Source of the DNA: Marsupella aquatica
Taxonomy: Eukaryota; Plantae; Marchantiophyta
Direction of reading: 5' to 3'
Assembly: GCA_973895155.1 (NCBI GenBank)
Contig: OZ316891.1
Span: 27,025,972-27,089,971, forward strand
Length of the DNA: 64,000 nucleotides
The position numbers and the translations under genes were made by a program. Below are positions 1 through 64,000 of this stretch, in pieces (the first letter of the stretch is position 1; every line of letters begins with the position of its first letter). Below the pieces are notes generated by a model. That model made no database searches. It was not told where the DNA came from and was given only the letters and a program-made list of their open reading frames with translations.

Positions 1-937
1 TAGCCGTTCCCACTCAGGCGGCTCTGGCAAGCGTGCCAGGCATTAGCGGCGGAGTAGGATTAGAGTAGAGTTAGGAATAGCTTAATTAGGCTATAGGGAC
101 AAGCAACTGCCCTAAGTAGCACAGCACTACCATGCTGTACAACCTGCATAGATTAGGATCTTCTAATAAGACAAGTCGTTTTCCGGCCTGACAGCCAACT
201 TAGTTAGGACCTTAGCTAGCGAATCTTCGGGCGCAAGGGCACTCCGTTCCTCGGCCCTTAGTATTTAGTGCACCCCTCGGTAGAGGCAGGGGGTTTTTAG
301 TCTCAGTGTTGGACATCCGCAATATGTGCGGGGAGTCCCGACCTCTAGGAGTGAAAGAGTACCGAGGGGAGGGTATGGGACTAAGCTTGTTGGGCGAGCG
401 CGGAGCCGGGCTCCGTTGTAGTGTACACCCTTGGCTTTGGACCTGTTCATTCCCGAGCTTTCGGGTCCACTAAGTGTATGCATATGTCTCCTATGTAGTA
501 AAATCCTTCCCCATTATTTCCTTCGTGTAAATCGAGATTGTATGCTTGCGCGTGTATGTATGTGTGAATCTTGTGTATAGGTGCCAACGCTCGGCCGAAC
601 GCACTACCCAAGTCGGGCACGGGGTGCAGCTTGCGGGTAGTGGTTGCGAGCCTGGGTTGAGTACCCATATCATCGAATCCGGATCGAAGGCAGACAACAC
701 GAAGGCTTAGAAGCCCGTAAGCCGGGGTCGATCCTGTTATCGATTAAGGTACGTTTCGGCGGTGGAACACAAACCATACCTAGGAGGTGTCCGTATATAA
801 CCATAGGCGCACTTAGCGCTAGTTTACGTGAGTTAGGTGCATTTCGAGCATCCCTCCCTGCCCAAACACTCATTTTGACGAAGGATGTGCCTGTCTAAGC
901 CGAAGCCCAGGTTAAGGCCTAGGCTGACGACGTGACA
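1..937 (+). mobile_element. 3' end of a Ty3/gypsy LTR (family related to the 9353..22123 element), inserted into the L1
   Basis: Ends ...GACGTGACA at 937, where L1 coding homology stops. Shares ordered motifs with the 3' end of LTR 18273..22123 (GGGGAGTCCCG, GCGGTGGAA, CCTCCyTGCCCrAACmCTCA, GCCCAGGTTA). Left end lies outside the window. Confidence 0.65.
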
Positions 938-3900
938 CGCAGCATCTCGTACACCCTCAGATTTGTTGTGGCAAATCTCCTCATCTCAGTCTTGGTGTCA
1001 TTCCATCTCCAAAGTCGAGCATCAACACCAGATTCCCTGCCTCCAACAGTAGAACAACAGATCACATTGTATAGAGCAGTACATTGGACACGGCCGACAG
1101 AGGTGAGTCCTCTCATTCTTTGCAATATCCTGGAGATATCTTTCAAGTCCTGGTTCTCAGTAGACCATAGATCTTTTACTTTCCTCATTCCTAAACTATC
1201 AAAAGTTCTAATGATTTCCATTGAGCATTCTTCTGGTAGTTCATAGAACCCCTGCATACTCCTTACCAAATCTTCAAAACTCCAATGCCCAGGTATTGTG
1301 CCCTTGCCTGGGAAAAAGATCAGTTGCTCTCTAGCCATCTTCCATGCATTCCATAGTTTCCCTGTATAGACAAGTTTCCCAAAGTGCCTGGGAGTGCTCA
1401 ATAGTATTTTGTCACTCAAGGAGTACCAGCTTCTTCTCACCGTCTTATAGTACGTTGCGCCATTTGGTTAACCTGAGATTCTCAGCATACATTTGAGTCC
1501 ACTTAGAGCAAGGGTCATCTAATGCTCCAGTGAACCACTTGCATAGCAAAGAGTCAGAATGGCTCCTTGAGTCCAAGCTCGCCCTCCAGCTTTGGTCTAG
1601 TCATCTTCTCCCATGCCACTAGAGGAATCCTTCTTCCCCCTTGCAGATTAGTTCCCCATAAGAATGTCCTATTAAGTTTCATCAACTTCTTAGCTAGTAC
1701 CTTAGAGGATCAAATAAACATCATATGGTAGATAGGGATTGCATGTAAAACATGTTTAATCAGCATCAGCCTTCCTATGAAGGATAGAAATTGTGACGAC
1801 CAGGATATATGACAGTCGGGCACCTATTCTGTCTAGGCATAAATTATGTAATTGTGTCTCTAGAATTTCTACTCCAAAGGGAGCACCCAGATATTTTTGT
1901 ACCTCTCCCTTTTCGCTAATTTTGCATCCAGTGTCCCTGAGGCAATCAGGGATCTCATCCATAGTGAAGGGGATAATGATTGATTTTTTCAAATTCAATT
2001 TGGCCCCTGTAGCACATTCATAGTAGTGGATAGCACTTTTAGCTTGTTCAAAAGCTACAGTGGGAGGGATAAACATTCCTAAATCATCAGCAAATTATCT
2101 AAAGCAAATAGACAGAGACAAATTGATTATCAGGCCTTGAAGTCTTCCAGATGCTATCTCTGCATTACAGAAATCCATAAATGGTTGAGTAGAAATTGCG
2201 AATAGTAGAGGAGATAGGGGGCATCCTTGCCTCACTCCACGTCTCATCCCAATCTCTCTGTCCACAGCCCATTCACCAAAGCTTTGGAGCATCAGTCGCT
2301 CAACAAAGATCAAACTAGAAAGATAAAGTGTGATCCAATTCGTAGCAGATTCATCGTCTCCCAGATGTATGAATGATCCACCCTGTCAAAGGCTTTTTCA
2401 AAGTCCGATTGCAAGAATAATGTAGGAGTCTATGTGAGGTTAATCCAATCACTAGCAAGCTAGGTGAGTGAGATGTTTTCTAATATGTGCCTTTCGGGTA
2501 TGAAGCCCGTTTGCTATGGACTGATCATTTTTGGTAGATGAATCTTCAGCCTCAAGGCAAGCAACTTTGCCATGATCTTATGTGGTCGTTAGCATCGTAA
2601 GCCCTCTCTAGTCTCCTAGTCTTCTTTTATCTGTCTTCTTTGGGATAAATCAAATTATTCCATCCTTAATCCCAAAGGCAATGTGCCCTGACCGCCAGAA
2701 TTCACAGACCATTTCATAGAATCTGTCCTTTAAGAAGTCCCAACAACTTTGTAATGCCTTTGCAGTGATGCCATCAATCCCAGGGGCCTTGTCACTCGGG
2801 AGGGATAGCAATGTGTCATGAAGTTCTTGCATAGTAGGGAGCCTCTCAAGTCTGCAAATCTCTAAAGCCGAAAGAGCAAAGTGGGTGTGCTGACACAACT
2901 TCCTTCTTGTAGCTACCATCTCTCCGCGTAACTCAGTCGAAGTCACTATTGGCGTGTAGAGCTGCTCACAATGTCGCTGCACTTCCTTTATCACCATATT
3001 CTCTTCCTTTATCTCTTCTCCATCTTCCCCTAAAAGGTAATCCATATTTTCTCTGGTACGTTTTGCTTTCACCATTGCAAAATAGAATTTTGAACGTTCA
3101 TCCCCTTGTTCAAGCTAGTTTATTCTAGCAAGCCTCAAATTGTGGTGAGCTTCCTCTAGCTCCATTTCTCTGACCCCCTGTTCAGTGCTAGTGAAGTCAA
3201 GAATTGTGTCCTCAGTGTGTTCATCCATAATCGCCATTTTCAAGAGACAGAGTTTAGCTCTAAGTCTACGCATCTCTTCATCCCAAGGTACAGGGGAGTA
3301 TTGTAGCTCCATGTAGCACCGTCTTAATCTCTACATAGCATCTGCAAATCTCAAATGAGGGTCCACTGATCCTCCCTCTCTTGCGCCCCAAGCTTTTGTT
3401 AGTGCTTCAATGTTCTCAATTTTCTTGAGAATAGCCGGATTTGCCTTGAAGTACGTAGCTCTACAAACATCAGTAGGCGTGGACTTTCTAGGTGTCATCC
3501 TAAATGTAAGGATAATGGGGTCATGATCAGACAGCGCTGATGATCCGTCGTGCCTCAATTCTATCACCTTGTCTAGCCATTGTCCCTTCTCGCTTAGATA
3601 AAACCTATCTATCCGGGACTATATTAATCTTCCATTTCTTACCCTTCTCCATGTAAAGTTAGAGCCAGTGACTTGTCCCAAGATTCCTTGGGCATCTTGT
3701 AGGTCAAAGCAAAGTTCCAATAATTGCCAAGTATCTAGCTTCCTTCCCCTAATCCTGGGATATGAACCTAAGGAGTTGCCTTGTTGCTCTGTCATATTGA
3801 AATCTCCAGCAATTATCCATTTCCCCATGTGGCAATGTGTGCAACAAGTCATTCCACAACAGGACACGTTCGCTCATCGAGTTGGGAGCATAGATACTGA

Positions 3901-4235
3901 TTAGACCAAAGTTTCCTTCCTCTGATTGTATTGTAATCCAAACTGCCCGTCCTCTATCCAGGGTTCCATATGCCAGCACTACAAAAGATGGGTGAATCAA
4001 AAGAGTTGTGCCTCCCTTACCGTCATCCGGAGGCAAATAGAAATATTCAAAAGATGTTAGGATTGCTCTAAGAGCAATGTCAAGCCTAAAAGCCTCTGCT
4101 TTGACTTCCTATATATAAGGCCAGAAAATCAATAGGCGGCCAAAGTGTTGCAACCCACTTAGTTACAACCACATTCTTTCGGTCAGGATTGCAAAGTCCA
4201 CACACATTCCACGAAGCAAATTGCAAAATCTTCAT
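938..4235 (-). pseudogene. L1 ORF2 (EEP endonuclease + reverse transcriptase), disrupted
   Basis: Starts MKILQFASWNVCGL (ATG at 4235). Motifs SIYAP, IIAGDFN, SDHDPI, KAPGIDG, GVRQGCPLSPLLF and KYLGAPF are spread over fragmented ORFs 919..4036. Confidence 0.92.
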
Positions 4236-4269
4236 TATTTAGTAGTATACTTTACATCTCCAGCTCACT

Positions 4270-6588
4270 CCCCCTCAGGGTGGAGCCCATTCACGCATCC
4301 CTCATCAGAGCGGAGTGCCTAGGTCAGCCTCAAGATTCCTCATCTTAGGATCCACAAGTTTCTTTCCGCTAATCACATGTAGTAGTTCCCTTTGCGCCTG
4401 TGTTTCAGCCGTCAGTAGAACCGCAGGGCCCTCTAAAGTCCTTTGTTGATCCCCTTTCAGCTTTGTCTCAAGTGTGGACCATCCTTCCGCATTCTGTGTC
4501 TTTGCAACAAAAAAAAATGTAAGGAACGCTGCTTCCTAGCCTTCTTTTTTCCCTTTTCCTTTTTTTTGTCTTCAGGGGGAGATCTTCTAGCCAACTTTTG
4601 GGCACATTCTCTCTTGAGCTCCGTTCGTGCGATATATCCCTCAAATTTAGACAACTCCATGTCTGAAGGAGGTTCAGAGGCCGAGATAGGTTCTTTGTCT
4701 CCATCTTCTGAGGTAAGGGCCGGTTCACCAGCTTCTATGATTGTAATTGGATCCTCAGTCACAATTTTGCACTCATTTAAGCTTATTCCATCTTCATTAG
4801 CAGTGACCAGGGGGAGGACAGTTGCCTGCAAATCCTGTATGACCCATGGGATTTCATCCCGATGCGGAAGAACAAATGTAGTGAGCTCCCCGGGGTGCTT
4901 GACCCCACTTGACATTTCCAATTCTCTATCAGTTGTTACTGGATGTGAGTTCACCTCATCCACCGTCACCTGCCCAAAAAGGATTGGTTGTTCCCTTATT
5001 TCATCAACCCTGGCGTCAACCGGATGCAACGTATTACAAAGTGGGAGAGGAATTATTGGGACCTCCTTCCCAACATCGACAGTCTCAACAGGAACAATGG
5101 GCAGGGGTAAATCTGGAGTTATCATTGCAGGGGTCTCCTGCAAAGCCTCAACAACCTTCATAGGGATAAAGGTTGGGGGCAAATCCTGAGGTATGTCCGC
5201 CTCAGCGAGAGGAACATCAGTGTTCCCAACAACAGGGATATTGCTCGTTGTAGATAGATGGGGCACCACAGTCTCAGAGTCTTCTTCTCCCCTGCAATCC
5301 CGAGCTAAATGCCCCTTTTACCACATTTAAAACAATGGAATGGGATGTTTTTAAATGTCACAGGTTGCCAAATTGACAGGCCCTCTTGAATCTCCACTTC
5401 CACACTCTGTGGCACTTCTCTTTGCGTGTCCCATAGCACACACGCCCGATCATGAGGGTAAGAGTTGAGGTCGTCACCTTGAATGTAATGCAATATGTCT
5501 CCTAAGGATGCAGCCAGTTTCCTCCGGCGGGGCTCTAAGATTAGTGCTCTAAATGGAATTTTGATCCAAACTGGCAGCATCATGTAGGATTCCCTCCTAA
5601 TGTCAAAGGACGGATCCCAAGGGAAGGTGAATACAAACTTCCTATCTAGGAACCACGGAGCACCAGCCAAATCAAAGTCTCTGTGCTCAGGATTTCTAAA
5701 AGTGACCATGTAGAAACTTTTCCCAACAAATTTAACTTGGGATACAGGCCAATTCATTTCATTCACAAATGTCTTATTTACCCAAAATTGAAAAGTAGGA
5801 AGCATGGGAGCTTCGTCTGTGAAATAGCACATCATTGTGTAGTTGAAAAGTTCCGTGACTATCTCAACAGCTTCCTCCAATGACCACTGGATCTTAATTG
5901 GTATGTAGCTTAGAGGGCCATTCTTGAATCAAAAGATCTGAAATCATTCGTAGGATTGGTATACAGGCAGCAATCTCTTTGTCTTTTGAAGCTCCAGCAA
6001 TTCTCTTTGCGTTCTCAGCCTCCTCTTGGACAGATCTCCTATGGCAATTATTCTCCACACTACGAGGTTCAGCGTTGCTACAATCACCAATGTCATCTTG
6101 AAATTTTTCCAGGGTAGGCTTTTCCATCCTATCCTCCAACACATCCATCTTGCAGTTATCATGCGTACGCTGAGAATCCCACCTTGTAAATCCATCCCTC
6201 TCAATCCCTGAAGGTTTGAGACCGTACCAACTTTGTACATTGTCATCAGGTTTCCCCCGTCCAACAAAGTGAATCAGAGTAGGTCGAGAGCAGGATGCGG
6301 CCCTAGCATCTTGACTAGGTACCACATTCTCAATTACAGGTTCCCTGCCCTGCGCGTAAGCTGTGCCTCCCCTTGTTGCAGCGTTCACTTCAGATCAACC
6401 GTCGGGGCAAGACCAGTGCTTGGCACCGCCTTCTTCTCCATTCCTATCTGGTCCAAAACGTGGCGTTGTTGGGCCTTGTCATCGGCCCTCCAATCCCACC
6501 CAATGTTGATTACGCAACATGTTCCTCTACCAGCACTTTCTTCCTCTTCGCAACACCAAGCTTTGCCTCTAAACCCGATCTTAAACAC
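4270..6588 (-). pseudogene. L1 ORF1 (DUF4283 + zinc knuckle, low-complexity C-terminus), disrupted
   Basis: ORF 5305..5880 has GAPWFLDRKFVFTFPWDP..LPVWIKIPF and CFKCGKRG, typical of plant L1 ORF1. Flanking fragments 4457..5269 and 5894..6588 continue it. Boundaries approximate. Confidence 0.8.
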
Positions 6589-7544
6589 TGCCTAGCATTC
6601 TAATTGCTCAAGAAATGAGTATGATTTAGTATAATGCATGAGTCAAAGCAATTAGTGCTCACCTGAATGATTCCAGGGAACCAATCGTCCACGCTTCCGC
6701 CTTCCCTCCGATGAGAGAGCACGGTCAGTTGCCGACACAAGATTACACCTTGATTTGTGATCCCAATTAGTAGGGTTACAACATCCTCTGCCTAGACGGC
6801 TTGATCCTCTAGTCAATACCCACCTTCTAAATGGCCCCAGATGCGTAATGATAACAAATCACTTTGTCATATCCTCCCACAAGCTTAAGTAGCCCTAATA
6901 ATATCTCTGGTTCCCCTTCTTCTCAAGTGCGGCACTTCACTAATAAGTCAATTCTTGACCACTGTAATCATACTCCACACACAGAAGTAATTTTCTTAGC
7001 ATCCCGCAATCTTCATAAGTCAAAGAGCCCCTATACTCGACTACTCTCCAACGCACGACACCAGAACGCATTCCAGAGTTCTTTCCGTTCCTTCTTTCCA
7101 CAAGATTCCCTACTTAGAAAATCATTCCCTTTGTCAATGCACCGCCAGCCCACGGGTTGTAAACAGTTAATTCTCCTAACCAATGTCTCCACTTTTTACT
7201 CAGGATTACCTTCCGTAAAAAGCAAAGCTTCCCGTGGATTCAAACGAGAAGACAAAGTGCACGTTCAACCTTTGCCATTCTTTTCTTACGTTTCTAACTC
7301 TAGTACGTGCCAACAAAAAAAATTCTTCCTTCACCAGGCAACACTTAGGGTGTTTTCAATTCTCACTGTGATAGTCACACTCCCACAAATAGGAGTAATC
7401 ACCTTAGCATCCGGTCAACCTTCCATCTACATTCCCTCCCTTCCTAAAGATCCGAGTACAACCAGCACATTCCTTCAGCTCCGCCAGTTCATTGTCAGCT
7501 CATCAGCCCATCGGCTATCTCTTCTACCCTACAAAAAATTTTAG

Positions 7545-8750
7545 GGATCTGGTGGAGAGTTGGGAGCCACAGATTGGTCCTAAGTTGACAGGGGAGGAGA
7601 GATGTTGCATGCATCAATTCATGAAGAGTTACCGGAATTGTTTTGCATTCAGCATGAAGGATTTGGAGACATTGAAGGGCCCTGGTATTCAGATTGAATT
7701 GGCTAGTGATGTGCCAATCTTTCGTAGACCATACCGTTATAGTGACATGGAGAGAGCTCTGATTCAAAGCAGAGTTCAAGATTTGTTGGAGGCTGGATTG
7801 GTGGAGATTTTATATGGGGAGTATGCATTTGCGTGCAATGATGCCAGCCAAGAAAGTTGTGCATGGCAATTACACAGATAGGTGCATGTGTGGTGATTAC
7901 AGACCTATTAATCGCCAGACAAAATCTGATCGATATGCCATGCCCACACCTGAGGAGATCTTTGATATTGTGGGGCATGCAAAGGTTTTCAGTTCATTGG
8001 ATCTGAGGTCAAGGTACCATCAGCTTCCAATTAGGCATGCTGACAAGTCCAAGACAAATTTTTTGGGGGATTGATTCTTATGGCAAAGATCATTTGTATC
8101 AGTGGTTGTTCTTACCATTTGGGTTGAAGAATGCACCAGTTGAGTTCGAGAGAGTCATGGATCGAATCCTTGCAGGTTTGGATTTTGTTAGATGTTATAT
8201 TGATGATATTTTGGTCTATTCTTCTACTATGGAAGAACATCGGCAACACTTGTAGATTGCGTTGGAGAGATTGAGAGCACGTGGGTTGAAGATCCATCCT
8301 GGCAAGTGTAAGTTCTTTCAAGACCAGATTTAGTATTTGGGCCACAATATATACCCAGGGGGATTGGGTGTACATCAGACTAAAGTGGAGGCCATTACAT
8401 AGATTCCTTGTCCTACTGATGTGAGCAGAGTTCATGCATTCTTGGGATTGGCAAGCTACTATAGGAGGTATGTTAAAGGATTTAGCCAGCTTGCTAAACC
8501 TTTAACCATACTCACTAAGTTGCATCAGGAATGGATTTGGGGTGATGACCAGGAGCATGCCTTTTAGGAGTTGAAGCAAAGGTTGGCATCATCCCCTATT
8601 TTGAGAAGACCCATTTTCGGCAGACCATTTCAACTATACACTGATTGGAGTGGAGTAGGACTTGGTGTAGTGTTGACTCAGAAAGATGATGAAGGGCACA
8701 AGTTTGTTGTGGCATATGCCAGTAGATCAAACAATTCAGTAGAGGCTAAG
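7545..8750 (+). pseudogene. Ty3/gypsy pol remnant (RT and N-terminal RNase H)
   Basis: RMCGDYRPIN-like, FSSLDLRSRYHQ, LPFGLKNAP, YIDDILVYS and FQLYTDWSGVGLGVVLTQ motifs, with several stops and frameshifts. No LTRs found. Confidence 0.9.
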
Positions 8751-9352
8751 TTGCCAACTTTCTTCATAAAATCCAGAACGACAAAAACTTTGATCTCTCC
8801 GCACCACAAACTCCGTTAAACAATTTCTTTGCACCGTTAGACAGCCCTTGCCCCGATCTATCCGCTGAGCCCATAAACTCCAAGTTCCATGTGACAAAAC
8901 TTTGGGAAATCCACCAACACTCAACGCTGGAAAAAACCGTCATGAAAATCGTGTCATGAACAATGTCACCTTCCAGGCATGCTCTGATGTCAATTTTTGA
9001 GCACATGTTAGTTACTTGCAAGCAATTAAAAATTACAAGCATTTTGATTTAAAACACTGATATATCATTGACAAACATCATAATGGTAACTTTGTTTTAC
9101 TAATTGACATCTCTTCATTTGTATTCTAGTTTTTAATGCTTAATACTTACAGCACGACACCCCAAAAATTACGTTGCTCTTGCCACAAACATGAATGTGT
9201 GCTTTTGTTACTGTCAAAAATAAGATCTGTCCTGTTTATGGCTGGTTGTGCTGATGTGGCGCAACCTCGTGGCAGGGAATTTGCAAGGGACCTCTCATGG
9301 GGGTCTGTAATGAGCATCATGAACCCTTCTTGTGGATCTTCCTCTGTATTTT

Positions 9353-11331
9353 TGTGACACAAGTAATGTGTCACTTAACCAAACCCAGGTCGTAGATTAG
9401 GTCTTATACGGACGTTAGGACCATAGCCGTAGCGTAGAATAGCACGTATAGCCGTCCATTGCCATTATGAATAGATTAGGAGTAGGTTAAGATGACCGAA
9501 TGATTACGAGTTCAGGAAGAGGATTATTACGCGCGACCGAGGTACGGTGGCGGCAGCAGAGTAAAAATCAGTTAGAAGTCACGCTTGGACCGAGGCACCG
9601 ACTTCAGCCCATTATCAATGACCAAAACGGCCTGGCCTTCTCACGCTCAGGCTCATCCTGGCACCTCCATAAGAGAGGAGCCGATGGTGCTACGGGCCAT
9701 TTGCTCATTTCCACCTTTTTGGAATTCGCGAACGTTGCCATCCACTCGCCTTTCTGATCGAATCAAGTCGACCTTTACAAGGAGATTATTGAGGGATAAG
9801 AGCGGAATAAGGCAAGATTTAGTCAGGACGAGCGAGGCCTCCACGAGAAAAAGGACCAACCGGGTGGGAACGTGGACTCAAAGCCCCAAAAAACCCCCCG
9901 GCCAACCAAAACCGACGGCCCGCGGATAACCTGAAGTCCAACTTATTACAGGTAATCCGCGTCCCCGAAGTAGTTTGGATCGCGATCAAGAAACTCGAAC
10001 ACGTGGATTATCTGAAGGAGCATCAGTTGGAGCAGTTCGCTCACTTGCTATGGAGACCGTGCGCCGTCGGGCCGAAGGAGATTTTTGAGTTCATCTCCAA
10101 TTTCGACACTGACGCATCGACCACCAAGGTTTTGGGACAGGCCTTATCACTCACGGAGCATCGGTTAACGCAAATCTTTTGCCTGCCAACCGGGCTGGTG
10201 CCGGTTGAACTCCGAATTCGGGATAAGGAGTATACACCGCGGCACTTCAAACCCGAGGGTAAGACGGACAACGGATACAAGCAGGGGTCGTGCACCAACT
10301 TAATCTGCATGGAGCGTCTTAACTTCATATGGACTACCTTACACATGATTGAGCCACGATCCGAGATTTTCCTCTGCACGATCGTGCAGGTGGAACAGTA
10401 CAAATGGCAGAACTGGGCCCAATTCTTCTACCAAAGATTCTTGGGGGAGCTGAAGCGGGCTCAGGGTGGTATGGCTATTGGGGGGAAAACTTACTTGGGA
10501 AGTCATATCGCCATTATCCTCGCCTGGTACAAGGCATGGCGGGAGGCCAGAGGAAAGAATATGGCCACCTCAACCCCGACTAATGTCACCCCCGCCCCAG
10601 AGGAGGCAACCCCGAGCGCGCAGACTACCGTTCCTCGGGCAAACCCCAAGCCGGAAGCCCCGACTAATACTCCGCCACCTCCTCCTGTGGAAATTCCGCC
10701 GCCCCCTTCCGTCGAGCCTTCGCTACCCGTAGTACAACCACCCCCAATCCCTCCACCACCTGAAGAAACCTTCCCCACCCCAACGCAGACTACGGAGGAG
10801 CTCGTTGCCCCGCCCGAGGAACCACCGGTACCCGAGAGGATGGAGGACTACCAAGTAGCCCCCGGGACCATGGCCTACGACCTGGTCCAGAAGTTTAGTC
10901 AGACTATGTCTGGGGAGCTGGCGACGTACATCGGACAACAAGTCTCGGCATATTTTCAACCAGCCTTCTTCATGTTAGAGCACCAACCACGGATTGTAAG
11001 CCGCTTGGAGGAAGAACTCATGGCAAAGGGGAATGAGATCGGGCGCCTCCAGATGCTGGTAGAGCACCTCAAGGAGGAGGCCACTACCCGCTGTGAGGAG
11101 TTAGTCTGCACCGTCAAACAGAGGGACGGACTAACCCAGGAGTTAAGCGGAGCGCAAGCAGATCTCAAGAAGCTGGACGACACCGTGCTTCAATTACGCT
11201 CAGAATCTTTGGCTCGGGTTACCAGCCTGACCGACCTCAACAAACAATTCCTGCACGCAGCACAGCAGGTGGCTAGTCTCTCCGCCAAACGGGATAAATT
11301 GCTGGCGCAGGACCAGATCCATCGCAACTCC
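9353..11331 (+). repeat. 5' LTR, internally deleted and 3'-truncated
   Basis: Near-identical to 18273..~18801, then jumps at ~9881 to the equivalent of ~19471, and matches to ~20920 before joining directly into gag. Confidence 0.9.
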
Positions 11332-11355
11332 ATGGCGAGGAAGCCATTAAGCTAA
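10003..11355 (+). pseudogene. 5' LTR copy of the LTR-encoded accessory ORF (truncated at both ends by deletions)
   Basis: 450-aa ORF nearly identical to 19614..21137. Confidence 0.8.
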
Positions 11356-12579
11356 CCATTCTTCCAGGCGTGCTACGAGGAGAAGCGCGCCCGTGGTATA
11401 ACTTACAACCCCCTGGTTTCACATGGGGCCAGTTCCAGACGGCGTTCTTGCAAGAATTTAGGCCCGTGGGGATCGAATCTCGGGCCCTGTCAAAAATCAA
11501 ACAAATGTAGATGGGTAAGCATGACTCACTTTGCAAATTTCTGCAGCGATTCCAGAAGGTTGCCGCCAAGATTCGGCCTAAGCCAGATGACTCTCTGCTG
11601 AGGAAATGGTTCGTCAACGCGCTACCCCAGAGGATGGCGTTCTCAATGCTAGAAAAGAAGACCACCACGCTACAACAAGCAATTGATAGTGCCGAATCCT
11701 TCAGGGAATTGCACTACACCTCTCAGCTTAATAGGAGGACCAAGCATAAAAAGAGCAGGAGGTATCATACCTTCAGCGACTCCGACTCTGAGTACGACAA
11801 GAAGAAAAGGAAGAAGAAATGACGACATAAGAAAAAGGGCCGGACAAGCTCTTCGTCAGACTCTGATTCAGAGTCTAGTGATTCCCTGTCCAGTAGCTCG
11901 ACGTCAACTGGCTCATCCTCCAGCGAGACCGAGTCAGAGTCTCGTAACCACAGAAGAAAGAAGGGATCACGGTCAGATACGGGCAAACATAAACCGCGAG
12001 CCAAGGTCGTCACTGCGGACCCCAAGGCCGCTGAGGTAGAAAAGCTGAACGAAATCACAGACCGGTGTCCGGGTGACCGTGTTTTCTGGTAAGAGCATGT
12101 TGGCTCTTATGAAGTCAACCTTGCATGCCCATAAGTTCTACACTAAAACCAAAATGATAACTCTTGTAAGAAAGGTGGTGGGTATTAAGAAAGGTTCAGG
12201 TGAAACTAATATACTATTAAATCCTACTTCACCATACTTGCGGATCAACACATCTCGAAAACTAATTTTTCTACGATATACAATCCTAATATCTCCAAGA
12301 GAAAATGAGATAGGAATGTCATCTGGACTCCTATTTAGATCCATGACTTCAATAAAGGACAAAGATAATGCACTCCCACTCCTCTCGATAAGACACTACT
12401 GGGTATACTATTGGCTCATTAGAACTCATAATAGCAACTGCAAATTGAGCTCCAAAGTGATAAGTTAAATGTTGCCTCATGGATGGCTTGTCTAAAAGAT
12501 GGACTCTAACCAAAAATAGGTTACGAAGGGGAAGATTAGGGATATCTCTCCCTCCTGGATTCATAATGACTCTCTTTTC

Positions 12580-12790
12580 CCTTTGCTATCCGGGCCAAAG
12601 GATGCGCCACCCCTAAGTTCTCAAAAAGACCTGGTTCCCTAAGGTCCCATCTATAAGTCTACCACTCATTCCTTTGCTATCCGGGCCAAAGGATGCCCCA
12701 CCCCTAAGTTCCCAAAGAGACCTTGTTCCCTAAGGTCCCATCTATAAGTCTACCACTCATTCCTTTGCTATGGCCAAAGGATGCCCCACT
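12580..12790. repeat. Tandem repeat, ~90-bp unit, about 2.3 copies
   Basis: CCTTTGCTATCCGGGCCAAAGGATGC...CTATAAGTCTACCACTCATT repeated. Confidence 0.85.
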
Positions 12791-13014
12791 ACTATGTACA
12801 TAAGGCAAAGAATAGAAGAAAAAGATGAGAGAAGAAAAGAGGATCGCTTCGACGCGGGAATTATCAAAATGTGGGAATGAGGAGAGAGTGCCCCTCACCA
12901 CTTTATTTATATTGAATCCAAGAGGGCATGGATTACGCCCAAACGCTTGGATGAAAGCCAAGTGGCACACATTCAACGTAAGAATGTGTGCTAGTACTAT
13001 TGCAATCAAAACAA

Positions 13015-13312
13015 ATAATGCATGCAAATAAAACAACTAATGCATGCACCTGAAACAATTTGTGCATGCGTGCATCTTGTGGCTTGCACATTTGCTCACC
13101 TTGCATGCGCATAAAACAACTAATGCATGCAAATAAAACAATTTGCATGCATCTAAAATAATTTGTGCATGCACCTTGTGGCTTGCACATTTTGTCACCT
13201 TGCATGCACATAAAACAACTAATGCATGCAAATAAAACAATTTGTACATGCATCCAAACAATTTGTGCATGCAACTTGTGGTTTGCATAGTTGCTTACCT
13301 TGCATGCACATA
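13015..13312. repeat. TGCATGCA-rich tandem repeat (~100-bp unit, about 3 copies)
   Basis: Recurrent TAATGCATGCAAATAAAACAA...TTGTGGCTTGCACATTT units. Confidence 0.85.
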
Positions 13313-14260
13313 CGTAATAGTCAAATTATTTAGTTACTCCGTAACAAAATATAAATCTAACCTATATACTTACTAATATACTTAGTGGTAATGATTTCAT
13401 CATGAATAATTGAATTATCACGACACCGGCTGAAAGCACTATCGGTGCACTTGGCGGAGAAACCTCCTGACAAGAAGAAACCACCGGAAATCCGAGCGCA
13501 TGCTTGGTGCTCCAAGTGTTATTAGTCGGGACATGTGGTGCACCAGATAGAGTTGGAGCCCGAACAGTCCGAGCCAGAGGGATGCACGATGGAGTACTTC
13601 TTCGAGGATCCAAGTGAGGCGGTGTTCCAGATGAGTATGACGGGACCTCGCACCCTAAGCGGCCACAATCCAGGGTTCCATACCCCTTATCCGTATCCGG
13701 TGAATGGGTGTGGCCCCCAGATGGTCAGCAATCCAAGTATACCCCCTAAACCCGGCATTTAGCGGACCCCGGGTTGTTATAATTGCGAGAAACCCGGTCA
13801 CTTTGCTCGAGAGTGCACGGAGCAAAGGAAGCAAGGGGATGGGAGAGCGATTCCATTGTGCCAGGTCTGTCGAACCGAAGCACATTCCATGTCAAACTGC
13901 CCCTTGGTGCTAGCCGCGAAGGCCGGTGCCGTCAGAGCTGCTCAACCTGCGGCCCCACCAATTACGGATGCAGTAGTACAAATGGTAACAATGGAATGGC
14001 AGGACGACTCCACCGAGTGGATCAACCTCATAGAAGCAGTCGAGCAAACAAGAACGCACGCGGACAACGAGTGCTACCGCGTTTCTACCCAGTCATCCCG
14101 CAAGAAGGACAAGTACAAAGAATGAGCTCTGAAGGACGCCAAGCAGAAAGAGGCGGTCGCGGATAAGAATAGTCCGATGGAACCAGACGAGCAGGAAGAC
14201 TACCAGCGGGATAACCCGAAGTGATTCTACCCGCGAGTAGAGGAACTGGTCAAAAAGCAA

Positions 14261-17200
14261 TTGGAAGCCTACGAGGCCCAAGAGCACGAAAAAGCCATTA
14301 GGAAGGATATTGCCGATGCCAAGGCGGCCGAAGAAGCCGAAGAAGCTAAGACTGCCTTGCAAGCTGAAGTCAAGGGAGCAGAAGCAATAAAATCTGCGAC
14401 ACCACCGTCTGACCAATACGACATCAAAAAGGATGTTCAGAACTGTGCAGCGACGGCCACTGTCGGACAACTATTGCAGGATAACCCAAAGTATCGGCAA
14501 CAACCCAAGGAGATGCTGATAGGGAAGAGGAGGCGACAGCTACCTCGGGTAAGCACCTTAGCCGACTGTATGATGATTTACCAGGACTTAGGAGCGCCGA
14601 AAGTCTCTATCGAGATAGTGGGTTGTACTGTTCGGTTTGTACCGGTAGACGGCGAGTCCGGTGTAAACATCATGATGGAGGACACTTCTGTAAGGTTGGG
14701 ATATATGTCTTATCAACCCACGGTGCCAGGATCATGCCACTGGGGACGTTAACCAAGATATCCACGTGGATTGGAGGCCTCAAGTTTTTTCTAAATTACC
14801 TGGTGATGCGACCAGTCCGACCCTCTTCTTATCCAGTACTGCTGGGCAGACCCTGGTTATACGGTGCCCGAGTCATTACCGACTGGGGAAGGAAGGAATT
14901 ATGATTCAGTAACCCAACTACGACGGTGTCATGGAAGGAAGAAGACTATCAGGGTGAAACGCCCCAGGGACCCGAAGAATATGACTCGGAGGAGGAAATC
15001 TCAGAAGAAGAGGTAAATATGGTGGAGTTAATCTCTCGGCTGGATGAAGAGGAAGTCTTCGGGGTAAGTGCCGTCCGAGAAGCCCATATTCTGAACCAGC
15101 CCAGACCAGCGGCCCAAATTGAAACACCAGGGAGACCAGTAAGAGATGATGCGGCAACGGGCGAAGAATTCCCCGAAATAGTGATCCCTACGAAGGCAGT
15201 TGGCCGGCTTCCCTTGCCAGGTATACCCGAGGAAAATGCTACTCAGAGCGCCACTCCTCCCACAAAAAAGAAAGTTACGTGGAGCCCCGAGGTTCCGTCC
15301 GTAATAGAGCTCCCAAAGGAGTAGCCGACAGTCTGGAAACCTGTGGCCTACGATGGCACCAGACTAGAGGAATTGGAGGCTCATCTTGACCGGGCCACCA
15401 GAGACCATGTGGATGTAATCCGCAAGGAACACTATAGCAAATACACCACAAAGAGGGAGAGAACATTCAACGTCGGTTATGGCCTACGAACGCCAGAGGA
15501 AAAGGCCATCCAAGAACTCCTATCGGAATATGAGGACGTCTTCGCATGGAGTCACCGAGACTTAACCGGGATTTCACCGGCCTACGGCGAACACGTCATT
15601 GATCTAAACTTGGGTGCTCATGCCGTCCGAGAGAGACAACGAAGACTAAACCCAAGATATTCCATCTTGGTAAAGGAGGAGTTAGATCAACTGATCGCGG
15701 CAGACATAATCTACCCCGTCTTATCTAGCGAATGGGTGTCCCCCATTGTGGTGGTTCCTAAGAAGGTAGGGCCTGATGGTAAACCCAAAATTCGAATATG
15801 CCAAGACTATCGGAAGCTCAACGACGCTACTCGGAAAGACCATTACCCGCTTCCCTACACGGATATGGTCCTTGACATGGTAGCCCGAAATGAGGTATAC
15901 ACATTCCTAGATGGATATTTGGGTTATAACCAGATTTGGATCAGACTGTCGGACCAGCTCAAAACCACGTTCATAACGGAGTGGGGAACCTACGCGTTCA
16001 GGCGGATGCCCTTTGGCTTATGCAATGCCCCGGCTATGTTCCAGCGAATCATTATGAATATTTTTCATGACTTCTTACGAGAATTTTTGGAGGTGTTCAT
16101 AGACAATTTTGCCATCTTTGGAACAATCGCCCAACACCCAGAACACCTGAGGCGGACTTTGGAGCGGACCGAGAAGTAGGGTTGAAATTACACCCGGGCA
16201 AGTGCTTCTTTGGGGTTACGGAAGGAGTGCTACTAGGACACCGAGTATCCAAACGAGGGATCGAGGTGGACCAAGAAAAGGTGGGCGCGTGGATGAATGT
16301 CCCTTACCCAGCGGACCAGAAGGCGGTGCGATCCTTCTTAGGCTGCGTAGGGTACTACCGACGATTCATTCAGGATTTTGCCAAGATAGCCCTACCCCTC
16401 ACAGAAATGATGAAGCAAGACGCGGTCATAGAAATGACTCCCCGTAAAAAATCAGCCTTTGACGGACTAAAAAACCAGCTAACTATGGCTCCGATTTTGA
16501 CTACCCCCGATTGGAACAAGGAGTTCCATGTGTATGTCGACGTGTCTGGGTTTTGCATCGGCTCAGTCCTAAGCCAACTGGACGACAAAAAACGTGACCA
16601 CCCCATTTACTTTGCGAGCCGACAACTATTTGCCGCAGAGAAAATCTATTCGCCCACCGATCGGGAGGCCTTGGGAATCATCTACTCGTGTAAAAAGTTT
16701 CGCCATTATCTATTGGGATATAAGGTAGTATTCCATACTGACCATGACAGCCTAAAGTACATGGTAAACAAAGCAGACTTGACAGGGAGAATAGCTCGTT
16801 GGGTCCTGCTGCTCCAAGAATTTGACTACGAAGTCAGGGTGCGACCAGGGAAAGCACACGTGAATGCGGACTTCTTCTCAAGGATTGAAGGGGAATCAGA
16901 CGACGCACCTGTCGATGATGCATTCCCTGATGAAGAATTATTTCGCGTAGAAATGGACCAACCAACGTGGTACGGGGACCTAATCACCTTTCTCTTAACG
17001 GCCCGCATTCCAAGTAACATAAACCAAGAGGCCGCGTCGGTCTTTCTGCGCAAGGCCGCACCATACATGATGATACACGGACATCTGCATAAGGAAGGCG
17101 TCGATGGGAAGATCCGCAGATGCCTAGATTATAACGAGACGATCATTGTCATGCGAGCTATGCACGAGGAGGAGGCAGGAGGACACTTTGCCCCGGTCAC

Positions 17201-18236
17201 CACGGCTCACAAAATCTTGGACGCAGGTTATTGGTGGCCTACGCTTCATCACGACGTAGCCCATTTTATCCGAGGTTGCGACTTGTGTTAGCGCGCGGGA
17301 AAACCCCGCAGATCGAGTAATCATCCTCTTACCCCGATCTTTCCTCTTGTCCCGTTTGAGAAATGGGGCATCGATTATATCGTACCATTCACCCCTATTA
17401 CCCGAGGTCGGCGTTGCCGGTACATCCTTCTTGCTATCGACTACTCGACTAAATGGGTTGAGGCCCGGGCAACGGTCAAGGATGACGCGGCCACCACCGC
17501 CAAGTTTGTGTACGAACAGATCTTCACCCGTTTCGGACCTCACTTGGAATTAGTCAGTGACAACGGGACTCATTTTTTGAACGAAATGGTGGAAAAATTG
17601 ACTGACCGTTACCTCGTCAAGCACAGGAAGACTACCCCTTATCATCCCAAATGTAACGGACTAGCAGAGCGGGCTAATGGCATCGTAGGGAAAATCCTCA
17701 ACAAAACCGTGGCAGCCCACAAAACAAATTGGGACGACAAACTTTTTGCGGCGGTCTATTCGTACAACTTGGCGTTTAAGACTACTACAAACCACAGTCT
17801 GTATTTTTTGGTATTCAGACAACATGCGCTTGTACCCGTCGAGTTCGAGGTCGAGACCCCGCGGGTACGCATCCGCCACAGCTTACCAGAGGCCACTAGT
17901 TCGTGCGATCGAGCATATAAGATCGACAGTCTAGAAGAACAAAGATTGTGGGCATCGCGACGCGTAACTGCCAAGCAAGAAGCAACGAAGAAACAGTACG
18001 ACAAGGGACTACGCCAGGTGGACATCACTACGGGAGATCTTGTCCTTCTGTACGGCAGTAGGTACATGTACTTTCCAGGAAAGTTACACACACGCTGGCT
18101 AGGACCTTTCGTTGTCCAGCAGATGTACCCGAACGGATCCCTCCAGCTATCAATGTACGCCGGCGACCTCTTTCCCAATCGAGTTAGTTACGATCATGTG
18201 AAGAGGTACTTTCACCAGGACAACGAGCGTAATGAT
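14261..18236 (+). pseudogene. pol polyprotein: aspartic protease, RT, RNase H, integrase (stops and frameshifts)
   Basis: PR VPVDGESGVNIM. RT WVSPIVVVPK, RICQDYRKLN, MPFGLCNAP and VFIDNF (altered YxDD). RH VYVDVSG. INT zinc finger H..GGHF..CDLC, SDNGTHF, NGLAER and RWLGPF. Confidence 0.95.
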
Positions 18237-18259
18237 GTTCGCGAGGACGCTTCACACTT

Positions 18260-18270
18260 GAGTGGGGAGC
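18260..18270 (+). promoter_or_regulatory. Polypurine tract of the gypsy element
   Basis: GAGTGGGGAGC lies 2 nt upstream of the 3' LTR start TGTGACAC. Confidence 0.75.
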
Positions 18271-18272
18271 TA

Positions 18273-21200
18273 TGTGACACGGGTAACGTGTCACTTAACT
18301 GAACCCAGGTCGTAGATTAGGTCTTATACGGACGTTAGGACCGTAGCTGTAGCGTAGAATAGCACGTATAGCCGTCTGTTGCCATTATGAATAGATTAGG
18401 AGTAGGTTAAGATGACCAAATGATTACGAGTTCAGGAAGATGATTATTACGCGCGACCGAGGTACGGTGGCGGCAGCGGAGTAAAAATCAGTTAGAAGTC
18501 ACGCTTGGACCGAGGCACCGACTTCAGCCCATTATCAATGACCAAAACGGCTTGGCCTTCTCACGCTCGGGCTCATCCTGGCACCTCCATAAGAGAGGAG
18601 CCGATGGCGCTGCGGGCCATTTGCTCATTTCCACCTTTTTGGAATTTGCGAATGTTGCCATCCACTCGGCTTTCTGATCGAATCAAGTCGACCTTTACAA
18701 GAAGATTATCGAGGGATAAGAGCGGAATAAGGCAAGATTTAGTCAGGACGAGCGAGGCCTCCACGAGAAAAAGGACCAGCCGGGTGGGAATGTGGACTCA
18801 AGGAACCGGACTACGAGGTTAGTATGACCCTTACAGCCTTGGGATTCTGGACCTTGTTTGGCGAGTAGGTGCTAAGTTCTCCGAGACTTACTGGTACTCT
18901 TGTCCCGAGAAAGCCGCTTACGAACAAAGATACGCGAAGCTGGTGACCAAGGTAACACTGGTTAATTGCGAAAGGACAGCCATCACCAGGGATTCCAGCT
19001 ACAACGAGCTGCGAGACTACATCACCGAACTATATCTCAGCGAGGAAGGGCTTAGATCGGTAGCAGAGGCGATTCTTGAAGTCCCAGCGAAGTTCTTTAA
19101 GCTGAAAGGCAGCCAGCGGCTTACTCAAGCGGAGTTCGACAAGATTCCAGGGTACCTAGACCAGCAGATCGCAGCCGAAAAGCGTCAAGAAGACATCAGC
19201 AGACAACGGGAAGCGGCACGTAATCTTACGTTCCTCGGGGAAAGCTCCAACGCCTTCAATTGGGATATGGCTACCCCAATACCACCAGTGCCTCGGCCGA
19301 TGACCACTGGCGTACCGCCAAACCGGTCCCAAGTCCGTCCAGTGATCAACACAGAGTGTTCTTCGGGTTCCGAGCGAGTTAGTCCGCAACTCGAACAACA
19401 TTCGCGTAAGCGGCCAAGGACGATGACGGCCCCCGAATCAACAACACAAACCAACGCTGCGCCTGCACCTGCCCCAAAAAACCCCCCGGCCAACCAGAAC
19501 CGACGGCCCGCGGATAACCCAAAGTCCAACTTATTACAGGTAATCCGCGTCCCCGAGTAGTCTGGATCGCGATCAAGAAACTCGATCACGCAGACTATCT
19601 GAAGGAGCATCAGTTGGAGCAGTTCGCTCACTTGCTATGGAGACCGTGCGCCGCCGGGTCGAAGGAGATTTTTGAGTTCATCTCCAATTTCGACACTGAC
19701 GCATCGACCACCAAGGTTTTGGGACAGGCCTTATCACTCATGGAGCATCGGTTAACGCAAATCTTCTGCCTGCCAACCGGGCCGGTGCCGATTGAACTCC
19801 GAATTCGGGATAAGGAGTATACACCACGGCACTTCAAACCCGAGGGTAAGACGGACAACGGATACAAGCAGGGGTCGTGCACCAACTTAATCTGCATGGA
19901 GCGTCTTAACTTCATACGGACTACCTTACACATGATTGAGCCACGATCCGAGATTTCCCTCTGCACGATCGTGCAGGTGGAACAGTACAAACGGCGGAAC
20001 TGGGCCCAATTCTTCTACCAAAGATTCTTGGGGGAGCTGAAGCGGGCTCAGGGTGGTATGGCTATTGGGGGGAAAACTTACTTGGGAAGTCATATCGCCA
20101 TTATCCTCGCCTGGTACAAGGCACGGCGGGAGGCCAGAGGAAAGAATATGGCCACCTCAGCCCCGACTAATGTCACCCCCACCCCAGAGGAGGCAACCCC
20201 GAGCGCGCACACTACCGTCCCTCGGGCAAACCCCGAGCCGGAAGCCCTGACTAATATTCCGCCACCTCCTCCTATGGAAATTCCGCCGCCCCCTTCCGTC
20301 GAGCCTCCGCTACCCGCAGTACAACCACCCCCAATCCCTCCACCACCTGAAGAAACCTTCCCTTCCCCAGCGCAGACTACGGAGGAGCTCGTTGCCCCGC
20401 CCGAGGAACCACCAGTACCCGAGAGGATGGAGGACTACCAAGTAGCCCCGGGGACCATGGCCTACGACCTGGTCCAGAAGTTTAGCCAGACTATGTCTGG
20501 GGAGCTGGCGACGTACATCGGACAACAAGTCTTGGCGTACTTTCAACCAGCCTTCTTCATGTTAGAGCACCAACCACGGATTGTAAGCCGCTTGGAAGAA
20601 GAACTCATGGCGAAGGGGAATGAGATCGGGCGCCTCCAGATGCTGGTAGAGCACCTCGAGGAGGAGGCCACTACCCGCCGCGAGGAGTTAGTCCGCACCG
20701 TCGAACAGAGGGACAGACTAACCCAGGAGTTAAGCGGAGCGCAAGCAGATCTCAAGAAGCTGGACGACACCGTGCTTCAATTACGCTCAGAATCTTTGGC
20801 TCGGGTTACCAGCCTGACCAACCTCAACAAACAATTCCCGCAGGCAGCGCAGCAGGTGGCTAGTCTCTCCGCCAAACGGGATAAATTGCTGGCGCAGGAC
20901 CAGATCCATCGCGACTCCATTAACCAGCTCAACCTGGAGGTAGCGCGGCTCTTGACCGAGGCCAATGAAGCTGCAAACGAGGCGAAGGAGGCGGTGCAGG
21001 ACAACAAGGCCTTGCAGGACCGCGTTACCCTGCTCGTCCTCCAGCGGGGAAAACCTGGGCCCACCTCTGATCAAGGCGGCTCGAGGTCTCGCCTTGACAA
21101 GGGGACCAGCCCTGGTCCAACCACAGCACCCACGTAAGGGGTGGTTAGCGAAGGGTGGAAGCAGGCGCCGCACGAGGCAGTTAAGTCAGCGGCATCTTTC

Positions 21201-22123
21201 GGTTAGGTGCAGCGACAGAATGGCTGTCATTAGGCGCCGATTAGCGGTAGTAGGAAGAATTAGGGCCGGATCAGTTAGGATCAGCCAACGTAGGATGGAG
21301 TCCATCAACAGACTAGATTTTTGTCAGTAGGCTTGGCCGCTGCCATCCCGGTCGGCACCCTCGTCATCAACGGTCAACCAGTCAGTGCGGCACGGCCAGT
21401 AGTCAGAAGGTAGTTAGGCAGTAGGTAGTATCCCGGAAGGTAGTATCCTCTGGTTCTCTTCCACAAACTGTAGTATTTAGGCTTCCCCTTCCGCTATGGA
21501 AGGGGGAGAAAGCTTAGTTATCTCAGCGGAAGAAAGGTGAAGCACGGGGAGTCCCGGCCTAAGCAGGGTCAGAGCGCACCAAGGAGTGAGAGCCAGAGTC
21601 GAGCTTGCTGGGCAAGTGCGAGGCGGGGCCTCGTAGAGACTGGGCATCGACTGCCGTTGGGCCTGCTGACCCCCTTTGAAGTCGAGTCAACCATGTAAAC
21701 TGATGCTTCGCTAAGTAAACGTAGTCTTTTCCCTCTAATGTTTCCGCAAGTAATTGGTGTTGTGAGTATGCTTTGTCTGGGCAAAGGCACCATTTTAAGG
21801 GACGTACCGGGTGCGGACTAATGGTAGGGATTGCCACCCATTGTATGTCACAAGGTTCTGTCGCATCGATGGCTTGAAAAGCCCCAAGCCGGGAGTTAGT
21901 CCGAGTCACTAACTGAGGGAGGATTCCAGCGGTGGAAAATAAAAGATACCTATGACTAGTACGAATTGCTTAAGTGTTATACCAGTAAGTATATCGGCTT
22001 AGCCCGACTTAGGGCTAATTGGGGCCACTACACACCTCCTTGCCCGAACCCTCACCACTACTGGTGGTCGAGGTTGCGCCATGGCACTAAACTGGATTTA
22101 AGGCCCAGGTTAGGAACGCGACA
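18273..22123 (+). repeat. 3' LTR, 3851 bp
   Basis: Begins TGTGACAC after the PPT and ends GCGACA, followed by the TSD ATTTT. Confidence 0.9.
18538..21137 (+). pseudogene. LTR-encoded accessory ORF (~850 codons reconstructed): plant-transposon-protein-like domain, Pro-rich linker, coiled coil
   Basis: ORFs 18505..18822 and 18943..19560 share a frame and are separated by one TAG. A 1-bp deletion near 19557 (the 5' LTR copy has GAAGTA) separates them from 19614..21137. The start codon is uncertain (18538 or 18604). Confidence 0.75.
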
Positions 22124-22287
22124 ATTTTGTTGAAGGCTATGGGCCATAACCCCCTCAGCCAACTGGTGCACCTTGTCTTTGTCGGGGACCATGGGCTCTA
22201 ACCTCCTGGGGCTCACCTTGTTAAGGATTACAACCCCTCACCCCTCACCCCCCCCCCCGGCGCCCCCAAAAGGAATGTATTAACCTA

Positions 22288-23063
22288 CACTGTCCACCAT
22301 AATTAGTGTGACCAGCACTAATTTGAGAGCACCAATTTTCAGGGTCTACTCGCCGAATGAGTGTTAGTCACACTAATTTTGTGCTAACAATATTTGATGC
22401 ACATGAATTAGTGTTAATGTGGTCTCAAGAGTGGAAAAGTGGTCTCAAAAGTGGTCTCAACAGTTTTTTGACATTGGTTTGGTGCTTTTTGAGGCGGCGG
22501 ACCACCTCTCTGCTGTGGGCCGCCGGTCCCCTCCGGATCAAAAACTCACTCACCTGCTTTGTGCCAAAGCGTGGATTGATGACCAGCGTAGGAACTGGCT
22601 CCAGCTTGGGGGTGGTCGCATCACTTCCGGTTGACCCTGTTATTAGGCTGCTGAGGGCTTCTGTTGCTTCTGCTGCCCCTGGTGCTTCCTTTGGCATCTG
22701 GTTTCTGTGAAATTAGGTTCCTTTTGTTTATTATTGCATTGCACTGCGCCTTCTGTGGCTGCTTGTTCGCCCTTGCCGTGGGGTTTATCGTGGCCGACAA
22801 ACTTATAAAGTTAAAAATCATTCCGAGGAAGAGTGGAAAACTAGAGGGAAAAATTGCATTAAAAAATTCACAAGAATTAGTGTTACTTGGACATCCATTT
22901 TTACATCCATTTTTACATCCATTTTTACATCCATTTTTACTAGTAATTTAAAAACAAAAGTGGAACAACAAATCATGTTGGAAAACAAACAAAATTAGTG
23001 TTACTTGGACTCAAAATTAGTTTTACCAAAATTAGTGTAAAACACTAATTACTCTGAACAATG
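22288..23063. mobile_element. Tc1/mariner-type MITE
   Basis: TA on both flanks. Imperfect TIRs CACTGTCCACCATAATTAGTG and CACTAATTACTCTGAACAATG, with repeated subterminal AATTAGTGT motifs. Internal (ACATCCATTTTT)x4 at ~22891-22938. Confidence 0.75.
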
Positions 23064-25412
23064 TACTTTTAAATCCTTCTTAGAGTTGTTATCGAATGGT
23101 TATGAGCAGTACTTCCCCCACTACCAGGCCCAAGGGTTATGATTTCAGCCCTAGCTCCCATCTTGAGAGTTATGAATTTAAGAAATAACTCTCAGCTCAA
23201 AATAGAGCAAATTAAATTGCACTTGGGGGCTACTCTTGTGAACCCATGGCCACTTAGGTATTAAAATTTTCAACACCTTGGGTCCATGGTTTCATCCTGC
23301 ACGTAATTCTCTTCATGATATTTTCAACCTCTGGCGTTTTGGGGGACGTTATATCCCCCAATGCTCTGGAATGACTTTACTATGTACATAATCCTTCGAT
23401 AGCAGCTTTTGAGAAAACAGCCTCTCAGGGGACAAGGGACACAATAATAATGAATGCGCATGAGCAGGTGTTGCATGGGGACGTTAGTGACCGTGTTCAC
23501 TGACTTTACTATTCCCGGAAACCAGGGAGTGGAGAGCCTATTTTTAGTATCGCGCGGCACACTGTAGCGAGGTTGATGTCATGATTGGAGAACAATTTTT
23601 GAATTCTGCTCGGGATTTAAGAACACTGTCTTTTGGAGGGATTTACGGCTTGAGTTCAAATTTTCTTATTACAGGAACGTGCCGTACAAGAACAACACTT
23701 ATCTCGGCAGATGACAACTGCACGACCACTGTTGGTGTAGGAGTGTTGTCAGGAGTTCAGTCCGTGCCGGCGTCAGAAACTTGAGGGATCGATGAGATCG
23801 AAACCGCGTGGATTTCCGATCGGCAAACCGTTCTCTCACTCTCCTTCAACAATTCTGTCAGCCTCCTACTAGTGTATGTATCGATGGGGAAGCGATGTGC
23901 CGCGACAATCTTTGGGAGATTGCTTTTGGTATCAGAGTCGGGCTTGTTTCACTGAGGCAGTAATGTAGCGTTGTCGTGCTGGGAATTTGAAGGTGAACGT
24001 GAAACACGGTCGTGCTCATCACTCTGCATACCGTTTTTCCGAATATTGAATGATAGCCATCCAAATTTGAATTTTGAATGACTTCCTGGCATTCGATTCG
24101 AAACGAAGCAGTTGTCTGACCACTGGTGGTGCCGCCCACGGATCACGGAAGTCATGGGATTTGCGCGGTGTTTTCAAACTGGATCTTTGAGGTTTCGGAG
24201 GATCGTTGCTTACCTAGCCTAGGGGAAATCCTGAAGGCTCGGTATTAATAATATTTCTGAGGCCGAAGCAATCTCAACTGACAGTAATTAGTAATGACAC
24301 ACAGGTTGTCGAGTGTCCACACTCTGTAGGCAACGTCCCATCAACACACACATGTTTCCCTTGGACAAATCGGGTCTGCCCATTCACAATTATATCCATA
24401 ATTATACTTCGCATCGGGAAGGATTTCGTCACTTTTCTTTCACAGGTTTTATACATTGAAATTTGAGCAACGTACTACATGTTGCTTCCGTCCGCGTCGG
24501 AGTGGAAAGGGTTCCGCCAAGCTTGCTATGGAAGAATCAGCATTACCGTGCACAGGAATATAAGTACAAGTGTTCAAAGTCGTTTGGCTAGGTCTCCAGA
24601 AGGACAGTTGTAACGGAGTTGACAAATCATTATCTCGTTTGCTCACTATGTATTCTCCCAACCTTAGTTCGGGATTATTACACTGCCACGGAAGAACACA
24701 ATCCAATTTGTGAATGTTGTAACCAGGCATCCACAATAACTAACTGCTGTTCCTTTTTCCTCACAAGTAATCGTCGACAAACATTGCGTATATTGTTCAG
24801 AATGGAGCAGACCATCGACAAAAATGAGCAATTCACAGTACAAGATGGATTGATAATCGATTGAACAATGCCCATAAAACGGGCACGCCAAGTGCTTTTT
24901 TAACATCCAAAACTTAGGATACTCTGCCGGTAGCCATACGAACTGCGGTGACGTCCTCTATACAATTTTCCTACATTTAACAATGGGTCTGATAAGGTAC
25001 AAGAATGTACATCACTGTAAGTAACATTCTACATTCCTGAACTGGTAAAAATGCAGCGTGAGAGGTGAATGACACCTTTCGCAACCCACGCACACTACGC
25101 GATGGAAGAGGGTTCCAAGCAATTACAGGGGCATGTAATCTCGACTCACGACTGTTCGAGTTCACGCCCCTTGCGTGACCAGCCTGGACCACAGTCGGAA
25201 TTTTGTACACTACAATGTTCGCGAGGATTATCAAGACCTGCTTGGCAATTACATACCCTGTGTATGAGTTTGCAAGGGCGGAAGGCGATTAGTTTTGCGC
25301 TAAGACATCTCAATCACGTTACATTCTATAAGGGATTCTCTGACCTGATCGTGTCAGGACACCTAAAAGTAAAAGTAAGATTTGTTGATTCTCGTTGGCA
25401 ACAATCTCCAGC

Positions 25413-26421
25413 TCACTTCTTCGCCTTCTTTGAAACTGGCCCTGTGCTGGCCGATCTCCTTGTGGTTGAGGGCTTAGTCTTCGGAGACTTCGCCGGCTTG
25501 GGAGACTTCGCTGACTTAATTGTCTTCACTGTCTTCTTCGGTGTTGTGGCCTTCTTCGGTGTACTCGCCTTCTTAGGCGCAGGCACCGGAATTTTTCTCG
25601 GGGCTGGAGCTTTCCTCTTTGCAGGCTTCTCTGGAGTTGAAACCTTCTCCTTGGCTGGAGCCTTCACAGGCTTCGAAGGCTTTACGGGCTTCACCTCCTT
25701 CGTTGCCTTCGCAGTAGCAGGCTTCACCTTGTTTACCTTCGTTGTTTTTGTTGTTGCCTTCTTCACAAGCTTGGGAGAGGCGACTCCGTTGGCTGCTTTG
25801 GTCTTGGAAACTGTCTTAGGCCGTCCAGCAGTCTTCTTAACCTCCTTCGACGCGCCTGAAGCCTTGATCGTCTTCACTGTACTCGGTGCCTTCGGAACCT
25901 TTGCCTTCGGCACCTTCTTCAACTCTTCCGACAACTTGAAAGAGTTCTTCACCTTTGTCAACTTCCCACTCTTCGTCAAATTCTTTAGCTGAACGGACAA
26001 AGTCTTCTTGAAGTTCGGAGAAAGGCCACTCTTGTACTTATCCTCCAAGTACTTTGCAATCGCGTATTGACTCGATCCTGTTCTCTCCTTGAGAGAAGCA
26101 ATCGCTTCCTTGATCATCTGCACATACCAAAGAACGTAGATCAACAAACCAATCACTTCCACATCCCATCAAAATTAACAGAATCCAACACAACAGCACT
26201 GATTTGATCTAGAAATGCAATTGAGGAACTTGATATACCTGCAAGTATGTTGGATGCGCAGCGGGAGCCTTCGGGACTTTGGGCTTCTTCTCCTTGGGAA
26301 CTTTCACCTTCTTCTCCTTCACTGCCTTCTCAGGCTTCTCGGCAGCCTCCGTAGCAGGAGCTATCTCGGCCGGAGTGTTGGTAACCGGCTCTGCAACAGC
26401 GGAAACCTCGGTGGTGGCCAT
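25413..26421 (-). CDS. H1: Linker histone H1, 295 aa; exon 1 26421..26239, intron 26238..26118, exon 2 26117..25413
   Basis: Globular domain HPTYLQ|MIKEAIASLKERTGSSQYAIAKY...LTKVKNSFKL, split by a canonical GT-AG phase-0 intron. Lys/Ala/Pro-rich tail with S/TPKK motifs. Confidence 0.97.
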
Positions 26422-27050
26422 GGTCGTTCGTTCGTTCCAACCAATCAATCAATCCCACCTACCAGCGTGCCTGCTCGACAGAGATCGATCGATCACTTCA
26501 CAGCTGCGAAACGGAGGAAGGAATTCCTCGACGTAAGTCGCAAAATTTGATCGCTCGCTCGCTCCGCTCAATCGATCAATCGATCAATCAATCAATCTAA
26601 TCAGTCACTCACTCACTCGCAGCAATCAGCCGAGCTGAACGAAAGAAGCGAAGCCTAGGCTATCCCAGCGAAGACGTCGAAAATCGACGACGACACGAAT
26701 GAACGGATTTTCAGTGTCGTAAAATTTCAAAACCAAATATTAGCCCCGAAATTGGTTAAACCCAAAATGTCACAAAATGATCGCTTCGCTTACTCAAATA
26801 CTCACAACGACGACGAACACAAACAGAGTAGAGCTAAAATAGGATGCGAGTGAGAAAAAATTTAAGAGCTACAAAGGCTAAGTAGACGAGACTGGCGACG
26901 AACGAAGAGCGCGCCCGCCCTCCGGTTTTGCTATTGGGGCCGCGGACACAAGGGAGGCCTGTGATTGGCGGAGGGCACATAGGCACGGATCGATGATTTT
27001 ACGAAGATTAGTAGTTTTCCGTCCGATCTGAGTTAATCGACGGTTCTTTA
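26422..27050 (-). promoter_or_regulatory. Histone H1 5' leader and promoter region
   Basis: Directly upstream of the ATG. Contains ATCG/ATCA/CTCG microsatellite-like runs, a GC-rich patch and a CCAAT box on the gene strand (GATTGG at ~26963). The TSS cannot be placed. Confidence 0.5.
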
Positions 27051-28042
27051 CTGCGCTCTTTACACTGACAGAGGACCCGGCGTCTCGTACTGAGGGATCC
27101 TAGTTCGTTCTCATCCGCTCCAGCATTGTGAACCAGCATTTGAAGTTTTATGCACCTTCCAGACCTCAGGTTGGTGTGCTTTCCACTTCACTTTTCCACC
27201 ATCAATCTTGCAGTATATGTGGCCAAAATCTGATTTCTTTGGCTTGAAATGAAGACCAGGAGCTAGGCTATCTATTACAACCTATACCAAGACCTCTAAT
27301 AAAGAAATGAGACTATGGTACTGTGTCAAAGTGAGGCAACCCATATTGCGTTCGAAACGAAGGGTGTTGAGGTTTTGTTGATATCTCAAGATCTATATGA
27401 GCATCAAATCTAGTTTTTTTTTGGTAGGCGTGTTTCTAGGTCACCTTACTCCATGCTCAAGGATTTCCAGGAACAAATCTAGACTAAGATTATGTCAAAA
27501 TCAATGCTAAACGGCAACACCAAACACACGAGAAGAGAAGGTCTTCCAAACCTTTCCATTTCATGGTCCTTGGTGCATCTAAAGTGAAGCACATGGCTCC
27601 CTCACTTCAAAAACATGGGGATCTTCATTATTCATTAAAATCCTGCTAATGTTTGAGTGAGTTGGCATTCAAAATCACAACAAAAGTTGGACAATAGCCA
27701 CTTGAGCACTTTGAGGTGGTTGGTTCCTTTGCAAACATGTTCCTTGCCCTCACCATTGAAGAAATCCTTATTCTTGGTTCCAAAAGTGTTTTGCAATACA
27801 TCCCTGAGATGAATCTGTGAAAGTTTGTGAGACCCTCGATGCTTACCAGGCAACTTACTACGGATAAATAGAAGACCTTGACCATAGAACTCCTTGCCAA
27901 AATACAAACAACAAAATCTTTCCAAGTTGAACTTCTTGTCTTGGGCTCTAGGAATGTTCATATCCATCTTGATTGGAGTTCTTCATTGCCTCCTAGCCCC
28001 CAAAAAGATTCAAATAGTAATCTCTCCCTAAAGCAATTCAAT

Positions 28043-28138
28043 GAGCCGACCTAGGTTCAATCCAAAGTTGAAGTTAATTAAGAACTAAAGTAAGGATCCA
28101 AGTGGTGATTCAAGCAGAACAACTTTGCAGCTATGATT
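28043..28138 (+). repeat. Dispersed ~95-bp direct repeat, copy 1 (copy 2 at 29623..29714)
   Basis: TTCAATCCAAAGTTGAAGTTAA...AAAGTAAGGAT...TTCAAGCAGAA.AACTTTGCAGCTATGATT is present twice. Confidence 0.8.
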
Positions 28139-29622
28139 CAATCAAACAAACAGTAAACCATGCTCCAACCAGTGGGAGATCATTTCATTGTTGATAAGAT
28201 TTTTACAATAGTAGTTGAATAGGAAAATTTCCATGTGACCCCAACAAGGTTCCTACCAAAATAGAGAGCTATCCAATTCCGGCTTACTTTGAATAAAAGG
28301 CGTTATGGGGCTTAGATTTGGTACTGTATCATCAGTGCCTTGCCAATCTGCAGGCTTGTTCTATAGTAGTTGATCCAAGCATGATGCCATGGTTAGTGAG
28401 TCTTAAACATTTCATAGGGTTAGACAGTTAAGATTCTTCTCCCTTGATAGCAAACCAATAGCTTGTAGCTACCATTTTATAGTTGTTGTATAATTTGTTT
28501 GAAGATGGCAGCAAGTTACAAAATGGCAAGCTGAACCAAGGGTAGTTGTGTATGCATTTAAGCTGTGCAGAGTGTGATTTAGGCATGTAGTGATGATTTG
28601 TGTTGATGAATTGAGCACGTAACAGGTTTTTGGAGGTGTGTATGAATGCAAGAAGCTTTGGTGAATAGACTGCAACACCTGTGAAAAAAGTAGGCAGATT
28701 CAGATCAAAATTCCAGATGCACTACTGTAGTCATTAATCTTGTCTCTAGAGGTCTCAATTAGAGAGGTAGCAATGTGGAGAAGGACAAGAAGTGGTTCAT
28801 TAGGGACTCATGTATCAAAATGTTACAGATGTGAACCTGTAAAGTTTTTTCTCTAACTCATGCAAATTTTGCGACTAAACTCTATGCCTGTCTCTAAAAT
28901 GCAAGTCATACAAGTTATAGGCCTTGAATTGATCCTAGATGTTCCTCAAGCTTGACAACAACCTTGCTGACATATAGTCCCTTTGGAAGCATTTCAATTC
29001 TGGTCTTTTAGGTCTTTAGCAAATTGTAATCTAGGATGAAAAGGCATACAATTCCAATAGGAGTGGTGTGCAGGTTTTGCTTCATTCAGTAATAAGTACC
29101 ACAAAACCGTTCAGAAGGGCTTTTTGTAACATTAGACAACTTTGGTTCAGTAGTGCTTACTATAGAGACATGCAAAGAACACGCATGAAATAATTTTTTT
29201 CTTGCAGCACCTTAACTAAAGATTTCCACACGTACAAGGAGAGAAGAGGCTCAGTCACATTGTTGGAAGTGGTGAATATGCTGAGCCTGGGCTTAAGTTG
29301 ATCCAGTAATTATGGAGGTTTAAACCTTATTAGATATCAGTCTGAACCCGCCCATATCACTGAAGCTCAGACTCTTCACCAAAAGCAAACATATATCATT
29401 TTGGTGGCTGGCTTTTTTCTCTCAGAAGCCTCACCAAGTGAAAATTTACCTTGAAATATGCACGCAATTAACCTTGTTGAATCACTTTTCAACTCAGCAG
29501 CCCTGCTAAGTCATCTCAATGGCCTTGCTGAGTATGAAGGTTCCACATGGAAACAATTGATGGGAGCAATTGATACAGCTTGACAACTGTATCAATTGTC
29601 AAAATGGAGTTGCAAAACTCTT

Positions 29623-29714
29623 GAGCCAACCCAAATTCAATCCAAAGTTGAAGTTAAGAACAAAAGTAAGGATTCAAGCGGGGGTTCAAGCAGAAGAACT
29701 TTGCAGCTATGATT
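29623..29714 (+). repeat. Dispersed ~95-bp direct repeat, copy 2
   Basis: Matches 28043..28138 with scattered mismatches. Confidence 0.8.
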
Positions 29715-30914
29715 ACTGTGACCAGCTACAAGTGATTGTCTTTGCAGTGTATAAAGTTGACTGGTTCCCATGCGTTGCTTGTCTTATTGCATTGACAAAG
29801 AGTTTAAATCATAATTATTCTTGCTAAAATGGTAAGCCTATGTTTCTTGGTGGGAAAGATGTTAAAGAACATTGGCCTTCGACAAGTTTTTAAATGTTCA
29901 AATATTGGTAGCCTCTTCAGTTTCCCTATTCCAAAATTTCCAGTTTGGGGTTTGAGTTGAGCACAAACCAGCAGCATTTCATGGCAGGCTCATACATTCC
30001 AGTAATAGATGATCATCTATATCTATATTAATGGAAGTGGTTAGACAGTATGGGGAGAAAGTTGACCAAGTCTTAATTCTGCATTGTCTCAGTTGTCCTG
30101 GGTCTTGAGTGGAAGACTGAAAAGTTTTCTTGGTGGTCCAAGCAACCTAGATACCTATCTAGTGCCTCTGGCTTACCAAATGAAATGACTTGAGTTCAAC
30201 TATTACATTCAAGTTTGTCTTCTCTTACTGGCTACTTATTTTTGGAGTACTAAAATATTTTTTCATGATGCTTAAACTGACCGTTGTAAGTAGCAACTTT
30301 TGAGCTGGTTGTGACCCAAAGTCCATGAGATGGATGGATTACATTTTGAAGTCAAGCCACAAATCCAAGAAACTATACCACCAGCTATTATTGAAATCAA
30401 CTGATATCAGTTGTCACCTCATTTCAAAGACACAATTAAGATGACCTGGGCCCCCAAAATTCAACAAATTCAAGAAAAGGGTCATATCCCTCCTGTGTAC
30501 CAAACAGATGCCCATCTAAGCGAGGTCAGCCGAGATTGGCCCATGTTCATACCATCATATGATCCCATCATGCTCTTGGCCCACTTCTGTACCATATATA
30601 CCATCAAATCCACATCTATGCCATCATATGCCCTGTTCATATTGTACAGATGTCATGGGCCAATCTTGGCTGGCCTTGCCATTCGGTACAAATGCAATTA
30701 CAGATAACAAATACAAGCAGTTTTTTCAATGCCTTACACCTATATTGGCGAGATTAGCCAAGATTGAGCCGATATCAATTATAAAGCTGAGATCCATGAG
30801 GGTTTAAGGAGAGATGACTTATTGGTAAAATTGTGCACACATATCCCCAAATCCTTTGGCCTAACTAGCTTATTCAAAGCCAATAGGTGAGTTTGCATCT
30901 CATTGTGGCTGAAT

Positions 30915-32030
30915 CTTTTTTTTCAATGCAAGCCATGAAACCCCATGGGAAGGGAAACTAAAAAGGGCCAAACAAGAAGGGGACCAACCCCAAGAACAAG
31001 GGCCAGCAGCAGACCAACCAAAAAGAACCAACCAGCAGGAGAATGAAACAAAACCCAACCAAGCCAGCAACAAGGAGCCTTTTGAAAGAACAGCAGAAGA
31101 AAACCCAACACCTATCTAAGCACCTCTATCTAGCTAAGATCATAGAAACTTAAATGATTGGCAACCAATAAGACAGCAAGACCCAAAACCTTGCCCAAAA
31201 CTAAACAGAGTGTGCCAGCACAAGGAGCAGAGCAAGGGACCACTTAAAGTAAGATTGCACCTCAGAAGAACCAAAGCACAAGGAGGAGGAGGAGGAGTTT
31301 TGAAAGAGTCTGTAAATCATGTGGTTTACCAGCTTGAACTTCCTTGTTGGTTTATTTGTATCAGCCCACCTCCATTGCTTTGCTAATGTTATTCCTTGTC
31401 ACACCTTAGCCCCATTGCCTTGAATCATAGAGACAAAAGCCTGGCTATTCTCTCTTGTATCAATGTCTATTCCTCTGACTACCAATTTTATGCACAGTCT
31501 ATCTTTTCTCGACGTGAATCCCACGGATCTGCAATTCTTTTGATGCTGATTCTCCCACAGAACCTAGTAATAGAGTGGATCAGGGAATCTGGTTTTGCTT
31601 GGAAGCCATCTATACAGCAGACTGAATCCTCTACGCTCCACCAACCCGGCGTACCAGCCAAATACCAGAAGAAAACTAGATGATCCCTCAAAGGCTCCCA
31701 TATATTCCACAAACTCCTAGTGTACTTGAGCCCACAAAAAGCTTGGGATAGCAAAAAAGAAGATGATCTTCTGCTGTGTACCTGTTCCTCCTAATGATCA
31801 TGTAGTTCTTTTGAGAGTTCCTCCATTTGACTAGATCCAAATTTGCATTGGAAAGACACGCCTATTCTGAACAAAGATCATCTAGCGCCTTATTGAACAT
31901 AGACATGAAAGAGAATCAGAATTGAATGTCTCTTAAAAGCCTTCAGTCCCAGCTCCTTCAACTTTTGGTCTAGCCAGAGTTTTCCATGCCACCAGGGGGA
32001 TCCTTCTATCACCACAAGGATTAACTCCCC
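30915..32030 (-). mobile_element. Decayed 3' fragment(s) of an L1 LINE
   Basis: ORF 31488..31754 (YTRSLWNIW..LVFF..TPGWWSVED) aligns by eye with L1 ORF 919..1440 (YTGKLWNAW..LIFF..IPGHWSFED). A short T-run at ~30916 fits a poly(A) end. Confidence 0.6.
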
Positions 32031-32039
32031 ATAGAAAAT

Positions 32040-32342
32040 CTGAGGTATTTGCAACCGACAGGTTCAAACACTAACAGCAAACAATTACTTGTAACAGGAA
32101 AATGAGTAGTAGTTTTTTAGAACTGTTTTGAACCTTTTCTTTGAGATAATAATTATTTTATTTTTGGTTTAGTCAGTATTGTATTGCTAGCTCTCGGATC
32201 TAGAAATAGCAGCCCTAAAAAAAATGTCAAGTTTTTAACTATTTTGGAAAATTATATATTTAATGGTGCATTTTTAGATCGTTGTTTTTTCTGGTACCGG
32301 TAAACTTGTTTGCTGTTGCGGTCGCAATACCCAAAAATCCTG
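32040..32342. mobile_element. MITE-like element, same family as 36489..36825
   Basis: Inverted subterminal AACAGCAAAC/GTTTGCTGTT. Colinear internal similarity to 36489..36825 (GTAACAGGAAAATG, GCTAGC..AATAG, TTTTGGAAA..CATTTTTA). Confidence 0.55.
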
Positions 32343-35264
32343 TCATACAGCTATAATATATTGTCTTGGTCAGAGTTTCTGAAGAATGAAGAAACATCAT
32401 ATGGTAAACAAGGTTGGCTTGCAATACATGTTTGACAGTTAGTATAGTCCTACCAGCGAAAGATAAAAATATCGTAGACCATGAAGACTCCTATTTTATC
32501 AAGGCAAAAGGGATGAAGTTGAGGAGTACATAGCCCCCAACCCATGGCATGGGAGTGCCAAGATATCTCTATAATTCCCCACTGACATGCACTTACTAAT
32601 CAAACATCTACTGTGGGCACTAATCAGAAGAAAACTACCCTTTGTGAGACGCTCCCCTTTGTGACTTTTGGGAGACCTTGAGAAATATATGACTTCAAGT
32701 TTAGGGTACTAGTCATTTTAATTTACACCTATCCACTATTTTTTGGGTGAGGTTAGTGAAAGTCATTTCTACAACTTCTGAGAAAGCCACAATTGTAACA
32801 CTATAAGGTGAGTCATATGTAACGTATTCTGCATTACAACATTATGAAATAGAGTGCAACAAGCTCTACAATAATACTTGGCTCTATATCAAATTTTTAC
32901 CCCAACCATAGTTAAGTAATGACACTTTCTACCAGCTATACCAGTTCTGCTCTATACCATCAAACATGTTATGTGTACAGATCTTGCGCACTATATATCA
33001 TAATAGTATCTAGGTAATTATGACTATCCAGAGTAGCATTCCTTGCATGTAATGTGGGATGTAATGTACAAGAAACTCAGTGTGCACTTGAATCACATAG
33101 TGAAGTGTTTTGCATTTAGGAGTTTTGTACCCTTAATTAAGAAGTTGGAGCCCAGCTTATATACATATGACATTGGAGCCCGGAAGTTTAGGGTCATAAC
33201 TAATTATCAGGACCTTTTTTAATCATCCTAGCATAATTCACTATTATGCCTCTAGTGTGGCCACATCCCATCAGCCACCATGCATCTACCTAGGGACATC
33301 AAAGCTCATCAAATCTACTAACTCTAAATTGCCAAAGGAGTCAGGTTAGGGTTGAATCATTCCTTTCCTATGAATGTGGTTGATGCTTACACTAAACATG
33401 TGTAAGCAATAATGGTTGCCTTTGATCCCTTAACTGGTGGCAGGATGGTAATCATTACTGAGGGAACTCCAATACACGCCAATATGTTGGGCCTATAGTA
33501 CAAGCAACATCCGTTGATTCTGCTTTGAATTTGGTGCATTGTCAGTTGGAGTGTAGCAAGAGTGAGGGAAAGTTTGCTTTCAGTGCTGACTATTGAGCTG
33601 CCCTAAGTGTATACACTCCTTGCCATCCCCAGCTGCTCAAGTTTCTGCCTATACTCTCCACCTGCTCTAAGTAAGTGTATTGAGCTTGCCCTCACTCACA
33701 CCATTGAGGCTTTTGGTGCTGTCGCCACTATAAGTGTTGTTGCACGTTGGTGCTTGTAGACTATTTATGGTGCTACTACCTCCTGTGAGCTTGTGGCTGA
33801 TCAATCTAGGACACCTGAGCCAGGTCCAAGCATTGGTCCAAGCGCTTGGTATTGCTGCAAGAATAGCAAGGGATTTCTGGTCCGTTTGTTGCATTGAGAG
33901 TGCACTTTTGCATGGGAGTGGCAGTGTTGCGGTATTGAACAAGTTAGAGTCACATTCATGTGAGCTCAGCTCAGGTCTGGCTTCCAAGGAGGTGTTCAAG
34001 GTGATCAAAAAATAGTGACAGTGAGCCTGATCAGGTTTGGCTTTATAGGTCTGAAGGAGGTTGGACCTGCAACGTACCTAGGAGCTGTGAGCTGCATTAG
34101 AGTGCATCCAACATACTGGTGAGTCACTCTCACCCATATCACAACTTGGTGGGTAGATGCAGGTATGAGGTCCATTGGCTTGTTGCACAAAGGTCCGGAG
34201 AACTGAAGTTTTGAGCGGAATGAGTTGCTTAGGTGTGCACTAGATATGTTGTTGTGCCAAACCGTTTCAGCCCAGCAAATGGAAATGAGGAAGGAACCAA
34301 CTAAATACTCATCCCTTGTCGGTGGCAAGTGCTGAGCTGTTCAGGATGGATGTTTGGGTGAGAAGGAGATTCAGTTGGCTGGTGACTCATCATCACTTGA
34401 CTGGTGACTCTAAAGTGATAGCTACTCGAGGGGTAGTGAGCTTGATGGGGGAGATAGGTAGTGACCCGCCGTAGGACCAGTGATCAGACTCTCACTAGTG
34501 GCCTACTCGAGGGCACCCGTTGTAAGTTGATCGAAAGAGAAGATTAAAAATAAAGGAGTGTGAGAGTGAGCTTTGAAATATGCTTGTCGTTGGATCCGAT
34601 TGCAGCAAGAAGCAAGTCGCTTACCCGGGGTAGCCCTTAGACATTGTGACAACGTGGAAATGAGAGGTACATTTTTGTTGGATGCATTGGAACTGGTATC
34701 AATCAGCTTTTGTAATAGCAAGAATTGTTCAAAGAACTTTAGGGGGTTGTGTTGTCTCCATTGCATGCAGACTTGTTTTTCCATCTTTCAGCTTGGCCTA
34801 TGCAGTTCATAATTACATCAACATTCTTTGTTGATAGACATTCTTATCCCAAACATCAGGTGAACCCAGTTGAGTGACTCCAAGCCCACTGAACTAAACC
34901 AAGCTGAATGACGGAGAGCATGCTTGGCTACACTGAACTGTGTTGCATTGAACACATCCTAAGTAGCTTCTAGATGAAATTATACCTGGGAGCTAAAAGA
35001 AGGAAAGTGCAAACATTGAATTGCGATGCAACTTGGAACTTAGTAGTGTGGTCCCACACTGAGACTTCTTACACTGTTTGGATGTTTTCTCACAAAAACT
35101 TAAGGTTCGTGTAATTAGGTGATTATTCCAAAAGGAGAGTAAAAGTATGGAAAATCATAAAAAAAATTAAAATTTTAGAATTTATAAGATCCTCTTAAGT
35201 GGTAATAAGCTATTCCTAAGAGTTTCAAGGATGACTTAGAAGACAAGGAGGCAAAACAAGATGA

Positions 35265-35595
35265 TGGCTTGGACGTCCCTTTCTGAGGACGTCTCTTCCA
35301 TGACACCCTGGACATCAATTGACAGCGGCAGTGACAACCCATGATGACAACATATTGACATCCCTGATGTCCCTTTGCAAGGATGTCCACCCGCTTAAGC
35401 CATAGATTGGACAGTCGCCAACCCGCGCATGACCCTGTCTTTTCCTAGTGACATCCCTAACATCCCTTTGTAAGTAAGTCCAAGATATCCACTCCTTTTT
35501 GAAGACTTGATGACCCGACGTCCCTCGTGACCAAAGACAGCAAAACTGTAGGATGGCTTGGACATCCCCAAGTAAGGACATCTGGGATGTCACTT
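35265..35595. repeat. Cluster of GACATCCC/GGATGTC motifs in both orientations (probable MITE remnant)
   Basis: About ten GAC(A/G)TCCC-type motifs within 330 bp. Confidence 0.45.
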
Positions 35596-36488
35596 ACCCA
35601 AACCCTAAATACGGCCAAGACGGCATTGAGACAACTTCTCAAAAACGTTGTGGACCTTGTTGATGGTTGACGATGGAGGCAAGAGATTTAACTTCTAGGT
35701 CTCCTTTGTCTGTTCACCGTTTGTACTCATTTTTCTTGCTAAAGGAGCGTACTCACGGAATGTACATATAGCCCAATTATGAACTGACATTGATAAGGCA
35801 TAGAGGATCAAGTATTGAATCAAAGAAGCTATGGAGTCCCAAACTTTGCTTGATTAGTGCTCTTTTATTTGTTCGTCTTTTCAGTTCCATCTTCTCCATG
35901 ATAGCGTAGCTACCTCAAGACCTTGTGACTCTATTCTTGATCCCCAATGATCAGCTATTTAGGAGAATTTAATAGTTGAGTTTTCTCTGAATTTTAGAAA
36001 GCTATGGCTGCCCGGAGCTTACCAATTAGTAAGAGTGTTAGAATTGTTATACCTTCTGGTTCTAATGCTTACTTTGAGCTCTTGGGTAACTAAGTAGACA
36101 TGGGCTTGAGTCATTTGATTTTCTTCCATGGGACATGCTCCATGGATATATTGCTCATTGCTGATTTTCTTTGTGCACCAAGAGCCAAAACTTTTAGAAG
36201 TTCCACTAGAGGTTCTCCCGATGTTTGCACTCTTGGTGTAGTTTCTAAGGTTTATCAGTTGAGTTAGGAGGGAGAGAGGTTTATTCTGTTGGGGAGGACT
36301 TGACAGCTTGTTACTTTTGAGGTGTTAGAGACCAGAGGACTGGTTGGAGGATTGATCAATGCAAGAATTGGGAACTAGCTCAATTGCTCTGTTTCGTAAT
36401 GCCCGTCTTTCATCCTACCAAGCCCATCAAGGTTATGGTCTACTTGGCTAGTTCTATTATTGCTTCATGGACTGACTCGGGGATTGAT

Positions 36489-36825
36489 CAACTGGGGAGG
36501 TGTTTACAAAAGACAGCAAACAGGAAACAGGATTTAATAATAGAAACTGGTAACAGGAAAAAAAACTGGTAACAGGAAAATGGGTGGAAATTTTTTTTGA
36601 TTTTTTTTTGAAATTTTTTTGCTAGCGCCCGGCGCTGCTAATAGTAGCGCCCAAAGCTAGCCAATGTTGCATTGTTAATTTTTTTGGAAATAACATGTTT
36701 TAGGAGACATTTTTAAATTGTCATTTTTCCTGGTAACAGTGATTTTTTCCTGGTAACAGCATTTTAAAAACAGGAAAAAAAATCCTGTTTACCTATTTCT
36801 TGTCTCCGTCGCTATACCCCAACTG
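36489..36825. mobile_element. MITE-like element with imperfect long TIRs
   Basis: CAACTGGGG..AGACA..AAACAGGATT at the left end versus AATCCTGTTT..TGTCT..CCCCAACTG at the right end. Repeated CTGGTAACAG motifs. Confidence 0.6.
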
Positions 36826-39800
36826 GGCCTTATTAGTTCTTTTGGAGGTGATCGCCAAGCAGGTAGTTGTTTTGACTTCTACTAGTTGTCGTGACATATA
36901 GTATCGTAGCCATAGTATATCGAAAACATACAAGTCACCGGCAATGCATATGTGCAAGATGCTAGCAACCAACATCCTTAGAAAAAGTCCAATCACATTC
37001 ACAAGTGCCAAGAAAAAGCAACTGAGGTGGTATGTACATAGTGGAGGTGTAAACCTCTATATATAAAAGGCGTAAGAGAAACAAGCGTACTGAAATCGAA
37101 TCGAAACCGGCGAGATGCCAAGATCGGCCGGGAGCATCTAACGAATCACTGTGTGAATCCCGTGTACGGAACCGACGAGCACTGTCTAAGCTCTGTCAAC
37201 AGCGATTCAAGAAGAACTGAAAAACGGCAAAGAAAAACATGCCCTAAGTAGGTCCGGGTCCAGGCATCACACTAACAAACACTTTGCTTCAAGAACGGCC
37301 CAGACTCGCTACAAGAACATGACACTAACTCAAGTAGTACACTAGCCCTAACTACATACCTAGCGGGCATGCGAGGGACATGCCAATGTGCACAAGAGGC
37401 ACTATCCCTCGGCATGACATAGTGACACTTTCTTGACACCTTACTTGGCACCACTAGAAGAAACCGAGCCATTCTGAGACCCAGCCTTACATGACTTGTG
37501 TGAGACCTTTGAAAATAAGTGACTCCAAGGTTTAGGGTGTCATCTTTGTTACATCTTCTTGACTCACTTTTGGTGAAGTTCTGGGAAGTCATGTATTTAA
37601 CTATTGGGAAAGTTGCTTCTGTAACTGAGTTAAGGCAAGTATATTGAAGTTATATAAGTGACCATGACTTACATGATTTCCTTGCCCAATACATATGATT
37701 TTGGATCCATCATATTAATCACATTATGTCATGCAATTATATATAGTTACCTCCCTTTGCTTTAACCATCACTGAGTTGCTCTTTATTGTTCCCCTGTAA
37801 GAAAGTATACATGACATTTTTACCCTAATTGAAGTTTAGGTAAGTAGGGCAAATTTGTGATTCTAGCTAGACAAGAACCAACCAAATTTAAGTTAACATT
37901 CATGTACACGGCCGCAACTGAGTTCAAAAAGGTGTGAAAATTTGTGCCATGCCCCCAAAAATAATGATGCACCCTAAACCCTAATACTCTACATACATAG
38001 TTACCTTAAAAAAGTCACCACAACCAATTAGTGGTACTTGTCACATACTGCTCACACACATATTAAAACTCACTTCATCCACTAACTCATTTTAAAAATT
38101 TGCTCTGCATATATACCCCATAATTAGCCAATATCAAATGGAACCCCCTTCATATGGGAATATTGAAGGGCCCAATTTAGGACCTCTTTTTCCTTAAGTG
38201 CACAATGCAATGCCGTTGCATCAATTTCTCTATCGGAAGCCCTCTTCCAATGAACCATGTTGCGCAATTGCAAGTTGATACCAAAACTTTTGACTGCCAA
38301 AAGCTTTTGTGGAGGGACTTGGAGAAAGAGAGAGTGCGCCCGCAAAGTGAGAGTCTTGTTGTTTCATGAGCGGGAAAGTTTTCACACACTAGTAGAAACC
38401 GGGGCAATTTATATGTCAAGGCTAGGGGGTGGCTGGGTTTTCACTAAAGGGGGTTTAGGGGGGGTTTGATGTCAAGGGTCGGGGGTTGCATGTTAAGGGG
38501 ATGGGGGTTTAGGGACCATTGGATCGTCGGCATCCATCCCCCCCGGTCCATTCTTCATCCATTTAACCCTCTTTTGCCAATGACTCCAAATGTCCAATGG
38601 GTTTTCAGAGGGTTTATGCTTGAGGAGGGTGAGTTTAAGGGTAGGTGTTGTTTTTTGCCATCTGGGTGACTTAGGATATTTATCTAACCCAATGACTATA
38701 CCCAAAATACCCAACTAAAAGCCCCCCCCCCAAAAAAAATGCATGCACCCTTGGTCTTAGTTACCGTTTAATCCTAACTGTGAACTTACGTCTAAATGTG
38801 TTAGGTGCTTGCAGAATGCCTATGAACGAGTCCTTCCAGTCGACTCAATGTTTAGGGTAAACGGATTTTGTAAAGGAAAATTGCACAAAGTGTCGACGGC
38901 TACCACTAGGGTTTTCCTTCACGTTTCTGCAAGGGAATCCAAGGCCAAACACTTTGCGCCCGATAATGCACTTTTCCTCAGTTGCTCTCGACTCTTGCAC
39001 CTGATCGCACTCAGTCAATACATTTAGCGCTTTTGGAGGTGGGATTTCATGTCATTGCGTAGGGCTTGGAGCTTCGACCTTTGCTATATGACCCATTGTC
39101 GACTGCAATCTCACTATAGGGTTTAGGTGGGCCCTAAATCTTACATTCGTCTTTCCTGTGGTGACAACGCGGGTGCTAAGGTGTATAGGAGCAAGGTTGT
39201 TGGGAGGTTTATCGCGGATGACTGGCGATTGGTGAGGCCTATTTGCATTCATCTCCACTATCATTGGGTACCCGAGATACAACGATCGACCTTCTATACA
39301 GAGGCGAGGAAGTGACGAGAACCTACAACTCTTTGCGGGAATGCGTGGTCTTCTGCTTACCTGATTGCCCTCATGCTTGACTGTAAATACATTAGTAAAG
39401 TTTTGCTTTGGCTCAACTTTGGTCTTTTTTGGCCTTGCGTGACTGCGCTCACTTCTCTCGGTTTCCAGTGTGTAGTTGGCTAAAGACCTGGATGTCATGC
39501 TGTGAGCGCAAGCTGCTAGTAGTTGTCCATAGCTTGGGGAAAGCGGTGGGGACTGAGGCCACAAAGGAGTTTGACCTGCGCTTTTTTTTCTTTGCAGCAA
39601 GAGCGAGAGTGAGACGAGTTGCAAATTGAGTTTCATTGAGCTGCTGCCCTGGGCTTGGCGGAGGTCCTACACTCTTGTGTCGCTCACTTGTTCAGCTCGG
39701 GGTTCAGCTGCGGTGGGAGCGGGCTTTTGGTAGTGACCTGTTCAGTTGCAGTGGGAGCTGACAACTTTGGTGGCTGTGGTGTTGAGCTTCTGAGGAGGGC

Positions 39801-42618
39801 AAGCAACTGCGTGATGTGCCCTTGAGTGAATGTCTCTTGGAGGAGCTGCGAAGTGGTGAAAGGGGAAGGAGGTGAGCTCGGGCCTGGAAGCAATGTGCTT
39901 CTCCAACATTTTTGCACAATGCAATGCTGCTCAATCGTTTATCCTTCCTCTAAAGCTGAGTGTGATGCATCGACCTTTGACGAGAGTATCTGCATTACAG
40001 TTTGCTACATACGGCTGCTCTCTGTGTGGCAATCGCCAATAGCTAGCGCAATGGAGGGTTTGACGTCAACTTTGAGTCATTGATCAGTGCACACTACATC
40101 GCTCTCCCTTTGCTAAACCCTTTCTTTTGGCTTGGTTCTTGGTGCCTTTGGCATAGGAGCGACGTTATTGCTAATCAACTCCCGAATCAACTTTGGAGGT
40201 GCGGGTTAGAAGGGGTTGGAGAGAGGAGGTCCAAACCGAGAATGCCCTTCACCGTCAATGGTTTCTACTAGTCCCGGCCATGCAGCTGAAAGTGCGCTTC
40301 TTTCAGGTGTCGTAGCATTCTGCCAGCCGGGTGCTTGGACTGCAGAGAAGAGCAGCCACAGTCATTCAGTTCTTCTCCTAGCTCAGCTGCGCATTGTCAA
40401 CCATCGAGCGCTGCTGCGCGCTAGCTGTGAACCCCAAGAGGAGCTGCGACAAGGAGGAGATGCAACCAAGAGGAGATGCGACCAAGAGAAGCTGCTGCAT
40501 CCCACATTGAGTTGGACATTGAGGTAGGGACGTGAGCTACGCACTTTCAACCATCAAGCAACCACCAAGCTCGGCAGCGCTCTGGGATTTGTTGGCCACA
40601 ACAGACAAAGCGGAAGACAAAGGTGAGTGTTCGTGCACCGTTAGAGTAACCGCAAGTACTCTATTACATGCCTCGTTGTTCTCTATTACATGCCTTGTTC
40701 TCCCGCCCACTGTTTCCTGCGATTTTCTTTCTTCCATAAGAGAATGGTGATTTCTTCTTCTATCAAACAAAACCCCACCCAACCACCACACAAGAACGTG
40801 GGGTGCGCGCTTCTTAATCCTCCTCAAACTGGCCCATTGTTCATTGAAACCCCACATATTACCCACCGGCACCAAGGGTCCAGTCCCAACCCGTCTTCCG
40901 CTCCCCACCATCTTCACTCTCTCGCGCATCTATCTCCTGAACGGCGTCGCTCTCCCTTAGACGCAGAATGCTCCGCTGTGATATTGCCTCCAACTTTTCT
41001 AGTGCAATCTAGGCAATTAGACTGCTTTTGCGAAAACTGCCCTTCTTAAAAGTGAGCAATACTAATAAGCCCCGGGGGTGGAGCGTTTGTTACGATGGCC
41101 GTGGACCTACCGTGGGCTATGGTAGAACACTCTATTGTCTATGATGATTCTGAATCTGCTTGAACTGCGAGTGGATGTGCTTTAAGGCAAACTTGTCGGA
41201 GAAATTAGAATGGGGGGACGGAGCTGTCAGTGCTTAGGTTGTGGCATTTTTGAGATTGTCAAGAGTAATCTGTGATCTCATTTCTAAATGGTTTGAGCTC
41301 CTCTGATGTGCATAGGAATCGGGCTGAGGAAAGCTTTTGGGAGCTATCATCGGAACTAGCTTTCGATCTATTTCTGCTACTTTTGAATTGGTACTTGGGA
41401 AGGCTTTGTATCGTTAAGCACTACAAGATTCACAGGCCAGACCTGCTTGCTAGTATGAGGGGCTTTGAAGGAATGTGTGGCCAGGGCTGATTAAGTATGG
41501 ATTAATTTTGCATTGCCTGAGATACTGAAACTGCCACCCGCTTTGTTTCAATGCCTTTGATATTAATTGTTAATATCTCAAGAGGGTCGTCAACTAAGCT
41601 GAAAGGAGTCAAAGCTAACTACAAGCTAGCAAATACAGAGAATGCTCCCAAGTCGAGTCAGGAGGAAGTTACTAAAACTAGACCTTCACAACTCTCGAAA
41701 CTGGAAAGTGAAATTCAGCGTGAGACACGTAGTTGAAGGCCACAAGGATAACTATATGGCCACGCTGTCCCCCATTCAAGTCCAAAGTCCTCTTCAGATT
41801 GTCTGAACTCCTATTGAATGTATTGAATAATTATTTCATCACAGAAATTTTCAGAACAAACACGAAAGCACCAGGGGGCTGAGGATTGGATATTGAGGCT
41901 GAAGACATTGAGGTCATAAACTAGGTGTGGTTCGGGTGACAATGTTAGCAACTGATGCTTCTTCAGGGGAACTTCCCATGTGCAGTTTATCCACACATGA
42001 TTGACTTTGGTTCTTGCTATTTTTCTTTTGGTGTACTCTTGAGTTTGATGTCACTCTATCCTTTCCTGTAGCCTCGAAATAGGAACACACCTGCTTAGTG
42101 GTCCCCAATCGCCCAATGATTTATAATGACTGTGTCTAGGTGATGTATGCATTGCGTGTTCATTCCAGAAGAATGAATATGTACACTTTGCACAAACCTG
42201 GACAGATTTTGAATGTTATTTATCTGAGTTTCTGTTTGTGAGCTCTAACTTGGAGCCTTAACATTTGTGTTTCTGTGGGGCTGAGCAGAGTTTGTTCCGT
42301 CTAGAAGCTGCTGTACTGAAGTGATCAGCCTCCGGCTTGGAGGTGAATCTTCAATTTTTTGTGGATTCGAGTGACTTCTGTCCAGCTGAGTTTTGCTTTG
42401 TCGGGACGATTGTGTTTGGCTAAGATGCTAGATTGTGGCTTGTCTTCTTGCTTCCAGCTTGTGTATTTTCAATTAATAGAAGTTGGGAACGAAGTGATAA
42501 TTGAATTTCCTTATATTAAGCATCTTCACCTAGAAACTCAATACATAAACTCCAGGATTCCCTCGGGACATAAAATGAGCCAAATTGTCTCAAAATTGGG
42601 AACTTGCACCCGCACTAC

Positions 42619-42961
42619 TCAAACAATTGTGTTGGGCTTGGTGGCCTTGTAAGTCTTCTTTAGCTTTCGCAATGGAGGTTGAATCTTGCAGTACGTCAAG
42701 GGGAACTTGATCTTTGAATCATGGAACTGCTTGGTACTTTCTCGCTTGCACAGAGAGACAGGGACTGTCGTAGTCTTCATGATCTGGATGCAAGGGAACC
42801 GAACTCTATGACAAGAAGCCATCTCATCATACATCTGCTCTGCAGCTCCGTTTCTTGTGGTATCACAATATTCCTTGTACATGTTGTGATAACCTGTACG
42901 ACTCTGATACGTGGACCCAGATACCGAAGTTCTTAATTGTGGTGGGCTTCTTTTCGAAGAT
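42619..42961 (-). pseudogene. RPL18A: Captured last exon of 60S ribosomal protein L18a (eL20), frameshifted
   Basis: [15 protein letters not shown] / [57 protein letters not shown]. Preceded by a CAG splice acceptor. Confidence 0.92.
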
Positions 42962-43969
42962 CTGGTAGACACATTATTCAGCATTTGCTAACTTCGAAAC
43001 TAGAAGGGTAACACATTAAACAACAGAGAAACTCACAACATCCTCCTTTGGTCCTTCAGAGTCTGTACTTTGATTCTGAAGTTTGACTGAGTTTTTGTTT
43101 ACTAAAAGAATGTGACTGTGTAAGAGTTCCATTTGGCAGTGGATTGGTTGAAGCACTTCATGCTAGTGTGTTGTCCACAGCTCTTCAACTAGCTTTCGTC
43201 TTCCTTGTCTTTCACCACTTACGATGACATCAATTCAGCTAAGACCATAGAAGGTTCCAAAGCATCTAACTTGTAAAATCGCATTCTGTTACATCAAGGA
43301 CTAAGGTGTTGGGTGCCAAAGGAGACAGCACAACAAACACGCTGAAAAGACTTCAGGACTGGGTTCAACAAGGTAGTGAAGGTGCTTAGAGCCATAGTAA
43401 GTATGCATTCTGTATCTTTCTCTGTTGATGTGAGCTTGTGCATAATGGGAGTTGTAGTTGGCAAGAGTTCCAAATATGAATAGATCCAGAAGTATGTGAT
43501 CATGTACTTGCTCTATAAAGTTCTGAAGATATAAGCATTTTCTGTTAGACCAGGCAACTTGGGAGTTGGTAAGTGTCACCTGCATCTGAGGGGCTACACC
43601 GGGGCATCAGTGGAGGTTCACTTGCACAACACGACAACCAGTGAATTTTCTCTCTACTGCAACCTGCAAGGTGAGACTTTCGGTCTTTCTGGATGAAAAA
43701 ACAGGAGTTTAATATGATTGATATACATGTCCGTCGAGAATATGGGTTTATCACCAAGCTCTTTGTCTTAGGAAACTCATAAACTCAGAATCAAATATGT
43801 ACTATGCACGTTTCATGCTATGTGTATACTATGACCTGTAGTTGGAACCAAGACAATGAGTGGGAACTGATTAGTTTAGGTGGTTGTTGTTGGCGAGGCA
43901 AGTCGACCTCCTGCTCACCTTGCTCATCAAAGGACGTGAACAGAGGACATCACAACGAAAGCAACACTT

Positions 43970-44419
43970 ATGGTGAGGACCCGCAACGCTGAACATGTGC
44001 GACTTGCACGCAAGGCAGAGATGTTGCGCCTTGAGTATGTCAGACTTGGGATCCTTCCAGCCCAGTCTGCATGGTACTTTGAGTACCCTGTTGTTTCCAG
44101 GAACAACTACAGTCGGCCTCTACCTGCTTCAGTACCCTTCCCGACATCCTTGGTATTTGTGTCTCTTGTACATGACCCGCCACAAATTAGGTGCCAAGGG
44201 TGTGTACACAGTTGCCAATATGACTGTCCTGCCTGTAGGGCTTCTGGCCCAGAATTGGATGACCGTTCTCTTGGATACCGATTTTTGCACAGAGCACAAT
44301 GTATCATCTGGAACCACTCGCCATCCTGCAGTGTGCCTGGTGATGTCACTTGTCCTGCCCTCCCAGACCCCACCACCGGTGACTTTGGTGTCTACACATG
44401 TTTGGATCACATGCTCTAG
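43970..44419 (+). CDS. Small Cys/His-rich protein of unknown function (CACTA cargo)
   Basis: ATG-started 149-aa ORF with CxxCxHxCxxxCxxC and further His/Cys pairs. It sits in a GC-richer island and is co-oriented with the other cargo ORFs. Confidence 0.45.
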   Translation: MVRTRNAEHVRLARKAEMLRLEYVRLGILPAQSAWYFEYPVVSRNNYSRPLPASVPFPTSLVFVSLVHDPPQIRCQGCVHSCQYDCPACRASGPELDDRSLGYRFLHRAQCIIWNHSPSCSVPGDVTCPALPDPTTGDFGVYTCLDHML

Positions 44420-45034
44420 AGGACCACTTGTCACACCGCATGCACAGACCAGATACCATTGACCTATAGCTTAACACTCTGACTTCAACACAGAGGATAT
44501 TTACTTAAAATTTTGATGTATGAGCAATTTTGGGTCCAGGGTTTAGGGTCAACAGTACATAACTTATATCCTATTATGCCTGCACTAAGCAAAATATCCT
44601 AATTTAAGAGGCTAGCAAACTCGCATAAAAGTCTCTATTGAAAGACTGCTTTCATGACTGCTTTAACCTGGTGAACATTGCAACGTTCAATGAATTAATG
44701 GGCCATGTGATAATATGAAAAATGATTTATGCCTCACTTATTTGTCTCAGCCACTATCATAACCTATTTAGGATGTATAAATTTCAACCCTTATGACACT
44801 GCTTCATACCAATCCTCTTCGAAGAATGCCTGTTTTACATGTCACAACTATTGTATGTGATTCAAATGCATGAAATGTTGTTGCAGATCTCCTTTGGTGA
44901 ATCATAGCCACAATTAAAATTGCGGTGTTGGTGGAGAAATTGTATTAGGGGATCAGTTTTGTGTGTGGGCTCAACATACCAAAAGTATGTGTGCTCTGCA
45001 TCCTTGTGTGGCCATTCCAATTCATTGCAGTAGC

Positions 45035-45178
45035 AAATGCCTTTGTACCTTAAATGCTAAATATATTTTACTTTCTGTGCAGTCTGCTAAATTGTAGAGT
45101 CTATCTAAATGCCTTTGTACCTTAAATGCTAAATATATTTTACTTTCTGTACAGTCTGCTAAATTGTAGAGTCTATCT
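45035..45178 (+). repeat. Tandem duplication of a 72-bp unit just upstream of the PHD ORF
   Basis: AAATGCCTTTGTACC...GTAGAGTCTATCT occurs twice with one mismatch. Confidence 0.92.
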
Positions 45179-45189
45179 CATGCGCAGGC

Positions 45190-45870
45190 ATGGCACGGCC
45201 TAAAATTCAAGCCAAAAAGCGTGTGACAGAGGTGAGAAACACAGGTGTACTTGGGGCAGATGCTACTAACTTCTCTGCAAGTCAGATTTTCCAGAAGGCA
45301 GCTCATTGTTGTGCCATTTGTGACGATGGTGGGGGCCTGGTCATTTGTGAGGGCCCTTGCATGAGGCATTTCCACCTCAACCCGGAGTCTGACCTTGCTG
45401 CAGAAAACAACTGTCCAGGGGTGGGCCTCCCGTCAACACACCAGGGAGACTGGATGTGCACTGATTGTTTGGAGAAGCAGGCTAAGTGTGCACAGTGTGG
45501 GAAGTTGGGGTCCTATGAGGGCTCTGTTAATGCTGCAGCAAATGTTAGGAAATGTCCAGACCGTTTTTGTGTGAGATTTTTCTGTTTTGAGTGTTTGCCT
45601 GCTCATGCCACAGCTTGCCCACTTCATAGGTGCAAGGCATGTGGTGAGCATGATGATGACTACTGGACTGACATAGTCCACTGTGCTAGGTGTCCCACTA
45701 TGTGGCACTATCATTGCCTGAAAGATCATCAAGCAGAGGGTTATGCTTGTGACAGAGAAATCTATGATCACTCTGCACATGGTGTTGATCGATGGATATT
45801 TTATTGTCATCGCCATGCCATTGATCCTACCTCGCGCACTCCTGTGAGAGATCACATATCTTGGCTGTGA
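45190..45870 (+). CDS. EDM2-like tandem PHD-finger protein (stand-alone cassette, CACTA cargo)
   Basis: CAICDDGG..CEGPCMRHFH..C..CTDC, CAQCGKLGS..C...C...C..C, CPLHRCKAC..CARCPTMWHYHC and YCHRHAID...TPVRDH match the PHD region of plant EDM2 as I recall it. Confidence 0.85.
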   Translation: MARPKIQAKKRVTEVRNTGVLGADATNFSASQIFQKAAHCCAICDDGGGLVICEGPCMRHFHLNPESDLAAENNCPGVGLPSTHQGDWMCTDCLEKQAKCAQCGKLGSYEGSVNAAANVRKCPDRFCVRFFCFECLPAHATACPLHRCKACGEHDDDYWTDIVHCARCPTMWHYHCLKDHQAEGYACDREIYDHSAHGVDRWIFYCHRHAIDPTSRTPVRDHISWL

Positions 45871-46462
45871 AGCTGAACATTGTACATGCACAGTGCACCT
45901 GATGTGGATGTACTATTTTTTGAGATTGCAGAGATTCCAATTTTGAAAAGGAGTTGGGTAGGCGAGTTTATATAGGCAGCACTTATCTTGTGCTCTGGCG
46001 TCAGTGGTTGGGTACATGCCTATACAAACTTATCCTTACAAGCCTTCTTGGAAGTATTTAGGCTGAGTGGTCATTTTCATAAACACTTTCATCAGACTGC
46101 TAAATTAAAACAGGACTTCTAAGTTGTAAGCGTATAAATTATCAGGCATGCAATTAATCAAATTGCCCTATAAGTTTGTCATTGAATGTATCCTCCTTTA
46201 CAACAAAATATGTATGTGCCATGACAAGTTGGTTGCACTTCATTTCACCACGGATATGGATTTTGTAGTATATATTCAAACAATGTCCTGCATCCGTGCA
46301 GGTGCCTAGTACATATTGTTCACATATCCCTTGTACCTATCAAAATCGGACCTGAGCACCAGTGGGCCAGATCAACTCAAAAAGCAGGAATTTTGTTGTC
46401 CTTGTATTGTCAGGTGAACCCATTCTTCCAAAATTCACTGTCATCACGTAGAGTGTGTGTAC

Positions 46463-47335
46463 ATGGAGCCTGGTAAACGTAGAAAGTGTGACCACCCAGC
46501 AGTGTTTACAGGGGTCAGAGCGATTTTGGTCCATGGCCAGCATGGGTTGACCAAAGTGCATTGGCCAACTGTACAGAAACGATTCTCTGAGCTCCATGGC
46601 ACTGTAGTTCAGGACATCACTCCAGAGACTACACATGTTGTTGCAGGGACATGGCTATCAGTGATAAAGAAGTGGTCATGGTCCTACATGAATTCTGCAA
46701 TTACTAAGCAAGGCCTAAAAGTAGTTGAGGCCTCTTGGATCACAGATTCCATAGCACATAAGATTGTACAGGATACTGAGCAATATGAGTTGTGGGAGGA
46801 TGAAGAAGCTTCTGCATCAGCTTGGGCTGAACAAGAAGTCTGGGAAGCAAAGGCACGGCTTGCTGATCTCCAATATGGACCTGTACTCAACAAAGGACAG
46901 AGCTCTACAAGGCTGAAGTGTATGTTGGCTGAGGAGACAAAGCAACCAACCCCCATTCTGAAAGGGCTGAGCATGGTATTTGTGGAGGCAGGAATTGGAG
47001 AGGTTAAGTGCAAAGTGTACAAGTCCACAGTGCTTGACCTAGGTGGGACAGTGGAGGAGAATATAACAGAGGACACCACTCATGTCATTACTAAGTCATA
47101 TCCCAAAGCCTGTCGCAAGTTTGGGAAGGGAGACATTCGCTTTTATGTCATGTCCCATAATGTGTTTGTGGTTTCATATGCTTGGCTTGTGGAATCAGTA
47201 GCAGCTGGGAAGCGTCAAAACCCAATGGACTATGATCTTTTTGAGGCCTGGCCACGGAAGGGTCAGGATCCTTACAGAGAGGACTATGAGACAACAAGTG
47301 AGGAATGGGTCATTAGCGATTCTGAATCAGAGTGA
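46463..47335 (+). CDS. Tandem BRCT-domain protein (CACTA cargo)
   Basis: Two internal repeats with BRCT hallmarks: VFTGV..HGTVVQDITPETTHVV..VVEASWITDSI and ILKGL..LGGTVEENITEDTTHVI..VVSYAWLVESV. First ATG at 46463. Confidence 0.85.
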   Translation: MEPGKRRKCDHPAVFTGVRAILVHGQHGLTKVHWPTVQKRFSELHGTVVQDITPETTHVVAGTWLSVIKKWSWSYMNSAITKQGLKVVEASWITDSIAHKIVQDTEQYELWEDEEASASAWAEQEVWEAKARLADLQYGPVLNKGQSSTRLKCMLAEETKQPTPILKGLSMVFVEAGIGEVKCKVYKSTVLDLGGTVEENITEDTTHVITKSYPKACRKFGKGDIRFYVMSHNVFVVSYAWLVESVAAGKRQNPMDYDLFEAWPRKGQDPYREDYETTSEEWVISDSESE

Positions 47336-47909
47336 GGAGTAGTAGCATCAGTTTGGACACAAGTTTTTTTGTATAAATCAGATCATTGAAATAAATGTGA
47401 TCTTTGAACTAATGTACCTTGTTATGGTTGGTGGCAGTTGGGCTTATTTTACTATTGGCGGATTGTTGTTTCCTGCTGCCTGGGGGTGTCACTGTAAACG
47501 TACATGCAGAGGCGGTACATTTGAGGACAGCGGAGGAGGTGGTGACACCCTCCAACATTTAGGAATTTTGTGTCATTCACTTGACAATAGGTACACTACT
47601 TGCGAACCTGTTTTTTTCTTTTGGGGTGGTTTAGGGTTTGTGAGAATTTAGTACACGTTATGTTAACTCTTTTGGCAGATACAGTCAGGGATATATGGAA
47701 CACAAATACCACCATTAGGCATCCTTGTTCACTGCTGTCCATGACTGCAGAGCTCCCAGCCTGTTACAATGCACCCTGGTCACCACCCTCCCCAGACCCA
47801 GCCCAGGGCACAGGCACTGCCTTTGCATCATCCCACAAGGATATCACGCCATGATAATAAGCTTTGGCAGCGTGAAAGGTTACGAACCAGACTTTCAGGA
47901 GCCAGTAGG

Positions 47910-50900
47910 ATGAGATGTCCTTGTGCAATCTGCCAAGGATCCCGTACCAGGGGTCTGAATGAGGTTTGGCGGCATATCGCGGTTCATGGAAGAGATCCAC
48001 GACATCGAGTTTGGAATGATCCTGCAGAGGAAGATTCTTCCGACGAGGAGTGGAGGTTAGAATTTGATGCTGCCAATGCTGCAAGACGGGCAAGTGAGGT
48101 TCTGCCTGGTGCATTTGAAAATGTTGTAGCTGGTGGTCTGTGGGTTGTCAGCTCTCCAACGGGATGGTGCTCAGGCAGCACCACGTGACGAAGGAATTCA
48201 TGTGGAAGAGATGGTGAGAGACATCTTCCAAGACTTGGATGCATTTCATGATGGGCTGGACAATGAAGAGGATACGGCTGCAGATGCAAGTGTGCCCCCT
48301 GTCGAAGAGCCTCTTGATGAGTTTGAGATAGGGCAGGAAACCCCTGGGCATGATGGGATGTTTGGCTCTCCCCTGCAAATACAGGAAGGCAGGAAGTCTT
48401 TGTACCCCGGTAGCAAATGTTCTAAACTGGGATTTGTCATCATGTTCCTGAACATTTGCGGCAACCACAATGTCCCCAACATTTTGGTTTCTGAGTTGTT
48501 GGCATTCTTGCGAACAACTGTGCTACCAGATGGTAATATTTTGCCCAAGAACATGTACGAGGCAAAAAGATGCATATCTAATCTTGGATTGAACTATGAT
48601 TCGATCCATGCCTGTCCTGATGGGCATGTTCTTTTCAGAAAGGAGTATAAAGAATCGTTGACATGCCCTAAGTGTGGGAAGCATAGGTATCGGAACTCAG
48701 GAAAGTCTATGGTTCCCGCCAAGGTACTTCGTCATTTTCCACTCATTCCCAGACTTCAACGGATGTTCAGAAGCCGTGCCATCTCGGAGATGATGACTTG
48801 GGCAACTGACAAGAAAAGTGATGATGGGCTACAACGACATGCTGCAGATTCAAGGCAATGGAAACTCATAGATGAGATGTATCCCGAATTTGCTGCTGAG
48901 CCGAGGAATGTCAGACTTGGGCTGTCATTGGATGGGGTAAACCCATTTGGAGACAAGAACAACAAATTTTCGTGCTGGCCTGTAACTATTTTGAATTATA
49001 ACCTTCCTCCTTGGATGACTACAAAGCGATTTTTTGTTCTGATGGTCCTACTGATACCAGGGCCAGACAGTGCTGTATCTGCCAACATAGATGTGTTTCT
49101 GGCTCCCCTAGTGGAGGAATTGAGAAAGCTTTGGGAGGAAGGAGTTCTCACATATGATGTCCTACAGAGGCTTGGGAGGTTAAACCCATTCATCCTTAGA
49201 GCCATTGTCATTCTGACTATAGCTGACTACCCAGCCCATGGGATGATATCAGGCCAAACAACAAAAGGATATTGTGCTTGTACTACTTGTGGGCGCAATG
49301 TCACCAGTGAGTACTCCAGAGCCCTGCAGAAAGTGATATACATGGGCCATCGTTGTTTTTTGAAGGCAGATCACCCTTACAGAGAAAGACAAGCACTGAT
49401 TGCACACTTTGGCAATGAGATTGAGCAACGTGGACCCCCGGCACGAGTGACCAAAGAGGAGATCAGGCAGTGGGGAGCACTGAGGGATGACTATATCAAA
49501 CGAGGGGGCAGGGAAGATGGAGTGAGTGATCCAATAAAGCGATATGGTGTAAAAAGACTGAGCATATTGGACTTGGAGCTCAAGTACTGGAGGGTAAGCC
49601 TCTTGGAGTTGATGCTAATTGGGATACATGTTTTGGTTCAGAGCATGTGCATTCATTTCGAAGAGAGAGACTAAACTTGAGGCATTTCCTGACGCTTTTG
49701 CATTGCAACGATGCAGGAGTTTGAGCCAAGCAAACATAACATTGATGTTATGCACATTGAAAAGAATATTTGTGAGAGTCTACTCAGATTCTTGTGTGGA
49801 GAGAAAGACACTGGTTCAGTGAGATTGGATCTTGAACAGAGGGGAATGAAACCCCATCTTTGGTTGAGGCCACATGCCCACAGAGCTGATGTGCTCTTGA
49901 AGTACCAAGCGCCCTATGTTCTGACAGACACAGAGTGGGAACTATTTGTGCAGAGGTTGAGTTCTTTGAAGGTTCCTTCAAACTATGGCAGTGCTTTCAA
50001 GAAGCATATCATGAATAGAAAGCTTGGTAGTATGAAAAGCCATGACTACCATATGTTGATGCAACAGGTGTTGCCTTTATGCCTGAGGGGCCTGTTGCAG
50101 AAGCCTGTTCGTACTGTGATCATGCGACTCAGTGATGTGTTTCGTCGTATTTGTGTGAAGGTTTGGGATGAAACACACTTCCCACAACTGACAGAAGATA
50201 TCGCTCAGGTGCTGTGTGACCTGGAGATTTATTTTCCTCCCGCATTTTTTGATGTCATGACCCACCTACTTGTCCATGTTGTGGAAGAGCTACACCAATT
50301 TGGGCCTGTGAGTGCTCGTTGGTTGTACCCTTTGGAACGGTACATGAAGCTACTCAAAGGTCACGTGAGAACATATTACAAACCTGAAGCAAGCATGGCT
50401 AAAGGTTACATCAAGGATGAGACTCTGGGATTTCTGACCGAATACATAGCACAATATGAGCATGTGAAGACCAGGGTGTGGAATTCTGATGAGGAGGAAG
50501 GGGTGATAGGTGAAGTACTGGAAGGGGCTGCAACCACAAAGAACCTGACCATATCTATGAGAGACTTGGCACATGACTTTGTATTGCACAACACTGTGGT
50601 GATGGAACCCTAGATACAGTGAGTGCATACATGTGCTATAATCCAGTTCATGAGCTTAAATGTTGTGTTCGTGTGGTTTTCTCCTTCAACCTGTTCATGT
50701 TTACCCAAGCTAATGCTGTGTGGTTGTTTGTTTAGGGAGTATGAGTCATTGAAGGCGGCCCATCCCACTGCAGGAACAACTTTTCCAGGTTTCATGGAGT
50801 GGATCAGAGTGGCAATTAGAGAGCATCACGAGACCCACCCAGACATGGATGCAGATGTTTACCTACTGTCTAATGCCCCTAGCCTGAAAGTGAAGACTTA

Positions 50901-51501
50901 CAAACGGATGAGAGCATATGGGAATCACTTCCGAGTGAAGGATGGTGACAGTGCCTACAGGGTGACGAATGACTGCGGGCTCATCACTGTATTTGAGCAA
51001 CAGAGCCACAATCACGACAGGGCCTGGATGGAGATGGGATATGTGGGAGAATTAGTTGACATATGGGCTTTGGACTATGGGGCGGTGTCCAGTCCTGTGA
51101 TTCTTATGAAAGGTTCATGGGTGCGGCAGGATTGGCTTGGTAAGAGGGCTACCATGAAGAGAGACAACGACGGTTTCTTGCTGGCCAATTTCAGAGGAAA
51201 ATTGCCCGAATGGTCTGAGCCATTTGTGTTTCCTAGTCAGGTGGAGCAAGCTTTCTTCCTGGATGTGGAAGACTCCCCAGGTTGGCGTGTAGTGTGTCAT
51301 AAACAGGCCAGGCAACGTCAGATGGAAGGATCAAACCTTGAGTTTCATTTACACTCTCATAGTGCCTTTGATCGTCGGCGTTCAGACCAAGTGCCTGTAG
51401 TTCATGATAGCGGGGACTTCATTCCTGTGACAAGGGTAGATGCATTTGCTGAAGGAGGCGAATTCAGAGATGCAGATGCCAACAGTGTGCCTGTGCCATG
51501 A
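47910..51501 (+). CDS. CACTA transposase TnpD/Tnp2 (transposase-associated domain, Transposase_21, DUF4218, DUF4216), multi-exon, with one apparent nonsense codon
   Basis: MRCPCAIC..HIAVHG, IHACPDGHVLF..CPKCG, RLGLSLDGVNPF, YNLPPW, DYPAHG, IDVMHIEKNI, MKSHDYH, YPLERYM and EPFVFPSQVEQAFF motifs. Introns at about 49594-49717 and 50619-50735. TAG at 50611. Exon 1 boundary uncertain. Confidence 0.9.
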
Positions 51502-51657
51502 GTAATGTGAATTGTTTGCATGGACATTAGTGAGGGGAAGGATGTGTAATAAAGTAATTCTGAAGCAACACAGATGTATGGATGGATGCCTGGTGATTGT
51601 GGTTGCATTGTGTTATACGGGGTGACCATAGATGACATGTTTTTGTGGTCCAGTAGG

Positions 51658-54600
51658 ATGGAACAGAGTGACACAGAGATGTGTGAGTATGAAAGGAAAG
51701 CTATGGAACAACGAGCATACGTGAAAGCCAAAATCGCAGAACTGGATCTGGAAAAGGATGTGGCTGAATTGTAAGGGAACGATTCTCAACTACACCCCTC
51801 CGCTGAGTTTGTGTGACATGAATAGTTCAATGTGGCACTGAAATTGTGACTGTATTCTCATATTGGAATGTCGCAAAGCCACAGCATTTTCAAAGAAACA
51901 AAAGGAGTACGCAAGAAGGGTGACCAGCACTATCTCTGGGCCTGTGCGTCGGAGTGACAGGTTGAGCAAGAAGGTCGTACCTACAATGGCAGAATGTGGA
52001 GATGACATTGATGCTGCACAGGTGGGTGCAGACACTAGACAAGAAGATGCAGATGATGAGTATTTTCCAGAGGAAATAGATGAGGATGGGGGTTATGAAG
52101 ATGAATACATTGCAGAGCAGCCCCAAAAGAAACATGTAAGTAGTTTTCCCAACAAGGTTTTGAGTTAAAAACTCGTGTTTAGAGGTTTCATATGTTCAGT
52201 ACTACACATATGTACCTTGCTTAGTTCCTGACATTGTAGTTGGTGATGTGATGCAGCGTCCTGCCAGTTCTGTTTTGCCTTCGAAGCCTGTGCATGCACC
52301 ATACCAGCAGGGGGGGCTGACCTCTGATCAAGGTTGGCGAGGTGGTAGTAGTGGTAGATCCCAGGCTGGTGCCCAATACTATGGCAGGGGGCAAGCTCTA
52401 GGTTATGCCCGTGGTAGAGGCAGAGCAGGTCCAAACCCACAATCTCGTGGGTATGGACGTCCACCTCAACCATGGGGATGTGAGTATATATCTATATGCC
52501 AGTTCTTTGTGAAGGCATGGCACTCCTGAATTTCAGACTGCATATCAATTTTTGACATTGTTTGGGATGTATTGGATTCAGACAACATGAAATTCTGTCC
52601 ACCTGCCATTGCATGCAGATTCTGCCCAACCTGATTGGGCAAATGCTAGTAATGATCAGTTCCAATGTCCACAAGGACAGACATGGGTTGAACCAGGTTG
52701 GGAGGATGGTGGTGGGTCGTGGAATGAACAAGGTTGGGAAGGTGGTGAAGGTAATTGGCAGGGATATCAAAATTCAGTACCTACAAACGCTGGAAGAGGA
52801 GCAAGTAATGTCTGATCTTGTCAGCAATGGAAGAACTCATTATATGTGGAGTCCATTCACGTGGGGGGGACTCTGCACATGTATAATGATAGAAAATGTA
52901 TGTGTGCAGGTTGGACAGTCGAACCATCGACTCAAGTATTCACTAATGCCCCTATGCAGATGCAGCACGGAAGGGGGACAGGTATGTCGGTGAATGTTCA
53001 GTTGTTTTCCTACAGTTTGTACTTAGTTTTCAGTACATATGTTTGCACACACATACCTAGAAAGTGACATCATCCGGCCCCTGTACTAGGCTGGACAGGT
53101 GGTCCAGGGTCGCAACAATTTCAGAGTGTAGTCCCTGCACAGGCATCTACAGGCAGAGCTACAGGTATGTATGTTTGAAGAATTTTTCTTGAAGTGAAGC
53201 ATTGAATGTTGCCGTCATCCATTCTGCTATATGTAGTTCTCAAGCATGAATGGCATTGTATTTTCCCAGGTGGCTTCAGAACCCCAGGTAGGGTGAATGA
53301 AGGGGTGGCCAATACAACGCCCAGTACTACCGAGAGCAGTGCACGAGGGGAGGTGACAAAGAAAGGGAACGTAAAGTTGAATGAGAGACAATGGGTGGAT
53401 GCTGAGTGTCCTCGCAAGAACCGATGGCATGCTGATTTGAAAGCTGAAGTATTGCGTTGGTTAGATGTGAGTGTTATTAATTTTAAAAAACAGCATCCAA
53501 AAGATTGGAAGACTGTATGTGAAAATGTTGCTGCCAAATGGAATTATGTGGGCAGTGATGATGGCGTGGACATAGGTTGCCTAGAGAGTACAGCAGGTAA
53601 AATTATCAAGCAAGAGAGGTGGAGAATGCATAAGGCTTGGAAGGAAGGTGGGGAGAAGCCAGATATGCCTCCACCAGCCAGTTGTGATGATAAAGTGTGG
53701 GCAAGGTTAGTAGCTTATTTTGTAATAGATGCTTCAAAAAAGAAGAGTTCACAGATGACCGAGGCCAGGTTGAGTGTTCAGAACCCTAATCTGACAAGAA
53801 GGACCGGCACTGCACCGACAGCTAAACGTTTGGTAAGAATGAATGGCCTAGCTATGTAATTTATGCTACACTATGTACTATTTTTTAGTGTAAACCCATA
53901 CATGTAAACTTTGTTTTTTAGTGTACGTTCCCTGAATATTGATCGATAACTTGTGTTTGCCATGCATGTGCAGAAAGCCCAATTGGGGCAAAGCCCTTCA
54001 AAAGAAGAGTTGAGGGCTGAAATTGTGAACACCCGGGCTCAAGAGGGTGCATCTGAATCCTCCAAGCATGTAAGTTATATGAGTTCTGATTGGTAATTGA
54101 ATGACCTGCGTTGAATTTCAGGTGTACACTGTATATAACATTGATTGTGCATATATTGCCCAACATTTCATATGGAGTGATTGAACCTATACCCCTGTGT
54201 CATGTAGGGAGGTGGATCTTCACTTACAGAGATAAGTGGTCGTTTGAAGGCTGTCGAAACATGTCTTCCAGAGATCAATGAACGTTTGAATTCATTGACT
54301 GACTTGTTCCATGTGAACTTCAAGACATTAATGGAAGCTGTTGTGTCGGTGAGAGATAAAATTGATTCCAATTCTGCAGGAGTTCCACCATCACCACTTG
54401 AGGTGGCAAAGTCGATGCACTCTTCTGGCATGCCAACGACATGTAGGCTTGAAGGTAAGGCCTTTACAACTGTGTGGGATATGATTATTAAATGTATAGT
54501 TTGAATTGACATTGTTTGTTGAATGTGTTATTTTCAGTAACATATATTGTGGTTGTTGTGTCCATAGAGAATAAGATAGGTGCTACAGAGAAGAAGTATG

Positions 54601-55364
54601 AGAACCTGGCAAATACTCGCTGTAATTTAGAGGAAACAAAGTTGCAGTCTGTACAAGCAACTTGTTTGACAGAGGGCAGTCAACCATGTTTGGATGAGGA
54701 TGACATTGGCAAGGGAGTGGATGATATCAATGTTGGGGCAAATGAGGATATCAACAAGCATGACAATGATACCATTGAGCCAGATTCATGCTATGTAGAT
54801 CTTGACTCCATTGCAGAGATAAATGATTTGCAGAATGTATCATTCTCAATGACAGGTGTGCCTCTTGTTGAGATAAATCCAACCAAAGAGTTAGTTGGTA
54901 TGACACTCCCAGGTGATGAACCTGCTACTGAGACAGTCCTAATAGAGGAACCTACTGAGCCTAGCTTCACTACTGTGAAGAGAGGAAGCATGCGCACACG
55001 AAGCAAGTCTGCTGGTGGGAGCAGAGCCACATCAAAGGTTTCATACAAACCTCCAAGAACAGTGCTGGCAGAAAGATCTAAGGTGGAAGTGGGGAAAGCA
55101 CCTAATGCTGAGGGACAAAGTGGCTTGTTAGCTGTTGATGAGAGTGGAACACGAGTAGGATTTGCCAGAGTGCAGGTTGGTTCCACAACGTTCCATGGCA
55201 AGAGGATTCCCCCAGGTTATTCAGTAGTGTTAGTCACATTACTAGTGAAACCTAAAGCTGTCCTTCCCATTCCAAACACAAATGATGATCCTCCTCAAAA
55301 GACACTTGGAGATGCTGCAGGTTCTTTGGTATTATGGCCAAGCAAGTTCATAGAGGATCCATAA
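51658..55364 (+). CDS. TnpA-like / Ptta-En/Spm second gene of the CACTA element, multi-exon
   Basis: Coding blocks with GT-AG boundaries. 53206..53859 resembles Transposase_24 (W..LV.YF...KKKS.QM..AR). The C-terminal FHGKRIP..V.V..LPIP..TLGDAAGSLVLWP resembles the Tnp1/En/Spm C-terminal domain. Exon structure not fully resolved. Confidence 0.72.
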
Positions 55365-55864
55365 CAATGTCATGCCATTATTTGTTTGTAGTGTGAGTCA
55401 TGTTATGTAGATTTTAGATGTCAAGAAGCAGTACAAGAATCATGTCCTCTTGGAGATTCATAGTATCATGCATGTGCTTTCAGTTATCTCATCCTACAGT
55501 CATCAATTATGAGTTCCTGTTTTGTCTAAATTACATTGATCACATTGTAAACTATTCCATTGGAATTCAAATGATCTTCATTTTTTAGCAAGATTGTGAT
55601 TGTGTTTAATTCTTATGAATGTTTTATGTAGGATCTGCTTATATGATGCTTTGTTTCATGTGGATGTCATTCATGCTATGTTCATTTCTTGTATTCAATG
55701 TGTTATATTTCTAAAGTTAGAACATCAGGTTTCTATGTATTGTAATGTCGAGTGCTCTCTCTCCTTATGAACTATCCCTCTGTGTTCATTAGTCATGGTT
55801 ATAACTTGCATGTGAACCTTATTAGTTATAAACATGAGTATATAGAGTCCCAAATGGTTCTGTT

Positions 55865-56219
55865 GTGTGACGCGGGCCAGGGTCTCCATTGGTCTCTCCT
55901 GTGACACTAAATAGTCACACGCTAGTCGTTGTTGAATGCGGGTAAGTCATGTATGTGACTTACGATGTGACTCGCTGAAGTCATATTGCAGTCACGTCGA
56001 AACAAGGCTAGACTCCACAATAAAGTCACAGATCAGTCACAAATGGGTATCAAGCAAGTTGCAAAGCCCAGTATCAATAGTGACTTCCATTTTTTGGTCT
56101 CAACTTTTGCAACTCCAAGGGTCACAGCGTGGGTCAAGTCACGTTGAGTCACAATGAAGTCACATGAGCCAAAATGAGTCATATATTGCGGTCTCAGTTC
56201 ACCTCGGATTCTTCTAGTG
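55865..56219. repeat. 3' subterminal repeats and TIR of the CACTA element
   Basis: Dense GTCAC/GTGAC/AGTCA motifs in both orientations, mirrored at 37452..37700. Confidence 0.75.
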
Positions 56220-56643
56220 CACACATCTACTTTTTGAGAGGTTGCTTATTACTATTGGAGTTGAGCAATTCAAGAAGGAGAGTGAGACACTTCAAGCTTC
56301 ATCAGTCGGAGTTAGCAAAAGGGTTCACTCCACCACCCACAACATGCATCACCAAGACCACCCTAGTGGAGTAGACGTTGACAATATCAGATTTACCAAG
56401 GATGACTTCTCCCACTTTTGTTGCCTCCACTTCATACATTTCATCGACTAACTTCATCGGTGATGCTCAAAGACTAGCTAGTGTGGTTAGTTTCAACCAA
56501 TATTTGGTATACAAGGCTACTAGGCTTTTGAGTTGTACGGTCCCACCATAGTTACTTGCTTGTATTTTTAGTTTGATTTTTGACCCTCGCTCTACTCCAC
56601 TTCCCCGTGTTCCATCGTTTGTACCTTCACCCCAGCCAGATTT

Positions 56644-56986
56644 TGTTGAGCATAGACGACAATCACAACGGTAAGCACATGACACATCCAATGATCAAGT
56701 AGTCGACACAAGAGATACGTGGTTCACCTCCTTGAGGCTACGTCCACAGGAACACACAAGAGAGCTTTATTGAACTCTAAGCCCGTTGGCTAAACCAAGT
56801 CTCCATAGTGTAAGCTCTCCTCATCTCTCAAATGGCTCTGTAACAATGAGCCTAAGTTCCACTTATCCAAGCAAACATCGCTTGGCATATAGTGTGCATC
56901 CTAGTTAACCTAACCATATCTCCGACTACGGTTAGCCTAACTGCGGTTACATATCATAACCCTAGACCTTGAGTAAATACCTAACA
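56644..56986. mobile_element. Solo LTR (343 bp, probably Ty1/copia)
   Basis: TGTT...AACA termini flanked by the 5-bp TSD GATTT (56639-56643 and 56987-56991). Confidence 0.8.
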
Positions 56987-57294
56987 GATTTCCCTATGGA
57001 TCAATGTTGAGGAGCCAAAGGTACCCATTGCTAATCCATCTCTTCCTCCTGCATTTACACCCATGCAAACACCTTTCTTCCATTTCTAAGCCTTTACCAC
57101 CTTCACCTGTACCCACTCCAGTTCTATCCTCTTCCACATAGGATACCACTCTACCACATTTTGATATTCTATTTCCTTCTCCTACCACGGAATGAAATGA
57201 ACCCATTCCTAACCCTACACCCGAGACAGAGACTATAGAGCCACCCAGTATATTCTTTGTGTGAACTTCTATAACTTTCCTTACAACATTTTAT

Positions 57295-58590
57295 AAGGTT
57301 TTAATAATTTTGGCCCCACGAAAACCCCGTGGCGGAGGAAACACACAAAACCAACAATCCGAGAATTTCAGCCCCCAGAAAGACAATGAACAGCCAGCAA
57401 AAGCCCAGAGCCCGAAGGTAGAACAGAGGAAACAACAATACTGGCCACGACCCGCCTCTGCCAGGCCGCAGCCCCCTACACCAATTACCTATCCGCATTG
57501 TCACCACCCCACACTTCCTACCCCGATGTAATCCATACATCTCTACCTTTCAGCCATTCAATTCTTTCCCTGTTGATCATTTCCTTGGCCCTCATAAATC
57601 GTGTTTTCCTGTTACAAGCATGCAATGCCAGCAGTATTGCAGAGACGTGGTCAGCTGCCTCTGAAAGGATGAATCGGAAGTCCAACTTTTTGCTCCCTTC
57701 CGCCTGGAACATGTGCTCATTGCGCCCAAGACACAATGCCCAAAGCATCTGAAAGAGCATAATCATCATTACAATCTTGCTATGGTGCCTTCCTATCGCC
57801 AGATCTACCAGTCCCATCAGACCCCCGGGGTAGCCTACAAATATTCCACCAAATCCTTGTGAACACAGAGCCCAACATTTTTGTGCATGAGTACAGTCCA
57901 TAAATAGATGCGGGATGGTCTCCAGTATCCCCGGCTTGCACTCTCCATTACCTTTGCCTATCTTTACTGCCCTCACTCCAGTGAACAATCCTGATGCTAT
58001 TACTCTCCACATAAAGGTCCTTGCTCTCATTGACATTCCTGAACCCCATATTCCAGCCCAACTCTCATTCCATTCGGGCTCCGTTTTACTGATCCCCCAA
58101 GTCCTGTTCAAGTTTGGCTTGTCCTCAACCACGTGTCAAAGTAATTGATAAGCCCTCCTATTGGGGATCTTAAAACACTTCATTGGGGCAGGATTGTCAG
58201 CCCAACACCAGCATCGAGGGCCCGGTTCAAACCCCCACTCACATTGTGGAATTGAATACAATGCCTCCATGAATCTTCTACCAAGAATCTGATGTTCAGG
58301 TGTGAATCCCCTCAAATGCTCCCATCTCCCTTCCAGTCCTTGCCATTCCCTACTTGCACCTTGCCAAAGATCCTATATACACCTGATGCCCAGTCTCCCA
58401 CAGAGCACTGTAGTAGCCGCCATATCCTCATTGCTCCATGATTGAAACCCTTTCAGGCATCTGATCACATCCCCAACTGACCACCGACCCGGTATCTTAT
58501 CAGTTGGACAAAAGATCAAATTAGCTTCTATAACTTTGATCTCTTTGGCTCCTATTCTTTCTTCTACTATTGATATTGAACCCACCTGTG
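57295..58590 (-). mobile_element. 5'-truncated L1 LINE (3' end, zf-RVT region)
   Basis: ORF 57518..58132 has WAGIW..RTFMWRV..ETIPHLFMDC..CW. ORF 58373..58585 (IPGRWSVGDVI) resembles L1 ORF 919..1440. Confidence 0.85.
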
Positions 58591-59584
58591 CATTTCCCTC
58601 CTAGTTTGTTAGGATGATTACTTCACTCATTGACACACACGTCACTCTTGCGCCATCATTACTTCCACTTATGTGTGGTTGCCAGTCTTAGCTTTTCCCT
58701 TTGTGCATACCTATGACATGGTCCTAGTTGCTTTTGGTACTCTATGGCTTCCTTTCGACAAGCTGCACATGCCAGAGATTAAGAATCTTGACTTGTGGAG
58801 TTTGATTTATCATTGTAGAGAGGTCATTGCACCTTTCCCCTTTCCAGCCCCAGACATTCTATGGCCTTCAGATTATCATGTTTGGATTGGACCGGATGAA
58901 CATCCCATCTGGAAGTCCAATGAGCCACACTTGATTCAATTTCGTGAGGACCTATTTGGTCAACAATATTTGAAGGGCAAGAAGGTTAGGGGGAAGCTAG
59001 CAGTTGGTTGAGTAGCTTGCCTTCCTTTACTTATAGTTGACCCTCCTCCTATTGTGATATGAGGTTTTGTACCTCATTTTGTAGTTTTTTAATTAGTGTA
59101 ATTTAGCTTTGAATAATCGTACTACTCTTTCGTCAAGGTTGACTCTTATGTGTAACTTAATTTGTTAGACTTAGGAGATGAAAAGGTGTGTCTTTTCACT
59201 CTCCTTAGCAAGTGGGTCACTTTATGTATTTATTTATTCTAGTTACATAATTCTTATTTGAGATAGTGTGGATAGTTATGTGGATTTCCTCATCTTGGAG
59301 TTTGTCCTTTATACTTATAATGTATTTTTGCAACAAAAAAATTGTATACTTTGAAATGTGATTACTTGTGCTATGAGTCTATCCCTCCTTTGTGTGGCAA
59401 TGCATGTTGCAATTGCCATAAGAAATAAAATACATAAAAATATTATTTGTAGTTTGTATTGGAAGATTTGTTGATCTATGCTTAATTCAATTAAACTGCA
59501 ACATTTGTTGTAGATTTCTCTATTTTACATGAATGATCTATCTTGGGAGATAAATATTGCTTGTAAGTAAGAAAGAGAAATCTA

Positions 59585-62500
59585 TGTGTTAAGTGTTATA
59601 AGGGCTAAAACCCTAACCCTACTTACCCTAGAATGTAGGGGAACGGAGGTTACATAACTGCCGATATACCATGTACTACATAGGGAGAAGTTTACTCTCC
59701 CACAAGGTAATGAAGGAAGTGAGCTTGCTGGTGTATGTGTGTCCATGGTTGATGCATAATACGTCATCAGCACGACTCTACATTTGGAGCACAACCTTTG
59801 ATTTAATTTTTCTTAGCAAATCGATTCAGTGAATCTATGTGCACATTTTGAACTATTGATTGAATTAAGACCTTTTGTATATGATTCGATTTACAACGAC
59901 AATTTCAAGGATCAGGAGCACAAGCATCTTTGGTCAATGCGAGGGAGTTCTTTTTCTCAACAATTTCTTTCCATCTGAATTTCTTAGACATCAAGGCCAT
60001 AACTGATTTACAGAATCCAGGCAGAACATAATTCACAAATTCCTGGATATAACTCAATTTGAGATCAAATTACCATAACTCCTATTACAATGAATTCTAT
60101 TGAGAAGCTTCAATTTAAGGCTCTAACTACTGATGGTGCCAATTATTTATCCTGGTCACTTGATATCGAAGCATATCTTTCATCAAAAGACCTACAGGAA
60201 GCTCTTTACACAGATGCAGGCCTAACAGTACCGCAGAAGGTGAGAGTATTAATCTTCATACGACATCACCTTGCCGAACCACTCAAGATTCAATACCTGA
60301 ATCAATTCAACCCCATAATTCTCTGGGAAGATCTAAAATCAAGGTTTGATCACATGCGCCTGGTCTCCCTGCCGGCCGCATGTCATGATTGGATCAATTT
60401 GCGTGTGCAGGACCACACTTCTATATCCAATTATAATGGAGAACTTTTCCGGATCACCTCTCAACTATCCATATGTGGCCACCCAGTCAACGACGCCGAA
60501 CAGATTGAAAGAACTCTATCCACTTTCAGTGTAGGAAACCTCATCCTTGCATCTCAATACAGAAACATGGGATTTACGAAATATTCAGAGCTGATAGCTC
60601 ATATGCTTCTTGCTGAGAAGCATCAATTACTCCTCTTGGAAAATGCCAAATCTCGCCCACCTGGGACAGCCGCACCCCCACCTAAACCTGAAATTAATTT
60701 CAATAGACAGAATGACAGAATTAGAGGACGAGGTAGAGGAAATTTCAGGGGGAGGGGACAAAGAACATATAACCGAGGCACAAACCAAGAGAGGGGCAGA
60801 GGTTATGGCCAATTCCAGAGAGAAAACCAAGCATTCGGAAACTTTAATCAAGGACGAGGAGGACAACGAGGACGAGGAACTGCATATAGAGGCAGAGGCC
60901 ATGGAGGAGGCCGTGGAAGAGGATACAATAAGTGGGCAAGAGAACCCGAGAATCCTATTGAATGTTTTAGGTGTGGCACAAGAGGACACTTACAGAAAAA
61001 TTGCCGAACTCCTGCCCACCTAGTTAAACTCTACAAGCAACGCATGGAATTACCCAATAATGAAGCCCACGGTAACTACATGGAAATCATAGATAACATT
61101 GAGGGATATGCACCAGACCCAACAGCCCCCGAAGTCCATACTGCCAAATTAGGAGATAATCCCTCAATGCTGGACGATAATCACAATTGTATCGTTGATA
61201 GCGGTACATCTCATTCCATATTACGCCAAAAAGATTACTTCCTAAATATCACTCCATCCCACAGATCCATGACAACAATCACTGGTCCTAATCATATAGA
61301 GGAAGGTTTTGGTCCAGCACAAGTAAGATTACCCAAGGGCACAGTCCTCCACATAGAATCTGCAATTTATGCTCCACGGGCCACTCGAAACCTTATAAGT
61401 TTCAGTGACATACGCGCCAATAGACTTCATATTCACACAGATACTTGTGGAAACCGAGAAGTCTTACATATCCTGGAGAATACCAAATCAGGGAGATTAG
61501 TCCGAGAAATACTACCTTTATACCCCCCCGGACTATACATCACTCGGATCTATTCTTATTATGCTGCAAGTACTCCACTTACCTTAACACAGATATGGCA
61601 TAATCGCCTTGGACATCCTGGTACAACTATGTATCATAATATCCTAAAGGCTACCGTGGGCATACCTCAAGGTGTTCACCCTTCAGCCACCAGCAAACCA
61701 TGCATTGCATGTTCATAGGGAAAAATGATAACTCATCCAGCACCATCAAAGACAATACATAAGATCCCACAATTCTTGGAGAGGATCCAAGCAGATGTTT
61801 GTGGCCCAATAGACCCACCATCTGGCCCATTCAAATACTTCCTGGTTATCATTGATGCCTCCACCAAGTGGTCACAAGTCTCTCTGCTATCCACTCGAAA
61901 TCTAGTCTTCCTGAGGATATTATCACACATTTTGAAATTAAAACATCAGTTCCCAGAGAATCCAATTAAAGCAATCAGAGTTGATAACGCGGGGGAATTT
62001 ACCTCAAAAACCTTCGATACCTTCTGTGAAACAGCAGGCATCGATATTGAATACCCTTTTCCACATGTGCATTTTCAGAATGGTATTGCAGAATCTATAA
62101 TCAAAAGAATACAACTGGTGGCTAGACCCCTACTGATGCAGTCAAACTTACCAGCATTAGCTTGGGGTCATGCGGCTCTGCATGCAGCTGCCCTCATTCG
62201 ACTGAGACCATCATCATTTAATTCTCAGACCCCCCACTTCTTGGCATACGGGTTACCACCAGACATCACACACCTACGAATTTTTGGATGCCTGGTTCTT
62301 GTCCCTATTTTAGGTCCCAAGCAAACTACAATGGGACCCCAGAGGCAACGAGGCATCTATGTGGGATTTGACTCACACTCTATTATAAGATACTTGGAAC
62401 CCTCAACAACAGATGTTTTCAAAGCACGGTTCCAAGATTGCAATTTCTTTGAAGATGAATTTCCAACTCTGACAGAAGACCCAACAAGCAACGGAAAGGT

Positions 62501-64000
62501 AAAAGTAAAAGACTTACAATGGTTGTCTACCCGCCTGCTTGCAGACGACCACCGCACTAAAGAAGCAGATGAAGGAGTACAACGTGTTCTCCATTTACAA
62601 CAAATGCTTATGAAACTTCCAGATGCTTTTAACGATGCAGCCAAGGTAACTCGCTCACATGTAGAGGCAGCAAATGTACCAGCTCGAATTTCTCGACAGA
62701 CTACATCTGCAACTGAGACTGCACCCAGGGCAAAAAGAGGTCGCCCACTGGGATCCAAGGATTCTCACCCTAGACAGCCACGTACACCCATGCTATCTCC
62801 CAGAAATATACCTACTACAGTACCATCTTCACAAGGCACAGCCGATAATGATGAGATTACAATTAATTATGTACATACCGGGCAGATACTGCAGCGTGAT
62901 AAGACACAGGTTGATGATATCTTTGCATTCAAGATTTTTTAGGACATTAAAAACACTATTCCTGATCCCCTAACGATTGTTGAGGCCCGAACTCGCCCAG
63001 ACTGGCCACAATGGGAGTTAGCTATAAATTCAGAACTAGACTCACTAATAAAACGAAAAGTTTTTGGACCCATTATTACTGCACCTGCAGGACTTCATCT
63101 TACAGGTTACAGATTCATTTTCGTCAGAAAACGAAATGCAAAAGGAGAAGTGATCAGACATAAAGTGCGCTTGGTCGCGAAGGGCTATACCCAGATCCCC
63201 GGCCGAGACTTTGATCAAACATACTCTCCTGTAATGGATTCAATCACATATAGATATCTAATCGCATATGCTCTTATGAACAAAGTAACTAGTTATGCAT
63301 ATTTTAGATGTGATTACTGCCTATCTATATGGTATCCTTGATACCAAGATTTATATGAAGGCACCCCCGGAACTCATCAAGCGATTGATGTTTCACATTG
63401 AGGGGGAGAAAACCGGTAAAATAAACCCAGGTCTACAACCTGGAGTACATCAAACTTGTCCTACAGGCAATTTGAATTCAGTGACGACTGAAATCGGACC
63501 TTTAGTCCCGACTAAGCAAGATGTACTGCACACATCTGCTCAGAGGAAACGAATGTCTTCCTCACAGGTTACCCCTGTTATACCAACAAAGAAAGTTAAA
63601 AGAGAACTTGCAGTTCAGGTACTTCGTTCTCTATATGGTTTAAAACAGAGTGGGCGGACCTGGTATAAACGATTCAAAGCTGAAATGATTACATTGAATT
63701 TTATTACTGATGATATTGCTCCGTGCCTCTTTATCAAAAAGGAAGGAAATGAATTTGTCATTATCGCAATTTATGTGGACGACATCAATATTTTCGGCAC
63801 AGCAAAAATCACAGCAGAAACAATAGAAATCCTGAAGAAGACATTCGAGATGCGGGATATAGGTAAGCCCACCTATTGCTTGGGCTTACAATTTAATCAC
63901 CTGCATAATGGCATACTAGTTAATCAATCGACCTACACTGAGAAGGTATTAAAACAGTTTAACATGGTTGTTGCTTACCCTGTAAGCACTCCAATGCATT
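59585..64000 (+). mobile_element. Ty1/copia LTR retrotransposon, Bianca-like, running off the window end
   Basis: Short putative 5' LTR (~59585..59761) and PBS-like CGTCATCAGCACG, then gag-PR-INT-RT order. The LTR start is uncertain without the 3' LTR. Confidence 0.88.
60090..64000 (+). pseudogene. Copia gag-pol polyprotein with TAG stops (61716, 62940) and a frameshift (~63290)
   Basis: KLQFKALTTDGANYLSW gag start, CFRCGTRGHLQKNC knuckle, IVDSGTSH protease, WHNRLGHPG..CIAC, RVDNAGEF and NGIAE integrase, KVRLVAKGY, SLYGLKQSGR and IYVDDI RT. Confidence 0.93.

Follow-up and report, generated by a model that had tools for sequence, protein, structure and literature searches.

The EDM2/ELP proteins carry an array of atypical PHD fingers whose last unit ends in His. 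EDM2 binds modified H3 tails, H3K9me2 among them, and associates with AIPP1 (EDM3) and ASI1 (IBM2). Arabidopsis EDM2, ASI1 and AIPP1 bind intronic heterochromatin and favour distal poly(A) sites (PMC7472560, PMC7529245, PMC11265718 and PMC10241880), and EDM2 together with ASI1 and AIPP1 suppresses the use of proximal poly(A) sites in heterochromatic transposable elements (TEs) (PMC7472560 and PMC10241880). COPIA4 transcripts are reduced in edm2 mutants, and Mu1 is repressed by both EDM2 and ELP1 (PMC3632883), so that EDM2 activity is not simply pro-TE. The same type of finger array is found as PHD1-3 in NSD1, NSD2 and NSD3, and the likeness between EDM2 and NSD1 fingers is already known (PMC3776765).

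Transposons, for their part, take up host sequence, and capture by Pack-CACTA elements is well described (PMC13317346). For VANC, an accessory gene of the Mutator-like VANDAL elements, PMC13547354 proposes an origin of this kind, from captured host chromatin regulators, the MAIN-like proteins; VANC recognises specific sequences and attaches to non-coding DNA within its own element (PMC10398659). No report of a CACTA element with a gene of EDM2 type or of PHD fingers alone turned up in the full-text literature searched, a body of work with subscription papers and Repbase annotations mostly outside it, and the term 'PHD' has 0 occurrences in the main text of the review PMC13317346 and of the atlas PMC13547354.

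The locus described here lies in a 64,000-nucleotide stretch of Marsupella aquatica DNA (the window) and consists of a short open reading frame, the PHD ORF, within a CACTA element. It is likely a transposon accessory chromatin-reader gene of EDM2 type, with a mechanism that we infer. Like the EDM2/ELP proteins, its product is an array of atypical PHD fingers that closes with His in the last unit; with the grass EDM2 orthologues P0006 and L001 it shares the finger order, the zinc ligands and a TPxRDHI end, at about 30% identity over the module. In contrast to EDM2, it has 226 aa rather than about 1300, neither an RFD nor a methyltransferase-like domain, no coding introns, and a basic leader in place of the acidic run ahead of finger 1; it is also borne by a transposon. 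NSD1/2/3 provide the best PDB sequence matches, and the fold matches to NSD and PZP proteins are weak, but NSD scores are much lower than EDM2 scores, the PHD ORF is without SET and PWWP domains, and the NSD sequences examined are without the TPxRDHI end. Compared with VANC, which is likewise a transposon accessory gene with a proposed host chromatin origin, the superfamily is different, and the product is a predicted histone reader instead of a sequence-specific DNA binder; no Pfam match to VANC or to the plant mobile domain was obtained at E up to 1. The element resembles Pack-CACTA in holding a decayed host fragment, from ribosomal protein L18a, but whereas Pack-CACTA cargo is fragmentary and decaying, the PHD ORF is whole, in sense orientation and conserved at both ends.

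Inverted arms starting with CACTA, with CAC on each flank, define the element (Table 1), and together with a Transposase_21 domain they bear out the preliminary description, which had placed the ORF inside a transposon. In run X3, one contig passes directly from 37449 to 56222 with a single intervening letter, the pattern expected of an empty site or of a paralogous empty flank. Contigs cover 30 of 30 bins of the element in all four runs, from three organisms, and do so as hundreds to thousands of differing contigs, so the element is a repeated family; summed contig depth was not taken as its copy number, and the X1 single-contig depth just downstream of the PHD ORF is close to that in the transposase (1641 against 1554–1782), a weak hint only. 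All on the forward strand, the 149-aa Cys-rich ORF is followed by the PHD ORF, the twin-BRCT ORF, the Tnp2 gene and the TnpA-like exons, and short words are repeated up to 4 times near the ends of the element. The transposase of the window copy is damaged by a frame break at about 48130–48190 and a stop at 50611–50613, where contigs of all four runs have a different letter. The L18a fragment shows a 1-nt gap at 42914 in three of the four runs; its best PDB matches, presumably plant ribosomes, reach 140–165 bits, and the next group at most 83, which points to a plant host. It is passive cargo and serves as an internal control for decay inside the element.

Several features of the surroundings were also recorded. 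In X1 and X2, summed contig depth along the element peaks in the bin of the 149-aa Cys-rich ORF. The interval 38500–41200, where contig depth is low in X1, X2 and X3, is richer in GC and less depleted in CpG, and is probably variable captured sequence carried by a subset of copies; in the left subterminal region (37452–39000), the CHG observed/expected ratio is 0.5, against 1.1–1.3 in the coding body. Elsewhere in the window, a histone H1-like gene (25413–26168, reverse strand) was recognised by eye from its translation, as were, also by eye, a Gypsy-type element (9300–21500) with a repeated accessory ORF (9823–11355 and 19518–21137), a copia element (60063–63341) and LINE-like pieces (900–6000 and 57500–58100).

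Table 1. Features of the CACTA element and of the PHD ORF (positions in the window)
Feature	Positions	Strand	Basis
CACTA (En/Spm-type) transposon, 18,768 bp	37452..56219	+	inverted ends, 3-bp duplication, Tnp2 domains
Left terminal inverted repeat, starts CACTA; target duplication CAC 37449-37451	37452..37481	+	
Ribosomal protein L18a fragment, captured, antisense, truncated, frameshifted, intronless	42619..43000	-	Pfam, PDB matches
Cys-rich ORF, 149 aa	43970..44419	+	no Pfam match
72-bp near-perfect tandem duplication (45035-45178) upstream of PHD ATG, doubling an acceptor-like AG (45154, 45187)	45035..45187	+	
EDM2-type PHD-only ORF, 226 aa	45190..45870	+	ORF, Pfam, relatives, profile scores, alignment
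Basic N-terminal leader, aa 1-40	45190..45309	+	family alignment; pLDDT <50
Finger 1, aa 41-93	45310..45468	+	PF23011 E 4.6e-5
Finger 2 and zinc knuckle, aa 100-146	45487..45627	+	Pfam, alignment, ligand table
Finger 3, aa 148-209, and EDM2-type end signature YCxxHxI...TPxRDHI, aa 205-226	45631..45867	+	Pfam, alignment
Twin-BRCT ORF, intact, 290 aa, second accessory gene	46463..47335	+	PF00533 E 2e-13, two stretches
Tnp2/TnpD-type transposase gene with introns	47910..51501	+	PF02992 (Transposase_21) E 1e-69, DUF4218 E 2e-28, DUF4216
TnpA-like exons (weak)	53206..55364	+	PF03004 E 0.014, under cut-off
Right terminal inverted repeat; target duplication CAC 56220-56222	56190..56219	-	

The PHD ORF runs without a break from its ATG at 45190 to a TGA at 45868–45870, in agreement with the intact 226-aa frame first described, and no ATG ORF of its length or longer appeared in any of 200 shuffles of 37452–47900. 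The product contains 22 Cys and 16 His. Three NSD-type PHD models of Pfam match it consecutively (aa 39-93, 96-140 and 148-180), all under their curated cut-offs, and the finger 1 residues C41, C44, C53, C57, H62, C90 and C93 are invariant in all nine aligned rows. It had been described as made almost wholly of Cys/His fingers; this holds for aa 41-209, but the first 40 residues are the basic leader, a possible nuclear localisation signal. The C-terminal end then quoted also matches, although the true end runs four residues further: the C-terminus is YCHRHAIDPTSRTPVRDHISWL, the frame stops four residues past RDH, and the next ORF is that of the BRCT protein. Pfam found no catalytic, DNA-binding or RNA-binding domain in the product, and no SET or PWWP domain beside the array.

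A search at near-length returned five relatives (P0001–P0005) among 81 candidates, with identities of 81, 75, 53, 37 and 38%, lengths of 217–245 aa and query coverage of 97–100%. All six family members carry Met-Ala-Arg and then basic or comparable residues at the matching start or close to it, and share the DHISW end, at which five of the six terminate as DHISW[LI]; nearly all zinc ligands are kept in the five relatives. Two of these exceed Pfam cut-offs: PF23011 in P0003, and both PF00628 and PF23004 in P0004. Over nine rows (the six short proteins and three grass EDM2-type modules), 28 columns are invariant, mostly Cys or His. The stand-alone form, which had been noted at first, is conserved with similar ends. 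A single-sequence search for longer relatives gave none among 291 candidates, and a viral-contig scan with 42 pattern matches gave no relative.

Against a six-sequence profile, three of 2841 long candidates passed: the EDM2 orthologue P0006 from Zizania, with an N-terminal DNMT1-RFD-like domain and a methyltransferase-like domain, and two NSD proteins. P0006 was the best of the 2841 (76 bits, E 1e-15), while the NSD pair reached 38–39 bits; the P0006 model seems mis-spliced in finger 2, where about 55 aa of L001 are missing. A metagenome scan reduced 221 pattern matches to 11 loci (L001–L011). L001 is a full-length EDM2 of 1305 aa carrying TPVRDHIKFP, which includes the TPVRDH motif first named for EDM2, seven short EDM2-type transcripts (L002–L007 and L009) are close to it, and L008, L010 and L011, unrelated simple PHD proteins, were dropped; the L-series sequences of EDM2 type are called 'grass' here by their likeness to P0006. 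The profile gave 104.9 bits for L001, 105.6 for L004 and 90.7 for L003, against 37–39 for NSD and 45 for the best NSD2 entry of the PDB. Pairwise scores are 52–61 bits for EDM2-type modules versus 15–16 for NSD. The signature YCxxHxI...TPxRDHI was defined from P0006 and L001, and the TPxRDHI end that the family shares with both is absent in the two NSD sequences examined.

The EDM2-type assignment rests on these profile and pairwise scores and on the shared end signature, and by the same measures EDM2 appears as the closest long protein found to the family. The module's identity, first put forward by likeness to Arabidopsis EDM2, is therefore upheld (about 105 bits for EDM2, 37–45 for NSD). 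The comparison with NSD fingers proposed at the time came out divided: the scores favour EDM2, but the trees leave the ancestry without a supported link to EDM2 over NSD. In these trees (11–12 rows with long branches, built without the near-duplicate or unspliced L002, L005–L007 and L009, the second also without P0006), the family is split off at 92/98 and 94/94, and its stem measures about 2.7 changes per column. Since the RFD and the N6-adenine methyltransferase-like ELP domain (PMC7529245) are absent, the former also from the relatives of the PHD ORF, the product is not an EDM2 family member.

Gene structure agrees with a processed origin or with later loss. Retained-intron forms of the grass sequences place four introns within the module, with a further acceptor directly ahead of it, and the PHD ORF is collinear across all of these sites, as would fit either the uptake of a spliced copy or the loss of introns. 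Grass EDM2-type genes thus have at least four introns in a region where the PHD ORF has none. The ORF had been called intronless, which holds for the coding region but not for the whole gene, as a 5'-UTR intron is likely: the tandem duplication upstream of the ATG probably represents its end. Under a crude, hand-weighted scoring of 1311 AG sites, the AG at 45154 falls in the 99th percentile and the AG at 46413, upstream of BRCT, in the 100th; 45154 is separated from the PHD ATG by an in-frame stop. AATAAA occurs at 47390, after BRCT, and at 51548, after Tnp2. A single PHD-BRCT fusion protein was also considered and is unlikely, with five of six members stopping at DHISW[LI] and an in-frame stop between the BRCT acceptor and its ATG.

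Compared with EDM2, the module has been remodelled. Finger 2 is about 21 aa shorter, and a His is replaced by Cys at position 132. Aligned with AIRE PHD1, E54 (Asp in five of six members) corresponds to D312, and H39 (His or Gln in all six) to D297. In AIRE, D312 contacts H3R2 and D297 contacts unmethylated K4, and loss of D297 weakens H3 binding about 20- to 35-fold (PMC2261226). Two short grass proteins have Asp at the D297 position, and L001 has Ser, with Asp one place earlier. Because the K4-reading residue of AIRE is changed, the binding preference of EDM2 is not simply transferable to the product, and binding to H3 is plausible but probably altered. Among plant PHD fingers there are some that do not bind H3 (PMC9640981). 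A first fold model reached a pLDDT of 46.8, with no match at E 0.001; a second reached 64.6, with aa 1-47 below 50 and only PZP/NSD-type matches (best E 2e-4 at rmsd 12; best Z 4.1), and with models this weak the H3 pocket cannot be judged from structure. Overall, chromatin binding by the product is judged slightly more likely than not.

How such a protein might serve its element is suggested by the layout of the locus. In maize En/Spm, TnpA and TnpD are made from one transcript by splicing. If the present element is En/Spm-like, its distal genes would require read-through of about 10 kb of CpG-depleted and presumably methylated DNA, which is the task that EDM2 performs for host genes. In the proposed sequence of events, the module would have been captured long ago from an EDM2-type gene, probably by way of a spliced copy, and then remodelled. 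The PHD ORF would be expressed by splicing onto an upstream leader, its basic N-terminus would bring the protein into the nucleus, and there it would bind the H3 tail, retaining the acid that contacts R2 but with an altered K4 contact. Having no enzyme, DNA-binding or RNA-binding domain, the protein would be an adaptor that takes its specificity from a partner, and with that partner, either TnpA or host AIPP1/ASI1, it may act on the chromatin of its own element. Our overall reading, offered tentatively, is that of a CACTA accessory PHD gene that would aid a long transcript past internal poly(A) sites in silenced chromatin. A role in read-through or anti-silencing is the most likely one for the product, though still less likely than not. 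The roles first suggested for it, as a mimic, a decoy or a tether, are likewise hypotheses. The stronger version, in which a CACTA lineage domesticated the EDM2 reader module and recruits host ASI1-AIPP1 to silenced copies, gaining a full multi-gene transcript without losing heterochromatin, is unlikely.

The changed K4 contact beside a kept R2-contact acid would also fit a new specificity of another kind, in which the PHD protein tethers the TnpA/Tnp2 complex to particular nucleosomes and the BRCT protein handles break repair, so that the pair would serve integration instead of transcription. The RAG2 PHD finger and chromovirus chromodomains are precedents for chromatin tethering, and the twin-BRCT ORF, itself intact, is flanked by the PHD gene and the transposase, all in one orientation. 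No close relative of the BRCT ORF was found (atlas matches below 0.9). However, it resembles solved structures only weakly (best PDB E 0.006), adjacency by itself proves no partnership, and the choice of an EDM2-type finger is left unexplained. This function in transposition is rather unlikely.

Whether the element maintains the PHD ORF as a gene can be gauged from its record of substitutions and indels. No indel was listed within the PHD ORF in any of the four runs; 18 of 18 pieces among those listed of 110 carry no gap, with substitutions of up to about 13%, and listed indels resume just past the stop, at 45905 and 45921 (35 and 51 nt downstream). In run X7, from a fourth organism, 37 contigs match the PHD ORF on conserved patches, 27 of them less than 90% alike, as expected of an old repeated family; one X7 loose end has an in-frame stop when translated by eye. 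Among close copies, 26 listed differences (taken at a 30% share threshold, with changes private to the window copy included) comprise 9 synonymous and 17 non-synonymous changes, giving an omega of about 0.5–0.7 that is not significant (p 0.08–0.25); none of the 17 amino-acid changes alters a zinc ligand. The PHD ORF has a CpG observed/expected ratio of 0.25, compared with 0.37 for the transposase and 0.78 for the H1 gene, a depletion consistent with long residence in methylated DNA.

A mere passenger would be a short host EDM2-like gene, already PHD-only, that was picked up and multiplied, its conservation reflecting host history while the element copies drift. The contigs of P0001–P0005 are only 1.1–1.9 kb long, so the deep conservation could stem from host genes, and the omega of close copies does not differ significantly from 1. 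Grasses express EDM2-type transcripts that hold the PHD module alone, at equal profile score, some with a basic Met-Ala-Arg start and two of them beginning Met-Ala-Arg-Lys-Lys at the matching place; truncation therefore need not be the transposon's doing. This qualifies the earlier view that the transposon had co-opted the reader module alone: a PHD-only ORF does sit in the element, but the same form exists in grass transcripts. CACTA elements do take host sequence, as the L18a fragment and the Pack-CACTA precedent (PMC13317346) attest. The grass transcripts, unlike the PHD ORF, contain introns, are nearer to EDM2 (200–220 bits to L001, against 44–87 for the PHD ORF family), and have no element-protein match on their contigs. 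Within one and the same element, moreover, the PHD ORF is complete, keeps the sense orientation and has no listed indel even in diverged copies, whereas L18a is antisense, truncated and frameshifted; the PHD ORF is also without host introns and strongly depleted in CpG, and the divergence of the X7 contigs speaks for an old repeated family. Simple carriage is thus judged unlikely, and by its sequence record the PHD ORF is probably a maintained, selected element gene of EDM2 type.

Even a maintained reader need not act on its own element. A module without effector domains could be a dominant-negative decoy that competes for marks or partners with host EDM2/ELP or other readers and blunts silencing broadly, which the repression of Mu1 by EDM2 and ELP1 (PMC3632883) would accommodate. 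At about 30% identity to EDM2 and with a remodelled surface, close mimicry is doubtful, and a genome-wide effect would presumably be costly to the host, which makes a decoy quite improbable. Very unlikely, finally, is a source in an NSD-type or other gene with the same finger array, the EDM2 likeness being shared ancestry only: the NSD names of the matched Pfam models, the known likeness of EDM2 and NSD1 fingers (PMC3776765) and the unsupported tree would allow it, but the pairwise scores and the TPxRDHI end point to EDM2.

The product of the PHD ORF is a natural, compact version of the EDM2 finger array, a module for which a PDB sequence search found no solved structure, and it offers a direct way to test histone binding and the recruitment of AIPP1 and ASI1. 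If recruitment of ASI1-AIPP1 is true, anti-silencing would operate by transcript processing, and PHD and BRCT genes side by side would represent a wider chromatin and repair toolkit of these elements. Known counter-defence in plant transposons centres on sequence-specific DNA binders such as VANC. If the reading proposed here is true, this CACTA element would follow a different route, in which silencing marks are read rather than erased, by way of the host module for transcribing TE heterochromatin.
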